Assembly (NCBI GenBank): GCA_963749075.1
Contig: CAVVLJ010000022.1
Coordinates: 148,216-212,215 of the forward strand
Source: an uncultured Pseudomonadota bacterium
GTDB taxonomy: Bacteria > Pseudomonadota > Alphaproteobacteria > JACZXZ01
Direction of reading: 5' to 3'
Length of the DNA stretch: 64,000 nucleotides
Under the pieces are notes generated by a model. That model did no database searches. It was not told where the DNA came from and saw only the letters and a list, made by a program, of their open reading frames with translations. The translations under genes were made by a program, and so were the position numbers. Numbering within the stretch: the stretch's first letter is position 1; each line of letters starts with the position of its first letter. Positions 1 to 64,000 of this stretch are shown one piece after another.

Positions 1-116
1 TCGCCGGCGTAGAGCGGGGGATAGGGCGCATCGAAGCGGCAGGCGCCGAGGAGTGCCAGCGCCGCGGCGAGATAAAGGGCGCGCGCCGCGCCGCCGCTCA
101 GGCGCGCTTGCAGCAT
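1..116 (-). CDS. Putative lipoprotein, 5' part only (runs off window start)
   Basis: Manual translation from ATG at 116: MLQARLSGGAARALYLAAALALLGAC..., a hydrophobic signal with an LGAC lipobox. Confidence 0.55.
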   Translation of the reverse strand, partial: MLQARLSGGAARALYLAAALALLGACRFDAPYPPLYAG

Positions 117-161
117 GTCCTGCTCAGCCGCCGCGGATGATGCCGGCCATGCGGCACGCCC

Positions 162-1485
162 TCAGTCCTCCGCGTCGTCGAGCGCGCCGGGATTCCCGAT
201 CACGTTCCAGCGCCCGCCCACGGCACCGCAGGTGACCGGCACGGCGACGAGGTCGGGGAGATAGTCCGGCCGGTTCTTGACGATGCTGCCGTTGGCGAAG
301 GCGCGCGTCTGCTTGCCGCCCTCGGCCTCCGAATAGGCGACGGTAACGCCGCCCACGAGCGCCTCGTCCGGCGCCCAGCTGAGCTTAATCACCTTGACCG
401 GGCGGCCCTCCTCGTCGCGTCCCTGCCAGTGCGCGGCGGTGGGCATGATCGCCTTGCCCACCCCGGGATGGAGCGTGCCGTCGAGCCCGGCGCCGATCTG
501 GGTGAGCTTGCGCGGGTCCGGGCGATTGGGGCCGTCGAAGTCGAGCGTGGTCCATACTTCCAGATGGTCGCTGCCGATCCACGAGGCGGGTGCTGCCTGG
601 TCGGGCCGCGGGTCGCGCACCTGCACGACGATGGTGCGCTGGTCGGGCGCCACGAGGCGCAGCTCGACATTGCGCGCGGGATCGGGGCGGCCGTAGGCGA
701 TGAAGGCTCTGCTGGCCTCGAGGCGCGCGGCACAGGTGCCGAGCACGGTGCCGTCGGGGAATGCGCCATTCTTCCGCGTCGGATCGGCGTTGCCCTCTGC
801 ATAGGGGATGTCGATGCCGACGAGGAAGCCGGGCTGGGCCGTCGCCGTCTTGTGCTGGGCCAGAAGCTCGCAGGGATCGTCGGGCTGCTTCTCCTCGGTC
901 ATCTTGGCGTTGTCGATGGCGACCGAGCGCGCCGCGAGGGTGGCGACGTTCGATCCAGCTGAGACTGCCCGAGCCGGTCTCGCTCGCGCGGAAGCCGCAG
1001 CGCTCGATGCTGAGCGTCTTCTGAGGTGCCAACTGGATCGTCACCTTCGTCTGCCAGCGGTCGTTCGAGCCGCCGAGCTGCAGGCGGCTCATGCGGTTGT
1101 CGCCGATCTTGACGGCGTCCATGCCGCGGCCGGCCGAGCCGTAGCCGTCGTTGCACAGCTTGAGAAGGGGCTGCGGCGCTTTGCTGCCCACGATCAGCCA
1201 ATATTCGCGGCCGCCGTCATTGTCGCCCTCGCTCTCGCGGCAGCCCTCCTCGGGCGAGTCGTCCGGCTTGTTGGCGAGGCCGAGATGCGCCTCCGCGACC
1301 ACGAGCGGCTCGCCGGCTGGCGACTTCCCCGCCGGCCACAGCTTGGCGATCTCGCAAGCGTGGCGGTCGCCGCAGACGGCAGGCATGAAGCGGGCGGCGC
1401 CCGCCTCGGCTGCCACGGCCGAGCCCCCCGCTACGGGCAGCGACAGCAAGAGGCCCGCGGCAGCGGCGATGCGGAACGCTCTCAT
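162..1485 (-). CDS. Secreted hypothetical protein split by a 1-bp frameshift near 950
   Basis: Signal peptide MRAFRIAAAAGLLLSLPVAGGSAVA from ATG 1485. Removing one base at GACGTTCGA (945-953) joins ...SLSWI-D-VATLAARS... to ORF 162..902. Confidence 0.65.
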
Positions 1486-1591
1486 GAAAAATTGCCTCGC
1501 GCGCGGCGATGAACGTCTTGACGCAAAATCAGACGTTTCATGGCCGATGTCAAAAGCTTTCGCCGACGGATTCTTCTCTTGCCGGCCGGCC

Positions 1592-1921
1592 TCAGTCGCG
1601 CAGCGGCCGGCTCGCCACCAGCGGATGATCGGCCGCACTGACATGCTTCGGGCCGGCACCCCCGGGCGCCCCCCAGCCGGTCACCGCGGCGCTGAAGAAA
1701 TCCGCATTGGCGGCCTTGTAGGCGACCTCGGCCGCGGGCAGGTCGTCCTCGTCGAAGATGGCGTCGACGGGGCAGACCGAGAGGCAGAGCCCGCAATTGA
1801 TGCATTCGGCGGGCTGGATGTACATCATGCGCCCGCCCTCGTAGATGCATTCGACGGGGCACACCGTCTGGCAGGCGCCGTCCTTCACGTCGATGCAGGC
1901 AGAGGCGATGACGTAGCTCAC
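1592..1921 (-). CDS. 7Fe (3Fe-4S/4Fe-4S) ferredoxin, FdxA type
   Basis: GTG start, SYVIASACIDVKDGACQTVCPVECIY...CINCGLCLSVCP cysteine motifs. Confidence 0.85.
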   Translation of the reverse strand: MSYVIASACIDVKDGACQTVCPVECIYEGGRMMYIQPAECINCGLCLSVCPVDAIFDEDDLPAAEVAYKAANADFFSAAVTGWGAPGGAGPKHVSAADHPLVASRPLRD

Positions 1922-1923
1922 GC

Positions 1924-2700
1924 TCAGGCGCCCCGCCATTGCGGTGCGCGCTTCTCCTGGAAGGCGCGCACCCCCTCGTGCTGATCGCTCGACTTGAGCG
2001 CTGCCACGAGGGCGGGGAGGCGGAGCGACTGGGCCTCCTGCGGCGCAAGGCCGCTTCCCGCCCGCACCGTCTGCTTGATCGCGCGGATGGAGAGCGGCGC
2101 GCAGGCGAGGATGTCCGCGAGCCAGCGTGCGACGGCGGCGTCGATGTATGCGGTCGGCACCACCTCGTTGACGAGCCCGAGCTGCAAGGCCTCGGTCGCG
2201 GAGATGCGCCGGCCGGTCAAAAGCAACCCCATGGCCGCGACATGGGAGATGCGTCGCGGCAGGAGGGTAATGCCGCCCCCGAGCGGCAAGCGCCCGACGC
2301 GCGGCTCCGGCAGGCCGAAGCTCGCGTGCTCGGCGGCGACCACGATGTCGCAGCCGAGCACCATCTCGAAGCCGCCGCCGAGCGCCAGGCCATTGACGCG
2401 GGCGATGACCGGCACGTCGATCTTGTCGTTGAGTGCGATGCCGCCGAAGCCGCCCGGCGGCAAGGCCGCCAGATAGTCGAGGCCGGTTGGCCCGCCGCTC
2501 GCCTTCATGTCGGCGCCGCTCGAGAAGGCGCGCTCGCCCGAGCCCGTGAGCACGACGGCGCGCACGGAGGCGTCCTTCTCGATCTCCGCCCAGATGCGGA
2601 CTAGCTCCGCCTCGGTCGCCTCGTCCACGGCGTTGAGGCGCTCCGGGCGGTCGATGGTGACGCGCGCGACGCCGTCCTCGCGCGTAAAGAGCACGCTCAC
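1924..2700 (-). CDS. Enoyl-CoA hydratase/crotonase family protein
   Basis: AFSSGADMK, PVIARVNGLALGGGFE and FGLPEPRVG motifs; overlaps the upstream gene. Confidence 0.9.
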   Translation of the reverse strand: MSVLFTREDGVARVTIDRPERLNAVDEATEAELVRIWAEIEKDASVRAVVLTGSGERAFSSGADMKASGGPTGLDYLAALPPGGFGGIALNDKIDVPVIARVNGLALGGGFEMVLGCDIVVAAEHASFGLPEPRVGRLPLGGGITLLPRRISHVAAMGLLLTGRRISATEALQLGLVNEVVPTAYIDAAVARWLADILACAPLSIRAIKQTVRAGSGLAPQEAQSLRLPALVAALKSSDQHEGVRAFQEKRAPQWRGA

Positions 2701-3911
2701 GACACCACCTTGCCGCGGTTAAGCGCGGCGATCTTTCCCTCGTCGTAGCCGAGCTCGCCGAGGATCGCCGCGGCATGCTCGCCGAGCCTTGGCGGGGCGT
2801 AGCGCAGGCGGAAGGCCGAGGGGTCCATGGCGATCGGGCTGCCGATGTAGCGCCTCGGCTCGTTGCCGCCGTCGGCTGCCCCGTCGAGCTCCACCACGAT
2901 GCCGTTCGCCGCCGTCTGCTCGGAGGCGAGCGCCTCGCCGAGCGTCTGCACGGGTGCCGAGAGGAGGTCCTGCTCCTCGAGGCGGGCGAGCCAATAAGCC
3001 GTCGTGTTGCTTGCGAAGCGCTCGGCGAAGCGGGCCTTGAGCTCGGCCTTGCGGGCCAGCTGGCCGGCGAAGGTGGCGTAGGGCGGCTCGGCCGAGAGGT
3101 CCTCGATGCCGAGGGCGGTGCAAATGTCCCTGAGCGGATTGGCCTTGAAGGCGCCGACCAGCACGAGGGCGCCGTCCGAGGTGCTGAATACGCCGTTCAG
3201 CGGGAAGGCGCCCCAGTTGAGCTCGCGGCGGCGCTGCAGCCACATCGCCGCCTCCTGCATCTGCATCGCCAGCATGGAATCATAGAGCGAGACGGAGATT
3301 TCCTGGCCGCGCCCCGTCTTCTCGCGCTGGAGGAGCGCCAGCAGCACCCCCTGCACCAGATGCATGCCGGCTGCGTAATCGGCGAGCGCCGTGCAATAGA
3401 CCGCATAGGGCTGCCGCTCGTCCGAGCGCCGCGCCATCACGCCGGAGAGCGCCTGGGCGAGGATGTCCTGGCCGCCCTTGTGGGCGAGCGGGCCGCGCGG
3501 TCCGTAGCCCGAGCCGAAGGCGGAGATGATGCGCGGGTTGATGGCGGCGAGTGCGGCATGGCCGAAGCCCATGCGCTCCATGACGCCGGCGCGGAAGTTG
3601 TTCACCACCACGTCGGCGGTCTTCACGAGGTCGTAGACGATGGCCTTGCCCGCGGCCCCCCTCAAGTCGATGGCGATCGAGCGCTTGTTGCGGTTGATGC
3701 TGCGGAAGACCGGGTTGTCGAGCCCGTCCGGGTCGTCGGCGAGCGAGGTTCGCGAGAGGTCGCCCACGCCGGGCCGCTCGATCTTGATCACGTCGGCGCC
3801 GTAGTCGGCGAGCATCTGGGTGGCGCAGGGCCCCAGCATCACTTGCGTGAAGTCGATGACGCGGATGCCGGAGAGCGGCTGCGCTGTACCGTTGGCGGGG
3901 CTGCTCGTCAT
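2697..3911 (-). CDS. Class III CoA transferase (CaiB/BaiF)
   Basis: PLSGIRVIDFTQVMLGP, GADVIKIERP, NRNKRSI motifs. Confidence 0.92.
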   Translation of the reverse strand: MTSSPANGTAQPLSGIRVIDFTQVMLGPCATQMLADYGADVIKIERPGVGDLSRTSLADDPDGLDNPVFRSINRNKRSIAIDLRGAAGKAIVYDLVKTADVVVNNFRAGVMERMGFGHAALAAINPRIISAFGSGYGPRGPLAHKGGQDILAQALSGVMARRSDERQPYAVYCTALADYAAGMHLVQGVLLALLQREKTGRGQEISVSLYDSMLAMQMQEAAMWLQRRRELNWGAFPLNGVFSTSDGALVLVGAFKANPLRDICTALGIEDLSAEPPYATFAGQLARKAELKARFAERFASNTTAYWLARLEEQDLLSAPVQTLGEALASEQTAANGIVVELDGAADGGNEPRRYIGSPIAMDPSAFRLRYAPPRLGEHAAAILGELGYDEGKIAALNRGKVVS

Positions 3912-5269
3912 GCCGCCTTCTCTCCCGCATCGAGGGTGGCGTTAGGCGCCGGCACGTCGCCAGGATCGGCGCCCTGGGCGCGCAAGCGCGCCTGCAGCGC
4001 CTTCACGTCCACCTGCTCGACGCCGATGCCGGCATCGAGCGCCAGCGCCGCGGCGAGCCCGGCGGCCTCGCCCATGGCGATGCAGGGGGGAATCTCGCGC
4101 GACACGCGCTGCGCCGCCGAGGTCGCGGAATAGTGCCGCCCGGCGACGAGGAGCTGGCCGACGTTCTTCGGCAGGAGGCAGCGGTACGGATAGTAGTAGT
4201 CGCGGCCGCGCGCGATGCTGTCGGGGAAGTGGCGGCGGCCCATGACGTCCTCCTTGGTGAGCACGTAGGCGCCATCGAGAAGGCGCGTCTGGCGGATGCC
4301 GAGCTGGGGCGCCACGTCGACCACATAGGCGTTCCTGAAGCCGGGCATCCTTTCGCGCACGAATTCGACGAGGCGGGCGATGCGCTGGCGCCCCTCGAAA
4401 TCGGCGCGCGTCAGGTCCTCGATCTTGAGCCCGTCGTAGCCGGCCATGTGCGGGCAGTTGCACCACACGACGCCGGGGAGCGGCGTCTTGAGCCACCATT
4501 TGTCCCAGGAGCCGCCCGTGATCCGCTTCGCCTCGCGGTCGATGGCGTTGAAGGCCGCGGGCTCGGCATATTCGAAGCGCTCGGCCTCCTCGGTGTCGAC
4601 CGCGCCCAAGCGGAAGACGGTGGTCACTATGAAGCTGCCCGCAATGAAGGCAGCACCGGCGGAGGCCGCCACGTCGAGATCGCCCGTCGCGTCCACCACG
4701 ATGCCGCCGAGGATGGCCTGGCGGCCGGCCTTGCCCTCGACGATGACGCCCGCGACGCGGCCCTCCTCGACGATCGCCTTGGAGAACCAGCTGTGCAGGC
4801 GCAGGTTCACCTTCGCCTCGGCGATCATGTCGTTCGAGACGCGCTTGAAGCCGTCGGGATCGAAGGCGACGGAATAGCAGATGGGCTGCGGCTTCTCGTG
4901 CGCGGTGAAGTCGAAGAGGCCCCAGCGCGACCACTTGCGCCACATCGCCCAGTCGGCGCGGCGGTCCGCCTCGGGCGGCGACACGGCGAGGCCGAGCCGC
5001 TCCATGCGCTCGATCATCTCCGTCGAGAGGCCGCGCACGCTGATCTCGCTGCCGTTGCACATGTCGTCGAGCACGAGGACCATGCCGCCCGACGCAAGGC
5101 CGCCTAGATAGGGATAGCGCTCGAGGAGGGCGACCTTGAGGCCGTTCCGCGCTCCCGACACGGCAGCACCTATGCCGGCCGGCCCGCCTCCCACCACGAC
5201 GAGATCGGCGCGCGCCGCCACGGGAACGCGCTCGCCCGGCTCGTCGATCCAGTCGCTCGCGATACTCAT
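3908..5269 (-). CDS. FAD-dependent oxidoreductase (FAD_oxidored-like)
   Basis: GGGPAG Rossmann motif, LGGLASGG, VDATGDLDVA, PYRCLLP...LLVAGR. Confidence 0.88.
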   Translation of the reverse strand: MSIASDWIDEPGERVPVAARADLVVVGGGPAGIGAAVSGARNGLKVALLERYPYLGGLASGGMVLVLDDMCNGSEISVRGLSTEMIERMERLGLAVSPPEADRRADWAMWRKWSRWGLFDFTAHEKPQPICYSVAFDPDGFKRVSNDMIAEAKVNLRLHSWFSKAIVEEGRVAGVIVEGKAGRQAILGGIVVDATGDLDVAASAGAAFIAGSFIVTTVFRLGAVDTEEAERFEYAEPAAFNAIDREAKRITGGSWDKWWLKTPLPGVVWCNCPHMAGYDGLKIEDLTRADFEGRQRIARLVEFVRERMPGFRNAYVVDVAPQLGIRQTRLLDGAYVLTKEDVMGRRHFPDSIARGRDYYYPYRCLLPKNVGQLLVAGRHYSATSAAQRVSREIPPCIAMGEAAGLAAALALDAGIGVEQVDVKALQARLRAQGADPGDVPAPNATLDAGEKAA

Positions 5270-5312
5270 GGGCGGGTCTCCTTGTCGATGAGGGGACGAG
5301 CGGACACGGCGC

Positions 5313-6173
5313 TCAGCCCGCGAGCGCCACGTTCCACTTGATGACGCGGCGCTCGATGGCGGTGATCGCGGCGAAGAAGAGGGCGGAGAAGGTCGAGCCG
5401 ACGACGATGGTGGCGTAGAGCAAGGGCGAGTCGAAGTTGTAGGTGGCCTGGATGATGAGCGCGCCGATGCCGACGTTGGAGCCGATCCATTCGCCCACGA
5501 TGGCGCCGATCACCGCGGTCGAGGCGGCGATCTTGAGGGCCGAGAAGAGATAGGGCAGCGCGTTCTGCACCCGGAGCTTGAAGAAGATCTCCCGCCCGCT
5601 CGCCGACAGCACCTTCATGAGCTCGAGCGCCTGGGGATTCACGTCGCGCAGGCCGCGGGTCATGTTGACGAGGGTGGGGAAGAAGCAGACCAGCGCCGCG
5701 ATGGCGATCTTGGGCTCCATGCCGTTGCCGAGGAGGAGCACGAGGATGGGCGCCTTGGCCACCACCGGGATGGTGTTGACCATGACCGCGATGGGGAAGA
5801 GGGCCTCCTCGATCGCCTTCTTCTGCACGAAGAAGGTGGCGATCGCGATGGCGGTCAGGTTGCCGAGGAGAAAGCCGAGCACCGCCTCGATCGCGGTCGG
5901 CAGCAGGTTCTCCATGAGGAGAGCGAAGCGGCCGGCGAGCACATGGAGGACGGCTGCCGGCGTGGGTGCGATGAAGGGCTTGATGTCGAGGAGGATCACG
6001 GCACCCCACCAGAGGGCCACGAAGCCCACGACCGCCAGCGCGGGCAGCAGACGCTTGCGCCACTCGAGCATGCGCCGGGCGTGGAGGAACCTCGCCTTCG
6101 CCTCCTCGTCGTGGGCGAAGGAGGGGCCGGAGGGTGCGGAGCGCGGACGCCCGCCTATGGTCTCGTCGCTCAT
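5313..6173 (-). CDS. ABC transporter permease, SsuC/TauC (NitT) family
   Basis: Multiple TM segments; EAA-like loop; ALPYLFSALKIA...GAIVGEW; ATG at 6173 coupled to ATPase stop. Confidence 0.9.
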   Translation of the reverse strand: MSDETIGGRPRSAPSGPSFAHDEEAKARFLHARRMLEWRKRLLPALAVVGFVALWWGAVILLDIKPFIAPTPAAVLHVLAGRFALLMENLLPTAIEAVLGFLLGNLTAIAIATFFVQKKAIEEALFPIAVMVNTIPVVAKAPILVLLLGNGMEPKIAIAALVCFFPTLVNMTRGLRDVNPQALELMKVLSASGREIFFKLRVQNALPYLFSALKIAASTAVIGAIVGEWIGSNVGIGALIIQATYNFDSPLLYATIVVGSTFSALFFAAITAIERRVIKWNVALAG

Positions 6174-6997
6174 CAGCAGGTCTCCAGCACGCGGCGCAGG
6201 TGGCCGGCGAGGGCCACGAATTGCGCGCTCTCGCGCAACGCGAGGCGGCGCGGGCTCGGCAGCTCGACCGGCACCAGCTCGCGCACGCGGCCCGGCCTCG
6301 CTGCGAGCAGCAGCACCTCCTGGCCGAGGAAGGCCGCCTCGTAGATCGAATGGGTGACGAAGAGGATGGTGGTGCCGGTCGAGCTCCAGAGGCCGAGGAG
6401 CTCCTCGTTGAGCCGGTCGCGCGTGATCTCGTCGAGCGCGCCGAAGGGCTCGTCCATGAGGAGGAGCTTGGGCTCCGTGACGAGCGCGCGGGCGAGCGCC
6501 ACGCGCTGGCGCATGCCGCCCGAGAGCTCGTGGGGATAGGCGTGCTCCCAGCCGGCAAGACCGACCATGGCGAGGAGCTCGCCGGCGCTGCTGGCGCCCG
6601 CGCGCGCGGCACCGCCCCCGACCTCGAGCGGCAGCATCACGTTGGCGAGCACCGTGCGCCACGGCAGGAGGGCCGGGTCCTGGAAGACGAAGCCGATGTC
6701 GCGGTTCTTGCGCGCTGCCGCCGGCGGCTTGCCCAGCACGCTCAGCGAGCCGGCACTGGGTGCGATGAGATCGGCGATGACGCGCAGGAGGGTCGATTTG
6801 CCGCAGCCCGAGGGGCCGAGAAGACTCACGAAGCCGCCGCGCGCGACCGTGAGGCTCACGTCCTCGAGCGCCGTGATGACGCCGCGCTCGCTTACGAAGC
6901 GCACGGAGAGGCCCTCGCAGCGGACGGCCGCCTCGGCAGGCCCAGGAGATGCCGCGCGCTCGCGCTGTGCCGCCGCCGCCTCGCCCGCCATCGCCAT
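6173..6997 (-). CDS. ABC transporter ATP-binding protein, SsuB/TauB family
   Basis: GPSGCGKST, LSGGMRQR, LLMDEPFGALD. Confidence 0.93.
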   Translation of the reverse strand: MAMAGEAAAAQRERAASPGPAEAAVRCEGLSVRFVSERGVITALEDVSLTVARGGFVSLLGPSGCGKSTLLRVIADLIAPSAGSLSVLGKPPAAARKNRDIGFVFQDPALLPWRTVLANVMLPLEVGGGAARAGASSAGELLAMVGLAGWEHAYPHELSGGMRQRVALARALVTEPKLLLMDEPFGALDEITRDRLNEELLGLWSSTGTTILFVTHSIYEAAFLGQEVLLLAARPGRVRELVPVELPSPRRLALRESAQFVALAGHLRRVLETC

Positions 6998-7007
6998 CGC
7001 TTGCTGC

Positions 7008-8048
7008 CTATCCGAGCTTCGCGCGCGCGTCCTTGGTCGCGGCGAGGATGTCCGTGTCGATCACTTCCGCGAGCTTGGGCGGGCCGGCGGAGAACTGCTT
7101 GAGCTGGTCGTAGAGATCGATCTGCTCCTGCCACACCGCGGGCTCGAAGGTGCCCCAGCCCTTGGCCTTGGTGGCGGCGGTGAATTCGAACTTGAGCATC
7201 GTGCCCACCGCGGCGAGCTCGTCCTTCTCGACGAGGTTGGGGTATTCCTTGAGCAGAAGGCCGACCGCCTTCTCGGGGTTCTCGTAGGTGTAGGCCCAGC
7301 CGCGCGAGGCCGCGCGCACGAAGGCCTCGAGCAGCGCGGCCTTGTGCGCGAGCGTGTCGGTGGTCGCGTAATAGGGCTGGGCGTAGAGCTTGACCCCCTC
7401 GTCCCACAGGCGCATGGCGACGAAATTGCCGCCGAGGGCCCGGAGCGCCGTGGTATTGGTGAGCCAGCCCGTGACCGCCGCCACTTGGCCGGTCACCACC
7501 GGCGACATGTCGGAGCCGATCACCACCACCTCGACGTCCTTCTCGGGGATGTTGTGCTTCTCGAGGAGGGCCGTGAGCAGGATCTTGCCGGTCGCCTGGA
7601 TGCCGATCTTCTTGCCGACCATGTCCTCGGGCGTGCGGATGGGATCCTTGGGCAGCGAGAAGAAGGCGTAGGGATGCTCCTGGGCGCCGACCGCGAAGCA
7701 TTTGACCGGCAGCTTCTGGGAGGCGGCGAGCATGAGCGAGGGGCTCGAGGAGACCTGGCCGATCTCGAAGCGCCCGGAGGCGACGATGGCGACGCCGTCG
7801 ATGCTCGGGCCGCCCGGCTGGATGGCGAGGTTGAGCTTCTCCTCCTCGAAATAGCCGAGCTGCTTCGCCGCGCACTCGCCGATCTGGTTGCCGCCGCCGA
7901 TCCAGCCGAGCTGGAGATTGACCGTGGTGGTCTTGGCCTGGGTGTGGCCGATGCGCGGCGCCAGGCCCGCGATCGCAAGTCCGCCCGCGGCCGCACCTCC
8001 CCGCATCAGAGCCCGCCGCGTCAGCCGCCAAGAGCTTCCTTTTGTCAT
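7008..8048 (-). CDS. ABC substrate-binding protein, NMT1/THI5-like, Tat-exported
   Basis: TRRALM twin-arginine signal; LQLGW...GYFEEEKLNLAIQPGGP; TPEDMVGKKIG. Confidence 0.88.
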   Translation of the reverse strand: MTKGSSWRLTRRALMRGGAAAGGLAIAGLAPRIGHTQAKTTTVNLQLGWIGGGNQIGECAAKQLGYFEEEKLNLAIQPGGPSIDGVAIVASGRFEIGQVSSSPSLMLAASQKLPVKCFAVGAQEHPYAFFSLPKDPIRTPEDMVGKKIGIQATGKILLTALLEKHNIPEKDVEVVVIGSDMSPVVTGQVAAVTGWLTNTTALRALGGNFVAMRLWDEGVKLYAQPYYATTDTLAHKAALLEAFVRAASRGWAYTYENPEKAVGLLLKEYPNLVEKDELAAVGTMLKFEFTAATKAKGWGTFEPAVWQEQIDLYDQLKQFSAGPPKLAEVIDTDILAATKDARAKLG

Positions 8049-8186
8049 CGTCGAGATCTCCCAGGTTCCCGTCAGCGCAAAATCGGCGCCCGGCCGGTGC
8101 CCTAGAATAGAAGAGTTTTTCGCCTATGGTGATGCTTTTTTGCCAGTGTGCCAGTTCGAATTTCCGGGAACGGAGATGAGGCTTCG

Positions 8187-8334
8187 CCCCTCTCCTCCTT
8201 CAGGAGGGAGGGGGCCATCCCGGATGGATGGGAGGGTGAGGAGGCCGAGCGCTTGCGCGCCCGTGCGGCCGACGATGTGCCCGGCAAAGCCACCTCCTCA
8301 CCCCGACCCTCTCCTCCTGAAGGAGGAGAGGGGG
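8187..8334. repeat. Palindromic REP/MITE-like element (CCCTCTCC...GGAGAGGG type)
   Basis: Near-identical ~27-bp terminal inverted repeats (8187-8214 and 8307-8334), each itself a hairpin; a related element lies at 23591. Confidence 0.75.
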
Positions 8335-8350
8335 ATTGTCCAGTGATTTC

Positions 8351-8366
8351 TTGACTGTTTGGTCAA
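8351..8366. promoter_or_regulatory. RutR-type operator
   Basis: TTGACTGTTTGGTCAA matches 12 of 14 specified bases of the E. coli RutR box TTGACCAnnTGGTCAA; a RutR-like gene ends this operon. Confidence 0.8.
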
Positions 8367-8412
8367 TTTTCGCCAGAGTTGCCGTTTGAGGGATTGGGGC
8401 GATCCCAGGGCG

Positions 8413-9645
<1,233 letters not shown>

Positions 9646-9648
9646 CGC

Positions 9649-10911
9649 TTGGCAGCGGTGCAGCACGGCAGTCCCCGTACCCAGCCCCTCGACGAAGGAG
9701 CGGATGCACGGCGCCTGAGCACGGCCGCGGCGGTGCGCGAGCGCGCGGCGCGCATGCTTGCGATGGCGGAGCGTGACGAGCTCCCTCATTTCGCGCTCGT
9801 GCCCGAGCGCCTCCCGGGCGTCATCGATTACGTCCTCGAGACGACGCGGCAGCGCTATCCGGACCTCGCCGTCCCGTTCCACAGCCGCTGGCGGCACTTC
9901 TCGGCGGGCGGGTGCCAACGCTGGTCGGAGCTCGCGGCATCGCTCGGCGGCGTGCCGCCGGACGAGGTGGCGCGCATCCGCTGCGATCTCGCGGTGGTGA
10001 GCGTGCTGCTCGACGCGGGTGCCGGCGAAGGCTGGTGCTATCGCGAGGCCGGCGGGGGCGCATACGCGCGCTCCGAGGGCCTCGCGGTCGCGAGCTACCA
10101 CATGTTCACGAGCGGGCTCTTCTCGGCCGATCCGCACGCCCCCTATCGCGCGGACGCCTCGGCGCTCGCCGCCGTCACGGACGATCGCCTCGCCTCGGCG
10201 CTGCAGGCGAGCGCGCGCAATCCCATGGTCGGGCTCGCCGGACGTGCAGCCCTTCTCCGCCGTCTCGGCGCCGCACTTCTCGCGGAGCCGGCGCTCTTCG
10301 GCTCGCCGCCGCGCGTCGGCCGCATCTTCGATCATCTCCGCCAGCGCGCGGCGGGTGCCGCGCTGCCGGCAAGCGAGATCCTCGCGGCCGTCATGCGCGG
10401 GCTGGGACCCATCTGGCCGGGCCGCGAGAGCCTCGGTGGCGTCAACCTGGGCGACGTCTGGCGCCATTCCGCCATGCGCACGGGCGACGCCACGGAGAGC
10501 CTGATGCCGTTCCACAAGCTCTCCCAGTGGCTCGCCTATTCGCTCATCGAGCCGCTCGCGGAGGGCGGCGTGCCGGTCGCCGGGATCGACGAGCTGACCG
10601 GCCTCGCCGAATACCGCAACGGCGGCCTCATGATCGACGGCGGCCTCCTCGTGCCGCGCGACCCGACGCTCCTCGGCCGGCGGCTTTCGCCAGGCGACGA
10701 AGCAGTGGTGGAATGGCGCGCGCTCACCGTGGCGCTCCTCGACCGCATCGCCGAGGGACTGCGCGCGGTGCTCGGTGTTGACGCCGTGCGGCTTCCCTTG
10801 GCCTCGGTGCTCGAGGGCGGCACCTGGGCGGCCGGCCGGCGCATCGCCCGCGAGCGCCGACCCGACGGCGGCCCGCCGCTCGTCGTCGAGAGCGACGGGA
10901 CCCTGTTCTGA
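9649..10911 (+). CDS. URC4/Urg3 family protein (DUF1688)
   Basis: [52 protein letters not shown]-terminal SDGTLF. Confidence 0.9.
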
Positions 10912-10940
10912 GGCGAGACCCGAGCGAGAGAGGGAACAGC

Positions 10941-11573
10941 ATGGCCGGCAACGTCTTCGTCATCGATCATCCGCTCGCCCAGCACAAGCTCACCCTCATG
11001 CGCCGCAAGGAGACCTCGACCGGCGAGTTCCGCCTGCTCGTGCGCGAGATCAGTCCCTTCATGCTCTACGAGGTGACGCGCGACCTGCCGCTCACCGAAC
11101 GCGAGATCGAGACGCCGCTCCAGACCATGAAGGCGCCGGTCTTGGCGGGAAAGAAGCTCTGCCTCGTGCCGATCCTGCGTGCCGGGCTCGGCTTCGTGGA
11201 TGCCATGCTCGATCTCGTGCCCGCGGCGCGCGTCGGGCACATCGGCCTCTACCGCGATCCCGAAAGCCTCGCCGCGGTCGAATACTATTTGAAGCTGCCG
11301 GAGGACATCGCGTCCCGCCGGGTGATCCTCGTCGATCCCATGCTGGCGACCGGGCATTCCGCGACCGCGGCACTCGGCCGGCTCAAGGAGGCGGGAGCGG
11401 AGAACATCAAGTTCGTCTGCCTGGTGGCGGCACCGGTCGGCATCGCCGAGGTCCAGGCCGAGCATCCCGACGTGCCGATCTACACGGTGGCGATCGACGA
11501 GAGGCTCAACGACCATGCCTACATTCTCCCCGGGCTGGGGGACGCCGGTGACCGGCTCTTCGGCACCAAGTAA
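10941..11573 (+). CDS. upp: Uracil phosphoribosyltransferase
   Basis: [48 protein letters not shown]. Confidence 0.96.
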
Positions 11574-12216
11574 GGCAGCACCCGCCAAGGGCCGCATCCG
11601 GCGCTCGAACGAGGAGAGCATCCTGCGCGCCGCCGAGGAGGTCTTCGCGCGCGCGGGCTTCGGCGGCGCGCGCGTGGCCGACATCGCCCGACGCGCCGGC
11701 ATCCCGCAGGCCAACCTGCATTACTATTTCAGGACCAAGCGCAGGCTCTACCGCGCCGTGCTCGAGAACATCCTCGAGCTGTGGTTAGCTGAGACCGACA
11801 TCATCCGCGCGGAGAGCGAGCCGCGGAAAGCGCTCGAGCAATACGTGCGCGCCAAGATGCGCTTCTCGCGCCGCTTCCCGAACGCCTCCAAGGTCTTCGC
11901 CAACGAGGTCATCCACGGCGCGCGCGAGATCGGTCCCTTCCTCAGGAAGGAGCTGCGCGCCCTCGTCGAGGCGAAGACGCGGGTGATCGAGCAGTGGATC
12001 AGCGCGGGCCGCATGGCGCCGCTCGACCCGCGCCACCTCTTCTTCATGATCTGGGCTGTGACCCAGACCTACGCCGATTTCGAGGGGCAGGTGCGCGCCG
12101 TGCTCGGCGTATCCGCGCTCGGCGAGCGCCAGTTCGCCCATGCGACCGAGGAGGTCGTGGGCCACGTGCTCAGGAGCTGCGGCTTGGCGCCAGCGCCGGC
12201 AGAGGATGCCGAATGA
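11548..12216 (+). CDS. TetR-family regulator, RutR-like
   Basis: [17 protein letters not shown]...[13 protein letters not shown]; [12 protein letters not shown] and [17 protein letters not shown]-domain; start uncertain (GTG 11548 or ATG 11515). Confidence 0.88.
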
Positions 12217-12297
12217 CGGTGGCGGGCCGCGGGCGGGCGGGCGCCACGATTGCAGGCGGGCTAACCTCGTCAATCGACCCCGGCGTCCGGTAGAAGC

Positions 12298-15200
12298 TCA
12301 CGAGCTGGCGGAGACCGGTCTCGCGCCGCGGCCGGACGGCGCGAACAGGGCCTCGATGTCCTCCTCGGTAATGGCGAGCGTGGCGCTACGCTCGGCGTCG
12401 AGGATGCTGGCGACGAGGTCGCGCTTCCTTGCCTTGAGCGCCTCCATCTTCTCCTCGACCGTCTCCAGCATGACGAGCTTGTGGACGAAGACCGCCTTGT
12501 TCTGGCCGATGCGGTGGGCGCGCCCGCTTGCCTGGTCCTCGACGGCGGGGTTCCACCAGGGATCGTAGAGGATGACGGTGTCGGCGGCGGTGAGGTTGAG
12601 GCCGGTGCCGCCTGCCTTCAGGCTGATGAGGAAGAGCGGCACCTCGCCCGCCTGGAACCGCCTGATCGGCGTCCCCCGCTCGCGCGTGTCGCCGGTCAGG
12701 ACGACGCGCGCGATGCCCGCTCTGTCGAGCGCCTCCTCGATGAGCGCCAGCATGGAGGTGAACTGCGAGAAGAGCAAAATGCGCCGCCCCTCCTCGACGA
12801 GCTCGGGGATCATCTCCATCAGGCGCTCGAGCTTGGCCGAGCCGGCCTTGGTGTTGCGGACGGCCTGGAGCTTGACGAGGCGCGGGTCGCAGCAGACTTG
12901 GCGGAGCTTGAGGAGCGCATCGAGAATGACGATGCTCGAGCGCGCCAGGCCCTTCGCCGCGACGGCCTCGCGAACCTTGGCGTGCATGGCAAGGCGGATG
13001 CTCTCGTAGATCGCCCGTTGCGCCGCCTCCATCTCAACCCGCTCGACGATCTCCGTCTTCGGCGGCAGCTCCAATTCGACCTCCTCCTTCGTTCGGCGCA
13101 GGAGAAAGGGCCGCACGCGCCGCGCGAGTTGCGTGCGCCGCTCGACGTCGCCGAGCTTCTCGATGGGCACGCGATAGCGGCGGTTGAAGTCCTGCCGGTC
13201 GCCGAGGAAGCCAGGTGCGAGGAAGGCGAAAAGCGACCACAGCTCGCCCAGATGGTTCTCGAGCGGCGTGCCGGAGAGGCAGAGGCGCTGGCGCGCCTCG
13301 AGCTTGGCCACGAGCCGCGTCGTCAGGGCGTTGGGGTTCTTGATGGTCTGCGCCTCGTCAAGGACGACGAGATGCCAAGCCAGTGCTGCCAGCGTCTCGT
13401 GGTCGCGCGCGAGCAGCGGATAGGTCGTGATCGCGAGGTCGTGCGAGGGAATGGCGCCGAAGCGCGCCTTGCGGTCGGCGCCATGGAGCGTCAGGAGCGA
13501 AAGTGCCGGTGCAAACCGCGCCGCCTCCATCGCCCAGTTCGTCACCAGGCTCGTCGGGCAAACCACGAGCGAGGGCCGGTCCATATGTCCTGAGGCCTTC
13601 TCGGCCGCGAGATGGGCGAGCGTCTGCACCGTCTTGCCGAGCCCCATGTCGTCGGCGAGGATGCCGCCGATGCCGGCCTTGCGAAGGAACTGCAGCCAAT
13701 CTAGGCCGCGTGCCTGGTACGGGCGCAAGGCGGCGCGGAAGTCCGGCGGCACCGTCGCTCGGGGGATGCTCCCGGTCTCGCGCAGAAGCCGGCCCAGTTC
13801 GCGCAAGCGCTCTCCGCCGCGCCAGAGCAGGCCCGCCGCGCGCGTAGCCTCCTCGAAGGCCGCGAGATCGCCGGCATCCAGTGCCGAGAAGCCGAGGCCC
13901 GTTGCCTTGCCGCCGAGGGCGCCGGCGCTGAAGAGCTCCAGGAGCGCCTTGAGGATCGGTCGAATGCGGCCGAAGGGGAGCGGCAGGATGCGTCCATCGG
14001 CGAGCGGGAGGAAGACCGGCGCATCCTTGGCCGCGCGCTCCCAAGTTGCCGCGTCGTCGGATGTTGCCACTTCGAGGAAGGCGAGCAATGCCGGCACCAG
14101 GTCGACGCGCTCGCCGTCGACCGTTGTGCCGAGCGCCAGCTCGAACCAATCGATGCCCGACCCTTCATGCAGCTCGGCTGTCACCTCGCCGGCGAACGTG
14201 GCGAACTTGACGGGGAAGTCGTCGGCGACCGCCACGGTCCAGCCTTCCGAGCGAAGCTTGGGCACCTCGAGGTAATGGAAATCGATCCACTCCCTGCCGC
14301 TCGGGCTCCCCATCAGCATGAAATCGTTGCCATGGCGGCCGGCGGAATTGGCGTACCACACGTCGGCCACGCGGCGCAGGCCGCGTGCGATCAGGCGTTG
14401 GAATGCCCTTCGCTCGCCGTCGCGGTCCCGCTTGACGGCATAGAGGCGCCCCTCGTGCGCCACCGTCGGCACCATGCTTTTGTTGGCGTGAAGAACGAGC
14501 ACCGGGCCGTAGCGGAAGGCGAGCCGGGCAAGCGGGGTCCGCACGCGCTCTCGGTCGGCCGCGCTCGAGTGCGAGCCGATGCGGCCATAACCGTACGGGT
14601 TTGCGGCAAGCTCGCCGACGAAGAGCTCGAGATGGGGGAGCGGCGGTGCCCGCAGGGGCTCCGGCGGCGCCATGGGGGCCGGCCAGGCGGCTTCCAGCGC
14701 CGGCAGCCGCTTCGCCAGCTCGGCGCGGACGAGCCCCGCGGCGGCGGCCGTAACCGGCGGTGCGGCCAGGAGCGTATCCGCGAGCGGTTGCGGGCAGTCG
14801 AGCTCGAGCGGACCGAGCACGCCGCGTGCCGCGTCGACATACCAAGCGGGCGCCAGGCGAAACGCTTCGAAACCGCTCTCCGTCTCGACCGCGAGTTGCT
14901 GGGTGCCGTCTTCGCCAAGGCGCCAAGCGAGCCGCCCGGGCCACGCGCGGCCTTCGCTCACCGCTGGCCCCTCGATGGATTTCCAGCGCGCCCGCCCGGT
15001 TGCGATGATCTGGCGCAGCGTCTCGACGCCCTCGGCGCCTTCGAGGCGACGGCCGCCGGCGCCATAGTAATACGAGGGGCCGGCCACGAGGCGCCGCATG
15101 ATGCGCCGGTCGGAAGGGCGGAGGAATTTGGCCGGCTTCGGCTGATGGATGTTCTGCGGCGACCAGCGGCTCGCATTCGCTGCGTAGGACCCGTCCTTGC

Positions 15201-15774
15201 GCAGGCGGGCGGACATGGGAGCGACGTTCAGGGCGGGGATGCCCTGCACCGGCGCGTCGAGGCTGAGCACATAGACAAGGCGCTGTCGCACCTCCGGAGG
15301 GTAGTCTTCATTTCCGCCGTCGCGCGCCTCATCGAGCGCCCGCAGCCAGGCAGCGATGTCGGGCGGCGCCGCGGGTGATGCGTCATTCTCCTTCGTCTCG
15401 GCAAGTGCTGCTGTGCGAGGGACGGTGGTGTCCTCGGCGTTGTCCGGGAGGCGCAACGAAAGGGTCTCGGGCGCGGCGACGATGCCGCGCCCCTCCAAGA
15501 CCGCCATCAGGGCGGCGGCGACATGCTTGCAGTTGAACCCCACCGGGCACGAGCACGTGCCCTCGATCTCGACGAGCCCGCCGGGATAGGTGCTGAGGGA
15601 GATGTCTTGCGCATAGGGGCGGCGCGCCGAACCTTGCACCTTGGACGTGACCACGGCGCCGTCCGCCGAGAGCGCGGTCGCGAGTACGTTGCCCAGTCTC
15701 AGATATTCGCGTGCCTTGGCGAAGGCATTTCGCGAAACCGCATCGCGGACGTCGTCAAGGGTGAACGCGATCAT
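12298..15774 (-). CDS. SWIM zinc finger - SNF2 family helicase
   Basis: CSCPVGFNCKH; LADDMGLGKT; LDEAQ; SGTPLENH; SLKAGGTGLNL; QASGRAHRIGQ. Confidence 0.93.
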   Translation of the reverse strand: MIAFTLDDVRDAVSRNAFAKAREYLRLGNVLATALSADGAVVTSKVQGSARRPYAQDISLSTYPGGLVEIEGTCSCPVGFNCKHVAAALMAVLEGRGIVAAPETLSLRLPDNAEDTTVPRTAALAETKENDASPAAPPDIAAWLRALDEARDGGNEDYPPEVRQRLVYVLSLDAPVQGIPALNVAPMSARLRKDGSYAANASRWSPQNIHQPKPAKFLRPSDRRIMRRLVAGPSYYYGAGGRRLEGAEGVETLRQIIATGRARWKSIEGPAVSEGRAWPGRLAWRLGEDGTQQLAVETESGFEAFRLAPAWYVDAARGVLGPLELDCPQPLADTLLAAPPVTAAAAGLVRAELAKRLPALEAAWPAPMAPPEPLRAPPLPHLELFVGELAANPYGYGRIGSHSSAADRERVRTPLARLAFRYGPVLVLHANKSMVPTVAHEGRLYAVKRDRDGERRAFQRLIARGLRRVADVWYANSAGRHGNDFMLMGSPSGREWIDFHYLEVPKLRSEGWTVAVADDFPVKFATFAGEVTAELHEGSGIDWFELALGTTVDGERVDLVPALLAFLEVATSDDAATWERAAKDAPVFLPLADGRILPLPFGRIRPILKALLELFSAGALGGKATGLGFSALDAGDLAAFEEATRAAGLLWRGGERLRELGRLLRETGSIPRATVPPDFRAALRPYQARGLDWLQFLRKAGIGGILADDMGLGKTVQTLAHLAAEKASGHMDRPSLVVCPTSLVTNWAMEAARFAPALSLLTLHGADRKARFGAIPSHDLAITTYPLLARDHETLAALAWHLVVLDEAQTIKNPNALTTRLVAKLEARQRLCLSGTPLENHLGELWSLFAFLAPGFLGDRQDFNRRYRVPIEKLGDVERRTQLARRVRPFLLRRTKEEVELELPPKTEIVERVEMEAAQRAIYESIRLAMHAKVREAVAAKGLARSSIVILDALLKLRQVCCDPRLVKLQAVRNTKAGSAKLERLMEMIPELVEEGRRILLFSQFTSMLALIEEALDRAGIARVVLTGDTRERGTPIRRFQAGEVPLFLISLKAGGTGLNLTAADTVILYDPWWNPAVEDQASGRAHRIGQNKAVFVHKLVMLETVEEKMEALKARKRDLVASILDAERSATLAITEEDIEALFAPSGRGARPVSASS

Positions 15775-15869
15775 AGAGGCTGTCAGCGGACGGAATGCAT
15801 CAAAACGCCATCTCGACCTATCCGGACCGTGCGGTCAAGTGTGAGCGGGGCGCTCGCCGCGAGCCGAAT

Positions 15870-16787
15870 CTAGCCCCCGCGCTCGAGCCGGATGAGCGCC
15901 TCCTCGATGAGCGGGCGCGCGCGGGCGACCACGTCCTCGCCGGCCGCGATGCTCTCGGCCGCGCGGTCGAACTGCAGGATGCCGATGTTGCCGAGCCTGG
16001 GCGCCAGGAGGACGTCCGGCGGGTCGCCCGCAAGGCGGGAGCGGCTGATGCGGTCCTGCACGATCTGCAGCGAGCGCGCCATCACGGAAAGGATGCTGGG
16101 CTCGTCGGCTCGCTGGCGGAAGAGCTGGCGGGCGAGGTCGGCGCCGGGCAGGTTCTTGAGCCGGCGCACGATGTCGCGCTCGTCGTCGATCGCGAGCTCC
16201 CGCGCTGTGCGGAAGCGCAGCGTGCCGAAGGTATCCGCATTGAGGTTGACCGCGATGACGAGCCGCGCGCCGAGCGCCCGGCAGAGCGAGACGGGAATCG
16301 GGTTGACGAGGGCACCGTCGAGGAGCCAGCGGCCGCCGATCTTGACCGGCGGCAGCACGCCGGGCAGCGCATAGGAGGCGCGCACGGCCTCGAGCAGGCT
16401 GCCCTTCTGCAGCCAGACCTCGCGGCCGCTCTCGAGATCGGTGGCGACGCAGGCGAAGCGGCAGGCGAGCTTCTCGATGCGCAGGTCGTGGAGCTCCTGG
16501 TCGAAGATCTGCATGATGCGGCGGCCGGCGATCAAGCCGCCGTGGCCCAGGCGGAAATCGAACATGCGCGAAAGCCGCAGCCTGTTGAGCGCCCGCGCCC
16601 AGGCCTCGAGCTCGCCGAGCCGGCCGCCGAGATGCACCCCGCCGATGAGGGCGCCGATCGAGGTGCCGCAGACGATGCCGGGCTGGACACCCATGCGGGC
16701 GAGCTCGCGGATGATGCCGATATGCGCCCAGCCGCGGGCGACGCCGCTGCCGAGCGCCAGGCCGATCTCCGGGTTCGCCGCCGCCAT
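15870..16787 (-). CDS. Patatin-like phospholipase (RssA-like)
   Basis: GSGVARG, GTSIG, DGAL motifs. Confidence 0.9.
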   Translation of the reverse strand: MAAANPEIGLALGSGVARGWAHIGIIRELARMGVQPGIVCGTSIGALIGGVHLGGRLGELEAWARALNRLRLSRMFDFRLGHGGLIAGRRIMQIFDQELHDLRIEKLACRFACVATDLESGREVWLQKGSLLEAVRASYALPGVLPPVKIGGRWLLDGALVNPIPVSLCRALGARLVIAVNLNADTFGTLRFRTARELAIDDERDIVRRLKNLPGADLARQLFRQRADEPSILSVMARSLQIVQDRISRSRLAGDPPDVLLAPRLGNIGILQFDRAAESIAAGEDVVARARPLIEEALIRLERGG

Positions 16788-16966
16788 CCTTTGCCACCCT
16801 CAGGGCCGCCGTACCATGTCCTCGACATTACCGCAGAATCGGCAGGAACGTGGACGCCATTGCAGCGCCGCCGGCGCCGAGGCAGCGCCGGCCGTCCCTG
16901 CCGCATCTTGCGGTCGCCCGCGCGACGCGCCATGATCGGCCGCGTCAAAGAGGGAAGGGGACAACG

Positions 16967-17758
16967 ATGAGGCCCAATAACGTTCAAGCGGTCTGGAGCA
17001 AGAGCGGCGCCGTGGTCAATGGCTGGCTCGGCATTCCGAACAGCTTCTCGGCCGAGGTCATGGCGACGCTCGGCTGGGATTCGCTGGTCATCGACCTGCA
17101 GCACGGGCTGATCGACTATCAGACCGCGGTCACCATGATGCAGGCGATCTCGACGACCGCCACCACGCCGCTCGTGCGCGTGCCGTGGAACGACCCCGCC
17201 ATCATCATGAAATGCCTCGACGCCGGCGCCTACGGCGTCATCTGCCCGATGATCAACGACCGCGAGGAGGCGGAGCGCTTCGTGGGCGCCTGCCGCTATC
17301 CGCCCAAGGGCTACCGCAGCTCTGGCCCCATCCGCGGCATGATCTACGGCGGCAGCGACTACCAGACCAAGGCCGACGAGACGATCGTGACGCTGGCCAT
17401 GATCGAGACGGCGGACGGGGTGAAGAACCTCGATGCCATCTGCTCGACGCCGGGCCTCGACGCCGTCTATATCGGGCCCAATGATCTCTCGCTGACCCAC
17501 GGCGGCAAGGGCGGGCTCGACGCGACCGACCCGATGGTCGTGGCCCTCATCGACCGCATCCTCGCGGCGGCCAAGCGCAATGGCATCAAGGCCGGCATCC
17601 ACACCGGCAGCGTCGCCTATGCCAAGGCCATGATCGCCAAGGGCTTCGATTTCGTGACCGTGCTGAGCGACAACCGCATCCTCGCGCAACTCGGCCGCCA
17701 GGTGGTGGAGGAGATGCGCGGCGGCGCTGCCAAGAAGGGCCCGGGCGGCGTCTATTGA
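16967..17758 (+). CDS. HpcH/HpaI aldolase family protein
   Basis: [39 protein letters not shown]. Confidence 0.9.
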
Positions 17759-17793
17759 GGCGGCCCTGCGGCGCGAGCCGGGGAGGTTCTGTC

Positions 17794-18612
17794 ATGTCGA
17801 GAGCCTTGCAAGCGGAAAGCGGCCGAGCATTGCGGGACGAGTCCGCGGCGGCCGTGCGGGCGCGCATCCGGTGCGGCGACTATCGCGGCCAGACCTCGGG
17901 CCTGGCGCCGGGCAACGTGCAGGGCAACGTCGCCATCCTGCCGGCCGATTGGGCCGACGAGTTCCTGCGCTTCTGCCTACAAAACCCCAAGCCCTGTCCG
18001 GTTCTCGCCGTGGGCCGGCCGGGCGACCCGATGCTCCCCACCCTCGGCCGCGACATCGACATCCGCAGCGACCTGCCGCGCTACCGCGTCTTCCGCGACG
18101 GTATGGAGATCGACAGCCCGCACGACGCGCGGCGCTGGTGGCGCGAAGATCTCGTCACCTTCGTGCTCGGCTGCTCCTTCTCCTTCGAGGAGGCGCTCCT
18201 GGAGGGCGGGCTTCGCTTGCGTCACGTCGAGGAGGGCATCGGCGTGCCGATGTTCCGCACCAGCATCGACACGGTGCCGACCGAGCGCCTCAGCGGCAAG
18301 CTCGTCGTCTCCATGCGGCCCTTCCGGCCGGCCGACGCCATCCGCGCCGTGCAGATCACCTCGCGCTTCCCGAGCGTGCATGGGGCGCCCGTGCACATCG
18401 GCCTGCCGCAGGCGATCGGCATCGCCGACGTGGCCAAGCCCGATTTCGGCGACGCGGTCGCCGTGCACGCGGACGAGCTGCCGGTCTTCTGGGCCTGCGG
18501 GGTGACGCCGCAAGCGGTGATCGAGGCGGCGCGGCCGCCCTTCTCGATCACGCACTATCCGGGACATATGCTGGTCACGGACCTCGTCAACGCCGAGCTC
18601 GCAGCACTCTGA
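17794..18612 (+). CDS. DUF1445 putative hydro-lyase / D-glutamate cyclase family
   Basis: [46 protein letters not shown]. Confidence 0.88.
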
Positions 18613-18673
18613 GGGGAGCCGCGCTCGCGGCGGATGGCCGGCTGCGCCGGCGGGCGATAAGGTGTTTGATTTT

Positions 18674-18699
18674 TGTAACCAGATACGTTATACGTTACA
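18674..18699. promoter_or_regulatory. Probable HigA operator/promoter
   Basis: TGTAAC ... GTTATA/GTTACA inverted half-sites immediately before higB. Confidence 0.5.
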
Positions 18700-18702
18700 T
18701 CT

Positions 18703-18981
18703 GTGATTTTGAGGTTCCGTCATAAGGGGCTGGAACGGCTGTTCGCGACCGGCGACACCAGGGGAATCAGCACACAGCATGCCGAATGGATTCGCGTGCT
18801 GCTGACCACCCTGAACACCAGCAGAAACCCCGCCGACATGAATCTGCCGGGGTTCCGGCTTCATCCCCTGAAAGGCAAGCGCAAAGGGCAATGGGCGGTG
18901 TCGGTATCCGGGAATTGGCGGCTGGTGTTTGAATTTGACGGCGAGAACGCCACCAATGTTGACTTGGTTGATTATCACTGA
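18703..18981 (+). CDS. higB: HigB-like RelE/ParE toxin (plasmid maintenance killer type)
   Basis: FRHKGLERLF, PGFRLHPLKG, WAVSVSGNWRLVFEF, VDLVDYH. Confidence 0.92.
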   Translation: MILRFRHKGLERLFATGDTRGISTQHAEWIRVLLTTLNTSRNPADMNLPGFRLHPLKGKRKGQWAVSVSGNWRLVFEFDGENATNVDLVDYH

Positions 18982-18998
18982 CGAAAGGAGATTGAACC

Positions 18999-19295
18999 AT
19001 GAAGATGCACAATCCGGTACATCCCGGCGAAGTCATCCGGGAGGCTTGTCTTAAGGCGCTTGGCTTGAGCGTCACCGAGGCAGCCAAGGGCTTGGGGGTC
19101 ACGCGCAAGGCGCTGTCCGAGCTGTTGAACGGCCATAGCGGCGTGTCGCCCGAGATGGCGATCCGGCTTGAAAAAGCCGGATGGAGCACGGCCGAGACGT
19201 GGCTCCGGATGCAGATGCAGCATGACCTGTGGCACGCGCAGCAGAAAGCGAAAAGCCTCAAGGTTGCACGGTTCCGGCAGCACACTGTGGCTTGA
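18999..19295 (+). CDS. higA: HigA antitoxin (XRE HTH)
   Basis: [13 protein letters not shown]...[23 protein letters not shown]...SPEMAIRL. Confidence 0.92.
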
Positions 19296-19503
19296 CCCAG
19301 CGGGGCGGTGACGGCTCCGTCGCGTTGGTGCCATAACAGCGGGCGTGATGGTTATGCGTCAGCCGTGACAAACCCACATGCCAGATCAACCGCGTCGGCC
19401 TTGCTGGTGAACTCCGAAGGCCGCCTGATCCTATCTGGAGGGCTGGTCATCTGGCGGATTTCAGAATATGCCTGGGCATGAGTAATTTGCCGGGGGCTGG
19501 TCA

Positions 19504-19797
19504 ATGCGAGTGACAGCTTGGTCCGACGGCGGCGTGGGATACGGCCTTCGTATCGGCCCGCTAAACCGGAAGCTCTACTTCCGTCGGTCATGGCGGAACA
19601 TCACTGTCGAGATTGACGGCCGCCCAATAGAGTTACGATTAGCCAGTAGCTTCTGGCGGTCGTGCCCGGAGATTAGGGGAAAACCAATCGCGGACTGGTT
19701 TCAAGCGAATGGATTTGCCACATGGTCCAAGGGCCATCCTCCGCCGTTCGATTTGGTGCCGATCGGCGAACAGAAGTTTCGATTGATGCGCTATTGA
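19504..19797 (+). CDS. Small hypothetical protein (97 aa)
   Basis: Globular, Trp-rich ORF in a low-GC block; no recognised motif. Confidence 0.65.
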   Translation: MRVTAWSDGGVGYGLRIGPLNRKLYFRRSWRNITVEIDGRPIELRLASSFWRSCPEIRGKPIADWFQANGFATWSKGHPPPFDLVPIGEQKFRLMRY

Positions 19798-19916
19798 TCC
19801 TATGAGCACTCCAGATTTTGACTCACGCCATGAGGCGCACTTGGCCCGCCATCTGACACTTGCGCTAATGGTTATGTTGGGCATCACGGGCATCGCAAAT
19901 GCCGACAGTCTGACTA

Positions 19917-20740
19917 GGGTCTGTACCCACATAATGTCTTGAAAAAGTTTTGTGATTGTGATTCACCGTGATTGGAGGTGGATCATGCGGTTTGATTTGA
20001 GCGATGAGGAATGGGCGGTTCTTGAGCCGTTGATGCCGGCCCTTCGCAAGAAGGCGCGAGAGGATGATCGCCGGATCATGAATGGCATCTTCTACGTGCT
20101 GCGCACCGGCATGCCGTGGCGAGATTTGCCGGAGCGCTATGGGCCTTGCACGACGGTCTACAATCGCTTCAACCGCTGGTCTCGCCGCGGCATCTGGAAG
20201 CGGATGTTCGACGCACTGGCCGCGACATCGCGCGATAGCCTCTATCTGATCGACAGCACCATCGTGAAAGCGCACCGCGCGGCGAGCGGCGCAAAAGGGG
20301 GGAGAAAAATCAGGCGATCGGCATCAGCCGGGGCGGGCGCAGCACGAAAATCCACGCAGTCGTCGACGGCAAAGGCCGCCCGCTGAACTTCATCGTCACG
20401 GGCGCACAGGTCCATGACAGCCAAGTCGTCGAAGCGGTACTGGACACGCCCAAGCCGCCCCTCGCCGTCGCGGCCGACAAGGCTTATGACAGCCAAAAGG
20501 TCCGCCAGCAGATCAGGGACGAAGGTGCCTTGCCCGTCATCCCCAGCCGCAGCAATGCCACCAAGAAAGCCTATTGTCCCAAGCGCATCTATCGCAGGCG
20601 CCACAAGATCGAAAATTACTTCTGCCGCATCAAGGATTGGCGGCGCATCGCAACCCGATACGACAAGCTGGCCAGAAACTTCCTTGCCGCCGCAGCTCTC
20701 GTCGGAGCACTCTACTGGATCAAATTGTGAGTCCAGACCC
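19917..20740 (+). mobile_element. IS5-family insertion sequence (IS427-like), 824 bp
   Basis: Terminal IRs GGGTCTGTACCCACA / GGGTCTGGACTCACA (rc); TA duplication at 19915-16 and 20741-42. Confidence 0.93.
19985..20730 (+). CDS. IS5-family transposase, two overlapping ORFs joined by a probable programmed frameshift
   Basis: LSDEEW...LRTGMPWRDLPERYG...IDSTIVKAH; AAAAGGGGGG at 20293-20302; ADKAYDS and IENYFCRIKDWRRIATRYDK in the second frame. Confidence 0.9.
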
Positions 20741-21229
20741 TAATCAGTTGATCCAACTCGGCGCATCAAGAGCGCGTGACTGCCTGAAAGTCGCGGCGAG
20801 CGCTGGCCCATACAAAGCTGACCACATGCATTCTTACGCCGACTGTCTAAAGTCGATTGCTTTCCCGATTCAGTATTCCTCCGACAAGGAGAAGGTTGTC
20901 GATTCCGGCATTTTCATTGCCGGTCGCTACATTATGAAACGTGAGTTCGGCGAAATAGACCAGAAAACATACGGGACGCTGGGAAGGGATCAGTTCAACG
21001 AAATCGACGCCAGTTATAAGTGGGCCTTGGCGTATCTCAAAGAACGGGGATCGGGGAAAGATGCAGCCTGTGCTGCCATTGGGTGGGTGGACTGCAACGT
21101 GATACCGTGATTGCAGCAGCGCCACGCATCAACCGAGGCCAGCGCGCGCCAGGGCCTTAGCTCCATCGAGGCAGAAGGATTCCCCTCCCTTTCTATATGT
21201 GTCCTTTATCAGACATTTAGAGCCAAGAC

Positions 21230-22027
21230 ATGCGCCGCCCCCTGAATCCCCGGATAACGAACATCGCTCACGACGCTGACGTTCTCGATCGGGACGGGAG
21301 TGCAAGGGATGCTCTGGTTGATCGCTTCCTTGCGCTATCCGTGGCGCGGACGTTGGCGGTGGTTATACCGGGAGGGGTTCGCCAGCAGGTTCAACACCCT
21401 CATACGCCTGCCGAGGTGAAGGGCGCGGTGCTGCCTCAGATTTTCAACCTTCGCCCCGGGCTGAATACATCGCAACAGGATACCCGGCGGCGCATTCTTG
21501 CAGTGCTACAGGGTAACGCCCGGCCAGAAACACACGCTGCCGACGCATCGTACCTTTCAGAGGCTGTCGAAACCGGCTGCGGTTACTTCATCGCTCGCGA
21601 CAAACGCTTTTTCAAAAAGCGCGAGGAGCTTCATGAGATATTGCCGCCGTCCCTCAACATTGTGACGTTGGAGGAGTTTTTTGGAATCTTCGACGATTAC
21701 GAGACGCAGGGGCGGGGACGAACCTCGATGAGGTGGAGCGGATGGGGATTTGAATCGGAGAACGCTGCAATGGATCACTTCCCAATTGATCAATTCGATG
21801 TCGATCTCTCAGAACGCAAGGTGCTTCATAAGCCATCAGGAATCTGTTTCTCATTCGGAGTGTACACCAATGAGGAGGACTGGCAGAAAGCGGACAGCGT
21901 AAAATTCAGAGACAATCCTAATTTTACAGGAGATCGCATGGCGCTCGCTGCTGCCGCTAAGGCCGCAGCAATTGCCAAAGGCATGAAGGCGAAGCGCCCA
22001 AACGCGGACATTGCGGGGCGTTCCTAA
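21230..22027 (+). CDS. PIN-like domain protein, possibly fused to a second small ORF
   Basis: N-terminal DADVLD and HAADASYLSEA...YFIARDK acidic pattern of PIN folds; an unrelated-looking C-part begins MDHFPIDQF. Confidence 0.55.
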   Translation: MRRPLNPRITNIAHDADVLDRDGSARDALVDRFLALSVARTLAVVIPGGVRQQVQHPHTPAEVKGAVLPQIFNLRPGLNTSQQDTRRRILAVLQGNARPETHAADASYLSEAVETGCGYFIARDKRFFKKREELHEILPPSLNIVTLEEFFGIFDDYETQGRGRTSMRWSGWGFESENAAMDHFPIDQFDVDLSERKVLHKPSGICFSFGVYTNEEDWQKADSVKFRDNPNFTGDRMALAAAAKAAAIAKGMKAKRPNADIAGRS

Positions 22028-22099
22028 CTGCCTGCGCCGGGGGCGGGCGCTGGCCAACTTGTTCGGCACAGTAGACTAAGCTCGGTTTTGCGAGCGGAT

Positions 22100-22549
22100 A
22101 TGAGCACCCAAGACCCTAGCGAACAACGACGACTGCGGCGGCTGAGCCTAGGCTGGCACTGGCTCTGGTTTCTTCCGTTTTGCGTGGTCGTGGTGTCGCT
22201 GGTTGAGCGGCATACGGTCACCTACGCCTTCGCAGTCCTCAAGCTGGGCTGGCAACGCTGGTCGTGGGGTGGCGTGCTCTCGCCGTCGGCGTTCTTCTGT
22301 CTGATCGTGGTTTTGGCCTCGGTTATTTGGCCGGTTCTCGGCCTAGGTTTTGTCGCCCTCCTCGTCGCGGCGAGACAGCGCTGGCGCTATTCGGTGCTTC
22401 TGATCGTTGTTGGGATATTCCTGCTTCCTTTTATCGCCGATGCTCTGATGTGGGGATCATTCCCCTTCACATTCGACGACGAGGGGGTTGCACGATTAAG
22501 GATGATCCCCTTCGTTCCGTGGCCAAGCGCTCACTTCGGGGAATACTGA
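22100..22549 (+). CDS. Hypothetical membrane protein
   Basis: Three to four hydrophobic segments. Confidence 0.6.
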   Translation: MSTQDPSEQRRLRRLSLGWHWLWFLPFCVVVVSLVERHTVTYAFAVLKLGWQRWSWGGVLSPSAFFCLIVVLASVIWPVLGLGFVALLVAARQRWRYSVLLIVVGIFLLPFIADALMWGSFPFTFDDEGVARLRMIPFVPWPSAHFGEY

Positions 22550-22643
22550 CCGCGCTCGCGGCGCGTGAGGTGCAACGCGGGCCTTCGGCGGCCTGTTTTC
22601 GGGGAACGCGAAAGGCACTATACGGAAGATCGTGGCTAGGCGG

Positions 22644-23009
22644 TCACGGGTTTTCTACGCCCTCGCGAATCGTCCGCACGAGGCGCTCACCCGGCCTAAG
22701 ATCGTCGTATGTGATGATGATGAGTTTGTTATTCTCGTCGGTTATGCCGAATCGGTCGATGTAAGTCGTGTAATCGCCAGCTTCATACTTCTTGGCAATT
22801 AGACGACCGATCTGCGGTAGGTTGCTTTCTACGAGGGCAATCCTCTGCCGATGCGAAACCTCGCGAAGCTGAAAGTAGCCGGCAATTGCCTCGCGGGTGA
22901 TCCGGGTGATAACCCAAATCTTGCCATCGTCGACCAACACCACTACAAAGGAGTCATCGCTTTGACCCTGCGACAACCGAACATCACTTAGCGCCATCTG
23001 AGCACTCAC
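22644..23009 (-). CDS. Hypothetical protein
   Basis: Low-GC ORF with normal globular composition. Confidence 0.55.
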   Translation of the reverse strand: MSAQMALSDVRLSQGQSDDSFVVVLVDDGKIWVITRITREAIAGYFQLREVSHRQRIALVESNLPQIGRLIAKKYEAGDYTTYIDRFGITDENNKLIIITYDDLRPGERLVRTIREGVENP

Positions 23010-23590
23010 GAGAAAATTCGGGTTTCACATGGTGAGTATATAGGATCGGTTCTTAAGAACGCAGCCCCGCCAGCCACCGCCTCGGCCTGACGGATGGCCT
23101 GGCCGGTCGCGGCGGCTCCGGCCCGATCTGCGGCGCGCGCATGGTGATCGCGTGCGCGCGGCCTTGCGAAACAGGGCAAGCAACCGCTGCCGCAAGCTCA
23201 GGCTGGCCGGCCTGGGCTGCTGCGGGAACTCCGGTCTGAACGGGATGCGCCGCGGTCCCGTGGGGCGTCCCATCATCGGTCGCGCTCGTCTCGTCGTCAT
23301 CGTTCAAGCTCTTGTTGCCGCCGGCGTTTAAGTTTTTCGTCGATCTTCCTGGCGCGCTCGGGGTGGTCCTGCTTCTCGATAAGAAGCGCGAAGTGGTTAG
23401 AGGCACGCCTCGGCCCGGCGGGAGACTCGGGAACATTCTCGCTTTCGCGTGCTGGCGGCAGACCAGCCTGCGGCGCGCGCGTCGTGTCCCGGCCGGGCGC
23501 TTGCCGCTCCGGCGGCGGAATCTCTGCGGGTTCCCCCGCCGAAGGGTAAATTGATGCGCACATCGTCACGCCGCCGCCAGTCGCGATAAG

Positions 23591-23772
23591 CCCCTCTCCC
23601 GCGCCGACGGGAGAAGGCGAGAACTCCCTCTCCCGCGTGCGGGAGAGATGCTATGGGGCCCATCCCGAAGGGATGGGAAGGATGAGGGAATGCCGGATGT
23701 CGGCGCCGTCCCTCACCCTCCCACGGCCTTACGGCCGCGGGCCCCTCCCTCTCCCGCAAGCGGGAGAGGGGC
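23591..23772. repeat. Palindromic REP/MITE-like element cluster
   Basis: Three CCCTCTCCCGC..GGGAGA(G/A)GG-type hairpins plus a CCCATCCC..GGGATGGG hairpin, similar to 8187-8334. Confidence 0.75.
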
Positions 23773-23816
23773 GTAACGTGGTCGGCGCTGCCGCTTGCCG
23801 CAGGCCGGGCGAGGCG

Positions 23817-24635
23817 TCAGATCCCGGCCGGCGTCGCCAGGCTTTCAGCCAGGCCGTGGGCCAGCAGGCGCGCGAGGCGCTGGCGGTAGGGCTGCGTGCG
23901 CAGCAGGGCCTCGTCCGCGTCGTTCGAAAGGAAGCCCGTCTCGATCAGCATGGCCGGCACGGAAGGAGAGCGCAGCACCGCGAAATTGGCCGAGCGCGCC
24001 GGCCGCTCGAGAAGGCGCGTCCGCCCGGAGAGGTCCGAGATCAGGCGGTGCTGCATGGCGAGCGAGAGGTTGAGCGTCTCGCGCCGCGCCAAATCGAAGA
24101 GGATCGAGGCGACGTTCTTGTCGACTTGGTGCAGGTTGACGCCGTAGAGCGAATCGACGCGGTTCTCATGATCGGCCAAGGCCGCGGCAAAGCGGTCGGA
24201 GGCGACTTCCGAGAGCGTATAGATGGAAAGCCCGCGCGCCCCCGCCTCGGGGCAGGAGTCGGCATGGACCGAAATCAAGAGGTCCGCCTTCAAGGCTTGC
24301 GCGATGGCCACCCGCTCCGCCAGGGGAAGGAAGACGTCGGAATGCCGCGTCAGCCTGACGGCGGCTCCGCTCAGCCGGGCGAGCTCGGCGGCGAAATCCC
24401 GCGCGATCTCGAGGACGATGCCTTTCTCCTCGATTCCCGAGTGCCCGATGGCCCCCGGGTCCACGCCGCCATGGCCGGGATCGATGACAATTGTCAAGCG
24501 GCCTTTGGTGCGCGGAGGAAAGACCGGGATGGGAAGCGGCCCGCGCGCCGAGGCCGATCGCAACAGGACCAGCAGGCTAAGGGCCGAGGTCAATGCGATC
24601 GATGAGCTTCCGCGGATAAATGTACGCCGGTCCAT
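23817..24635 (-). CDS. N-acetylmuramoyl-L-alanine amidase (Amidase_3), Tat-exported, no AMIN domain
   Basis: MDRRTFI Tat signal; IDPGHGG, EK, SVHAD, LIETGFLSN. Confidence 0.9.
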   Translation of the reverse strand: MDRRTFIRGSSSIALTSALSLLVLLRSASARGPLPIPVFPPRTKGRLTIVIDPGHGGVDPGAIGHSGIEEKGIVLEIARDFAAELARLSGAAVRLTRHSDVFLPLAERVAIAQALKADLLISVHADSCPEAGARGLSIYTLSEVASDRFAAALADHENRVDSLYGVNLHQVDKNVASILFDLARRETLNLSLAMQHRLISDLSGRTRLLERPARSANFAVLRSPSVPAMLIETGFLSNDADEALLRTQPYRQRLARLLAHGLAESLATPAGI

Positions 24636-24739
24636 CGGAATCTGGCTATATCGCGGGCTGCCCACTTGTCAAGCCGCGAATCCGGCCAGGTGCCAATTCG
24701 CCGGCTCCGGTACCGAGGCGAAAGCCGCCCAGCCGCGGC

Positions 24740-25549
24740 TCAGTGGGCTGCCGCCACGCCGCGCGGACGGAGCGGGCGCGCCAGGCTGATGAAATAGACG
24801 CCGCAGCTGAGCACGACGATCCAGAAGCTCGTCGGCCAATCGCTCAGATAGGCGAGTGCGAGGCCGAGCCAGGTCTCGCCGACGCCGAGGAGTGCCGCGA
24901 GTGCGATACCCCAGCCGAGCCGCGAGGTGAGGCGCAGCGCTGCCGCCGCGGGTCCGACCATGAGGGCGAAGACGAGGAGCACGCCGACCACCTGGGCGGC
25001 CTCGGCCACGGCGACCGCGACGATGGCGAGGAAGAGGACGGACACCAGCCGCAGGGAAACGCCCTTGGCCTCGGCGAGCTCGGGCGCCAAGGTCGCGAAG
25101 AGGAGCGGACGCGAGATCGCGGCGAGCGCCAGGAGGGCCAGGCCGCCGAGGGCCGCCATCTGCCACACCATGTCGAGGCTGACGCCGAGCACGTTGCCGA
25201 AGAGGAGCGCCGTCGCCTGAGTGGCATTCGTCGTGTAGAGATAGAGGAACAGCACGCCCAGGCCGAGCGCGAGCGAGAGAATGATTCCGACGGCCACGTC
25301 GCGGCCGCGCAGGCGCTTGCCGAGCAGTCCCATTACGATGCCGGCCGCGAGCGTGAAGGACAGCAGCCCCCAAAAGGGAGCAATGCCGACGAGCACGGCG
25401 CCGGTGGCCCCGGCGAAGCCGATGTGCGACAGCGCGTGACCGGCGAAGGTCAGGTCGCGGAGCACCAGGAAGAAGCCGGCGGTGCCCGCGACGACCGCGA
25501 CGATGCCGCCGGCGGCGAAGGCCGTGCGCATGAAGTCATAGTCAAACAT
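24740..25549 (-). CDS. Zn/Mn ABC transporter permease (ZnuB-like)
   Basis: FAGHALSHIGFAG, LLFGNVLGV, VGVLLVFALMVGPAAAA. Confidence 0.9.
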   Translation of the reverse strand: MFDYDFMRTAFAAGGIVAVVAGTAGFFLVLRDLTFAGHALSHIGFAGATGAVLVGIAPFWGLLSFTLAAGIVMGLLGKRLRGRDVAVGIILSLALGLGVLFLYLYTTNATQATALLFGNVLGVSLDMVWQMAALGGLALLALAAISRPLLFATLAPELAEAKGVSLRLVSVLFLAIVAVAVAEAAQVVGVLLVFALMVGPAAAALRLTSRLGWGIALAALLGVGETWLGLALAYLSDWPTSFWIVVLSCGVYFISLARPLRPRGVAAAH

Positions 25550-26390
25550 CGTGAAGATGGGCATGGCTCTCCACCGGTCCGTGTCCCGAGACGACGAGGA
25601 TGCGGCCCTTCGCATGCAGGACCTCGATCGGCGTGCCGTAGAGCCGCGACAGCACGTCGCCAGTGATGACTTCATCGACCGTCCCCAGCGCGGCTTGGCC
25701 CTGGCCGAGATAGAGCACGCGGTCCATGGCGCCGAGGAGCGGGTTGATGTCGTGCGCGGTGAAGAGCACGGTGATGCCGAGGCTCGACTGAATGCGCTTC
25801 GCCAGCTCGACGACGGCATGCTGGAAATGCGGGTCGAGGCTGATGAGGGGCTCGTCGAGCAGCAGAAGCTCGGGATTGCCGACGAGCGATTGGGCGAGCA
25901 GCAGGCGCTGCAGCTCGCCGCCCGAGAGCTCGCAGAGCGGCCGAGGCACTAGCGCCTCGGCGCCGACGAGGCCTGTCACGCGCGCGACCTCGCTGCGCAC
26001 CGACTTGCCCTGATGCGGCAGGCCCCAGCGCTCGCCGTTGATGGCGCTCGCGACGAAATCCCCGCCGCAAAGGCGCAGATCGGCAACCGGGCTGCGCTGC
26101 TGCGGCAGGTAGCCGGCGGCTGGATTGCCGCGCCGCGCGCGCTTGCCGAGGACGCGGAGCTCGCCGGCCGCTGGCCGCAGCAGGCCGAGGATGGCCTGCA
26201 AAAGCGTCGTCTTCCCGGCACCGTTGGGACCGAAGACGCCGATGAATTCGCCCGCTCCGATCTTGAAGCTCACCTCGGAGAGGACGACGCGCTCGCCGCG
26301 GGCGAGCGTCACGCGCTCGAGCCCGATCGCCTCAGGCGCTAGCGTTGCTGGAGCGCCTGGTCGAGGGCGTCGAGTTGCGCCAGCATCCAT
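25542..26390 (-). CDS. Zn/Mn ABC transporter ATPase (ZnuC-like); start uncertain
   Basis: [23 protein letters not shown]. Confidence 0.9.
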   Translation of the reverse strand: MDAGATRRPRPGAPATLAPEAIGLERVTLARGERVVLSEVSFKIGAGEFIGVFGPNGAGKTTLLQAILGLLRPAAGELRVLGKRARRGNPAAGYLPQQRSPVADLRLCGGDFVASAINGERWGLPHQGKSVRSEVARVTGLVGAEALVPRPLCELSGGELQRLLLAQSLVGNPELLLLDEPLISLDPHFQHAVVELAKRIQSSLGITVLFTAHDINPLLGAMDRVLYLGQGQAALGTVDEVITGDVLSRLYGTPIEVLHAKGRILVVSGHGPVESHAHLHDV

Positions 26391-27202
26391 TCCTGGTACC
26401 TTTTTCCCGGGGGCAGCGTCTCGCTGACGCCGACGATCGGCACGCCGGCCTCCTTCGCGATCCCCCTCATGCGCTCGGTCAGGGCCTCGCTCGTCTGGTT
26501 GTTATAGAACAAAACCTTGACCGTCCGCGTCCGTAAATCCTTCTCGAAGCCGGCGATCTCGGCGGCGCTCGGCTCGGTGTCGTTCATCACCGCGAGCTGG
26601 AAACGGCCGTCGCGCATCTTGAGACCGAGGGCGTCCGCCATGTAGCCGAAGACCGGCTCGGTCGCGGTCGCCACGGTGCCGGCGTACTTGCCGCGGAGCG
26701 TTGCCACCCTCGCGTCGAGCCGCTTCATCGACTCCTCGAAGGCGGCGAGCCGCTTGGCATAGTCCGCACGATGCGGCGGGTCGAGCCGCGAGAGCAGCTC
26801 CGCGAGCCGCTTGGCGAAGGCCGGCATGGTCGCGGGATCGTACCAGATGTGCGGGTTGTCGCCGGCCTTGCGGTGGACGAGCTTCGCGACCTCGATGACC
26901 TGCCGCGACGGCGACTTCGAGGCGGCCAGGAGCTTGACGGCCCAGGGATCGTAGCCGGCCCCGCTGTAAACGAAGAGCCCGGCGTCGGCGATCTCCCGCG
27001 CCGTCGAGGCATTGGCCTCGAAGAGATGGGGGTCCTGATCCGGGTTGGTGAGGATGCTCGCGACCTTCACCTCCGGGCCGCCGACCTGCTCGGCCACGTC
27101 GCCGTAGAAGTTCTCGGCCGCCACGACATTGATCGGATCGGCATGGGCCGCCGAGGCGGCAACGGCGGAGCCGATGAAGGCGGCGATGAGGAGCTGACGC
27201 AT
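26339..27202 (-). CDS. Zn/Mn ABC substrate-binding protein (cluster A-I)
   Basis: Signal peptide; VVAAENFYG, DPHLFE, NPHIWYD. Confidence 0.92.
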   Translation of the reverse strand: MRQLLIAAFIGSAVAASAAHADPINVVAAENFYGDVAEQVGGPEVKVASILTNPDQDPHLFEANASTAREIADAGLFVYSGAGYDPWAVKLLAASKSPSRQVIEVAKLVHRKAGDNPHIWYDPATMPAFAKRLAELLSRLDPPHRADYAKRLAAFEESMKRLDARVATLRGKYAGTVATATEPVFGYMADALGLKMRDGRFQLAVMNDTEPSAAEIAGFEKDLRTRTVKVLFYNNQTSEALTERMRGIAKEAGVPIVGVSETLPPGKRYQEWMLAQLDALDQALQQR

Positions 27203-27301
27203 GGCTGTGCCCTCGCTGGATATCGTCGCGCGGCTTGACGCGGGCCACGGCTCGGCGGCGCAAAGAGCGCCGGCTCCGGCGGGCAGCCCGGCCGAAACGA
27301 T

Positions 27302-27318
27302 ATGTTATTACATTACAT
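27302..27318. promoter_or_regulatory. Zur box
   Basis: ATGTTATTACATTACAT resembles the Zur consensus TGTTATAnTATAACA; AT-rich patch 100 bp upstream of the metal SBP. Confidence 0.75.
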
Positions 27319-27388
27319 TGGGCGCGACGCAAGGCGGCCGTGACGATGTCACGGCGTCATCCTTCGCCCGTGCGGCGCTCGGGCGGGA

Positions 27389-27820
27389 TCAGCCGCGCTT
27401 GCGCTTGGCGCCCTTGCGGCGGTTGCGCGTGCCGAGGCCGATCTCCTTGGCAAGCGTCGAGCGCGTCTCGGCGTAGCTCGGGGCGACCACGGGATAGCTC
27501 GGCGGCAGGCCCCATTTGGCGCGATAGTCGGCGAGACTCATCTTATGGGCGGATCCCATGTGCCGTTTGAGCATCTTGAGTTGCATCCCGCACTCGAGGC
27601 AGACGAGATGGTTGCGGGTCACCGATTTCTTGATCGGCACGTGCGGCTCGGCCTTGCCGGCCGCGTTCCGATCTTCGCCCAAGCCGCGGAAGCAGTCGTG
27701 CACCTGCCGGATGACGGCGGGAAGCTCGGCCGATTCCACCCGATTGTTGGAAACATATGCCCGGACGACGCTGACGGTCGCCTCCATGAGCTGCCCAGAG
27801 GTTGCAGAATCGTTCATCAT
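27389..27820 (-). CDS. mucR: MucR/Ros family regulator
   Basis: VRAYVSNN...LPAVI, IKKSV...LVCLECG...LKRH, YRAKWGLP..YPVVAPSYAETRSTLAKEIGLG. Confidence 0.9.
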   Translation of the reverse strand: MMNDSATSGQLMEATVSVVRAYVSNNRVESAELPAVIRQVHDCFRGLGEDRNAAGKAEPHVPIKKSVTRNHLVCLECGMQLKMLKRHMGSAHKMSLADYRAKWGLPPSYPVVAPSYAETRSTLAKEIGLGTRNRRKGAKRKRG

Positions 27821-28126
27821 GTTCCTACCTGTGGATGTTATGACCCCGACCGTGCTGGCTACCAAAGCAATAGACCAGTATTCATTATACGAAACTCGCA
27901 GAATATGGCGAGCTATATTTGTCGTCTGTTGTGGCGAATTTTCCCCCGCATTTTAGGCGAGTCAAGTGCAATGTTTGCCTGTGCCTCAACCAATTCCTCA
28001 AATGCTGGCGATTTCTCTTTGCCGCGCGGCGAATTTGCCGGCGGCACCGGCGGGACGCCTGGTGCCGCTTGCCCATTTGCCGCCGTTATGGTGCTAAGAT
28101 GCCTCCTCCAAACGAGAAGGTGCGCG

Positions 28127-29341
28127 ATGACGAAAGCCTCGACGGGAGCGCTCTCCGGCCTCAGGATCATCGATCTCACCCGCGTGCTGGGCGGGCCCTA
28201 TTGCACGCAGATCCTCGGCGACCATGGCGCCGACGTGATCAAGGTCGAGCCGCCCTCAGGCGACGAGACGCGCGGCTGGGGGCCGCCCTTCAAGGACGAG
28301 ACCGCCTCCTATTTCATCGGAGTCAATCGCAACAAGCGCGGCATCGTCCTCGACCTCTCCCGCGCCCAAGGACGGCGCGTGCTCCTTGCGCTCCTCGAGA
28401 CGGCCAACGTGCTCGTCGAGAACTTCAAGACCGGCACCATGGAGAAATGGGGGCTGGGCTACGAAGATACGCTCAAGGAGCGCTTTCCCCGCTTGGTGCA
28501 CTGCCGCATTTCGGGCTTCGGGGCCGACGGGCCGCTCGGCGGCGCCCCGGGCTATGACGCGGTGGTGCAGGCGATGGCCGGGCTCATGAGCATCAACGGC
28601 GAGCCGGACCAGCAGCCGCTCAGGGTGGGGACGCCGGTCGTGGATCTCGGCACCGGGCTCTATGCCGCCTGCGGCATCCTCATGGCGCTCGCCGAGCGCC
28701 AGCGCTCCGGCCGCGGCCAGTTCGTCGAGGCGACGCTCTACGATTCGGCGCTCGCCCTCCTCCATCCCCATTCGGCCAACTGGTTCCTCTCGGGCAAGAC
28801 GCCGCAGCGCACGGGGAACGCCCATCCGAACATAGCACCCTATGATTCGTTTCAGACCGGGACCAAGGCCATCTTCGTCGCCGTCGGCAACGACCGGCAG
28901 TTCGCGCGCGTGGCGGCGGCACTGGGGCGGCCGGATCTCGCGGACGACGCGCGCTTCCGCTCCAACCGGGAGCGCAGCGCCAACCGCGCGGCGCTCCGCG
29001 CCGAGCTCGAGGCGGCGCTCGCGGACGTGGACGGCGAGGCCTTCGCCGAGCGGCTCCTGGAGGAGGGCGTTCCCGCCGGTCCCGTGCGCGACGTGCCCGA
29101 GGCGCTGACGCATCCCCATACGCGCCACCGGGAGATGGTCGTCGAGCGGGACGGCTACCGCGGCACGGGGACGCCCATCAAGCTCTCGCGCACGCCGGGG
29201 AGCGTGCGCCTCCTGCCGCCGGCGCTCGGCGAGGCGAGCCGCGAGGTGCTCGCGGAGGCGGGCTTCACGGGCGAGGAGATCGAGCGCCTGATCGCCGACG
29301 GCACGGTGCCGCTGCCCAAGGCGGAGCGCGCGGCCGAGTGA
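28127..29341 (+). CDS. Class III CoA transferase (CaiB/BaiF)
   Basis: ALSGLRIIDLTRVLGGP, GADVIKVEPP, NRNKRGI, PGYDAVVQA. Confidence 0.92.
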   Translation: MTKASTGALSGLRIIDLTRVLGGPYCTQILGDHGADVIKVEPPSGDETRGWGPPFKDETASYFIGVNRNKRGIVLDLSRAQGRRVLLALLETANVLVENFKTGTMEKWGLGYEDTLKERFPRLVHCRISGFGADGPLGGAPGYDAVVQAMAGLMSINGEPDQQPLRVGTPVVDLGTGLYAACGILMALAERQRSGRGQFVEATLYDSALALLHPHSANWFLSGKTPQRTGNAHPNIAPYDSFQTGTKAIFVAVGNDRQFARVAAALGRPDLADDARFRSNRERSANRAALRAELEAALADVDGEAFAERLLEEGVPAGPVRDVPEALTHPHTRHREMVVERDGYRGTGTPIKLSRTPGSVRLLPPALGEASREVLAEAGFTGEEIERLIADGTVPLPKAERAAE

Positions 29342-29357
29342 GCGGCGGCGCGTAGCG

Positions 29358-30647
29358 TCAGGCCGCCGCGGCGGCCGGCGCCAGCTCGCCGCGGCGTCCG
29401 CGGCCGATGCCGAGCACCATGAGCGAGGCGACGAGGCAGGCCACGCCGGCCGTGATGAAGGCCGTGAGATAGTCGCCGAGGTCGGTGCGGATCAAGCCGG
29501 CGCCGAAGGCCGCGGTCGCGGCGCCGAGCTGGTGGCCGCAGAACACCCAGCCGAAGACGACGCTGCCGCGCTCGCGCCCGAAGGTATCGACGGTGAGGCG
29601 CACGGTGGGCGGCACCGTCGCCACCCAGTCGAGGCCATAGAACACCGCGAAGAGCGAGAGCCCGTAGAACGAGATGTCGAAGGAGAAGGGCAGGTACATG
29701 AGCGAGAGCCCGCGCAGCGCGTAGTACCAGAAGAGCAGCCGCTGGTTGTTCCAGCGGTCGGAGAGCCAGCCCGACATCAAGGTGCCCACGAAGTCGAAGG
29801 CGCCGATCACGGCGAGCAGCCCCGCCGCCTTCACCTCGGGGATGCCGTGGTCGAAGCACGCCGGGATGAGATGCGTGCCGATGAGCCCGTTGGTGCTGAG
29901 GCCGCAGATGAAGAAGCTGCCGAAGAGCAGCCAGAAGTCGCGGCTGCGCATGGCGAGGAGGAGCGTCGAGAGGGCGAGCGCCACGGGATTGCTCTCGGGC
30001 TTGCGCGGCGCCTCGGCAACGCCCGGCTCGCCCAGGCGGTTCAAGCCCACGTCGTGCGGGTGATTGCGCATGAGAAGGGCGATGGCCGGAAGGAGCACCA
30101 CGCCCAGGCCCGCGACCGCGAGGGCTGCGAAGCGCCAGCCGTGGTCTTCGACGAGCTTGGCGAGCACCGGAAGGAAGATGAGCTGGCCCGTGGCGTTGCT
30201 CGCCGTGAGGATGCCCATGGCAAAGCCGCGGCGGCTGGTGAACCAGCGGTTGACGACCGTGGCGCCGAGCGCCATCGCCGTCATGCCGGTGCCGCCGCCG
30301 ACCACGAAGCCCCAGAGGAGGAGGAGCTGCCAGGGCGTCGTCATGAGCGTCGTGAGCGCCACGCCGGTAGCGACCAGCGACACCGCGAAGAGCATGGTGA
30401 GGCGCGCGCCGAGCCGCTCGACGAGCGCCGCCGCGAAGGGTCCCATCAGGCCGTAGAGGATGAGGTTCACCGACACCGCGGAGGAGATCGTCACCGTCGA
30501 CCAGCCGAACTCCTGCTCGTAGGGCACGATGAAGACGCCGGGCGCAGCCCGGGAGGCGGCCGCGATAAGCAAGGTCAGGAAAGCGACCGCGAGCGCAATC
30601 CAGCCGTAATGCACGCGGCCTTGGGCGAGCCTGGCGACGAACGACAT
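29358..30647 (-). CDS. MFS transporter
   Basis: About 12 TM segments; HYGW start; RWFTSRRGFAMG; GWLSDR. Confidence 0.9.
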   Translation of the reverse strand: MSFVARLAQGRVHYGWIALAVAFLTLLIAAASRAAPGVFIVPYEQEFGWSTVTISSAVSVNLILYGLMGPFAAALVERLGARLTMLFAVSLVATGVALTTLMTTPWQLLLLWGFVVGGGTGMTAMALGATVVNRWFTSRRGFAMGILTASNATGQLIFLPVLAKLVEDHGWRFAALAVAGLGVVLLPAIALLMRNHPHDVGLNRLGEPGVAEAPRKPESNPVALALSTLLLAMRSRDFWLLFGSFFICGLSTNGLIGTHLIPACFDHGIPEVKAAGLLAVIGAFDFVGTLMSGWLSDRWNNQRLLFWYYALRGLSLMYLPFSFDISFYGLSLFAVFYGLDWVATVPPTVRLTVDTFGRERGSVVFGWVFCGHQLGAATAAFGAGLIRTDLGDYLTAFITAGVACLVASLMVLGIGRGRRGELAPAAAAA

Positions 30648-30766
30648 GGACGGCGCTTCCCCCTGTCTCGCGATTCCTCTGCGGCGCGCGATCCGGCTCA
30701 AGCTGGAGAAGCGTCGCCCGCAAGTCAATGCATGACCGCCATGCGCTTTCGCGCGGCCGAAGCGCT

Positions 30767-31699
30767 TCAGCGCCGGCCTGCGGCCGAGGCCCTGAGGGCG
30801 AGCACGACGCCGAGGAGGATGAGGGCGATGCTCAGCAGCAGCCGGGGTGTCACGCTTTCGCCGAAGAAGGCCACCGAGATGAGAAAGGCGATGACGGGGA
30901 CCAGCATGACGACCTGGCCTGCGGTCGCGGCCGACATGTCGGCGAGCACCTTGGCCCAGCACCAGTAGGCGAGGCCCGTGCCGATGAGCCAGTTGAAGGC
31001 GAGGGTGGCGAGAAGTACCGCCGTCCAGCGGATCGGGCGGCCGCCCTCGAGCGCCACGGCGAGCGCCGACACCGGCAAGGCCGCGCTGAGGAGCTGCCAG
31101 AAGACCTGGGGCCAGAAGCCGCTCTGCCAGCGCCGCCGGCGGTAGAGCACGGCGCCGAGCGCCCAGAGGGCGGCCGCGAGCAGGAGCTCACCGTTGCCGA
31201 GAAGGATGCGCGGCTGGCGCCAAGCGACGAGGCTCGGGCCGCAGAACAGCGCCAGGCCGACGAAGCCCAAGAGACCGCCGCCGAGTGCCAGCCGGCCGGG
31301 CCGCTCGCGCGCGAGCCAGATGCCGAAGAGGATGGCCCAGAGCGGCATGGTGTAGACAAGGACCGAGGCTCGGCCCGGCGGCACGTATTGCAGCCCGAGC
31401 ATATTGAGCGAGAAGAGGCAGCCGATCTGCAAGAGGCCGGTCCAGGCGAGCGGCCCGCACTCGCCGCGCTGAGGCAGCAGGCGCTCGCCCCTTGCCGCGA
31501 GGATGGCGCCGATCGTAGCTGCCGCGCCGATGAGCCTCAAGGCCGCGAAGGAGAGGGGGCCGATGTCGCCCAGCACCAGCTTCATGAGCGGCCAGTTGCC
31601 CGCCCAGCACAGCACGATGAAGACGAGATAGCCGATGCTCGCCAGGCGGGGCCGCCCGGGGCCTGCGCTCGCCCGTAGCGCTGTTGTGCCGTCGCTCAT
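30767..31699 (-). CDS. DMT/EamA family transporter
   Basis: WAGNWPLMK, AALRL, duplicated 5-TM halves. Confidence 0.88.
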   Translation of the reverse strand: MSDGTTALRASAGPGRPRLASIGYLVFIVLCWAGNWPLMKLVLGDIGPLSFAALRLIGAAATIGAILAARGERLLPQRGECGPLAWTGLLQIGCLFSLNMLGLQYVPPGRASVLVYTMPLWAILFGIWLARERPGRLALGGGLLGFVGLALFCGPSLVAWRQPRILLGNGELLLAAALWALGAVLYRRRRWQSGFWPQVFWQLLSAALPVSALAVALEGGRPIRWTAVLLATLAFNWLIGTGLAYWCWAKVLADMSAATAGQVVMLVPVIAFLISVAFFGESVTPRLLLSIALILLGVVLALRASAAGRR

Positions 31700-31801
31700 G
31701 GGAGGAGGTTTCCCGGGATGCTGCGGCTTGCCCTGGGCACCGCCGCCTGAGCGCCCGAGCATAGACCTCTTCGCCGCCGAGCGAGACGGTCGAGCGGCGG
31801 C

Positions 31802-31833
31802 AAGAAGAGAGGCCCGGGGGACGCCCGGGCCTC
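31802..31833 (-). terminator. Intrinsic terminator after acs
   Basis: 10-bp stem GAGGCCCGGG/CCCGGGCCTC with 5-nt loop, followed by TCTTCTT on the minus strand. Confidence 0.7.
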
Positions 31834-31897
31834 GCACGCCGTAGAGCTCGAAATAGCGTTCCGCCGCCCGGATATGGCGGCTCGTCGCGAAGGCGAC

Positions 31898-33938
<2,041 letters not shown>

Positions 33939-34248
33939 CTTTTCCTCCCGTGTTCCTGGCGCGGGCCTGTCTCAGCATGGCCCGCCGGGATCTGCAATGG
34001 CGCCGTCCGGGCGCCGGATCGGGGTTTCCCTTGCATGGTCTCGCGGTTCTTACCACGGCTCTTAGCACGAGTCGCCAAGGCGAGGAAAGCCGCCCCGGCA
34101 CCGGGTGAGAACCGCGAAGCCGCGGCTCCGGGTCGAGCTACCGAACTCGGGCGACGCCCTCGGAAAGACCGCCGCATGCTCGCGCCATCCGGCCCGCGCA
34201 CCGCGATTTCCCGAGGGACACCGCCTTCGCGTTACCCGCTTCGGGCGA

Positions 34249-34809
34249 TCACTTGCCGAACGGCCCGACGGGAAGGATCGTGCGGCCGTAATCGCCGTTG
34301 ATGACCTCCGCGGCCGAGAGATAGGCCGCAAGCAGCGCGCAGACCATCCCCAGGTAGCCGCCGAACATGTGGCTCGCGGGGACACCGAACCAGTCCCCGA
34401 TGGCGAGCAGGAGGAAGGTGACCCACAGGGTCAGGAACACGAGCTGCAGCACCATGTTGTGGCGGAAGGTCGCGATCCACATGTAGAAGGTGAACACGCC
34501 CCAAACGAAGAGGTACCAGCCGACGAACGGGCCCGGCGCCGTGCCGCCGAAGACCTTGATGAAGGCCACGAGCGACAACCAGAAGGCGCCGTAACTCAGG
34601 AATGCCACGGTCGCGAAGGTATTGCCCCGGATGTAGGCGAGAACGCCGGCCAGAGCCTGCGCGCCGCCGCCATAGGCCAGCGCCATGGCCAGGACAACGG
34701 GCATGCTTTTCGCATCGAACCAGCCCGCGTTGACCATGCTAAGTAGCCACGTGGTCGAAGCGAATCCGATCAGCCCGAGCGGAGCCGGATTGGCAAATTT
34801 GCCTTCCAT
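34249..34809 (-). CDS. satP: Acetate uptake channel, GPR1/FUN34/SatP family
   Basis: ANPAPLGL signature, GNTF, SYGAFW, C-terminal ILPVG. Confidence 0.92.
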   Translation of the reverse strand: MEGKFANPAPLGLIGFASTTWLLSMVNAGWFDAKSMPVVLAMALAYGGGAQALAGVLAYIRGNTFATVAFLSYGAFWLSLVAFIKVFGGTAPGPFVGWYLFVWGVFTFYMWIATFRHNMVLQLVFLTLWVTFLLLAIGDWFGVPASHMFGGYLGMVCALLAAYLSAAEVINGDYGRTILPVGPFGK

Positions 34810-35338
34810 TGGTGTTCCTCCATGATGGTCGTTGGTGTGTGACCAATTATGTTCTTGGCCTGCACTTGCTTGCTCACGGCCGGGGAAGACCGCGGTCCCG
34901 GACCGTTGCCGGCAGTCCGCGAGCCTTCTCCCGCAAAGCCTTCTCCCGCAGGCCCCCTTCGCGCTTGGGTCGACCCGGTGCCGCCGATGCGCGAGCAACG
35001 GCACCGCCTTCGCCGCGGCGTCCAATCTCAGAGATAGCGCGTCCGCCGATGGTCCGTCGCCTCATTGACACTACCCGCAACTCAGCAAAAACGGTTATAA
35101 AATCAAATGCCATTCCCACGCCGCCGAGCATAGATGGTAGCATCGCGGCAAGGCCGTAGATATTCGACTTTCGGCTAAAGCGAGCCGCAGCGCGGGGACG
35201 ATCATCGCCGGGCCTTGCGGCGCCGATGCCGGCACCGGGGCCCGACGGTCGCGGCTGCAAAACCGAGCAGAGAGGGAGCGCCCGCCCGTCATGGCCCGCC
35301 ACCGGAGACTTCCTCTTCCCGAGGGTGCAGGCCCGACG

Positions 35339-36022
35339 GTGAGCCATTGCCGCCTCGTGGTCGCGGACGATCACCCGCTCTTTCGCGACGCCCTCAGGCT
35401 TACCGTCGCCGAGCTGCTGCCGGAGGCCGAGATCGCGGAGGCCGATTCCTTCGACAGCCTGCGCGCTCAGCTCGAGGCGGCACCCGAGACGGATCTCGTG
35501 CTGCTCGACCTCAACATGCCCGGCATGCTGGGCTTCTCGGGCCTCCTCTTCCTGCGCGCGCAGTTCTCTGCGGTGCCCGTCGCCATCATCTCGGCCAACG
35601 AGGCGCCGCGCACGGTGAGCCGCGCGCTCGAGCTCGGCGCCGTCGGCTATATCCCAAAGTCGGCGGCGGCGGCCGAGATCCGCACGGCACTGACGGCCCT
35701 CCTCGCAGGCGAGGCCTGGCTGCCGCCGGCCTTGGCGCTCGGCGGCCGTGCCGAGCGCGCCGATGCCGAGCTCGCCGCGCGCCTCGCCAGCCTGACGCCG
35801 CAGCAGGTCCGCGTCCTCATGATGCTGAGCGAAGGCCTGCTCAATAAGCAGATCGCGCACGCGCTCGGCGTCGCCGAGGCCACCGTCAAGGCCCACGTGT
35901 CCGCCATCCTCTTGAAGCTCAAGGTCGACAACCGCACCCAGGCGGTGATCCTGGCGAAGCGCCTCGCCGACGACGCGGGGGCCTCGCGCGCCGAGCTCCT
36001 GCATCTCGCGGCGGGCCGCTGA
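35339..36022 (+). CDS. NarL/LuxR response regulator, CrbR/ErdR-like
   Basis: ADDHPLFR, LLDLNMPG, LTPQQVRVL...LLNKQIA...TVKAHVS. Confidence 0.9.
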   Translation: MSHCRLVVADDHPLFRDALRLTVAELLPEAEIAEADSFDSLRAQLEAAPETDLVLLDLNMPGMLGFSGLLFLRAQFSAVPVAIISANEAPRTVSRALELGAVGYIPKSAAAAEIRTALTALLAGEAWLPPALALGGRAERADAELAARLASLTPQQVRVLMMLSEGLLNKQIAHALGVAEATVKAHVSAILLKLKVDNRTQAVILAKRLADDAGASRAELLHLAAGR

Positions 36023-36041
36023 GAGGGGCGACGGGCGGTCC

Positions 36042-39000
36042 CTATTCGGCCGCCTGGCGGGAGGCGAGCGCACGCATCACGAGCGCTCGCAGTGCCGCGG
36101 GCTTGAGCGGCTTGTGGAGCACCGGCAGTGCCGCTGCCTGGGCGCGGCGCCTGATCGCTTGCGAACGGTCCGCGGTGATCAGGATCGCGGGGATCTCCGC
36201 GCGGTAGCGCTCGCGCAGCGCCGCGATGCAATCGATGCCGTCGCCGCCGCCGCCGAGGTGATAGTCGACGATCAGGAGATCGGGCGGCATCGTCCCCTCG
36301 GCGGCGAGCTCGAGAGCCGCCGCGAGACCGGCTGCGGGGCGCATGAGGTGCGACCAGCCCTCGAGCAGCGAAGCGAGCCCATCGAGCACGCTCGGCTCGT
36401 TGTCGACGCAGAGCACGCTGAGGCGCCCGCCGGCGCGCATCGGCAGCACCGCGTCGGCGGCAGTGCGCAGCCGCGTCACGCCGGCGCTGCCGCGCGGCAC
36501 GCTGAGCGTGAAGGCGGTGCCGCGGCCGGGCTCCGAGCGGAAGCTCACGGGATGGTCGAGAATGCGGCTGATGCGCTCGACGATCGAGAGGCCGAGGCCG
36601 AGCCCGTGCTCCGTGCCGGGGCCGCTCGCGAAGCGCTGGAATTCCTGGAAGACGAGCGGCTGCTTGTCGCGCGGGATGCCGCAGCCCGTGTCCCACACCT
36701 GGAGGCGGAGCGCCTGCGGCCCGCAGCGCGCGCCCATCAGCACCTTGCCGCGCGCGGTGTAGCGGATCGCATTCGAGAGCAGGTTCTGCAGCACGCGGTG
36801 GAGGAGCTGGCGGTCGCTCACCACCGCGTATCTTGTGGGCACGATGCGCAGATCGAGCCCCTTCTTCTCGGCAAGCGGGGCGAACTCGAGGCGCAGCGCC
36901 TCGAAGAGCTCGCTGAGCGCGAAGTCGTGGCGCTCGGGGAGCAAGCCGCCGGCGTCGAGCTTCGAGATGTCGAGTAGGGTGCCGAGCAGCTCCTCCACCG
37001 AGCCGAGCGAGGCATCGATCTTGCGCACGAGTTCGCCCTCGGCGCCGCTTGCGGCGCCGGGCCGGGCGGCGTGGCGCTCGACCAGGCTCGAGACGTAGAG
37101 CCGGGCGGCGTTGAGCGGCTGCAGGAGGTCGTGGCTCGCCGCCGCGAGAAAGCGGGTCTTGCCGAGATTGGCCTCTTCGGCCGCCGTCTTGGCGCCGTTG
37201 AGCTCGGCATTGAGCTGGGTGAGCTCGGCCGTGCGCTCGCGCACGCGTTGCTCGAGCGTCTCGTTCGCGGCGGCGAGCTGGGCGGCCACGCGGACGCGCT
37301 CGGTGATGTCGGAATAGGTGGTGACGCAGCCGCCGCCGGGCATCGTGCTGCGGCGCACCTCGAGCACCGTGCCGTTCGGCCGGCGGTACTCGAGCACCGG
37401 TTCGCCGTCGCCGAGGAAGAGCTCGAGCTGACGCGCCACCAGATCGTCGGGGTTGCCGGGGCCGTACTCGCCGCGCTCGGCATTGAAGCGCATGATCTCC
37501 GGCAGCGTCACGCCGACCGAGCCGAGTGCCGCCGGCAGCTCGAGCAGGTCGCGGAAGCGCCGGTTCCAGCACACCAGGCGGAGCTCGCGGTCGAACACGC
37601 TGATGCCCTGGCGCACGTTCTCGAGGGTCGATTGCAGGAGGTCGCGGTTGTATTGGATGGCCGCCGTGGCATCGTCGAGGAGCCGCATGGCGTCGTCGGC
37701 GCTGAGGTTCCGCCGCTCGAGCGTGAGCGCCATGACGAGGCGCGCCGAGGCGGCACCGATGGCGCTCGCAAGCAGCCGCTCGGTGTGGCGCACCAGGCCG
37801 AAGTCGGCCTCGGCGTCGGGCACCAGCGGCGTGCCGCGCTGGCTTGCAAAGTCCTCGAGCGAGCGCTGCGCGCGCTCGGGCCCGAGATAGCTCGCGGCCA
37901 CGGTTGCCATTTCCGAGACCCGCGCGGAGCCGTGCCACTGGCGGAAGACCATCTGGCCGCCGTTGCCCTCGGCGTCCACGAAGGCGTTCGCCTGGAGGCG
38001 CTCGATCACTCTGGGCACGCTCAAGAGCGAGACCAGCGCATAGGCCGCGACGTTGGCGAGCAGGCTCCAGAACACGCCGTGGGTCAAGGGATCGAAGCGC
38101 AGTCCGAAGAGCTGCTGGGGACGCAAGAGGCCGATGCCGAAGGGCCCGGCCTCGAGGAGACCGGGCGAAAAGGCGCCGGCCTGCGCGAGCGTCGGCACGA
38201 GGAGGCAGTACGCCCACATGAGAAAGCCCGCGAGGATGCCGGCGATCGCTCCCTTCTCCGTGGCGCCGCGCCAGATGAGGCCGCCCAAGAGGGCGGGTGC
38301 GAACTGCGCCACCGCGGCGAAGCTCAGGAGGCCGATCGAGGCCAGCGCATAGCGGTCCCCGAGCAGGCGGTAGGCGCAATAGGCGAGCAGCATGACGGCC
38401 ACGATCGCCACGCGGCGAACCTGGAGGATGACCTTGCCCATGTCCTCGCGGTCGGCGAGGCCGAGCCGCCGGCGGTGCAGCACGATGGGCATGACGAGGT
38501 CGTTGCTCACCATGTTGCTGACCGCGACGGACTCGACGATGACCATGGCTGCGGCGGCGGAGAGCCCGCCGATGAAGGCGAGGAGAGTGACGATGCGCTG
38601 GCCGCCCAGCATGGGCAGCTCCAGCACGAACATGTCGCCGTGGGAGACCGTATCGCCGAAGACGATCATGCCGGCCGCCGCGATCGGCACCACGAAGATG
38701 TTGATGGCCACGAGATAGAGCGGGAAGAGCCAGGCGGCCTTGCGCAGGTCGCGCTCGTCCACGTTCTCCACCACCGCCACGTGGAACTGGCGCGGCAGGC
38801 AGACCACCGCCGCCATGGCGAGCCCCGTCATGGTGACCCAGGTAGTGCCGTCGACGCCGCCGGAGAAGAGGCTCTCGAACGCGGGTACGGCGCGCGCGCG
38901 CGCCAGGAGATCGCCCCAGCCGCCGAACATGCCCCAGGTGACGAAGACGCCGACGGAGACGAAGGCGACCAGCTTGACGAGCGATTCGAAGGCGATGGCC

Positions 39001-39593
39001 AGCATCATGCCCTCATTGTGCTCGGTGGCCTTGATGTTGCGCGTGCCGAAGAGGATGGCGAAGAGCGCCAGCACGAGCGAGGCCGAGAGCGCCGTGTCGC
39101 TCCAGATCGCCGGGCCCGCGGCCGCGGCGGCTGCAGCGCCCGGCGGCTGGTGCAGCAGCACCGTGAAGCTGGTGGACACCGCCTTGAGCTGCAACGCGAT
39201 GTAGGGCAGCACGCCGATCACCGCGATCACCGTGACGAGGGCGGCAAGGAGCTGGCTCTTGCCGTAGCGCGCGGCGATGAGATCGGCGATCGAGGTGATG
39301 TTGTGGCTCTTGGAGACGCGCACGATGCGGCGCAAGAGCGGCAGGCCGAGCGAGAACATCAGGATCGGGCCGAGATAGATGGGGAGGAAATCGTAGCCCG
39401 TGCGCGAGGCGAGGCCGACGCTGCCGTAGAAGGTCCAGGAGGTGCAGTAGACCGCAAGCGAGAGCGCATAGACGACCGGCTTGGCGGCCGGCCGGCCGCG
39501 CCTCTTCGCCGCCCGGTCGCCGTAATAGGCGAGGGCGAAGAGCAGCCCGACATAGCCGAGCGCCAAGGCCAGAACGGCCCAACCCGGGATCAT
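36042..39593 (-). CDS. SLC5-STAC-PAS hybrid histidine kinase, CrbS/MxtR-like
   Basis: YALSLAVYCTSWTFYGSVG, LPRQFHV, AIGAASARLV, AASHDLLQPL, GLGLGLSIV, C-terminal receiver domain. Confidence 0.93.
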   Translation of the reverse strand: MIPGWAVLALALGYVGLLFALAYYGDRAAKRRGRPAAKPVVYALSLAVYCTSWTFYGSVGLASRTGYDFLPIYLGPILMFSLGLPLLRRIVRVSKSHNITSIADLIAARYGKSQLLAALVTVIAVIGVLPYIALQLKAVSTSFTVLLHQPPGAAAAAAAGPAIWSDTALSASLVLALFAILFGTRNIKATEHNEGMMLAIAFESLVKLVAFVSVGVFVTWGMFGGWGDLLARARAVPAFESLFSGGVDGTTWVTMTGLAMAAVVCLPRQFHVAVVENVDERDLRKAAWLFPLYLVAINIFVVPIAAAGMIVFGDTVSHGDMFVLELPMLGGQRIVTLLAFIGGLSAAAAMVIVESVAVSNMVSNDLVMPIVLHRRRLGLADREDMGKVILQVRRVAIVAVMLLAYCAYRLLGDRYALASIGLLSFAAVAQFAPALLGGLIWRGATEKGAIAGILAGFLMWAYCLLVPTLAQAGAFSPGLLEAGPFGIGLLRPQQLFGLRFDPLTHGVFWSLLANVAAYALVSLLSVPRVIERLQANAFVDAEGNGGQMVFRQWHGSARVSEMATVAASYLGPERAQRSLEDFASQRGTPLVPDAEADFGLVRHTERLLASAIGAASARLVMALTLERRNLSADDAMRLLDDATAAIQYNRDLLQSTLENVRQGISVFDRELRLVCWNRRFRDLLELPAALGSVGVTLPEIMRFNAERGEYGPGNPDDLVARQLELFLGDGEPVLEYRRPNGTVLEVRRSTMPGGGCVTTYSDITERVRVAAQLAAANETLEQRVRERTAELTQLNAELNGAKTAAEEANLGKTRFLAAASHDLLQPLNAARLYVSSLVERHAARPGAASGAEGELVRKIDASLGSVEELLGTLLDISKLDAGGLLPERHDFALSELFEALRLEFAPLAEKKGLDLRIVPTRYAVVSDRQLLHRVLQNLLSNAIRYTARGKVLMGARCGPQALRLQVWDTGCGIPRDKQPLVFQEFQRFASGPGTEHGLGLGLSIVERISRILDHPVSFRSEPGRGTAFTLSVPRGSAGVTRLRTAADAVLPMRAGGRLSVLCVDNEPSVLDGLASLLEGWSHLMRPAAGLAAALELAAEGTMPPDLLIVDYHLGGGGDGIDCIAALRERYRAEIPAILITADRSQAIRRRAQAAALPVLHKPLKPAALRALVMRALASRQAAE

Positions 39594-39892
39594 GGCCTCC
39601 CCACGTCGAAGCGCCTTCTTGTTGCCTTATGATACGCAGGGGCGAGGCCGCGGGGTAGTGCGCTTTGTGCCGTGAGGCATTCTCTTATCTCCGGGAAAAT
39701 CGCCCTCCGATATGGCTTACGGTTGAAAGAGTCTCTTTTGAGCTCTGACTAGGAACATTATTGGTCAGAAAATCCGCCGGCACTGCTGAGCTTAGGTTCG
39801 CGGACGGTAGCTCAATCCTATAGGGTAGTTCTTATATTATCATCTAAATTAAATAAGATATTTCTTATTGCAATCTTAATGAATTATAGGAT

Positions 39893-40357
39893 ATGCCTTA
39901 TGGCATGAACAATGCCATTCGCCACCTCGATAACCGTTTTGCTGCCTTGCGCCCTTTGGCCGCGAGCCCGAATCCCCCTAAGGGCTGGCTCCGCGCCATC
40001 AGGAACGCGCTTGGCATGACCACGGCGCAGTTTGCGCGCCGGCTCGGCGTGTCCCAGCCGCGCATCATCGAACTCGAACAGTCCGAAGCCAGCGGGACCG
40101 TAACGCTGCACACGCTTCAACGCGCGGCCGAGGCTCTTGGCTGCCGCCTTGTCTATGCGCTGGTGCCCGAACGCCCGCTCGCAGAGATCGTCGGCGATCG
40201 CGCCAAACTTGTAGCCGAACGTCAATCTGCGACCGTCGAGCACACCATGCGTCTCGAAGATCAAGCCGTGCAGGGCAAGAACGCTCGCGCGGGACTGCGC
40301 CGCCAATTGATCGACGAGCTCATGCGTCGTCCTGCACGTCTATGGGATGAGAAATGA
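39893..40357 (+). CDS. Mobile mystery protein A (XRE HTH)
   Basis: PPKGWLRAIRNALGMT, TLQRAAEALGCRLVY, HTMRLEDQ, LWDE. Confidence 0.9.
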   Translation: MPYGMNNAIRHLDNRFAALRPLAASPNPPKGWLRAIRNALGMTTAQFARRLGVSQPRIIELEQSEASGTVTLHTLQRAAEALGCRLVYALVPERPLAEIVGDRAKLVAERQSATVEHTMRLEDQAVQGKNARAGLRRQLIDELMRRPARLWDEK

Positions 40358-40938
40358 CGGGGCCGTCCGACGCCGACAATGATGCGACGCCGCTTACGGC
40401 AGAGGAACGCGACGGGCTCATCCCGACGCATGTCACTATACGGAGCGAACTCAACGAACTCGAACAGCAGAATATCTCGGAAGCCGACCGCTGGGCCTTT
40501 GCCCGTAAGCGCAACGTTCTCGACGAGCCTTTCCTGCGCGGCCTCCATCGAAGGATGTTCAATCGCGTGTGGCGATGGGCGGGAAAATATCGAACTACGG
40601 AACGTAATCTCGGCATCGAGAGCTATCGCATCCAGACGGAAATTCGGCAAATCGTCGACGATGCCCGCTACTGGATCGACCATAAATCCTATCCGCCCGA
40701 CGAGCTCGCCGTGCGCTTCCACCATCGTCTCGTGTTCGTGCACCCATTTCCCAATGGAAACGGCCGCTGGTCGCGGCTGGTGGCGGATTTGCTGGTCGTG
40801 CGACAGGGCGGCTCCCGATTCACCTGGGGCCGCGCCAATCTCCAAACGGCAAACGAATTTCGGCGAGCGTATATTGACGCCTTGCATGCGGCTGACAATC
40901 ACGATATTGCGCCGCTTGTTGGTTTTGCAAGGTCGTAA
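40354..40938 (+). CDS. Mobile mystery protein B (Fic domain)
   Basis: ATPL...GLIP, ELNELEQQNI, WAGKYR, HPFPNGNGRWSRL, C-terminal FARS. Confidence 0.92.
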   Translation: MTGPSDADNDATPLTAEERDGLIPTHVTIRSELNELEQQNISEADRWAFARKRNVLDEPFLRGLHRRMFNRVWRWAGKYRTTERNLGIESYRIQTEIRQIVDDARYWIDHKSYPPDELAVRFHHRLVFVHPFPNGNGRWSRLVADLLVVRQGGSRFTWGRANLQTANEFRRAYIDALHAADNHDIAPLVGFARS

Positions 40939-40987
40939 GCGGGGCACGGATGAGTTTGAGCCGACCACCCTTGGAGAGAGGCCTCAT

Positions 40988-41140
40988 ATGACATTCCCAT
41001 CGCCAGCAGAACAGGATCGGCGTTTCCTAAAAGATTTTGCTGAAATAAACTCTCAGCTCATTGAATGGGGATGGTTCCTCCCCCCATGGATCACCGGCGG
41101 AGAGTTGGAGAAGGTTAAGACTTATCTCAGCGGCTTAAAG
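40988..41140 (+). pseudogene. N-terminal fragment of an unknown gene running into the element arm
   Basis: MTFPSPAEQDRRFLKDFAEINSQLIEWGWFLPPWITGGE... then reads through non-coding arm sequence homologous to 49380-49590. Confidence 0.45.
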
Positions 41141-41354
41141 TCGCAAGGCGACACAATGCAGACACCCTTTGAGCGAATGTTGACCATGCAAGATTGGCCG
41201 AATCGGATGCAAAATCAATGGGAAAGCGTGACTTGCATCGAATTCCCCCTAGAATATCAATGGATTAAAGGTAGTATTCGGTCTTCATCAAATCTGCACA
41301 ATTCCTACACTGCAATAAAATTACGAGAATCAAGAATGATGTGGGAAAAATAAG

Positions 41355-41380
41355 ATGGCATCTTATCAATACATCTACGT
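41355..41380 (+). repeat. att site: duplicate of the first 26 nt of ettA
   Basis: ATGGCATCTTATCAATACATCTACGT vs ATGGCGTCTTACCAATACATCTACGT (49589-49614): 24/26 identical, both differences synonymous, 14-bp identical core. Confidence 0.92.
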
Positions 41381-41403
41381 GATACTTAGATTAAATTAAC
41401 TAC

Positions 41404-41431
41404 TTGACAAACAATCATATTTCTATATAAA
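41404..41431 (+). promoter_or_regulatory. Sigma70-type promoter of the integrase
   Basis: TTGACA-N16-TATAAA about 90 bp upstream of the int ATG. Confidence 0.6.
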
Positions 41432-41436
41432 GTCTC

Positions 41437-41504
41437 CTGCACAACACCTACACAGGTACGGCAGATCAACCACTTACGCGCGCGATCTGCACAGAACCTG
41501 CACA
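41437..41504 (+). repeat. Paired CTRCACA arm-type repeats (11-bp period)
   Basis: Pairs at 41437/41448 and 41487/41498; similar pairs at 41294/41305 and 49532/49543. Confidence 0.8.
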
Positions 41505-41520
41505 GAATGGACGCCGTTTC

Positions 41521-42783
41521 ATGGCCTTTTTGATCGACACGCAGGAGCTCAAGACCGGCCTCATCATCTTCCGCCGCACGGATGTGGAGCACCGGAATTG
41601 GTATTGCCGGATCAAGCTGCCGAAGGAGGACCGCTACAAGACCCTCTCCCTCAAAACCGCCGACATCAACGTGGCGCGCGACAAGGCGTTCGAGCAGGAC
41701 GCCGAGCTGCGCTTCCGAATTAAGCATGAAATTCCGATATTTAACAAAACCTTCGGCCAGGTGGCCCAGGAGTTCTCGGCCTTCCAGAAGGAGCGCTCCG
41801 AGGCCGGCCAGATCACCTTCCACCGCTGGCGGGTGATGCACTCCCATATCAAGACGCAGCTCGACCCCTATGTCGGCAGCGTCCAAATCACCCAGGTCGG
41901 GGAGGACCGGTGGAAGGCCTTCCCCATCTGGCGGCAGAAGAACGGCAAAGGCCGCTCGGGCGGACGCGTCAGCGACGGCACCATCCGTGACGAGATGGCG
42001 ACCTTCCGCTCGATCATGGGCTTTGCCGCCGGCAAGAACTACATCCGCAGCACTCAGGTCTTCCGCGGCCGGCTTCCCCTCGGGAAGGCCCGCCGCGAGG
42101 AATTCACCCCTCCCGAATATCGCAAACTCCACAGCTTCGCGCGTAGCTGGATCAAGGAGGCACGTAACGACTTGGGCACATGGTATCGGACCATGGCCTA
42201 TAATTTCGTACTCATCATGACCAACACCGGCATGCGGCCCTCGGAAGCGCGGAACCTGCGTTGGCGCGACGTAGCCACGCAGACTGACAAGCTGGGCCGC
42301 CAATTCGTTCGCCTGAATGTGCGGGGAAAGGGGAAATTCCGCACCCTCGTTGCGGCCAGCAACGTCGCCAACTATCTCGACCGCATCCGTCAAATCAGCA
42401 AACACACCGAACCAGATGACTTCGTCTTCGTGACTGAAGACGGCAAAATGGCACGCACGCTCTACTATTCGCTCGTCGAGCGGCTGCTTATCGAATCGAA
42501 ATTGCAAACCAGCTCATCCGGAAGTCGGCGCAGCACTTATTGCTTCCGGCATACCTATGCGACCTTCCGTCTCACGGAAGGCGTGGACGTGTACTTCCTC
42601 GCCAAACAGATGGGCACGTCCGTGAAGATGATCGAGGATCACTACGGACATGTGACGCCCGTCAAGAATGCGGATCGCATTCTCCAGGGCCTTGCCCGGA
42701 TGGGAGCCGATCGCCGCCGCGCCGCAGGAGGCGCGCTGATAGCGCGCCTATCGGTCCCCTGCTCTACAGTCGCGGGCCTGTAG
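41521..42783 (+). CDS. Tyrosine recombinase/integrase; the true end is probably 42739 (1-bp insertion near 42690)
   Basis: TGMRPSEARNLRW, YCFRHTYAT, MGTSVKMIEDHYGH; the alternate frame ends QGLPGWEPIAAAPQEAR*. Confidence 0.93.
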   Translation: MAFLIDTQELKTGLIIFRRTDVEHRNWYCRIKLPKEDRYKTLSLKTADINVARDKAFEQDAELRFRIKHEIPIFNKTFGQVAQEFSAFQKERSEAGQITFHRWRVMHSHIKTQLDPYVGSVQITQVGEDRWKAFPIWRQKNGKGRSGGRVSDGTIRDEMATFRSIMGFAAGKNYIRSTQVFRGRLPLGKARREEFTPPEYRKLHSFARSWIKEARNDLGTWYRTMAYNFVLIMTNTGMRPSEARNLRWRDVATQTDKLGRQFVRLNVRGKGKFRTLVAASNVANYLDRIRQISKHTEPDDFVFVTEDGKMARTLYYSLVERLLIESKLQTSSSGSRRSTYCFRHTYATFRLTEGVDVYFLAKQMGTSVKMIEDHYGHVTPVKNADRILQGLARMGADRRRAAGGALIARLSVPCSTVAGL

Positions 42784-43121
42784 GCGAATAGCGATCGAAC
42801 TAACTTTTGCCTGGGTTGCCGATGACACGTCAACATTCGATGTATAGTCGGCTCTCCCAATCCACGTTGTAAGCGCGATTGGTGAACATACTCTTTTCGA
42901 AGCCATGAGTAACTTGCATAATTAAACTCTTTCCGACAGCGGCCACAAGCGTTATAAATTGTATGACGGGTCTGTTGCGCCCTTGGTAGGTGCGGATGGC
43001 AGAACTACAACGCACACCGTACAGCGGCCTTCGCGTGCTCCCGACGATTATATCAACCGACGGGATCACAGCGACGATATTGCAAGGACGATAGCCTCAG
43101 TGCATTGAAACGGAGTGTTCC

Positions 43122-43745
43122 ATGCCACAATACGGCGCATTGCGCATCCATTCCCAAGGGGGCATCCAAGTCACCGAGGCGCGTGACCTACTCGCCCAAA
43201 TAGATGACGCCTACAATGCCATCTATGCGTACGACACATTTCTCGATTCCGCAGATGCATCCAGGCGACGTAGGCTCCCCATTGAATTCATCGAGCTTGG
43301 GCTATTTGCAAGGCCGTGGGGTTTCGGCATTGAACAAATCCGCGACTGGCCGCCCAAGCCAGAGGCGCTGCAAACGCTTGTACCGTCGCGCGATCGGTTA
43401 ATTTTGAAATCTACAAAACTTGAATCTCCCGGCTTTTGGGAGGTTCTCGGTAGCCTAAACCCTCTCGAAGTCATACGAAAGTACATAGGCGACGCCCACG
43501 AAAGGCGAAAGGATCGTGAATATAGGGAAGCGAGCGAAAGGCGACGACTTGAGCTCGAAAATCGGTTGTTACATACCGAGGTGCTCAACAAGGAAGCCGA
43601 TTTTCTAAAGCGGCTCGGCGCGACGGAACAAGATTTCGCAGCTCTGCGCAATGCCCTACTTTACGACCCCCTTCGCAAGTTGGAGCTATTGCAAGATCGG
43701 GGCATCATCGACGGAAGTGATGATATTGAGCCTACCAAGCGCTAA
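43122..43745 (+). CDS. Hypothetical protein (207 aa) with a coiled-coil segment
   Basis: GGAG RBS; charged helix ERRKDREYREASERRRLELENRLL. Confidence 0.75.
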   Translation: MPQYGALRIHSQGGIQVTEARDLLAQIDDAYNAIYAYDTFLDSADASRRRRLPIEFIELGLFARPWGFGIEQIRDWPPKPEALQTLVPSRDRLILKSTKLESPGFWEVLGSLNPLEVIRKYIGDAHERRKDREYREASERRRLELENRLLHTEVLNKEADFLKRLGATEQDFAALRNALLYDPLRKLELLQDRGIIDGSDDIEPTKR

Positions 43746-43882
43746 CCAATGAGCGAAAGCGGCTCGAACTTGGTTATGATCTTCTTTAAATCGATGCGGA
43801 TGGGCGATAGGTCGCCGAGCGTTGCCACCAATCGGCAACAACTAGGCAGGCGAGCCGCGCCACGCTGTGGCCTGCAACTCGA

Positions 43883-46800
43883 CTAAGCGGTCTTCTTAAC
43901 TGTCCCATCGTCAGCGATCCGTGCTTCAAGGGCTCGCGCCGACGCAACGCCTGACCGAACTAACACATCGAGACATTTTCCAAGTTCCTCCCTGACCTGG
44001 GCAAGGATCGTCGATGCTTCGGCATCGTTGCTCAGCGCCCGATCAATCCATACGCAAATACGGTGGCCAATGTGATGCTCGTTCCAGAAATTGGCGCCCA
44101 CGCCGTGCGCTTTGCACCACGCCGAGACCGCTTGCACAAAATCGGGCAAAAGTGCCGCACATGGATACGATTCTATTAACGTCAAAAAGACGACCGCCAC
44201 GTATCCCGACATTGGAGCCGACGTTACCAGTGGAGTGAGGATCGGCATGCATTCAAGCAGGCCGCTCCAGCGCTCCGGAATATGCGGGTGCCCTTGATTG
44301 GCCCATCTCGACGGTTGGTAAAACATTGCGTTGAGGGCATCGCCGAGATGTGTTTCGGCCATGAACGATGCTCGGTCGTTTAGTCTCTCCGCCATTCTCC
44401 CGCGCCACAGCCGGCTAGCGAATAGCGCGCGTGTACCGCGCGGATTGTCGGGCTGTTTGGTGTCGGTCGCGAGCGTCGCGCGATCGAATCCACGCAGGAA
44501 ACTGCCAACGGCATCATGGAAAGCTTCGTCGTGAAGCCGCGTCATTGGGTCCAGAAATAATATTCGCGACCGTTCAAACGGCAGAGCCACGCACAAAATT
44601 CCAAGAAAATCGAAATAACACATATTCCAGTGATCCGGTCGGTTCTCTCTCTCCCCCTCATCGTCACCGGGCGGTCCATTGTTCGCCTCAATCGTCCAAC
44701 CCATCAGATGATCCGCGAGGGCTACGACCCACTCGGCGGCGTTGCCGACAGCAAGACGGATGAGATGGCCAATCCAGATGCCGAGCGCGTGCTCGTCCAC
44801 ATATTCCTCCGGCGGCCGCTGCGGTGCTGGGCTTCGCTCATCTGCGCGCGCGTCGTGGCCAATTCGGATGCCGCGACGACGCCGAGAGTGCCACGGAGCC
44901 AATGCGGGCCATGCCGGTTCCGACCCAATGCCACCGAGCCATCTGCTCTCATCGCGTATCGCCACAGCACGGCGATCCAAATAGGACTCCAGGTTTGCCG
45001 CATCTTCTGCCGGTTCGAGCGTGCGCCGAGGATGGACAGCGGTCTCGAGGATGATCCGTGTTAGCGAACGCGCAAGCCGCGCATCCAGGCGATCAAATTC
45101 GTTCAGATGGATTCCAATGGCATTCAGGACAGCATGATCTTGCCGTCCGGCCAGCGCGAGCAGAGCATCCCTAGTCATGGAATCTTTGTTTCTGCGATAA
45201 AGCCCTGCATAGCCGACGGCAGCGATTGCCGCGACATTCGAATAAATTTGGCTGGCAGAGCGCGTGACAATGTCATCGGTCTCTTCGCTGACCGCAAGAT
45301 TGAGGATCGGCTTAGCCCACGCCTCTATGTCAGCGCGATCCGATCCCTCGTAATCCCGAGCCGCCAAAGCGGCGGCCATTACCACTGCGCGCGCGCGCCA
45401 TTGATGATCAAAGTCATCATGCTCCTCGCCGTCGGCGGACTTTGTTTTGTCCGCGTTGATCTGCGATTTTGCCCAGGAGATAGCTTGCGCCACGATTTCC
45501 GCCGTGGATTTCCCCGGGTCCGTCAATGCCGTTTGGATGCTCTGGCGCACATGAAGGTCTGCGACATTTGCATTCGAGCTCTCTCGCGCAGCATTGACCA
45601 GTGCTTCTTCCTCGGCTGCGAGCTGGTATTGATGCCCTTCGAATTCCTGACCATCGGCACGCCGGAAAGTTTTCCGCGGCCACTGCTTTACATCCGTCAT
45701 CCGCAATGCCCGTGCCGCTGTTGCGCTCAGACCGTAGATCGGGTCATTGTCATTAGGATAGGCATTCTGTGCGATGCGCTCGCGCGCGCGCTCGAGCGCT
45801 TCACGTAGCTTCGCATGAATGTCGGCAGGTCCCCTCAACGTGAACTGTCCAATCATATCTATCAGTTGTTGGCTACGAGACGGCCTCTCCAAAAGATCCG
45901 TGGTTTTGATGGGCCAGTGTGGGGGTTCTCGCTCCGGCATGAAAAACCTCCCCATGCCGGACACGTCCTGGGTGAAGCGCATATGATCGAAGTGCAGCAA
46001 TTCTGGCGTCGCTAACATCGGCCACGCCAAGTCCTTTGCTGTCTCCCAGTGCGACAGCACGAGATCAACGCCAACGCATACGAACGCCGCGCTTGAGCCT
46101 GACGGTCCCAACACCTCATGCAACACGTCGCCAAAGGAACGGCCCGACTCGATTTGACGGTGCGCCCATGCCTCAAGCGCCATCAGCGCCGAAGCGGCGA
46201 CAAGCGCCCCGGTACCTCCGCGCGCCCACTGATAAATCGCAAAGCTTCCTTCGAACGATTTGGAGCCATCCGGGAACGGAATTGTCATGACAGGGAATGT
46301 CAGTCCCTCTGCCATGCATCTTTCCCGATTCCAATTTGTCGCATACTCGACGACCCCTCGAACGAGCCGTAATCCGTCGCTTGCTGAATTATTGAGAAGT
46401 TCGAAGAATGGGCCCTGTCCCGGCGAACTGGGAATAAAATCGGTATCGAAAACCCCGAAGGGGTCCATGCGATCGTACCTTTGCCGGTAGGGGTCGTTTT
46501 CACGCTCCTTAGGAATGAGCACTGCCAGTGCGAAATCAGCCAGCGCGGCAGGAGCCGCCTTTGCCGTAGAACCATATAACCGCAAGATATTCCGTGCTTC
46601 ACGATCCGTGTCGGGATCGGTCTTCCGGAGATAACTTGCGGCCAGTTCCGGATTCAAATGACAAAAAGCAAGGAAGGTCATACGAACGTCTTCGTAGACA
46701 CCGCGCGGATTGTCAAAGTTCAGGTCCAATCCTTTCGCCTTGCGCTTATCCCGAATTGCGATCGGATGCATCGCTTCCTCGATGCGCGTCAGCCAGTCGT

Positions 46801-49125
46801 AGAGCTTCAGGACGATCAATGCGTTGATTTCCGGCACAAGGGCCTGAGTCGCCATCAGCCACAATTGGAACAGTTTTACGATGTCCGGAATGACCGCGCT
46901 TGGCAGGCGGTCCAACTTGCTCAATACCCAAAGCACCAACGGCATCCAGCCGGGCCCCGTTGGCATCACCATCGTTGCGGAATCTCCTCGGCAATGGGGA
47001 TTGCTGGTTCTGAACGCGCTATGATTTTCCCAAGCGGCTCTGACTCCACCGCGATCATAAGTCGGATGATGTCTTTCAGTCGCCGCCCTTTGTCCGCAAC
47101 AAGTGCCCCTTCGACGCGATCGAACAATTCCAGTGCGTTTTCGGAGTGGGGCAGTGCCAACAAAATTGGCCGGCGCCAACTGCCGTGACAGCCGTCGCGT
47201 TCAAAATTTGCCAACAGGGAAAGCCAACGAGCACCCGTCGTATCGCCCTGAAGCGCAAGCCGCGCCGCGACTTCGATCCCACGCGAAAGGGCACCGGGCA
47301 ATGGCCGGTCCGTCAGAAGAACCGTCAGGAGTTCGGGCTTCTCAACAAGCAGAAATCCAACCGTCCAGTCGCGCAGAGTATCGTGCCAGAACGCAACCGT
47401 AGCGCCGGCGCGGTCTTCACGCAGGCTCTCAACCCGCAGGAGTTCCGCTATTGTCTTCGAATCCAGCTCATCGGCGTTAAATGCGGCAAGACCTGGCCGT
47501 TGGATCGCCCGCTCGCCGAGGGTGCGGAGAAGTTTCAAGCGCTCCCACTTTCCCTCTTCGAAACGCCCGCCACCAAATCGCCACCACGCATTGGCAAGGT
47601 CAATCTCATTCACGAGCGTTGGCTCCGACTGACCGTCCGGCGCCGCCGGATTAATCATTCGCGACAAATGAAAGAGATTGCGCGCCATCGCTCGAGCTGG
47701 ATGCGTGCTGCTAAGCAAAGCCGACAGCGCTGGATTACCAGCCCGCAGCACACCCGCTTCGGCATCCGTGATTTCTCCGACGCGAACGCTTTGCCAGGGC
47801 ATCTCCCGCAAATCATCGGGCAGGTTCCCGCGCCACTCCTTATTCTCGGATCGCACGGTGAACACGGATCGCCACCCGGGGCACTCTTCCACGCCGCGCA
47901 GGAGATCGCGCAGCGTGACCCACGCCTCTGCGTCGTCAATCTGGTCGATGTTATCTATGAAAAGGGTAGCGCCGCCGCCGCACCCCAATTCGTTGAACAG
48001 CTCGTTGCGGCTAACGGTACAACCAATGACATGTGCCATCTTGAGCCATCCGCCGCCGACGATGCGGCCTGGTGTGAGCACAAGAAGGGTGCCTTCGTCC
48101 TGGAGGCGCATCGCAATTGACTTGAGAACGGCAGATTTACCGACACCCGATGGCCCGACGATCTGCACTGTGCTCGCTTGCTCAAGAGCTTGATAGCCTT
48201 CTTCGACCACTTCCGCGCGCGAAAGCCGCACCCCGCCTACATTGTCCTTGATGTCAGCGAGCGCATGGCTCGCCGATTCTCTCAGCCTTGCGTGTACGGC
48301 ACGAAGGTCTGCTCGGTTCCCAAATCGGAATCCGTATTTTTCTGAAAGATCGCGAGCCAGCGTTGGCCGATCGATTTCACCACCCACTGCATCGCGCGCC
48401 AGCGCCTCATCAATTATTATCGACCACAGCTCCGCTGCACGAGCGACTTGATCCGGCGCAAGGACCGTATGCGCCCGCTCACGAGCTCGGTGATCATAGT
48501 CTGACGCAGGTGCTTCAAAATCGAAGACGAGAATTTGAAAGCGCCGCAGCAGCCGCCAGACCGTGTCCTCATCGGTCGGCGCCCCACAAGCCGCAAGGTG
48601 ATGACAAAAGGCATGAACGAAGTCGCCCATGCCCTTTGAAGAAAACCCTGGTCGGGCCATGTGCGCGGCGAATGATGCGCCGCTGGTGAGCTGGCGCGCC
48701 CAGAGGAGGACTTCTTGGCAATGTCTCTCGATGCGCGTTGATGTCCGCGCGATCGCAACCGCCAACTCGTACCGCGCCGTGTCAAATTGGGGTTTCTGCG
48801 AGGATGCGTATAGGCGTCGAATGACCTCGCCGAACTGAGAATTCGAAGGCACAAAATCGATTGTCCGTTTGGCTTGGATGTCCAGAAAGGCTTCCGAGCC
48901 GTCGGCATTGATGGCATTGACTGTCACATCGTCGAGGGGGCTGCCGTGAGCCGCCTGCTGAAACCGGACGGATTGCACGGACGCACCTGGAAGGCCGCGC
49001 GGCTCGCCATGTGCGAGTAGCGACAGCAGGTAAAAAGCGCCAACCTTCCCCTCAAACCGGGGCCCGGCCGGCCCGGTCGATGCCGGAGGGGTTGCAGCTT
49101 TCAGGTCGGGGCGGTTATCGGCCAC
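43883..49125 (-). CDS. Large PD-(D/E)xK nuclease - STAND-type ATPase (~1747 aa), Avs-like; 1-bp frameshift near 46978
   Basis: N-terminal GPRFEGKVG...PLDDV...DIQAK; Walker A GPSGVGKS; Walker B LFIDNID; long helical C-terminus; adding one base joins EEIP-ATMVMPTGPGW. Confidence 0.8.
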
Positions 49126-49588
49126 GAGCGATTATGTTCTTGATACGTTCGGATCGCAAGAAGTATCGCAATCGCAGGACATACAGACCCCAAATTCGGA
49201 CCATTCTCGATTGCCAGTCTGTCGAGAAAGATCCGACAAAACGCCGGTAACCCTTGCGGGCTCGTGGGCAATCTGTCCAGCTAGTAGATCAAGACCAGCC
49301 GTCAGCGATTTGCGGTGAACTCCAAATCATGCTACGGCGTCGGCTTACGGGGGCGATGCCCTTCTTCCCTGCAAGACAATGTGAGGCAACGCGTGCAGAC
49401 GCCCTTTTGATCGAAGGTTGACCATGCAAAATTCGCCGATCTCAGCGCGAAAATCGTTCGCCAGCAGCCTTTTCGTTGATTTTCAACATGCATATCAATG
49501 GGTTATAAGGAATCCTCGGGTTGTGGCCAACCTACACAACTCCTGCACAGTTATAAAATGATAATAATTATCTAGGAATATCAAATAA

Positions 49589-51271
49589 ATGGCGTCTTAC
49601 CAATACATCTACGTCATGAACGGTCTCACGAAGGCCTTTGCCGGCGGCCGGCAGGTGCTCAAGGACATTCGCCTGTCGTTCTTTCCGGGCGCCAAGATCG
49701 GCGTGCTCGGTCCGAACGGCGCGGGGAAGTCGACGCTGCTCCGCATCATGGCGGGGCTGGACGGCGATTTCACCGGCGAGGCCTGGGCGGCCGAGGGCGT
49801 CAAGGCGGGCCTGCTCTCGCAGGAGCCCCAGCTCGATCCCACCAAGGACGTGATGGGCAACGTGCTCGAGGGGGTTGCCGAGAAGAAGGCGCTCCTCGAG
49901 CGCTTCGAGGCGGTGAGCGCGCGCTTTGCCGAGCCGCTCGAGGAGGCGGAGATGAACGCCCTCATCGCCGAGCAGGCCGAGCTCCAGGAGAAGATCGACG
50001 CCGTCGGCGGCTGGGAGCTCGAGCGCCAGGTCGAGATCGCCATGGATGCGCTCCGCTGCCCGCCCGGCGACGCGGCGATCGCCGCGCTCTCGGGCGGCGA
50101 GCGCCGCCGGGTGGCGCTCTGCCGGCTCCTCCTTGCCCATCCCGATCTCTTGCTCCTCGACGAGCCGACGAACCACCTGGACGCGGAGTTGGTGGCCTGG
50201 CTCGAGCGCTTCCTCTCCGAATACGACGGCACGGTGGTGGCGGTGACCCACGACCGCTATTTCCTCGACAACATCGCGGGCTGGATCCTCGAGCTCGACC
50301 GCGGCCGCGGCATTCCCTTCAAGGGCAACTACTCCTCCTGGCTCGAGCAGAAATCGAAGCGCCTGGAGCAGGAGGAGAAGGAGGAGCATGGGCGCCAGCG
50401 CGAGCTCGCCCGCGAGCTCGAGTGGATACGCCAGTCGCCCCGCGCGCGCCAGGCCAAGAGCAAGGCGCGCGTGAGCTCCTACGAGACGCTGCTCGCCGAG
50501 AGCCGCGAGCGCGCCCCCGATCAGGCCCAGATCGTCATCCCGGCCGGCCCGCGCCTGGGCGATCTCGTCGTCCAGGCCGAGCATCTCAGCAAGGCCTATG
50601 GCGACCGCCTCCTCATCGAGGATCTGAGCTTCCGCGTGCCTCCCGGCGCCATCGTCGGCATCATCGGGCCCAATGGTGCGGGCAAGACGACGCTCTTCCG
50701 CATGATCGTAGGCGCCGAGCAGCCCGACGCCGGGACGCTCCGCTTAGGCGACACGGTCAAGCTCGGCTACGTCGATCAGTCGCGCGACGCGCTCCGCGCG
50801 GAGAAGACCGTGTGGGAGGAGATCTCCGGCGGCCTCGACCAGCTCGAGCTCGGCAAGCACCGCATGGCGAGCCGCGCCTACGTCGCCGCCTTCAACTTCA
50901 AAGGCGCGGATCAGCAGAAGAAGGTGGGCCAGCTCTCGGGCGGCGAGCGCAACCGCGTGCATCTCGCCAAGATGCTCAAGTCGGGCGCCAACCTGCTGCT
51001 CCTCGACGAGCCGAGCAACGACCTCGACGTCGACACCTTGAGGGCGCTCGAGGACGCGCTCCTCGCCTTTGCCGGCTGCGTCATGGTGATCAGCCACGAC
51101 CGCTGGTTCCTCGACCGCATCGCGACGCACATCGTCGCCTTCGAGGGCGACAGCGCGGTCGTGTGGTTCGAGGGCAATTACTCGGCCTACGAGGCCGACC
51201 GGCGGCGCCGCCTCGGCGAGGCGGCGGAGCAGCCCCACCGCATCAAGTACAAGCCGCTGGTGCGTGCCTGA
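49589..51271 (+). CDS. ettA: Energy-dependent translational throttle ABC-F protein
   Basis: [32 protein letters not shown], two ABC domains, ARQAKSKAR linker, PHRIKYKPL. Confidence 0.96.
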
Positions 51272-51274
51272 GGC

Positions 51275-51904
51275 TCAGCTCTTCGCCTTGAGCTCGACGA
51301 TCTTGTCGCGCATGAGCGCTGTGAGGTTCGCCACATCGCCGTTGTTGCGGCGGAGCACGGAGGTGAACTCCGAGCGCTGGGTCACCAGGAGGCTCACGCC
51401 CTCGACCACCACGTCGATGATCTTGTAGGCGTCGTCGACCTTGCGCACGCGCCACTGCACCTCGGTCGGCTCGTCGCCCGGCTTGCCGATGCCGGTGAAC
51501 ACCCAGGCGCCGTTGTCGCCGTCAGGGCTCGCCTTGTTGACGGTGAAGCTCTCGCCGGCGTAGCTGTTGAAGCGCACCGCGTAGGTCTGCACCACATAGT
51601 CCTTGAAGACCTGGAGATAGGCCTCGCGCTCGCTCTCCGAGACCTTGTGGCCGTAGATGCCGAGGACGAAGAGGCCGATGGCGCGCACGTCGAAGCCATC
51701 GAGGAAGAGCGCCGCGAGCGCCTTGACGCGCTCGTCCTTGCTCATCCCCTTGTCCTTGAGGATGCGGATCACCCGGTCGGCAAGCGTGGTTACGAACTGG
51801 GACGACGGGGCGGTGATGTCCTCGGCGCGTGCCGCAACGGGCGCGAGCATGACGCCGAGGGAGGCGCAAGCGGCCGAAATGAGGAGCGTGCGACGTTGGT
51901 ACAT
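51275..51904 (-). CDS. mlaC: MlaC/Ttg2D phospholipid-binding protein
   Basis: Signal peptide; KIIDVVVEGVSLLVTQRSEFTSVL. Confidence 0.88.
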   Translation of the reverse strand: MYQRRTLLISAACASLGVMLAPVAARAEDITAPSSQFVTTLADRVIRILKDKGMSKDERVKALAALFLDGFDVRAIGLFVLGIYGHKVSESEREAYLQVFKDYVVQTYAVRFNSYAGESFTVNKASPDGDNGAWVFTGIGKPGDEPTEVQWRVRKVDDAYKIIDVVVEGVSLLVTQRSEFTSVLRRNNGDVANLTALMRDKIVELKAKS

Positions 51905-51913
51905 GGCAGTGCT

Positions 51914-52984
51914 TTACGGCTCGTTATGGGGCCAGGTGGTGGATTTGGGAACGGCGATGCCGGGGTCAGGAGCGGCCTGCCCGACGGGGCGGAGGCTCGC
52001 GGTCTCCACGGCGGCTGCAGGCAGCGCGGCCGGAGGCGCCGCGGGCGCGGGTGCCGCAGCCAGAGGCACGGCGACAGGTACCTCTGCCACAGGGATAGCG
52101 GTCACAGGCAGGGCGGCCACGGGTAAAGCTGCTGCAGGCACGGCGGCTGTGGGCACGGTGGCTGCGGGAGCGGCGGCCTCAGGCACCGCGGGCGCCGGCG
52201 CGCGCTTCTCCGAGATCGACGGCGCCGGGAAGTTGGCGCCGCCCTTGCCGGAGCGGATCTGATCCGCGCGGTGCTGCCGGTAGAGGCTGCGCAGCGTCGC
52301 GTAGTAGTCGACCGAGGTGCGGCGCAGCTCGTCGAGCGGCTCGATGAGCGGCTCGCGCTTGTCGATGCCCTCGAAGGCGAAGCGCGCGGCCTGCTCGATG
52401 AGCGTCGCGTAATAGCCGACGGGATCCATGAAGGAATCGACCGCCAGCCCGATCGCGTCGCGCGGGTTCGACGGCCCGAAGAGCGGCAGCATCAGATAGA
52501 ATTCCTCGCCCATGCCCCATTTCGCCAGCGTCACGCCGAAGTCGGTGTCGTGGCTCGGCACGCCGGTCATGCTCGCCACGTCGAAGAAGCCGCCTACCCC
52601 GGCGGTGATGTTGATGAGGAAGCGCAGCACGGTCTCCGCGGCGCTGTTGGTCTCGCCCTGCAGGAGGTAGTTGCCGAAGACGGCCGGCGTGTGCACGGTC
52701 ACGATCATGTTGTGCAGGCCGTGGCGCAGCTCTTCGGGCACGACGCGGTAGGCTTCCGCCACCGGCTTGGCGATGTGGTCGTCGAGAAAGAGATTGAACT
52801 CGAAGATATCCCGGTTGGCCGGCTCGAAAGGATCGTTGGCCTCATTGAAGGCAGCGAGCGCGTCGGGATCGGTCGGCGGCTCGGCGCAGCCCGCAAAGAG
52901 CAGCGGCATTGCTACGATCAGCGCTAGCCGCAAGGCGGCTCCGGAGGATGCGGCGGTTCTGCGAAGGATCGAGCTGGCAGGCAT
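51914..52984 (-). CDS. mlaA: MlaA/VacJ lipoprotein with an Ala/Pro/Val-rich tail
   Basis: Lipobox FAGC; DPFEPANR; RFLINIT.GVGG; DFGVTL; LPLFGPSNPRD; DYYATLRSLYRQHR. Confidence 0.9.
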   Translation of the reverse strand: MPASSILRRTAASSGAALRLALIVAMPLLFAGCAEPPTDPDALAAFNEANDPFEPANRDIFEFNLFLDDHIAKPVAEAYRVVPEELRHGLHNMIVTVHTPAVFGNYLLQGETNSAAETVLRFLINITAGVGGFFDVASMTGVPSHDTDFGVTLAKWGMGEEFYLMLPLFGPSNPRDAIGLAVDSFMDPVGYYATLIEQAARFAFEGIDKREPLIEPLDELRRTSVDYYATLRSLYRQHRADQIRSGKGGANFPAPSISEKRAPAPAVPEAAAPAATVPTAAVPAAALPVAALPVTAIPVAEVPVAVPLAAAPAPAAPPAALPAAAVETASLRPVGQAAPDPGIAVPKSTTWPHNEP

Positions 52985-53638
52985 ATCGATCAGTCCCGTT
53001 CCATTCTCTATGCACTCCTCGCCTGCACGGGACATGGAGCCACGCCCAGTCGAGAAGCGTCTTAATGCCGTGTCAACGAACCGTCCCCCGGCTTCCCCGC
53101 GCCGCGCTGCCACCCTCAGGATAGCCCCCGTCCTCCCCGCGGCCCCCAGGTGGGCGCCGCGCAAGCACCGACCGAATTGACCTAACACAGGACCCGCCAA
53201 AAAACCAGTGGGCTGCGCCGCATCCCCAAGTGCCATTTGCCGCTCTGTTGCAGATTTGTCGCGTTTTCGGCGGGGGCTTTGCGGATGCTCTGCGCCACTG
53301 CGGACGCGCAGAGCTTCGGGCGCGCCACCGCAGCTGCCGCCGCCAGGCGGGAAAACAGGCGTAACGCTTTGACTTTCCGCCGATTCCGCGGCCGGAAGAC
53401 CGCCGCATTGCGGCTCACGAAGTTGTGAAAATCGCTCTTCGCGCTCACCGTCGCGAAGGCGCCCTCGGCCCTCTCCGCGCTGTGCCCGCCTAAGTGCAAA
53501 GGCGGGCCCTGTTGCCATCCGATCCCTCTCCCCGCGCGATCTTCGGCATGGCGCGCCATGACTGAGGATAGGCCGCGCAAAGACCGTTCCATGCGCCAAG
53601 ACAGCCGCGCGCGAGGCTGTCGCGCTTTGAGCTTGCAT

Positions 53639-53658
53639 CCATAAAGATATGTTTATAT
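53639..53658. promoter_or_regulatory. SahR-type operator overlapping the promoter
   Basis: Imperfect palindrome ATAAAGATATGTTTAT between TTGCAT (-35-like) and TATGGT, upstream of the ArsR-methyltransferase gene. Confidence 0.7.
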
Positions 53659-53751
53659 GGTTATGCTCAATCCGGTATGGCGAAAGGGCGAGAAGCGATG
53701 AGCAGCGAGGAACGGGCGAGCCTTTTTGCCGCGTCCGCGGGCGAGAGCGGC

Positions 53752-54720
53752 ATGGAGAGGCTGCTCGAGGGCTTGCGCGCGGTGGCAGAGCCGACGCGGT
53801 TGCGGCTGCTGGTCCTCTGCGCCCATGGCGAGCTCAGCGTGACCGAGCTCACCCAGATCCTCGGCCAGAGCCAGCCGCGCGTCTCGCGCCACTTGAAGCT
53901 CCTCTGCGAGGCGGGGCTGCTCGCGCGCTTCCGCGAAGGCACCCACGCCTTCTACACGCTCGCCCGCGAGGGCGAGGTGGCGCGCCTGGCCGAGCTCCTC
54001 GTCGATCTCATGCCGGACGGCGACCGCACCCTGGTCCTCGACCTCGAGCGTCTCGAGGCGATCAAGGCGGCGAGGAGCGCCGCCGCCGCCGAATACTTCC
54101 GCGAGAATGCCGCGCGCTGGGACCGCATCCGCTCGCTCTACATCGACGAGGCGCTGGTCGAGAAGGCGCTGCTCGAGCTCTTGCCGCGCGAGGGCCTGCG
54201 CGATTTCGTCGACGTGGGCACCGGCACGGGGCGCATCCTCGAGCTGGTGGCGCCGCGCGCCCAGCGTGCCGTCGGCATCGACCTCTCGCGCGAGATGCTG
54301 GCCGTGGCGCGCGCGCGTATCGAGAAGGCGGGCCTGCGCAACGTCAACGTGCGCCACGGCGACATGTACCAGCTGCCCTGGCCGAGCGGCTCCTTCGATG
54401 CCGCCACCCTCCACCAGGTGCTGCATTTCGCCGACGATCCGGCAAGCGCCATCGCCGAGGTGGCGCGCGTCCTGCGCCCGGGCGGCACCCTCGTCATCGT
54501 CGATTTTGCACCCCACGAGCTCGAGTATCTGCAGAGCGAGCACGCCCATCGCCGCCTCGGCCTCAACGACGCCGACGTGCAGCAATGGTGCCGCGCCGCC
54601 GGCCTCATGCCCAAGCGCACCTCGGAGCTGCCCGGCGACCCGCTCACGGTCATGATCTGGTGCGCCCGCCGGGTGGGTGCGGAGAAGGCGCGCGCCCCAG
54701 CCGCGCGCCGCGTGGGCTGA
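53752..54720 (+). CDS. ArsR HTH + SAM-binding domain regulator (SahR/SamR-like)
   Basis: AEPTRLRLL, QSQPRVSRHLKLL, DVGTGTG, HQVLHF; precedes metF-metH. Confidence 0.9.
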   Translation: MERLLEGLRAVAEPTRLRLLVLCAHGELSVTELTQILGQSQPRVSRHLKLLCEAGLLARFREGTHAFYTLAREGEVARLAELLVDLMPDGDRTLVLDLERLEAIKAARSAAAAEYFRENAARWDRIRSLYIDEALVEKALLELLPREGLRDFVDVGTGTGRILELVAPRAQRAVGIDLSREMLAVARARIEKAGLRNVNVRHGDMYQLPWPSGSFDAATLHQVLHFADDPASAIAEVARVLRPGGTLVIVDFAPHELEYLQSEHAHRRLGLNDADVQQWCRAAGLMPKRTSELPGDPLTVMIWCARRVGAEKARAPAARRVG

Positions 54721-55664
54721 TGGCGGCGGCGGCACTCAAGCGGCGCCTGGCGCGGCTGCCCTTCTCGGGGCCGCTGCCGCAGGGCGCCATCCAGGTCTCC
54801 TTCGAGTTCTTTCCGCCGAGGAGCGAGGAGATGGAGCGCCAGCTCTGGCACGCCGTCGAGCGCCTGGCGCCGCTCTCTCCGCGCTTCGTCTCGGTGACCT
54901 ACGGGGCGGGCGGCTCGACGCGCGAGCGCACCCACGCGACGGTCAAGCGCATCCTCGGCGAGACCGCCCTCGAGCCCGCGGCGCACCTCACCTGCGTCGG
55001 TGCTGCGCGCGAGGAGGTGGACGCCGTCGCCCGCGACTATTGGGCCGCCGGCGTGCGCCACGTGGTGGCATTGCGCGGCGATGCGCCGCCGGGTGCCGGC
55101 GGCTACCGGCCCCATCCGGGCGGCTACCCCTTCGCCGTCGATCTCGTGAAAGGCCTCAAGCGCATCGCCGATTTCGAGATCTCGGTCGCCGCCTATCCCG
55201 AGGGCCATCCCGAGGCGTTGAGCCGGGCCGCCGATCTCGACAACCTCAAGCGCAAGATCGATGCGGGCGCCAGCCGCGCCATCACCCAGTTCTTCTTCGA
55301 GGCGGAGGTCTATCTCCGCTTCGTCGAGCGCTGCCGCAAGGCCGGCATCTCGGTGCCGATCGTCCCCGGCATCCTGCCGGTCACCAACTATGCCCGCGTG
55401 CTGCAGTTCGCCAAGAGCTGCGGCGCCGGCATTCCGGCCTGGCTCGCCGGCCTTTTCGAGGCGCTCGACGACGACCCGGGCACGCGCCATCTCGTGGCCG
55501 CCACGGTCGCGGCCGAGCTCGCCCGCGAGCTCCACGCGGGTGGCGTCGACGAGTTCCATTTCTATACGCTCAACCGCGCCGACCTGACCTTCGCCATCTG
55601 CCACGTCCTCGGCCTGCGGCCGAGCGCACCGCCGGCCGCAGCAGCCTTGCGCGCCGAAGCCTGA
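54720..55664 (+). CDS. metF: 5,10-methylenetetrahydrofolate reductase
   Basis: VSFEFFPP, VTYGAGGSTR, AHLTC, ALRGD, AYPEGHP, AITQFFF, HFYTLN. Confidence 0.95.
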   Translation: MAAAALKRRLARLPFSGPLPQGAIQVSFEFFPPRSEEMERQLWHAVERLAPLSPRFVSVTYGAGGSTRERTHATVKRILGETALEPAAHLTCVGAAREEVDAVARDYWAAGVRHVVALRGDAPPGAGGYRPHPGGYPFAVDLVKGLKRIADFEISVAAYPEGHPEALSRAADLDNLKRKIDAGASRAITQFFFEAEVYLRFVERCRKAGISVPIVPGILPVTNYARVLQFAKSCGAGIPAWLAGLFEALDDDPGTRHLVAATVAAELARELHAGGVDEFHFYTLNRADLTFAICHVLGLRPSAPPAAAALRAEA

Positions 55665-55690
55665 GAGAGTCTGCCGAGAGAGAGCGGAAC

Positions 55691-58600
55691 ATGAGCCGTT
55701 TCCTCGCCGCCGCCGCGGAGCGCGTCCTTCTCATCGACGGCGCCATGGGCACCCAGGTCCAGGCGCGCCATCTCGACGTCGAGAAGGACTTCCTCGGCTG
55801 CGAGAACTGCACGGAGATACTGAACCGCTCCAGGCCCGATCTGGTGCGCGAGATCCACATGGGCTATCTCGCGGCCGGCGCCGACGCGCTCGAGACCAAC
55901 AGCTTCGGCGGCTCGCCGGTGACGCTAGCTGAGTTCGGCCTCGAGGCGGAGGCCTTCGCCCTCAACAAGCGCTCGGCCGAGCTCGCCCGCGAGGCGATCG
56001 AGGCCTTCAAGGGCGACGGGCGCGAGCGCTTCGTGCTCGGCTCGATCGGCCCCGGCACCAAGCTGCCCACCTTGGGCCAGATCGCGTACCAGCGCCTCGA
56101 GGACGCCCTCGCCATCCAGAGCGCCGGCCTCATCGCCGGCGGCGTCGACGCCATCCTCATCGAGACCTGCCAGGACCTCCTCCAGCTCAAGGCTGCGGTC
56201 AACGGCGCCAAGCGCGCGCGCGCCGAGGCCAAGGCCGACATCCCGCTCATGACCAACGTCACGGTCGAGACCACGGGCACCCTCCTCGTCGGCGCCGACA
56301 TCGCCGCCGCGGCGACCGTGATCGCCGCCCTCGACGTGCCGGTCATGGGCGTAAATTGCGCGACCGGGCCGCAGGAGATGGCGGAGCACGTGCGCTGGCT
56401 CGGGCAGAACTGGCCGGGCCTCTTGGCCGTCGTGCCCAACGCCGGCCTGCCCGAGCTCGTCGAGGGCCACACCCACTATCCGCTTTCGCCCGCCGAGATG
56501 GCGCAGTGGCTCGAGCGCTTCATCGCCGAGGACGGCATCAACATCGTGGGCGGCTGCTGCGGCACCCACGAGCCGCACATCGCAGCACTTGACGCCATGC
56601 TGAGGCGGCACGGCGGAAGCGCCGCGCGGCCGAGCCCGTCGCGCCGCAAGTCGGTCTGGGTGCCGAGCCTCGCCTCGCTCTACAGCCAGGTGCCGCTCCG
56701 GCAGGAGAACGCCTATCTCTCGATCGGCGAGCGCTGCAACGCCAACGGCAGCCGCCAGTTCCGCCGCCTCCAGGAGGCCGGCGACTGGGAGGGCTGCGTC
56801 GGGATGGGCCGCGAGCAGGTGGCCGAGGGCTCCCACACCCTCGACATCTGCACCGCCTTCGTCGGACGCGACGAGATCGCCGAGACGACCGAGGTGGTGA
56901 GCCGCATGCGCAACGCGGTGAACGCCCCGCTCGTCTTCGATTCGACGGAGCTGCCGGTGCTGGAGACCGCCTTCCGGCTCTACGGCGGCAAGGGCGTGCT
57001 CAACTCGATCAATTTCGAGAACGGCGAGCCCGCCGCCGCCGCGCGCATGGAGCTTGCGCGCCGCTTCGGCGCCGCGGTCATAGCATTGACCATCGACGAG
57101 GAGGGCATGGCCAAGTCGGTCGAGCGCAAGCTCGAGATCGCCAAGCGCCTCCATGATTTCGCCTGCGGGCGCTACGGCCTGCCGTCGTCCGACCTGATGA
57201 TCGATCCGCTCACCTTCACCATCTGCACGGGCAACGACGACGACCGCAAGCTCGGCCACAATACGCTTGACGCCATCGAGCGCATCCGGGCCGAGCTGCC
57301 GGAGGTGCAGATCCTGCTCGGCCTCTCCAACATCTCCTTCGGGCTCAATCCGGCGGCGCGCCAGGTGCTCAACTCGGTCTTCCTCGACCATGCGCTGAAG
57401 CGCGGGCTCTCGGCCGCGATCGTGCACGTGAGCAAGATCCTGCCCTTCCACAAGATCGGCGCCGAGGAGCGCGGCATCGCCGAGGACCTCATCTTCGACC
57501 GCCGGCGCGAGGGCTACGATCCGCTCCACGCCTTCATGGCGCTCTTCGTCGACCGCGTCGAGGAGCAGAAGGCCAAGAAGGCGCGCCCCGAGAAGGTCGA
57601 GGAGCGCCTCTCCCAGCGCATCGTCGACGGCGACCGCCAGGGCCTCGACGAGGACCTTGCGGAGGCGCTCAGGAGCCATCCGCCGCTCGACATCATCAAC
57701 CGCTTCCTCCTCGACGGCATGAAGGTGGTGGGCGAGCTCTTCGGCGCCGGCAAGATGCAGCTCCCCTTCGTGCTGCGCTCGGCCGAGTGCATGAAGGCGG
57801 CGGTCGCCCATCTCGAGCCCCACATGGAGCGCGTCGAGGGCCAGGAGAGGGGCACCATCGTGGTCGCCACCGTACGCGGCGACGTGCACGACATCGGCAA
57901 GAACCTCGTCGACATCATCCTCACCAACAACGGCTACCGCGTCGTCAACCTCGGCATCAAGCAGCCGCTCTCGAACATCCTCGAGGCGGCCAAGGCGCAC
58001 AAGGCGAACGCCGTCGGCATGTCGGGCCTCCTCGTCAAGTCGACGGTGGTCATGCGCGAGAACCTCGAGGAGATGACGCGGCTCGGCGTCGAGGTACCGG
58101 TGCTGCTCGGCGGCGCCGCCCTCACCCGCCAGTACGTCGAGGAGGATTGCGCGCGCGCCTACGGCACGGGCCGCCTCGCCTACGCGCGCGACGCTTTCGA
58201 CGGCCTTCACCTCATGGAGAAGGTGGTGAACGGCAGCTTCGTCGCGTTCACCGACGAGATCGCGCGCAAACGCGCGGCGCGCCCCTCGCAGAAGCCGGCG
58301 CGCGTGCGCGGCGTGCCCAAGGCGCCGGCGCTCGAGCCGCGCCCGGTCGAGCTCGAGGAGATCCGCCTCCACCGCGCCGAGCTCAACCGCGGCATCGAAG
58401 TGCCGGCGCCGCCCTTCTGGGGTCCGCGCGTCATCGCCCGCGTGCCGGTCCAGGCACTCGTGCCCTATCTCAACGAGCGCATGCTCTTCCAGTTCCACTG
58501 GGGCTTCCGCAAGGAGGGGCGGCGGCTCGACGAGTACATGGAATGGGCGCGCCGCGAGCTCAGGCCCGAGCTCAAGCGCATGCTCGACATCTCGCTGCAG

Positions 58601-59341
58601 CAGGACATCCTCAAGCCCCAGGCGGCCTACGGCTATTGGCCCTGTGCGGCCGAGGGGAACGAGGTCATCCTCTTCGACCCCGACGACCACGCACGCGAGC
58701 TCGTGCGCTTCTCGTTCCCGCGCCAGGCGCGCGACGGCGGCCTCGCCATCGCCGACTTCTTCCGCGACGTGTCGGAGCCGGTGCGCGACGTGATCGCACT
58801 CCAGGTGGTGACCATCGGCCAGCGCGCCTCGGACGTGGCGCGCGAATGGTTCGCCGAGAACCGCTACCAGGATTACCTCTATCTCCACGGCCTCGGCGTC
58901 GAGATGGCGGAGGCGCTCGCCGAATACGTCCACAAGCGCATCCGCGGCGAGCTCGGCTTCGCGGGCGAGGATGCCCGCGAGCTCGACCAGCTCCTGCAGC
59001 AGGGCTACCGCGGCTCGCGCTACTCCTTCGGCTACCCGGCCTGCCCGCGGCTCGAGGACCAGGTGCAGCTCCTCTCGCCGCATCCGCCAGGCCCATCTGG
59101 GCAGCCGAGGTCCCGCGCCCGTGGGTCGCTATCAGCCCAGCCTCCCGGACCACCCGCGCAATCTGCCCCGACGCGCTCGCGATGCGAGCCCCTCAACGGC
59201 GGCGACAACATCGACCAGTTGGCTAAGCGTGGCCATGCCAACGGTTGTCTAACAGATCGCAATCCAGGATCAATGAGAGGTGGGGAGGATCGAGCCTCGC
59301 GACTGAAAAGGCCAGAAAGGTCTGAGGGAAAATCCGGGTAA
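55691..59341 (+). CDS. metH: B12-dependent methionine synthase; homology stops near 59077 and the C-terminus is replaced by foreign sequence
   Basis: DGAMGTQ, GGCCGT, IGERCNANGS, GDVHDIGKNLV, GSRYSFGYPACP; after QLLS the ORF reads unrelated lower-GC sequence. Confidence 0.92.
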   Translation: MSRFLAAAAERVLLIDGAMGTQVQARHLDVEKDFLGCENCTEILNRSRPDLVREIHMGYLAAGADALETNSFGGSPVTLAEFGLEAEAFALNKRSAELAREAIEAFKGDGRERFVLGSIGPGTKLPTLGQIAYQRLEDALAIQSAGLIAGGVDAILIETCQDLLQLKAAVNGAKRARAEAKADIPLMTNVTVETTGTLLVGADIAAAATVIAALDVPVMGVNCATGPQEMAEHVRWLGQNWPGLLAVVPNAGLPELVEGHTHYPLSPAEMAQWLERFIAEDGINIVGGCCGTHEPHIAALDAMLRRHGGSAARPSPSRRKSVWVPSLASLYSQVPLRQENAYLSIGERCNANGSRQFRRLQEAGDWEGCVGMGREQVAEGSHTLDICTAFVGRDEIAETTEVVSRMRNAVNAPLVFDSTELPVLETAFRLYGGKGVLNSINFENGEPAAAARMELARRFGAAVIALTIDEEGMAKSVERKLEIAKRLHDFACGRYGLPSSDLMIDPLTFTICTGNDDDRKLGHNTLDAIERIRAELPEVQILLGLSNISFGLNPAARQVLNSVFLDHALKRGLSAAIVHVSKILPFHKIGAEERGIAEDLIFDRRREGYDPLHAFMALFVDRVEEQKAKKARPEKVEERLSQRIVDGDRQGLDEDLAEALRSHPPLDIINRFLLDGMKVVGELFGAGKMQLPFVLRSAECMKAAVAHLEPHMERVEGQERGTIVVATVRGDVHDIGKNLVDIILTNNGYRVVNLGIKQPLSNILEAAKAHKANAVGMSGLLVKSTVVMRENLEEMTRLGVEVPVLLGGAALTRQYVEEDCARAYGTGRLAYARDAFDGLHLMEKVVNGSFVAFTDEIARKRAARPSQKPARVRGVPKAPALEPRPVELEEIRLHRAELNRGIEVPAPPFWGPRVIARVPVQALVPYLNERMLFQFHWGFRKEGRRLDEYMEWARRELRPELKRMLDISLQQDILKPQAAYGYWPCAAEGNEVILFDPDDHARELVRFSFPRQARDGGLAIADFFRDVSEPVRDVIALQVVTIGQRASDVAREWFAENRYQDYLYLHGLGVEMAEALAEYVHKRIRGELGFAGEDARELDQLLQQGYRGSRYSFGYPACPRLEDQVQLLSPHPPGPSGQPRSRARGSLSAQPPGPPAQSAPTRSRCEPLNGGDNIDQLAKRGHANGCLTDRNPGSMRGGEDRASRLKRPERSEGKSG
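59076..59236 (-). pseudogene. Truncated, frameshifted phage/island-type small DNA-binding-like gene
   Basis: Reconstructs as MATLSQLVDVVAAVEGL..RERV.QIARVVREAGLIATHGRGTSAAQMGLADAA and stops at the metH junction. Confidence 0.55.
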
Positions 59342-59467
59342 GAAGGCTTAATTCGCCTACCGTGCAAGGGGTTGTTTTGTAGAATTTTGATTTCTATCGT
59401 TTCAAACTAAATTTAGGGGAGACGAAGGGGGTGACCCAGTCGACAGGAGTCATGGCACACGGTAGTC

Positions 59468-60008
59468 CTAAGACTGGTGCCGGCAGCGGATCGTCCTGAG
59501 CTCCAACTCCCGACCTTTAACCATCGGATTGATTCGTACCTTTAGCCACCACACGGGTTCGTCGCCGCAGCGGTGGACCTCACGATGGTGGCCCCGGCAC
59601 AATGGCACGGTGAATTCATCGCTGACCTTACGGCCAAGCGCGGGGCTTTGCGCAAAGCGTAAACGGTGGTATCCGCTGGCTGCCGGCCGCAAACGAGGCA
59701 AGGCTGCTTGGCGACGTATCTGACGTGATCCCGATCCCGTATCCGACGGGGCTCTGGGAAGGCCAGCACGGTTATATCGATGACCGTGGGCTGCGACGCT
59801 TGTGGCAGACTTTCCCGATTTGGCTTGCGCTGATCCATCGCCTGTGGCGTCCGGGCCTGCCGGAAGCCTCAGATGTAGAAGGCGCGTCCACGGCATCGAT
59901 CGCAAGAGGCGTGAGGATTGCAACGCGTGCTCGGAAAGCTTCCTCGACGCGTGCGGCATCGGCCGCGGTCAATCGGTTCTTTTCAGGAAGGCACCGCTGC
60001 GCCCAGAT
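59468..60008 (-). pseudogene. C-terminal remnant of an ERF-associated DUF968/HNH-like protein
   Basis: PEPRRIRDRDHVRYVAKQPCLVCGR, then frameshifted LRFAQSPALGRKVSDEFTVPLCRGHHREVH. Confidence 0.7.
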
Positions 60009-60562
60009 AGGTGGCTCGCCGCTCTCCACGCAGCGCCAGAATTTCCGCTCGGCGGTAACGATGAGGTATTGGTAGAGCGGATCGGCATGGGTTTTGATTT
60101 CCACCCACTTGCCCCCACCGGTGATCACCGAAAGCACCGCGCTTCGCGCAGCCACAACCCACATATTGTGCTGAAGCTGGGGCATGTACTTTTCCGCCGC
60201 CGCTTCCTCCGAGAACGACCACGGCAGCATGAATTTGCTCTCGAACACCATCGCTTGCCTTCTACACGACCGTCGAGGGTCGCCGCCATCCATCACAGTG
60301 CGGGATGTCGGATCTACTGTTGCACGTCCGTGACGACCCGACCCGTATTTGCCTCGTACCAGCGTCGATTGAGCTCCTCGGTGGCGAGGCCGAGTTGCAC
60401 AATGAGGTTGCCGGACAGGTCCTCCGGCTCGACCTCGCCGCGTTTCTCCCGCCACAGGCGCAGCAGGGCGGCCTCGTCATCGCCCATGATGATCCGGGCG
60501 TCCGAGCCGCCGATGAAGCGGCGGCGGTTAGCCGGAAAAACATTCGCTCGGTCATCTAACAT
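60009..60562 (-). pseudogene. YqaJ-like viral recombinase/exonuclease, disrupted
   Basis: RRRFIGGSDARIIMG...LWREKRG; internal stop; FESKFMLPWSF...YMPQLQHNMWV. Confidence 0.8.
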
Positions 60563-60695
60563 TGCGTCCTCCGGTGCTTAGCGTAACGTTCCTGTCGAGT
60601 CTCGCTGATTCTGCGTCTCGCCGTGTTGGTACGCTGTACACATACGTTGGGGCAAAATGCGCTACGGTGTCAACCTCAATTTGGACAATGTACCA

Positions 60696-61076
60696 ATGAA
60701 GGCGATTCAGCTTCGCATGGCTCGCGCCGCCGTTGGGTGGGGCGTGCGGGAACTCGCTAAAAAGGCGGGGGTCACCGCCAATACCGTCACGCGCATTGAG
60801 AATGGCGCTGATGCGAAGCAATCGACGATAGACCGACTGCAGCGTGCACTGGAGGCGGCCGGCGTCGAGTTCACCAATGGTGAGCAGCCTGGCGTCCGCC
60901 TCACCAAGGCCGCTGCAACGCACTCCGCGGAGCCCGCCAGTGCGTCAAATCCAACGGTTGCCGCGAAAGCCGCCCGCCGCAAAACCGCCAAGGCGACCGA
61001 CAGGAAGTGGTCAGACGCCTGCTTCTTTATCGATAACCGGCGAGAACCGCCGGCCTACGGACGCAATAGGTGTTGA
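60696..61076 (+). CDS. XRE-family HTH regulator
   Basis: QLRMARAAVGWGVRELAKKAGVTANTVTRIENG...ALEAAGVEFTNG..PGVRL. Confidence 0.85.
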   Translation: MKAIQLRMARAAVGWGVRELAKKAGVTANTVTRIENGADAKQSTIDRLQRALEAAGVEFTNGEQPGVRLTKAAATHSAEPASASNPTVAAKAARRKTAKATDRKWSDACFFIDNRREPPAYGRNRC

Positions 61077-61247
61077 TTTCGAGCGCGACCGATCGAGGCA
61101 TTGCGCGACGAGATGGACAATTGCGATTTATTTTCCGTCGCCGGATCGAGGCCGAGGCGGGCGGGCCATGGCGTCTCTCCTTTGCTAGGCGGATCAATCC
61201 CAGCTCAAGAGTAGCGACACGCTGGGACCCGGATTACCACGTTTGCC

Positions 61248-61278
61248 ATATGTCAGTGGTGCGATTAGAGTGACATAT
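61248..61278. promoter_or_regulatory. Inverted repeat, probable RHH antitoxin operator
   Basis: ATATGTCA-N15-TGACATAT ending at the antitoxin ATG. Confidence 0.5.
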
Positions 61279-61488
61279 ATGGAGAAGACACAAGTTTACC
61301 TGCGCAAGGAAGAGCTCGACGCATTGCGCAAGGCTGCTGCGCGATCAAAGCGCAGCGTTGCTGCGCTGGTCCGCGAAGCGGTCCGCAAAGTCATTCTGAT
61401 GCCGCCAGCCGAAGGTCCAGTTGCGATCTGGGACGGCGAGCCGAAACGCAGCTCGCTCGAGCACGATAGCGTTTACGACGAGCCGTGA
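61279..61488 (+). CDS. Ribbon-helix-helix antitoxin (VapB/CopG-like)
   Basis: KTQVYL...ALRKAAARSKRSVAALVREAV; overlaps the PIN gene start. Confidence 0.85.
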   Translation: MEKTQVYLRKEELDALRKAAARSKRSVAALVREAVRKVILMPPAEGPVAIWDGEPKRSSLEHDSVYDEP

Positions 61489-61904
61489 TTCGACAGGGCG
61501 AACCGGTCTTCGTCGACAGCGGGCCGTGGATCGCCCTGGCGTTGTCGCGAGACCCGCTGCATGCGCAAGCGCGGGAACAATGGGACCTGTTGCGTGCCGC
61601 CGGCGCCAGGCTGCACACCTCCGTTCCGGTTATCATTGAGACATTCACCTTTCTCGATCGCAACGCCAACCGGGATGTGGCGTTGGCGTGGAAAGACTCG
61701 GTAGCCTGGCCAGGCACTCTCAACATCCTTCCCTGCGACCTGCGCGATTTGCAGCGATCGTGGGAATATTTCCGGCGTGCCGACCTGCACAAATTGTCCG
61801 CCGTCGATGCCACCAGCTTCGCGATCATGAAGCGTGCGCGAATACGGCTTGCCTACACGTTCGATCATCACTTTGCGGTCGTCGGATTTAGGATCGTGAG
61901 CTGA
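61485..61904 (+). CDS. vapC: PIN-domain toxin (VapC-like)
   Basis: VFVDSGPWIAL, VIIET, SAVDATSFAIM, TFDHHF. Confidence 0.9.
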   Translation: MIRQGEPVFVDSGPWIALALSRDPLHAQAREQWDLLRAAGARLHTSVPVIIETFTFLDRNANRDVALAWKDSVAWPGTLNILPCDLRDLQRSWEYFRRADLHKLSAVDATSFAIMKRARIRLAYTFDHHFAVVGFRIVS

Positions 61905-61949
61905 CGCTGGACGCCGCGTTACCCGCGCGCCTTTGCTCTGCCGCCGGGT

Positions 61950-62250
61950 CGCAATGTCCGTCGGTGGATCTGTTTTGTGTAGCGGGATGGCGAAACCTGG
62001 AACCTTGAGATCGTTGACTATCATTGAGGAGCGACGCTATGAGGATCAAGCGTGAAGACGTCGACAATCGGAAGGTGGACTTCTCGAGTCCGGCTGTCGG
62101 TTATCGCCCGTGTACCCTGGCAAAACCCTTCGCGACGAGTTCTTGACACCGATGAAGATCAGCGTTTGCGAACTTGCCAATGCGATCAAAATACCCGCAT
62201 ACGCGCCAATGACATCCTCCCTGACCGCCGGGCAATCACGGCAGGATCTC
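61950..62250 (+). pseudogene. Degraded higBA locus
   Basis: HigB tail WICFV*RDGETWNLEIVDYH* ends at 62027; frameshifted HigA from 62039 (MRIKREDVD...PGKTLRDEFLTPMKIS). Confidence 0.7.
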
Positions 62251-62627
62251 AGAATGACCAATCATAATCCGGCACCCTGGCTGGCCATTCGCGGCGCCGC
62301 CGGCGCCGCCGCCTCGCCGGCGCGATAGTGCTCGAGCGCGGTTTCCTCCGCCGCGGTCGGCCGCTACGGGCCTGTCGGGATTGGTGCTGGCAACGCTATA
62401 ATTAGGTAATATAATACCGTATAATCCGGTATAATTCCGTATTATTTTTTCGGTATTTAATTCTGGCAAATTTTCACGGGTGTGATGCGCGTCACATGGT
62501 CGTTGTTAAAAATGGCCTAACCTTATTAATCGTGAGAGCTCCGGGAACAGCGGCGGTAGATTCCAAAGGGAGCGTGCTATGCTTAACAAGATGGATGATT
62601 GGCCTACTAACAGTGTTGGGGAACAAA

Positions 62628-62820
62628 ATGCTGACGAGCCGGGAAATGGAAGTAGCCCGGCTCGTGTCCCAGGGCCTCGCAAACAGAAACTGTCGCGTGG
62701 GCAGCTTGGACTCCTCGAGAAGGCACCGTAAAAATTCACCTGCATAACATCTACCGAAAACTGCGTGTTCCAAATCGGACTGGGCTCATACTGGGTTCGA
62801 TCGCCAGGCACCCAGAATAG
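62628..62820 (+). pseudogene. LuxR HTH fragment
   Basis: LTSREMEVARLVSQGLANR, frameshift, GTVKIHLHNIYRKLRVPNRT. Confidence 0.7.
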
Positions 62821-62899
62821 CCCATAGGATTGCGCTGTACCGACGCTGTAGCCCTCCGCAGCACACTTCGTTGAGGGCGCTGCTGTTCTGCCAGGAACA

Positions 62900-63300
62900 G
62901 GTTCGCAACTCGATTTGCTCGATGATGAGTCTTGTAGCGCGGACAGTTACGCTGCCGGTCGATTTCTTTGCTCGTGTGATCTGGCAGGAAATCCGCTTCC
63001 GGCCCGACGTGATCGGGCCGGTGACCCGCAGTGGCGAGCAGGCGCAAGACATCGCGCAATTCATGCCAGGCACCGCCATGGAGGTCGTCTTTTCGAGCCA
63101 TTCAATCCACTGAAGGCACTTCCGAGATCCGGAGAGTTCTTGGCCGAGTTACGCAACCAGTTCGGCAATCTCGGGCTTGCCGCCACCTACAATGCTGCCC
63201 CCGAGCGCGTGCGCGAATTCGTCCGGGGCTCACGGCCACTGCAGACCCGCAACTACGTACTGGCGATCACCGGGCGCTCACTCGAGGATTGGGGAAAGGC
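62900..63300 (+). pseudogene. Lytic transglycosylase (SLT) pseudogene
   Basis: FFARVIWQE.RF, IAQFMPGTA, then frameshifted FGNLGLAA.YNA.P, TRNYVLAITG. Confidence 0.75.
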
Positions 63301-63701
63301 GGCCAAGGAAGGACTCCGACGAATAAAACAAGGGGGAGCTGCACGCCGACCGCGCCACGGTGAGCTGTCGTGATCTCATTCCGATCCTCAAACTTGGGCG
63401 CCCAAACCGTTCATCGCGGAATTTCTGCGCCAAATTTGAGTCAGAATTGAAATTATACGCCAAATAACGCCAAGATCGATACCGGCGCGATGCGACGGGA
63501 AGGCTAACCTGTCTCGTGCTGGAAGGCGGTCAGACCGCAATCCGCAAGGTCGGTCGGCCACGACTGCCGGACAGCTATCGGACGCGTTGCAACCGATTAT
63601 GGTATGTATGACGTTTGCGCGTTGAAGTGAATCACACCACTGCACATTGATCGCAAAGGCCGTTGTCGATTCACCTACGATCGACCCCTCGAGCGTCGGT
63701 A

Positions 63702-64000
63702 ATGAGATTTCTTATGCTCGAAGCGGGCACGCGTCGTCGGTTGGATCTTGGCCGTCGTCATCGCTGACTGTCTCTCGTTCCGCCGCAGTTGCGGCCGGAA
63801 ACTGACACGCCGCATAATCTCGAACATTTCGCAATCTTCTTTGCCACCGCCGTTGCATTTGGTTTTGGATATAGCCGCAGACCCGTTATCCTCGCTGTCG
63901 GACTCGTCATCTTCGCGGGAGCGATCGAGGTCGCCCAAATCTTTGTGCCGGGCCGTCATGCGCGCTGGAGCGATTTCATCGTCGACGCTGCGGCGTTGTG
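63702..64000 (+). pseudogene. VanZ-like membrane protein, frameshifted 5' end, runs off the window
   Basis: LSLVPPQLRP...LEHFAIF...IEVAQIFVPGRHARWSDFIVD. Confidence 0.7.

Follow-up and report, generated by a model that had tools for sequence, protein, structure and literature searches.

A self-contained seven-gene operon, widespread in soil bacteria, adjoins the URC genes in an alphaproteobacterial genus but is no regular component of the URC pathway

Does a gene cluster that diverges from the URC genes for pyrimidine breakdown belong to that pathway, or does it serve a catabolic route of its own? A preliminary description of the locus took the cluster for a candidate missing arm of the bacterial URC route, one that imports a pyrimidine and processes, via a CoA ester and under control of RutR, the C3 acid left from the ring (either 3-hydroxypropionate or malonate semialdehyde). 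In the window, i.e. the whole 64,000-nucleotide stretch of DNA that was analysed, the following features are found at this locus:

1592-1939, minus strand: FdxA-type ferredoxin (NF045480, 128 bits, cut-off 125)
1924-2700, minus strand: crotonase-fold enoyl-CoA hydratase/dehydratase (PF00378, E 2e-59)
2697-3911, minus strand: family III (CaiB/BaiF/Frc-type) CoA-transferase (PF02515, E 2.5e-105)
3908-5269, minus strand: FAD-dependent oxidoreductase of family PF12831 (E 9e-87, 292 bits)
5313-6176, minus strand: ABC transporter permease (PF00528, E 2e-28; start taken from the translation)
6173-6997, minus strand: ABC transporter ATPase (PF00005, E 2e-32)
7008-8048, minus strand: NMT1/THI5-like periplasmic binding protein (SBP) with a twin-arginine-type leader (PF09084, E 1e-44)
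8100-8146, no strand: remnant of a LysR-type operator/promoter of the operon (aligns with the SBP-LysR spacer of genome G073 and with G004)
8188-8337, no strand: nested-palindrome dispersed repeat of 150 bp, MITE/REP-like (folding and genome copies)
8351-8366, no strand: RutR-like box, TTGACTGTTTGGTCAA (2 mismatches to a RutR consensus)
8413-9645, plus strand: URC1/UrcA-type cyclohydrolase (PF12471 and PF00925; NF005536, 731 bits)
9649-10911, plus strand: URC4 (DUF1688; PF07958, E 6e-143)
10941-11573, plus strand: upp, uracil phosphoribosyltransferase, the URC6 equivalent (PF14681, E 1e-77)
11515-12216, plus strand: RutR-family TetR regulator (sub-cut-off scores with TIGR03613, 196 bits, and with NF011584, 177 bits)

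The ORF coordinates and profile searches agree on a tightly packed minus-strand run of seven intact, co-directional ORFs (1592-8048) of the families named in the preliminary description. From the SBP gene to the permease gene the junctions are a 10-nt gap and a 4-nt overlap (the permease ATG at 6176 overlapping the ATPase stop), and from there to the crotonase gene a 43-nt gap followed by two 4-nt overlaps; the crotonase and ferredoxin genes overlap by 16 nt or, if the ferredoxin starts at the GTG at 1921, are separated by 2 nt. The nearest solved chains of the SBP are 4nmy and 3ix1, the latter being the formylaminopyrimidine binder ThiY; no solved SBP of named ligand is closer than ThiY. For the ATPase the top NCBIfam models were taurine/Sao-type ATPases, every one of them below its cut-off. 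The CoA-transferase covers positions 1-365 of the 366 of the PF02515 profile, has formyl-CoA transferases, SUGCT and YfdE as nearest solved chains, and carries an Asp178 (invariant in 77 of 77 orthologues) that alignment offsets place at the position of formyl-CoA transferase's catalytic Asp169. In the crotonase, which is of the hydratase type and closest among solved chains to mycobacterial 'carnitinyl-CoA dehydratase' entries, Glu112 (in GGGFE) and Glu132 (in GLPE) are conserved without exception in 76 orthologues, and from the family motifs we take these to be the catalytic glutamates.

The product of 3908-5269 is a PF12831 flavoenzyme, as judged by Pfam, by a motif for dinucleotide binding and by its two-domain flavoprotein fold (AlphaFold model with a pLDDT of 96.6). 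It has more than 4000 homologues, many at 73-83% identity, and none of these has a specific name; the best matches to PDB folds reached a TM of only 0.45-0.47 (GGR-like 3oz2, PnpA and FixC 7koe_C). As neither sequence nor fold searches yielded a characterised close relative, solved or named, membership of PF12831 is uninformative on the reaction, in line with what was noted originally, and the direction and nature of the redox step proposed below are guesses. The FdxA-type ferredoxin is likely the electron partner of this enzyme.

The plus-strand genes of the window make up an ordinary member of the bacterial URC1(UrcA)-URC4-upp operons (structures 7EEV/7EJ3, which URC1 matches with E 3e-175). 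The longest ORF of the RutR-family regulator overlaps upp by 59 nt, so that its true start may lie further downstream. RutA was not found in the genome at E <=1e-100, and an ordinary mmsA (malonate semialdehyde) is encoded elsewhere in it.

The two gene sets diverge from a spacer of 364 bp (SBP ATG to URC1 ATG), and a RutR-like box is indeed present in it, but sharing of this regulatory region by both units could not be confirmed. The box is the sole window match with 2 mismatches to the consensus (4 matches at <=3 mismatches, with 0.85 expected). It lies 47 bp from the ATG of URC1 and 303 bp from that of the SBP gene, with the 150-bp repeat between it and the latter. A similar box with 1 mismatch is found 92 bp upstream of URC1 in genome G008, where rutR is present and the operon is located on another contig, although only 2 of 29 regions upstream of URC1 contain one. 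Judged by these positions, the box appears to belong to the URC1-rutR module. The repeat folds strongly (dG -111 kcal/mol, z -6.6) and has at least 35 near-full-length copies elsewhere in the genome at 72-87% identity. On the operon side the remnant of a LysR-type operator has been kept; it differs from the palindrome GATGCC-N5-GGCATC by about 4 mismatches as counted by eye, mostly in the left half, and was not recovered in a scan allowing <=2 mismatches. In two soil metagenome runs no public contig spans positions 8372-8488, so that for the join next to URC1 the original assembly is the basis; in G004, another genome of this genus, URC genes independently adjoin the operon.

Species-representative genomes contain at least 543 loci related to this one, and we analysed the 80 best of them. 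Gene order was identical in 67 of the 68 loci that are not cut by contig ends, and in 67 of 68 the SBP gene comes first. The ferredoxin gene is directly adjacent in 49 of the 80 loci and lacking at that place in 18; of the remaining loci 12 are cut by contig ends and 1 is rearranged. Somewhere within the locus it occurs in 56 of 80. A LysR regulator gene was present at 56 of 80 loci, and at 48 of the 58 with at least 3 kb on both sides; the palindrome GATGCC-N5-GGCATC was found in 38 of 73 upstream regions, compared with a mean of 2 after shuffling. In the closest relatives (G073, G114, G059, G392 and G166) the LysR gene takes exactly the position that the URC genes have in the window. The window thus departs from the form with an adjacent LysR gene and an intact operator, and a search for the LysR orthologue of the operon found none in the window or its genome. 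As a rule the operon comes with a LysR regulator of its own, which was probably lost in the window's genus. Sixty plasmid or chromid records carry the operon (among others from Rhizobium, Ensifer, Paracoccus, Roseibium, Rhodococcus and Arthrobacter), and thousands of near-identical proteins in soil metagenomes match its products. Rhizobium johnstonii 3841 (pRL11), Paracoccus versutus and Roseibium aggregatum are among the carriers that can be cultivated. It is a real, self-contained unit, widespread in soil bacteria, common and strongly conserved; the identity of its substrate would annotate thousands of genes.

Conserved physical linkage, as expected of an accessory arm of the URC pathway, was not found. 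URC1/URC4 lay within 10 kb at 1 of the 80 operon loci, and none of 30 alphaproteobacterial URC loci contained the operon; 28 of these 30 kept the URC1-URC4-upp trio, beyond which nothing was conserved. URC genes adjoin the operon in three genomes, in differing arrangements: that of the window, its genus-mate G004 and L033, i.e. 3 of about 85 operon loci in total. In G004, a 79%-complete bin with short contigs, URC4-upp is followed after 284 bp by the SBP, ATPase and permease genes on one strand. A URC1 tree placed the gene of the window as sister to that of G008 (support 100/98) and the gene of G004 in another well-supported clade (98/95), and the three linked loci involve at least two URC lineages. 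If URC genes, present in about 35% of the operon genomes, were placed at random, a rough estimate gives about 0.2 of 85 loci within 10 kb, as against the 3 seen.

Co-occurrence was also counted at the level of whole genomes. In a class sample of 401 genomes (12 with the operon, 389 without), URC4 was found in 5 of 12 operon genomes and in 26 of 389 others, and it was also present in 7 of 20 further operon genomes, which we picked from the 80 by taking longer contigs in list order. Together, and setting the window's genome aside, 11 of 31 operon genomes contain URC4 compared with 26 of 389 without the operon (about 35% versus 7%); these are raw genome counts, uncorrected for phylogeny, genome size or habitat. 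Although enriched, the operon is neither necessary nor sufficient; 26 of the 31 URC4 genomes in the class sample lack the operon and 7 of its 12 operon genomes lack URC4. Within the window's own family (11 genomes) operon and URC4 occur together in 3 genomes and are jointly absent from the other 8. The operon stands beside URC genes at a frequency above chance expectation, yet it does not normally belong to their pathway. For that pathway the outcome is largely negative: the bacterial URC core is a self-sufficient three-gene module, and the operon is not its general C3 branch.

An importer is always present, an ABC system in the window and an MFS transporter in Actinobacteria: on plasmids of Rhodococcus and Arthrobacter a metabolite:H+ symporter-type MFS protein replaces the ABC transporter, and the clusters run on with genes for a DHDPS-family enzyme, an SDR, an ALDH and fdxA. 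The constant presence of an importer suggests that the substrate is external and not an internal C3 fragment. A nucleobase-type deaminase flanks 36 of the 80 loci (26 of the amidohydrolase type, with an MTA/SAH deaminase as nearest solved relative, and 10 of the CDA type, with a CMP/dCMP-type deaminase as nearest solved relative, never both), either adjacent or parted from the operon only by the LysR gene, except in L031, where it lies at about 6.6 kb. At 29 of the 58 loci with good flanks no deaminase was found. The window's genome lacks both an adjacent deaminase and an adjacent DHDPS/SDR/ALDH set, and it has no orthologue of the neighbouring amidohydrolase (best match 30% identity). In addition, upp alone stands beside the operon in three loci, and pyrE and a thymidine kinase gene do so on an Arthrobacter plasmid. 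The recurrent URC, upp and deaminase neighbours reduce the ligands to be considered to a short list.

With moderate confidence we read the seven genes as a self-contained, horizontally mobile module for uptake and catabolism of an exogenous carboxylic acid, most likely one that is N-heterocyclic or bears a nucleobase, run by LysR in general and adjoined by URC genes in this genus without being the general C3 arm of URC. In chemistry deduced from the protein families throughout, the acid would be imported by the ThiY-like SBP and its ABC transporter and converted to a CoA thioester by the family III CoA-transferase (Asp178). The PF12831 flavoenzyme might then carry out a two-electron step on a C-C or C=C bond beside the thioester, with the FdxA-type ferredoxin as its partner in electron exchange, after which the crotonase (Glu112/Glu132) would hydrate or beta-eliminate. 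In many relatives the adjacent deaminase may handle an amino form of the substrate or product, and in some the DHDPS-family enzyme, the SDR and a 2,5-dioxovalerate-dehydrogenase-like enzyme would complete conversion of the carbon skeleton. In the window's genus LysR would have been lost and URC modules set beside the operon, divergent in the window and in tandem in the genus-mate; because URC modules came to stand beside a LysR-less operon, the latter probably meets uracil/UMP metabolism at one point. The substrate, once identified, might reveal the use by soil bacteria of a nitrogen-containing acid that has gone unnoticed.

It is possible, but we think rather unlikely, that the acid is unrelated to pyrimidines (e.g. 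a C5-C6 dicarboxylate or a cyclic amino-acid derivative) and that the URC genes are nearby because accessory modules hitch-hike on plasmids and in regions that are flexible and rich in repeats. The rarity of physical linkage fits this, as do the patchy, mobile nature of both operon and URC modules and the dispersed repeat at the junction. DHDPS, SDR and 2,5-dioxovalerate-dehydrogenase-like enzymes typically belong to pathways that lead to 2-oxoglutarate, the CoA-transferase is similar to enzymes that act on small dicarboxylates (such as oxalate, glutarate and HMG), and MHS-type transporters carry many carboxylates. The excess of linked loci over the rough chance estimate argues against it, however, as do the joint presence or absence of operon and URC4 in all 11 genomes of the family, the two unrelated deaminase folds of nucleobase type that substitute for each other beside the operon, and the neighbouring upp, pyrE and thymidine kinase genes.

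A more specific proposal, which we regard as unlikely, is that the operon feeds uracil metabolism: a nucleobase to which a sugar acid or a carboxylated side chain is attached (for instance a nucleoside 5'-carboxylate or an N-carboxyalkyl pyrimidine) would be taken up and activated at its carboxyl group with CoA, and desaturation by the flavoenzyme and hydration by the crotonase would collapse the bond to the base and free a uracil- or cytosine-type base. The base might pass via the neighbouring deaminase to upp/URC, and the acid remainder via DHDPS, SDR and aldehyde dehydrogenase to 2-oxoglutarate. If true, this would be a new CoA-dependent cleavage of base and substituent and the first reaction for this PF12831 subfamily.

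The original reading as a missing URC arm, in which CoA transfer, crotonase dehydration to acryloyl-CoA and reduction by flavoenzyme and ferredoxin would turn 3-hydroxypropionate into propionyl-CoA, retains its link to nucleobases (URC adjacency in three genomes, in the window with a RutR-like box in the divergent spacer; URC4 enrichment; deaminase neighbours; a ThiY-like SBP) and an enzyme set formally able to do this, with a 3-hydroxypropionyl-CoA dehydratase (5zai) among the PDB matches of the crotonase, but as a general arm it is quite improbable given the rare linkage, the operon's own LysR and operator elsewhere, the constant importer, the many genomes with only one of operon and URC4, the RutR-like box that is proximal to URC1 and in G008 accompanies URC1-rutR apart from the operon, the mmsA gene elsewhere in the genome, and deaminase and C5-type neighbours ill-suited to a C3 acid.

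Of the known systems, the carnitine system of Escherichia coli (CaiB-CaiD with CaiA and FixABCX) is similar in that an imported acid is handled as its CoA ester by a family III CoA-transferase and a (de)hydratase of the crotonase fold, while a flavoprotein and a ferredoxin-like partner (FixC/FixX in E. coli) handle electrons. In the fold comparison FixC (7koe_C) ranks with the flavoenzyme's best matches, though with a TM of only 0.45, and models for CaiD and CaiB hit the crotonase and the transferase, each with a score under its cut-off. The operon differs by its NMT1-type ABC importer, and membership of the Cai/Fix system was rejected, as the seven products include no ACAD (CaiA), ETF (FixAB), CaiC ligase or CaiT antiporter. 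The marine routes for acrylate/3-hydroxypropionate (AcuN-AcuK) and methylmercaptopropionate (DmdB-DmdC-DmdD) follow a comparable logic, in which the acid is converted to a CoA ester, undergoes alpha,beta redox and is hydrated by a crotonase able to expel a beta-substituent. They use an acyl-CoA dehydrogenase or MDR reductase instead of a PF12831 enzyme with ferredoxin, and are without a dedicated NMT1-type importer and LysR or deaminase neighbours. ThiXYZ, an ABC importer of pyrimidine precursors, serves salvage and comes with no catabolic enzymes, and the match between the SBP and ThiY amounts to only 53 bits; nevertheless, the two share the fold family PF09084, ThiY (3ix1) is the second-best solved match (E 2e-13), and the ATPase and permease of the operon are of the NitT/TauT type.

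The seven minus-strand genes at 1592-8048 form an operon that is widespread, is probably a variant of CoA-dependent acid catabolism and, in the window's genus, has lost its own regulator and is coupled to the URC genes. All seven operon ORFs were recovered, together with URC1, URC4, upp and rutR, and the gene list of the preliminary description was thus correct:

7008-8048, minus strand: NMT1/THI5-like periplasmic substrate-binding protein (SBP; PF09084), intact ORF
6173-6997, minus strand: ABC ATPase, intact ORF
5313-6176, minus strand: ABC permease, intact ORF
3908-5269, minus strand: FAD-dependent oxidoreductase (PF12831; the flavoenzyme), intact ORF
2697-3911, minus strand: family III CoA-transferase, intact ORF
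1924-2700, minus strand: crotonase, intact ORF
1592-1939, minus strand: FdxA-type ferredoxin, intact ORF
8413-9645, plus strand: URC1, matching a solved bacterial enzyme (PDB 7EJ3/7EEV, E 3e-175)
9649-10911, plus strand: URC4/DUF1688
10941-11573, plus strand: upp
11515-12216, plus strand: RutR-family regulator, longest ORF, sharing 59 nt with the end of upp

From the SBP gene to the ferredoxin gene the junctions measure 10, -4, 43, -4, -4 and -16 nt, so that the operon looks like one transcription unit. The true start of rutR probably lies further downstream, since its longest ORF runs into upp. No RutA was found in the window's genome (5.49 Mb in 23 contigs, assembled from soil; the G+C content of the window is about 70%), and the RutR-family regulator therefore serves the URC and not the Rut genes. 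The solved bacterial URC1 enzyme, UrcA, is described in a review passage (PMC9499338) as hydrolysing UTP during uracil breakdown.

The operon and the URC genes had been proposed to share a RutR-controlled intergenic region. The 364-bp spacer between the SBP gene and URC1 does not support this as described: the RutR-like box is URC1-proximal, a 150-bp repeat lies in between and the operon side holds a remnant of an operator of its own. In G073, the closest relative (flavoenzyme 82% identical), a LysR gene lies divergent to the SBP gene, and the spacer between the two aligns with positions 8100-8146 of the window. These positions retain the right half of a palindromic operator, GATGCC-N5-GGCATC, together with its promoter-proximal part; the operator precedes the operon in 38 of 73 related loci (shuffle mean 2). 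The window's operator has a degenerate left half, with about four mismatches in a by-eye comparison with the consensus, and failed a scan allowing at most 2 mismatches. The repeat (8188-8337) is a nested palindrome (folding -111 kcal/mol, z -6.6), and at least 35 near-full-length copies (72-87% identity) across other parts of the genome identify it as a MITE/REP-like insertion; its 25-40-bp arms occur alone too. The box itself, TTGACTGTTTGGTCAA at 8351-8366, is 47 bp from the URC1 ATG and 303 bp from that of the SBP gene. G008, from the same family, has a one-mismatch box 92 bp before URC1 and a rutR gene after upp; its seven-gene operon sits on a separate contig, accompanied by its own LysR gene. 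Because box and URC1-rutR are thus paired away from the operon, the box belongs to the URC1-rutR module. Public contigs from two soil runs do not cover 8372-8488 and break in the repeat, and no RNA data set was listed for this stretch.

A survey with a single genome for each species yielded at least 543 loci encoding a flavoenzyme relative, the best 80 of which (62-79% identity) were examined. All seven genes were present in the window's order in 49 of these, and 18 others had the first six but no ferredoxin next to them; the remaining loci were cut by contig ends (12) or rearranged (1). A LysR gene accompanies the operon in 56 of the 80 loci, half of the time divergent upstream and half just downstream, and in five genomes (G073, G114, G059, G392 and G166) it occupies exactly the place of the URC genes in the window; no LysR orthologue was found in the window or in the rest of its genome. 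Among plasmid and chromid records, 60 carry the operon, one of them being pRL11 of Rhizobium johnstonii 3841. In plasmid versions of Rhodococcus and Arthrobacter a metabolite:H+ symporter-type MFS transporter replaces the ABC system, and the actinobacterial cluster continues with a DHDPS-family protein, an SDR, a 2,5-dioxovalerate-dehydrogenase-like ALDH and fdxA. The importer is thus always present yet interchangeable, which argues for an external carboxylic acid as the substrate. The copy on Rhodococcus pLP1 (L171) is flanked by IS3 and IS256 transposases. Small recurrent flank ORFs mostly have no Pfam match, and most look like opposite-strand shadows in G+C-rich DNA. In three of the 80 loci (e.g. 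L050, 14747-17068) a subunit of a xanthine-dehydrogenase-family molybdenum hydroxylase is encoded about 2.4 kb downstream of the operon.

The preliminary description had proposed the operon as a candidate for the missing C3 arm of bacterial URC pyrimidine breakdown, which may apply in the window's genus and fails as a general statement. URC1-URC4-upp was found within 10 kb of the operon only in L033 among the 80 loci. In the reverse search (30 alphaproteobacterial genomes, with up to about 10 kb of flank on each side of URC4) the trio was present in 28 of 30 loci, one having no upp match and one being cut; the operon was absent from all 30, and clustering of all flank ORFs gave no conserved neighbour outside the trio. 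The earlier interpretation is supported in part. Among 401 evenly drawn alphaproteobacterial genomes, with true flavoenzyme orthologues taken at E <=1e-180, URC4 was found in 31, the orthologue in 12 and both in 5, on different contigs in all except the window. URC4 is enriched with the operon (5/12 versus 26/389 genomes), and was present in 7 of 20 further operon-bearing genomes that we picked among the 80, longer contigs in list order. In the window's family (11 genomes) both modules occur in three, neither in eight and a single one in none. Like all counts on the URC link given here, these are raw and ignore phylogeny, genome size and habitat. RutA exceeded the cut-off in 5 of the 401 genomes and in none of the 12 with the operon, so there is no Rut link for the operon.

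A further URC-adjacent case was found in G004, of the same genus, where URC4 (C-terminal part), upp, a 284-bp spacer and the SBP, ATPase and permease genes follow each other on a single strand and contig, with neither rutR nor LysR and with a promoter-proximal element but no palindrome in the spacer. In L174 (G004:C27, 1-3565) and L176 (G004:C168), URC1-URC4-upp thus lies on the same strand as the SBP, ATPase and permease genes and immediately before them, with a zinc-type alcohol dehydrogenase divergent from URC1. The URC1 tree joins the window to G008 (support 100/98) and G004 to another family (98/95), with L033 placed elsewhere, and the URC modules beside the operon therefore have at least two origins. 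The three URC-adjacent cases in about 85 loci compare with about 0.2 under random placement, by rough estimate. In addition, upp alone is divergent from the SBP gene in L056, L057 and L070, and pyrE and thymidine kinase lie just upstream of the operon copy on an Arthrobacter plasmid (L172). A point against the URC link is that the usual sink for malonate semialdehyde, mmsA, is present elsewhere in the window's genome. In two genomes of one genus, G310 (L133, 5323-12985) and G166 (L137), the URC cluster has extra members: a 2OG-Fe(II) oxygenase upstream of URC1, and a GNAT acetyltransferase and a distant PF12831 paralogue (30-33%) downstream of upp.

Deaminases flank the operon in many of the 80 loci: a TRZ/ATZ-type amidohydrolase in 26, a CDA-fold protein in 10, never both, and one or the other in 29 of the 58 loci having at least 3 kb on both sides. 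They adjoin the operon or have only the LysR gene in between, except in L031 (amidohydrolase about 6.6 kb away). Their nearest solved relatives are an MTA/SAH deaminase and a CMP/dCMP-type deaminase, respectively. That two unrelated folds substitute for each other at the same position suggests that both do one job, taking an exocyclic amino group off a nucleobase-like ring.

The CoA-transferase is nearest to formyl-CoA transferases, SUGCT and YfdE, all small di-acid enzymes, and its Asp178 is invariant (77/77), as are both glutamates of the crotonase (76/76); we take the roles of these residues to be those known for the families, and the glutamates are as would be expected of a true hydratase/dehydratase. 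The flavoenzyme subfamily is very conserved, and no member protein carries a specific name. Its AlphaFold model reached a pLDDT of 96.6 with a 113-sequence alignment (52 with 17 near-identical sequences). Foldseek against the PDB gave just generic two-domain flavoprotein matches (TM <=0.47), the distant relatives at 0.45-0.47 being a geranylgeranyl-reductase-like protein, PnpA, FixC and flavocytochrome c3; PDB sequence and profile matches were confined to the FAD-binding part, and the ESM Atlas returned 'FAD-dependent oxidoreductase' clusters only. Several of these fold relatives act on C=C bonds, by reduction or formation, or use a ferredoxin-type partner, which fits the adjacent ferredoxin without fixing the reaction. 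Next to the flavoenzyme paralogues of six genomes (33-38% identity) no gene encodes a CoA-transferase, crotonase or SBP, so these paralogues give no functional lead. Among solved proteins whose ligand is named, ThiY, which binds a formylaminopyrimidine, matches the SBP best. Literature searches found nothing relevant on PF12831 or on pyrimidine degradation combined with CoA-transferase, crotonase and FAD oxidoreductase, yeast work only on DUF1688 and URC1/URC4, and no paper on the R. leguminosarum 3841 tags pRL110026-31 (guessed from map position; transcriptome and INSeq supplementary tables were outside the search).

Gene content, conservation and neighbourhoods are established, and the chemistry of the operon is what we infer from them throughout. 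The importer would take up an external, probably N-heterocyclic, carboxylic acid, onto which the CoA-transferase would put CoA; the flavoenzyme and ferredoxin would carry out a two-electron step beside the thioester, and the crotonase would act last, by hydration or beta-elimination. To this pathway the deaminase and the DHDPS/SDR/ALDH set would add optional steps. The importer, the deaminases, the upp/URC/pyrE neighbours and the C5-type finishing enzymes would all find one explanation if the operon split a carboxylated conjugate to give a uracil- or cytosine-type base and so fed upp/URC, a reading that we consider unlikely. The Azorhizobium/Eubacterium nicotinate route was rejected, as nicotinate dehydrogenase, the 6-hydroxynicotinate reductase homologue and enamidase, the three enzymes described for the nicotinate cluster in the excerpt available (PMC3511419), are all missing from the operon.

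Elsewhere in the window, a SNF2-family helicase (1158 aa, N-terminal SWIM zinc finger), unrelated to URC, directly follows the URC module at 12298-15774 on the minus strand. On the plus strand, 16850-18612 encodes an HpcH/HpaI-type aldolase/lyase and then a D-glutamate cyclase-domain protein, and 27545-29341 a protein of 598 aa whose family III CoA-transferase domain is preceded by an N-terminal extension of about 200 aa.

Follow-up and report, generated by a model that had tools for sequence, protein, structure and literature searches.

The 8.2-kb region at positions 41381 to 49614 (island B) of the window, which is the whole 64-kb stretch of DNA that was analysed, is very probably a site-specific integrative island that entered at the start of ettA, and this explanation covers the locus as a whole. 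It is built on direct observations, namely the repeats at its ends, its gene content, the link between an integrase clade and this target, the empty, occupied and remnant sites found in related genomes and a junction from which the island is absent. The locus is laid out as follows, with the supporting evidence in brackets.

36042–39593, minus strand: hybrid histidine-kinase gene, divergent, adjoining the native fragment (kinase domains)
39594–39650, no strand assigned: retained native ettA upstream fragment (alignment with the empty sites of G021 and G024, which are conserved to ~39640–39650 and then break)
39651–41354, plus strand: remnant A, integrase-less (GC content, TIGR02612/TIGR02613, arm alignment)
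41355–41380, plus strand: attL, an orphan ettA start of ATG plus eight codons, M-A-S-Y-Q-Y-I-Y-V (repeats, joint in a contig of soil run X1)
41381–41520, plus strand: left arm (promoter-like site and two paired 7-mers)
41521–42783, plus strand: tyrosine integrase gene (int), 420 aa (PF00589)
43122–43745, plus strand: 207-aa protein without family (conserved stand-alone family)
43883–49125, minus strand: Avs-like STAND gene, ~1,747 aa (homologues, PADLOC, fold)
49403–49588, plus strand: right arm (paired 7-mer, AT-rich stretch, AGGAA ribosome-binding site)
49589–49614, plus strand: attR, the island-supplied ettA start fused to the chromosomal ettA body (repeats, X1 joint)
49589–51271, plus strand: ettA, intact, 560 aa, ABC-F (TIGR03719, NF008775)

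The two copies of the ettA start (41355–41380 and 49589–49614) are imperfect direct repeats with identity at 24 of 26 positions and a start-to-start spacing of 8,234 nt, and they share an exact 14-nt core, CAATACATCTACGT, at 41367–41380 and 49601–49614. A search with the 26-mer, allowing up to three mismatches, returned just these two sites in the 64-kb window, while at least two matches occurred in none of 100 shuffles; the 8.2-kb element bounded by ettA-start copies that had been proposed in the initial annotation was therefore borne out. Self-comparison of the window revealed that the two ends remain similar for ~190 nt upstream of the ATG (41165–41354 and 49403–49588). The int gene starts 141 nt past attL, and the direct repeats represent the 5' end of the target gene, as in 5'-end-replacing islands. 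Foreign DNA of low GC content was shown to begin at ~39650 rather than at 41355, and the low GC content continues to ~49.9 kb. The locus was negative in scans for Rfam families and tRNA genes.

A full-length ettA has its true start in the right copy of the repeat (TIGR03719, 967 bits vs a cut-off of 807; NF008775, 960 bits vs 599). The ribosome-binding site of this gene (AGGAA, ~10 nt 5' of the ATG), its ATG and its first codons come from the right arm of the island, which also holds an AT-rich stretch. Among genomes of the same genus, empty, occupied and remnant ettA sites were all observed: at the empty sites (G021 and G024), the native upstream region is rich in GC and ettA begins with MAA, while the occupied or remnant sites (G000, G023 and G022) display an AT-rich arm with dyad and AGGAA, followed by an MAS or TTG start. 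The arrangement of dyad, ribosome-binding site and ATG also precedes ettA in G022, G023 and G412. In the window, the remainder of the native promoter and a native ettA stub are absent beyond the retained fragment at 39594–39650, and the ettA promoter has presumably been replaced by an island-borne one. Promoter scanning of the right arm returned no site at the scan threshold, with site counts not above those of shuffled sequence, and a TTGACA-type promoter-like site was located in the left arm at 41404–41433.

In the proposed mechanism, the tyrosine integrase would recombine the initial 26 nt of ettA with attP, in which an ettA-like start stands between the right arm and the left arm; the crossover would fall within or beside the 14-nt core, which encodes Q-Y-I-Y-V. 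After integration, the previous ettA start would remain as an orphan stub at attL, while at attR the ribosome-binding site, ATG and first eight or nine codons of the island would be fused to the ettA body, so that ettA would be whole yet read from island DNA. An earlier island, now remnant A with its Fic/HTH pair, would have replaced the ettA start before island B entered.

The integrase matched PF00589 across residues 217–379 (55.2 bits vs a cut-off of 27.1, E 9.5e-15). Residues R239, K270/K272, R343, H344 and Y375 are conserved at 97% or more in 74 integrase relatives; the usual two His positions appear to correspond to Y340 and T366, a canonical mapping made by eye rather than by structural alignment. 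The protein is predicted to catalyse recombination at the core. Paired 7-mers of the form CTGCACA-n4-CTRCACA are present in the left arm at 41437–41454 and 41487–41504, and the right arm carries a paired 7-mer at 49532–49549, with a counterpart in remnant A at 41294–41310. Of 22 stub-bearing loci, 19 have dyads at ~-85 and/or ~-33 of int. Within one element, both arms share the same 7-mer variant (CTGCACA, CTGGACA or GTACACA), as exemplified by locus L002 and its ettA-side contig. The paired 7-mers of both arms are probably arm-type integrase-binding sites. No excisionase was recognised, the small ORFs near int being alternate-frame echoes of that gene.

To place this integrase among its relatives, 93 were collected from genome contigs, of which 80 were kept. 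An ettA-start stub is located ~150 nt upstream of int in 21 of these 80 (20 recognised by pattern and L006 by eye), while for three the upstream sequence was too short for a stub search. In a tree of 74 rows, all 20 stub rows, including that of the window, were placed within one 33-row group with 99% support, which upholds the earlier suggestion of a clade of integrases linked to the start of ettA. Both ends were found on one contig for the window island and four others (L005, L019, G006 and G011), with lengths of 8.2, 9.0, 9.95, 14.5 and 26.9 kb, respectively. Of the 15 genomes of relatives in which a bona fide ettA is present, 13 have int and ettA on separate contigs, so that the right end is unconfirmed for most stub loci. 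Furthermore, a dyad upstream of the stub gives 7 of the 22 stub loci the look of an attP or a tandem junction, and L015 has host-like DNA after int with its cargo upstream. In the 30 kb downstream of three Acidobacteriota stub loci, neither an ettA nor a second stub nor a dyad was found, and the genomes concerned had no TIGR03719 match above the cut-off. Judged by these Acidobacteriota, L015 and dyad-upstream loci, the stub indicates adaptation to ettA and is not always proof of integration there; the expected adjacency to ettA is seen in the five elements with both ends but fails for some stub-bearing loci, those of Acidobacteriota. For hairpin-type relatives, weak 14–15-nt direct-repeat candidates only (L046 and L057) were obtained.

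Elements at the ettA start are rare and are hosted mainly by soil Alphaproteobacteria. Of 400 alphaproteobacterial genomes sampled independently, three contain the composite right-end pattern and none its reversed control; the pattern is present in both genomes whose integrase reaches 61% identity or more (G023 and G412). The anticipated hotspot with variable cargo holds for the cargo, which differs between elements, but the site is seldom occupied. The cargo of relatives was found to include relaxases, efflux, signalling, RTX, SIR2-HerA, Shosta and PDC-M54A genes, with two divergent PDC-M54A/Avs-like genes across the islands and neighbouring proteins without a family match. Relaxases are encoded by three of the four other complete islands and by the sister-species island, the carriers among relatives being L019, L106, L107 and the G023 island. 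Scans of its four large ORFs with Pfam, NCBIfam and PADLOC gave the window island no relaxase, replication or capsid family, in agreement with the initial annotation, which had noted no transfer, replication or capsid genes. Since several relatives carry a relaxase, although the window island does not, the wider family looks from its gene content like integrative mobilizable elements, a class to which the window island itself, judged by the relaxase scan of its four large ORFs, would not belong. The label 'minimal defence-island family' could not be retained, as complete relatives span 9–27 kb and carry relaxase, signalling, RTX and efflux genes beside defence genes.

The largest cargo gene is split in the window into two overlapping ORFs on the minus strand (46966–49125, 719 aa, and 43883–47179), while homologues of this region are single proteins of ~1,740–1,750 aa. 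The frame change was mapped to ~46981–46990, and a contig from soil run X1 agrees with the window over 1,031 nt except for a single additional base behind 46981; by frame arithmetic, this base fuses the two ORFs into ~1,747 aa. The two ORFs are one gene, which a 1-nt frameshift near 46981 splits in the window. The encoded protein displays an N-terminal PD-(D/E)xK-type nuclease-like domain, a P-loop STAND NTPase and a ~1,000-aa C-terminal sensor region, and D65, D66, Q84, K86, Walker A residues G327, G329 and K330, and D391 are invariant. The PADLOC candidate PDC-M54A was matched at 1e-11 and Avs4 at 5e-10. The two halves scored 15.6 and 37.3 bits against the Avs4 family NF041815, far under its cut-off of 1,500, and the C-terminal half aligned to Avs4 positions 597–938. 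A structure model of residues 1–719 (pLDDT 84) matched Avs4 (8dgf, 3.5e-11) and Avs3 (8dgc) best in Foldseek, with Cap4 matched too; identity to solved Avs proteins was ~12–14% over the Foldseek alignments. No PDB chain matched the nuclease-like N-terminus by sequence at E ≤ 1.

The cargo protein thus has the architecture of Avs-type antiviral STAND proteins, resembling Avs3 and Avs4 in its N-terminal nuclease-like domain, STAND P-loop NTPase and long C-terminal region; from Avs4 it differs in its score of 37 bits against the family cut-off and in its low identity. Homology and fold indicate that it is probably a single-gene DNA-cutting sensor of phage proteins.

The 207-aa ORF is, judged by its 143 homologues, a real, conserved and stand-alone family; none of these homologues is named and none has a Pfam domain. 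The protein itself had no Pfam, NCBIfam or PADLOC match, was found in none of 400 other alphaproteobacterial genomes and returned 'hypothetical' clusters only in an Atlas search. Its AlphaFold model (moderate pLDDT of 72) resembled no fold in the PDB at E ≤ 0.001. Across 24 compared loci, the gene has no conserved neighbour. A role as partner of the Avs-like protein was considered and rejected, as the gene lies beside the integrase or the Avs-like gene in none of 55 metagenome loci, many of which are short.

The integrase, 207-aa protein and single giant nuclease-NTPase listed in the initial annotation are all present, while a second unit upstream, remnant A, had been missed. Remnant A has a GC content of 0.43–0.63, against ~0.70 in the flanks, and encodes mobile mystery protein A (HTH; 39893–40357; TIGR02612, 5e-50, 169 bits vs 123) and mobile mystery protein B (Fic; 40354–40938; TIGR02613, 1e-79, 267 bits vs 124), the adjacent genes overlapping by 4 nt. 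Its right-arm-like end (41165–41354) is the sequence that aligns with the island right arm. The left edge at ~39650 is no att site, as it has neither stub nor core, and no third ettA stub was found there by the 26-mer search. Entry of island B into a start already replaced by the island of remnant A would make the locus a two-unit accretion, and, with its left att site lost, mobilisation of remnant A in cis is probably impossible. Integrase-less relics accreted at one att site are known from CIME/ICE accretion in streptococci. Remnant A is similar in being integrase-less, with an att-proximal arm, and in standing in tandem with a complete element; it differs in retaining the right arm only, without a left att site.

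An island-free form was observed in soil run X1, where a 2,247-nt contig runs from 39426 to 41366 and then directly from 49601 to 49906, skipping 8,234 nt (41367–49600), with 14 letters at the junction that fit both sides. This contig differs from the window by three other letters in all. The joint of 41366 to 49601 through the core indicates that a form precisely without the island exists; the evidence from X1 consists of contigs, and X1 may be the source sample of the window itself. The island-free form could be the pre-integration state rather than an excision product. A circular attP, that is, a joint from the right end of the island back to its left end, was not present among the X1 contigs, a weak negative. 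Short skips in runs X2–X4 (sides of <30 letters) were rejected as ABC genes of other organisms; these runs hold small parts only.

The island might instead be a fixed fossil, its repeats mere relics and the island-free contig a RecA-type or slippage deletion or an assembly artefact. This is unlikely, even though the attP junction and an excisionase were not found, the island-free form is known from contigs only, and remnant A and the remnant in G022 demonstrate that such islands decay in place. The X1 junction coincides exactly with the 14-nt core, and the letters on its left are those of the left copy and the letters on its right those of the right copy, as predicted for attB; an exact repeat of 14 nt is short for homologous recombination and also shorter than the 31-letter words by which the X1 contigs are indexed. 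In addition, the integrase ORF is intact, with its conserved residues retained, and related islands with other cargo occupy the same core in other species.

A degenerate prophage or phage satellite using ettA as its attachment site is highly improbable. Integrases specific for 5'-end sites are common in prophages, the dusA case being one (PMC4482086), and an island named '12.DUF756|ettA' is listed in a preprint (bioRxiv 10.64898/2026.09.08.750204) among islands excised by mitomycin C that are described there as primarily functional and defective prophages. Against this, the ORFs scanned from the window island and from five further islands, namely the other four complete ones and that of the sister species, contained no match to a capsid, terminase, portal or replication family; relaxases were found in the related islands instead, and the integrase shares at most 27% identity with any of 50,697 phage records. 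Equally improbable is that all of 39.65–49.6 kb forms one composite mobile unit with the internal stub as an attP-like relic. Such a unit would be consistent with the continuous low GC content from ~39.6 to 49.9 kb, with the arm-like sequence that flanks the internal stub left and right and with similar attP-like junctions in six other loci. However, the X1 contig keeps 39426–41366 and lacks only 41367–49600, which makes the right unit separable from the left; the left edge has no att site, and G022 has a comparable remnant on its own.

Site-specific integration at the ettA start, the preferred explanation, has parallels in known systems. Conjugative elements of the SXT/R391 type insert at the 5' end of prfC and restore it, and islands mobilised by IncC at dusA, yicC and trmE are mobilisable without a transfer apparatus of their own; these elements are gammaproteobacterial, with known helpers, excisionases and oriT. 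The ettA island resembles them in its translation-related target gene, the restored 5' end and the lack of its own transfer apparatus, while ettA elements differ in being found mainly in soil Alphaproteobacteria and in having no recognised excisionase. The dusA elements (Farrugia et al. 2015, PMC4482086) use a tyrosine integrase whose short target lies in the 5' end of a conserved housekeeping gene, replace that end with their own sequence and have imperfect attL/attR direct repeats and variable cargo, features that are common to them and the ettA elements. By their target, the ettA elements lie outside the dusA-associated family, and they differ also in their paired 7-mer arms, in the frequency of tandem or remnant junctions and in the other targets of sister lineages.

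The surmise of the initial annotation that ettA had not been described as such a target was nearly right, as the sole mention in the literature searched is an island label in one 2026 preprint. There, '12.DUF756|ettA' denotes a ~12-kb island of a model soil consortium for which excision with mitomycin C is reported (bioRxiv 10.64898/2026.09.08.750204). The likeness lies in ettA as flanking or target gene, a comparison by island name alone.

A broader and speculative reading, doubtful when all of its parts are taken jointly, is that the integrases of this lineage form a natural retargeting system. A single, well-supported clade would have built the ettA start and ribosome-binding site, and probably a promoter, into its attP, and the element would thereby take over expression of an ATP/ADP-sensing translation throttle. 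The right-arm 7-mers lie ~40–57 nt before the ettA ATG, and their occupancy by integrase could tune ettA. Sister and nested lineages may have switched to GC-rich hairpin targets, and the co-variation of arm 7-mers with the element suggests a modular recognition code. Repeated entry may build tandem arrays and Fic-stabilised relics, and ettA could be a small, self-renewing hotspot for cargo and defence in soil bacteria.

The replacement of gene 5' ends by site-specific islands is an established principle, of which the ettA target is a new case. With it, ettA, the gene of a conserved ABC-F translation factor (energy-dependent translational throttle), joins the short list of housekeeping genes with island-replaced 5' ends (dusA, prfC and others). 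The lineages with different targets offer material for studies of changes in integrase specificity and for integrase prospecting, and the defined clade, core and arm repeats, together with the natural empty, occupied and remnant states, make the system directly testable.

Two copies of the ettA start (attL, 41355-41380, and attR, 49589-49614) were found to be spaced 8,234 nt apart, with an identity of 24/26 and an exact 14-nt core (CAATACATCTACGT). A search with the 26-mer, allowing up to three mismatches, revealed no further site in the window, and two matches were obtained in none of 100 shuffles, indicating that the copies described in the initial annotation as bounding the element are genuine. 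The right copy represents the start of a full-length ettA (560 aa; TIGR03719, 967 bits against a cut-off of 807), and GC content was shown to drop from ~0.70 to 0.43-0.63 over ~39.5-50 kb of the window. Similarity between the two ends of the element reaches ~190 nt upstream of the ATG and contains a paired 7-mer (CTGCACA-n4-CTACAC; such pairs are termed dyads here). The features of the region are as follows.

Features of the ettA region in the window
36042-39593, divergent to ettA: hybrid histidine kinase, 1,183 aa (PAS_7, HisKA, HATPase_c, receiver)
39893-40938: mobile mystery proteins A and B (HTH and Fic pair), the only cargo of remnant A; also matched by PADLOC candidate PDC-S04
41521-42783: tyrosine integrase (int), PF00589 match
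43122-43745: 207-aa ORF, no family match
Minus strand: two overlapping ORFs, 719 and 1,098 aa

At the empty sites of two genomes of the same genus (G021 and G024), the ettA protein starts with MAA, and its ATG and the start of the divergent histidine kinase gene are ~165-215 nt apart, with a GC-rich region between, so that the island also parts two divergently transcribed genes. In the window, ~55 nt of the native upstream region is kept (to ~39650), followed by foreign DNA up to an orphan ettA start at attL (the stub). As this foreign DNA ends in right-arm-like sequence and no third ettA stub was found in the window, the locus consists of an integrase-less remnant (remnant A, 39651-41354) followed by a complete island (island B, 41381-49614), which inserted into the ettA start previously supplied by remnant A. 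In G022, a further genome of the genus, a comparable remnant stands alone directly beside the kinase gene; it carries a Fic protein of 496 aa and a dyad (CTGCAGA-n4-CTGCAGA), and ettA there begins with TTG. This Fic protein (L110:9361-10851) occupies an equivalent remnant and differs from that of the window, while at another locus (L106) a 517-aa Fic protein adjoins int. Fic genes, being recurrent in elements of this integrase clade, may stabilise relics.

A 2,247-nt contig from X1, a soil metagenome run that is possibly the source sample of the window itself, matches 39426-41366 and then 49601-49906, omitting exactly 8,234 nt; at its junction 14 letters fit both sides, with three other letters in all. 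This contig corresponds to the predicted attB of island B, in which remnant A is joined to ettA via the core. Its depth in X1 was 9.4, compared with ~3.9-6.9 for the listed island-cargo contigs, although contig depth does not equal the share of cells. No attP circle junction was seen among the run contigs and, as X1 is perhaps the source sample, what these data demonstrate is a polymorphism, precise at the core, between presence and absence of the island rather than excision as such. Contigs ~94% identical to the int region (41547-42905) in X1 and in a second run, X2, had a summed depth above that of the island's cargo, showing that these soils also harbour other members of the integrase clade. 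Island B is real and probably still mobile.

When 185,579 species genomes were scanned, 93 integrase relatives were obtained, and 80 of these, with 43-95% identity, were retained. An ettA-start stub (M-x-x-Y/H-Q/E-Y-I/V-Y-V) was located ~150-170 nt upstream of int at 21 of the 80 loci (20 by pattern and L006 by eye; three of the 80 were too short upstream), while 24 of the remaining loci had a GC-rich hairpin ending in a GGGATGA-like sequence at the stub position and 32 had a different sequence. A quick maximum-likelihood tree with 74 rows placed all 20 rows that have a stub, including the window's own, in one 33-row group (99% SH-aLRT support); nested within this group are also two subclades and four individual loci with other or core-like-only upstream sequence. 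The predicted ettA-linked integrase clade was thereby recovered. Both ends were present on one contig in five elements (window, 8.2 kb; L005, 9.0 kb; L019, 9.95 kb; G006, 14.5 kb; G011, 26.9 kb), each with imperfect ettA-start repeats, those of L019 being exact over 31 nt. However, while a bona fide ettA was found in 15 of 20 genomes checked, in 13 of these 15 int and ettA are on separate contigs, so that adjacency of integrase homologues to ettA holds for the five elements and most right ends are unconfirmed.

The hairpin loci (L026-L038, L043-L046, L051, L053, L056, L061, L067, L069 and L070) encode integrases of 43-64% identity, with a GGGATGA- or GGGAGA-like hairpin end ~150 nt upstream of int, where the stub would sit. 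This arrangement suggests that these sister lineages target repeated hairpins or terminators; downstream repeats were weak and restricted to L046 and L057.

In the left arm, the core is followed by a TTGAC-type box, and 19 of the 22 stub loci have paired 7-mers at ~-85 and/or -33 relative to int, with both positions occupied in the majority. At the right end, a single dyad lies ~40-57 nt ahead of the ettA ATG and precedes an AGGAA ribosome-binding site. The 7-mer variant matches between the arms of a given element (CTGGACA in L002 and its ettA-side contig; CTGCACA/CTACACA in the window), which fits arm-type protein binding at these candidate sites. A dyad was also present upstream of the stub in seven of 22 stub loci, including the window, indicative of a putative tandem or attP-like junction (right arm, ettA-like start, left arm). 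Three Acidobacteriota loci (L008, L010 and L020; with L170-L172) carry an attP-like junction, with no ettA, stub or dyad in the 30 kb downstream and no TIGR03719 match above cut-off in their genomes. At L015, the cargo, with ORFs resembling SIR2 and HerA on visual inspection, lies upstream of the junction and DNA of host-like GC follows int. An intact junction of arm dyad, ettA-like start, arm dyads and int was observed in L008, L010, L020, L006 and L015, mostly Acidobacteriota MAGs. L008, L010, L020 and L015 show that the stub belongs to the element's own attP, so that a stub alone is no proof of insertion at ettA.

The two minus-strand ORFs of island B represent a single gene. The 120 homologues listed are single proteins, mostly of 1,740-1,750 aa (top identity among them 74%), and the frame switch in their alignment falls within 46981-46990. 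Over 46210-47240, the sole difference in an X1 contig is one extra base behind 46981, while more distant contigs from runs X3 and X4 have it behind 46980. The frame break therefore probably reflects faulty assembly or a minor variant of the genome that contains the window; by the ORF coordinates, a single added base at ~46981 fuses both frames into ~1,747 codons, and the description of the gene as 'giant' was correct. The structure model of the N-terminal 719 aa (pLDDT 84) best matched the solved structures of Avs4 bound to phage portal (8dgf, E 3.5e-11) and Avs3 (8dgc), Avs being antiviral STAND proteins, followed by NLR proteins and also Cap4. Residues D65, D66, Q84 and K86 of a nuclease-like motif and Walker residues G327, G329, K330 and D391 were invariant in 40 sequences. 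PADLOC reported PDC-M54A (1e-11) and Avs4 (2.5e-8), while the NCBIfam Avs4 score was far under the cut-off; on sequence and model, the putative product is named Avs-like, not Avs4. For the 207-aa protein, no family match, known fold or fixed neighbour was found. Its family comprises 143 members of ~205 aa from soil and other metagenomes, with invariant S102, P103, G104, W106, H126, R129, D131 and N147; the gene always stands alone, with surroundings that vary, and the strictly conserved SPGxW...H..R.D...N block sits in a low-confidence part of the model.

Elements at the ettA start are rare. Of 400 alphaproteobacterial genomes sampled evenly, three had the integrase at E <= 1e-80 (G023, 95%; G412, 61%; G148, 54% identity) and three had a composite right-end pattern (G022, G023 and G412; reversed control, 0), the two closer integrases co-occurring with this pattern and G022 representing the integrase-less remnant. 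Against 72,556 plasmid records, integrase identity did not exceed 31%; against 50,697 phage records, the maximum was 27%. The window's cargo was not common to other loci, which carry the following.

Cargo of related islands
L005: histidine kinase, SpoIIE-type phosphatase, protoglobin-STAS
L019: RTX-repeat protein, MobA/MobL relaxase
L106: Fic protein, ArdC, relaxase with NikA-like protein, TetR and MacAB-like ABC system
L107/L108: two relaxases, SIR2 (3e-180) with HerA (5e-159), small second integrase
G023 (sister species; int 95% identical to the window's; split over two contigs): PDC-M54A as 781- and 873-aa ORFs (5e-191, 9e-180), 23% identical to the window's gene; HNH, YaaC-like, relaxase, methylase-like 970-aa protein, ShosA (3e-99)

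The PDC-M54A ORFs of the sister-species island, at L002:11528-16491 (781 and 873 aa), have a 4-nt overlap and are split at ~775 of 1,657 profile positions, near the break point in the window's gene; they may represent a natural two-gene form or a second case of frameshift. Given the relaxases and the signalling, RTX, ABC and defence genes across these islands, the family appears to consist of integrative elements, often mobilizable, with mixed cargo. The label 'minimal defence-island family' is not supported, given the relatives with relaxases and mixed cargo. Of the six islands examined, three are rich in defence genes, and the window island, which has no relaxase, is the smallest.

Besides dusA, integration targets include prfC and yicC. 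At dusA, the 5' end of the gene is replaced by island sequence (PMC4482086). A full-text literature search for ettA (yjjK, chvD) as an integration target returned nothing save one island name, '12.DUF756|ettA', which stands as a name alone in the text among islands excised by mitomycin C (bioRxiv 10.64898/2026.09.08.750204); the suggestion that ettA is undescribed as a target therefore holds for the literature searched apart from this name. In island B, a known strategy is seen in a new, target-specific form, with a clear path to experimental testing.
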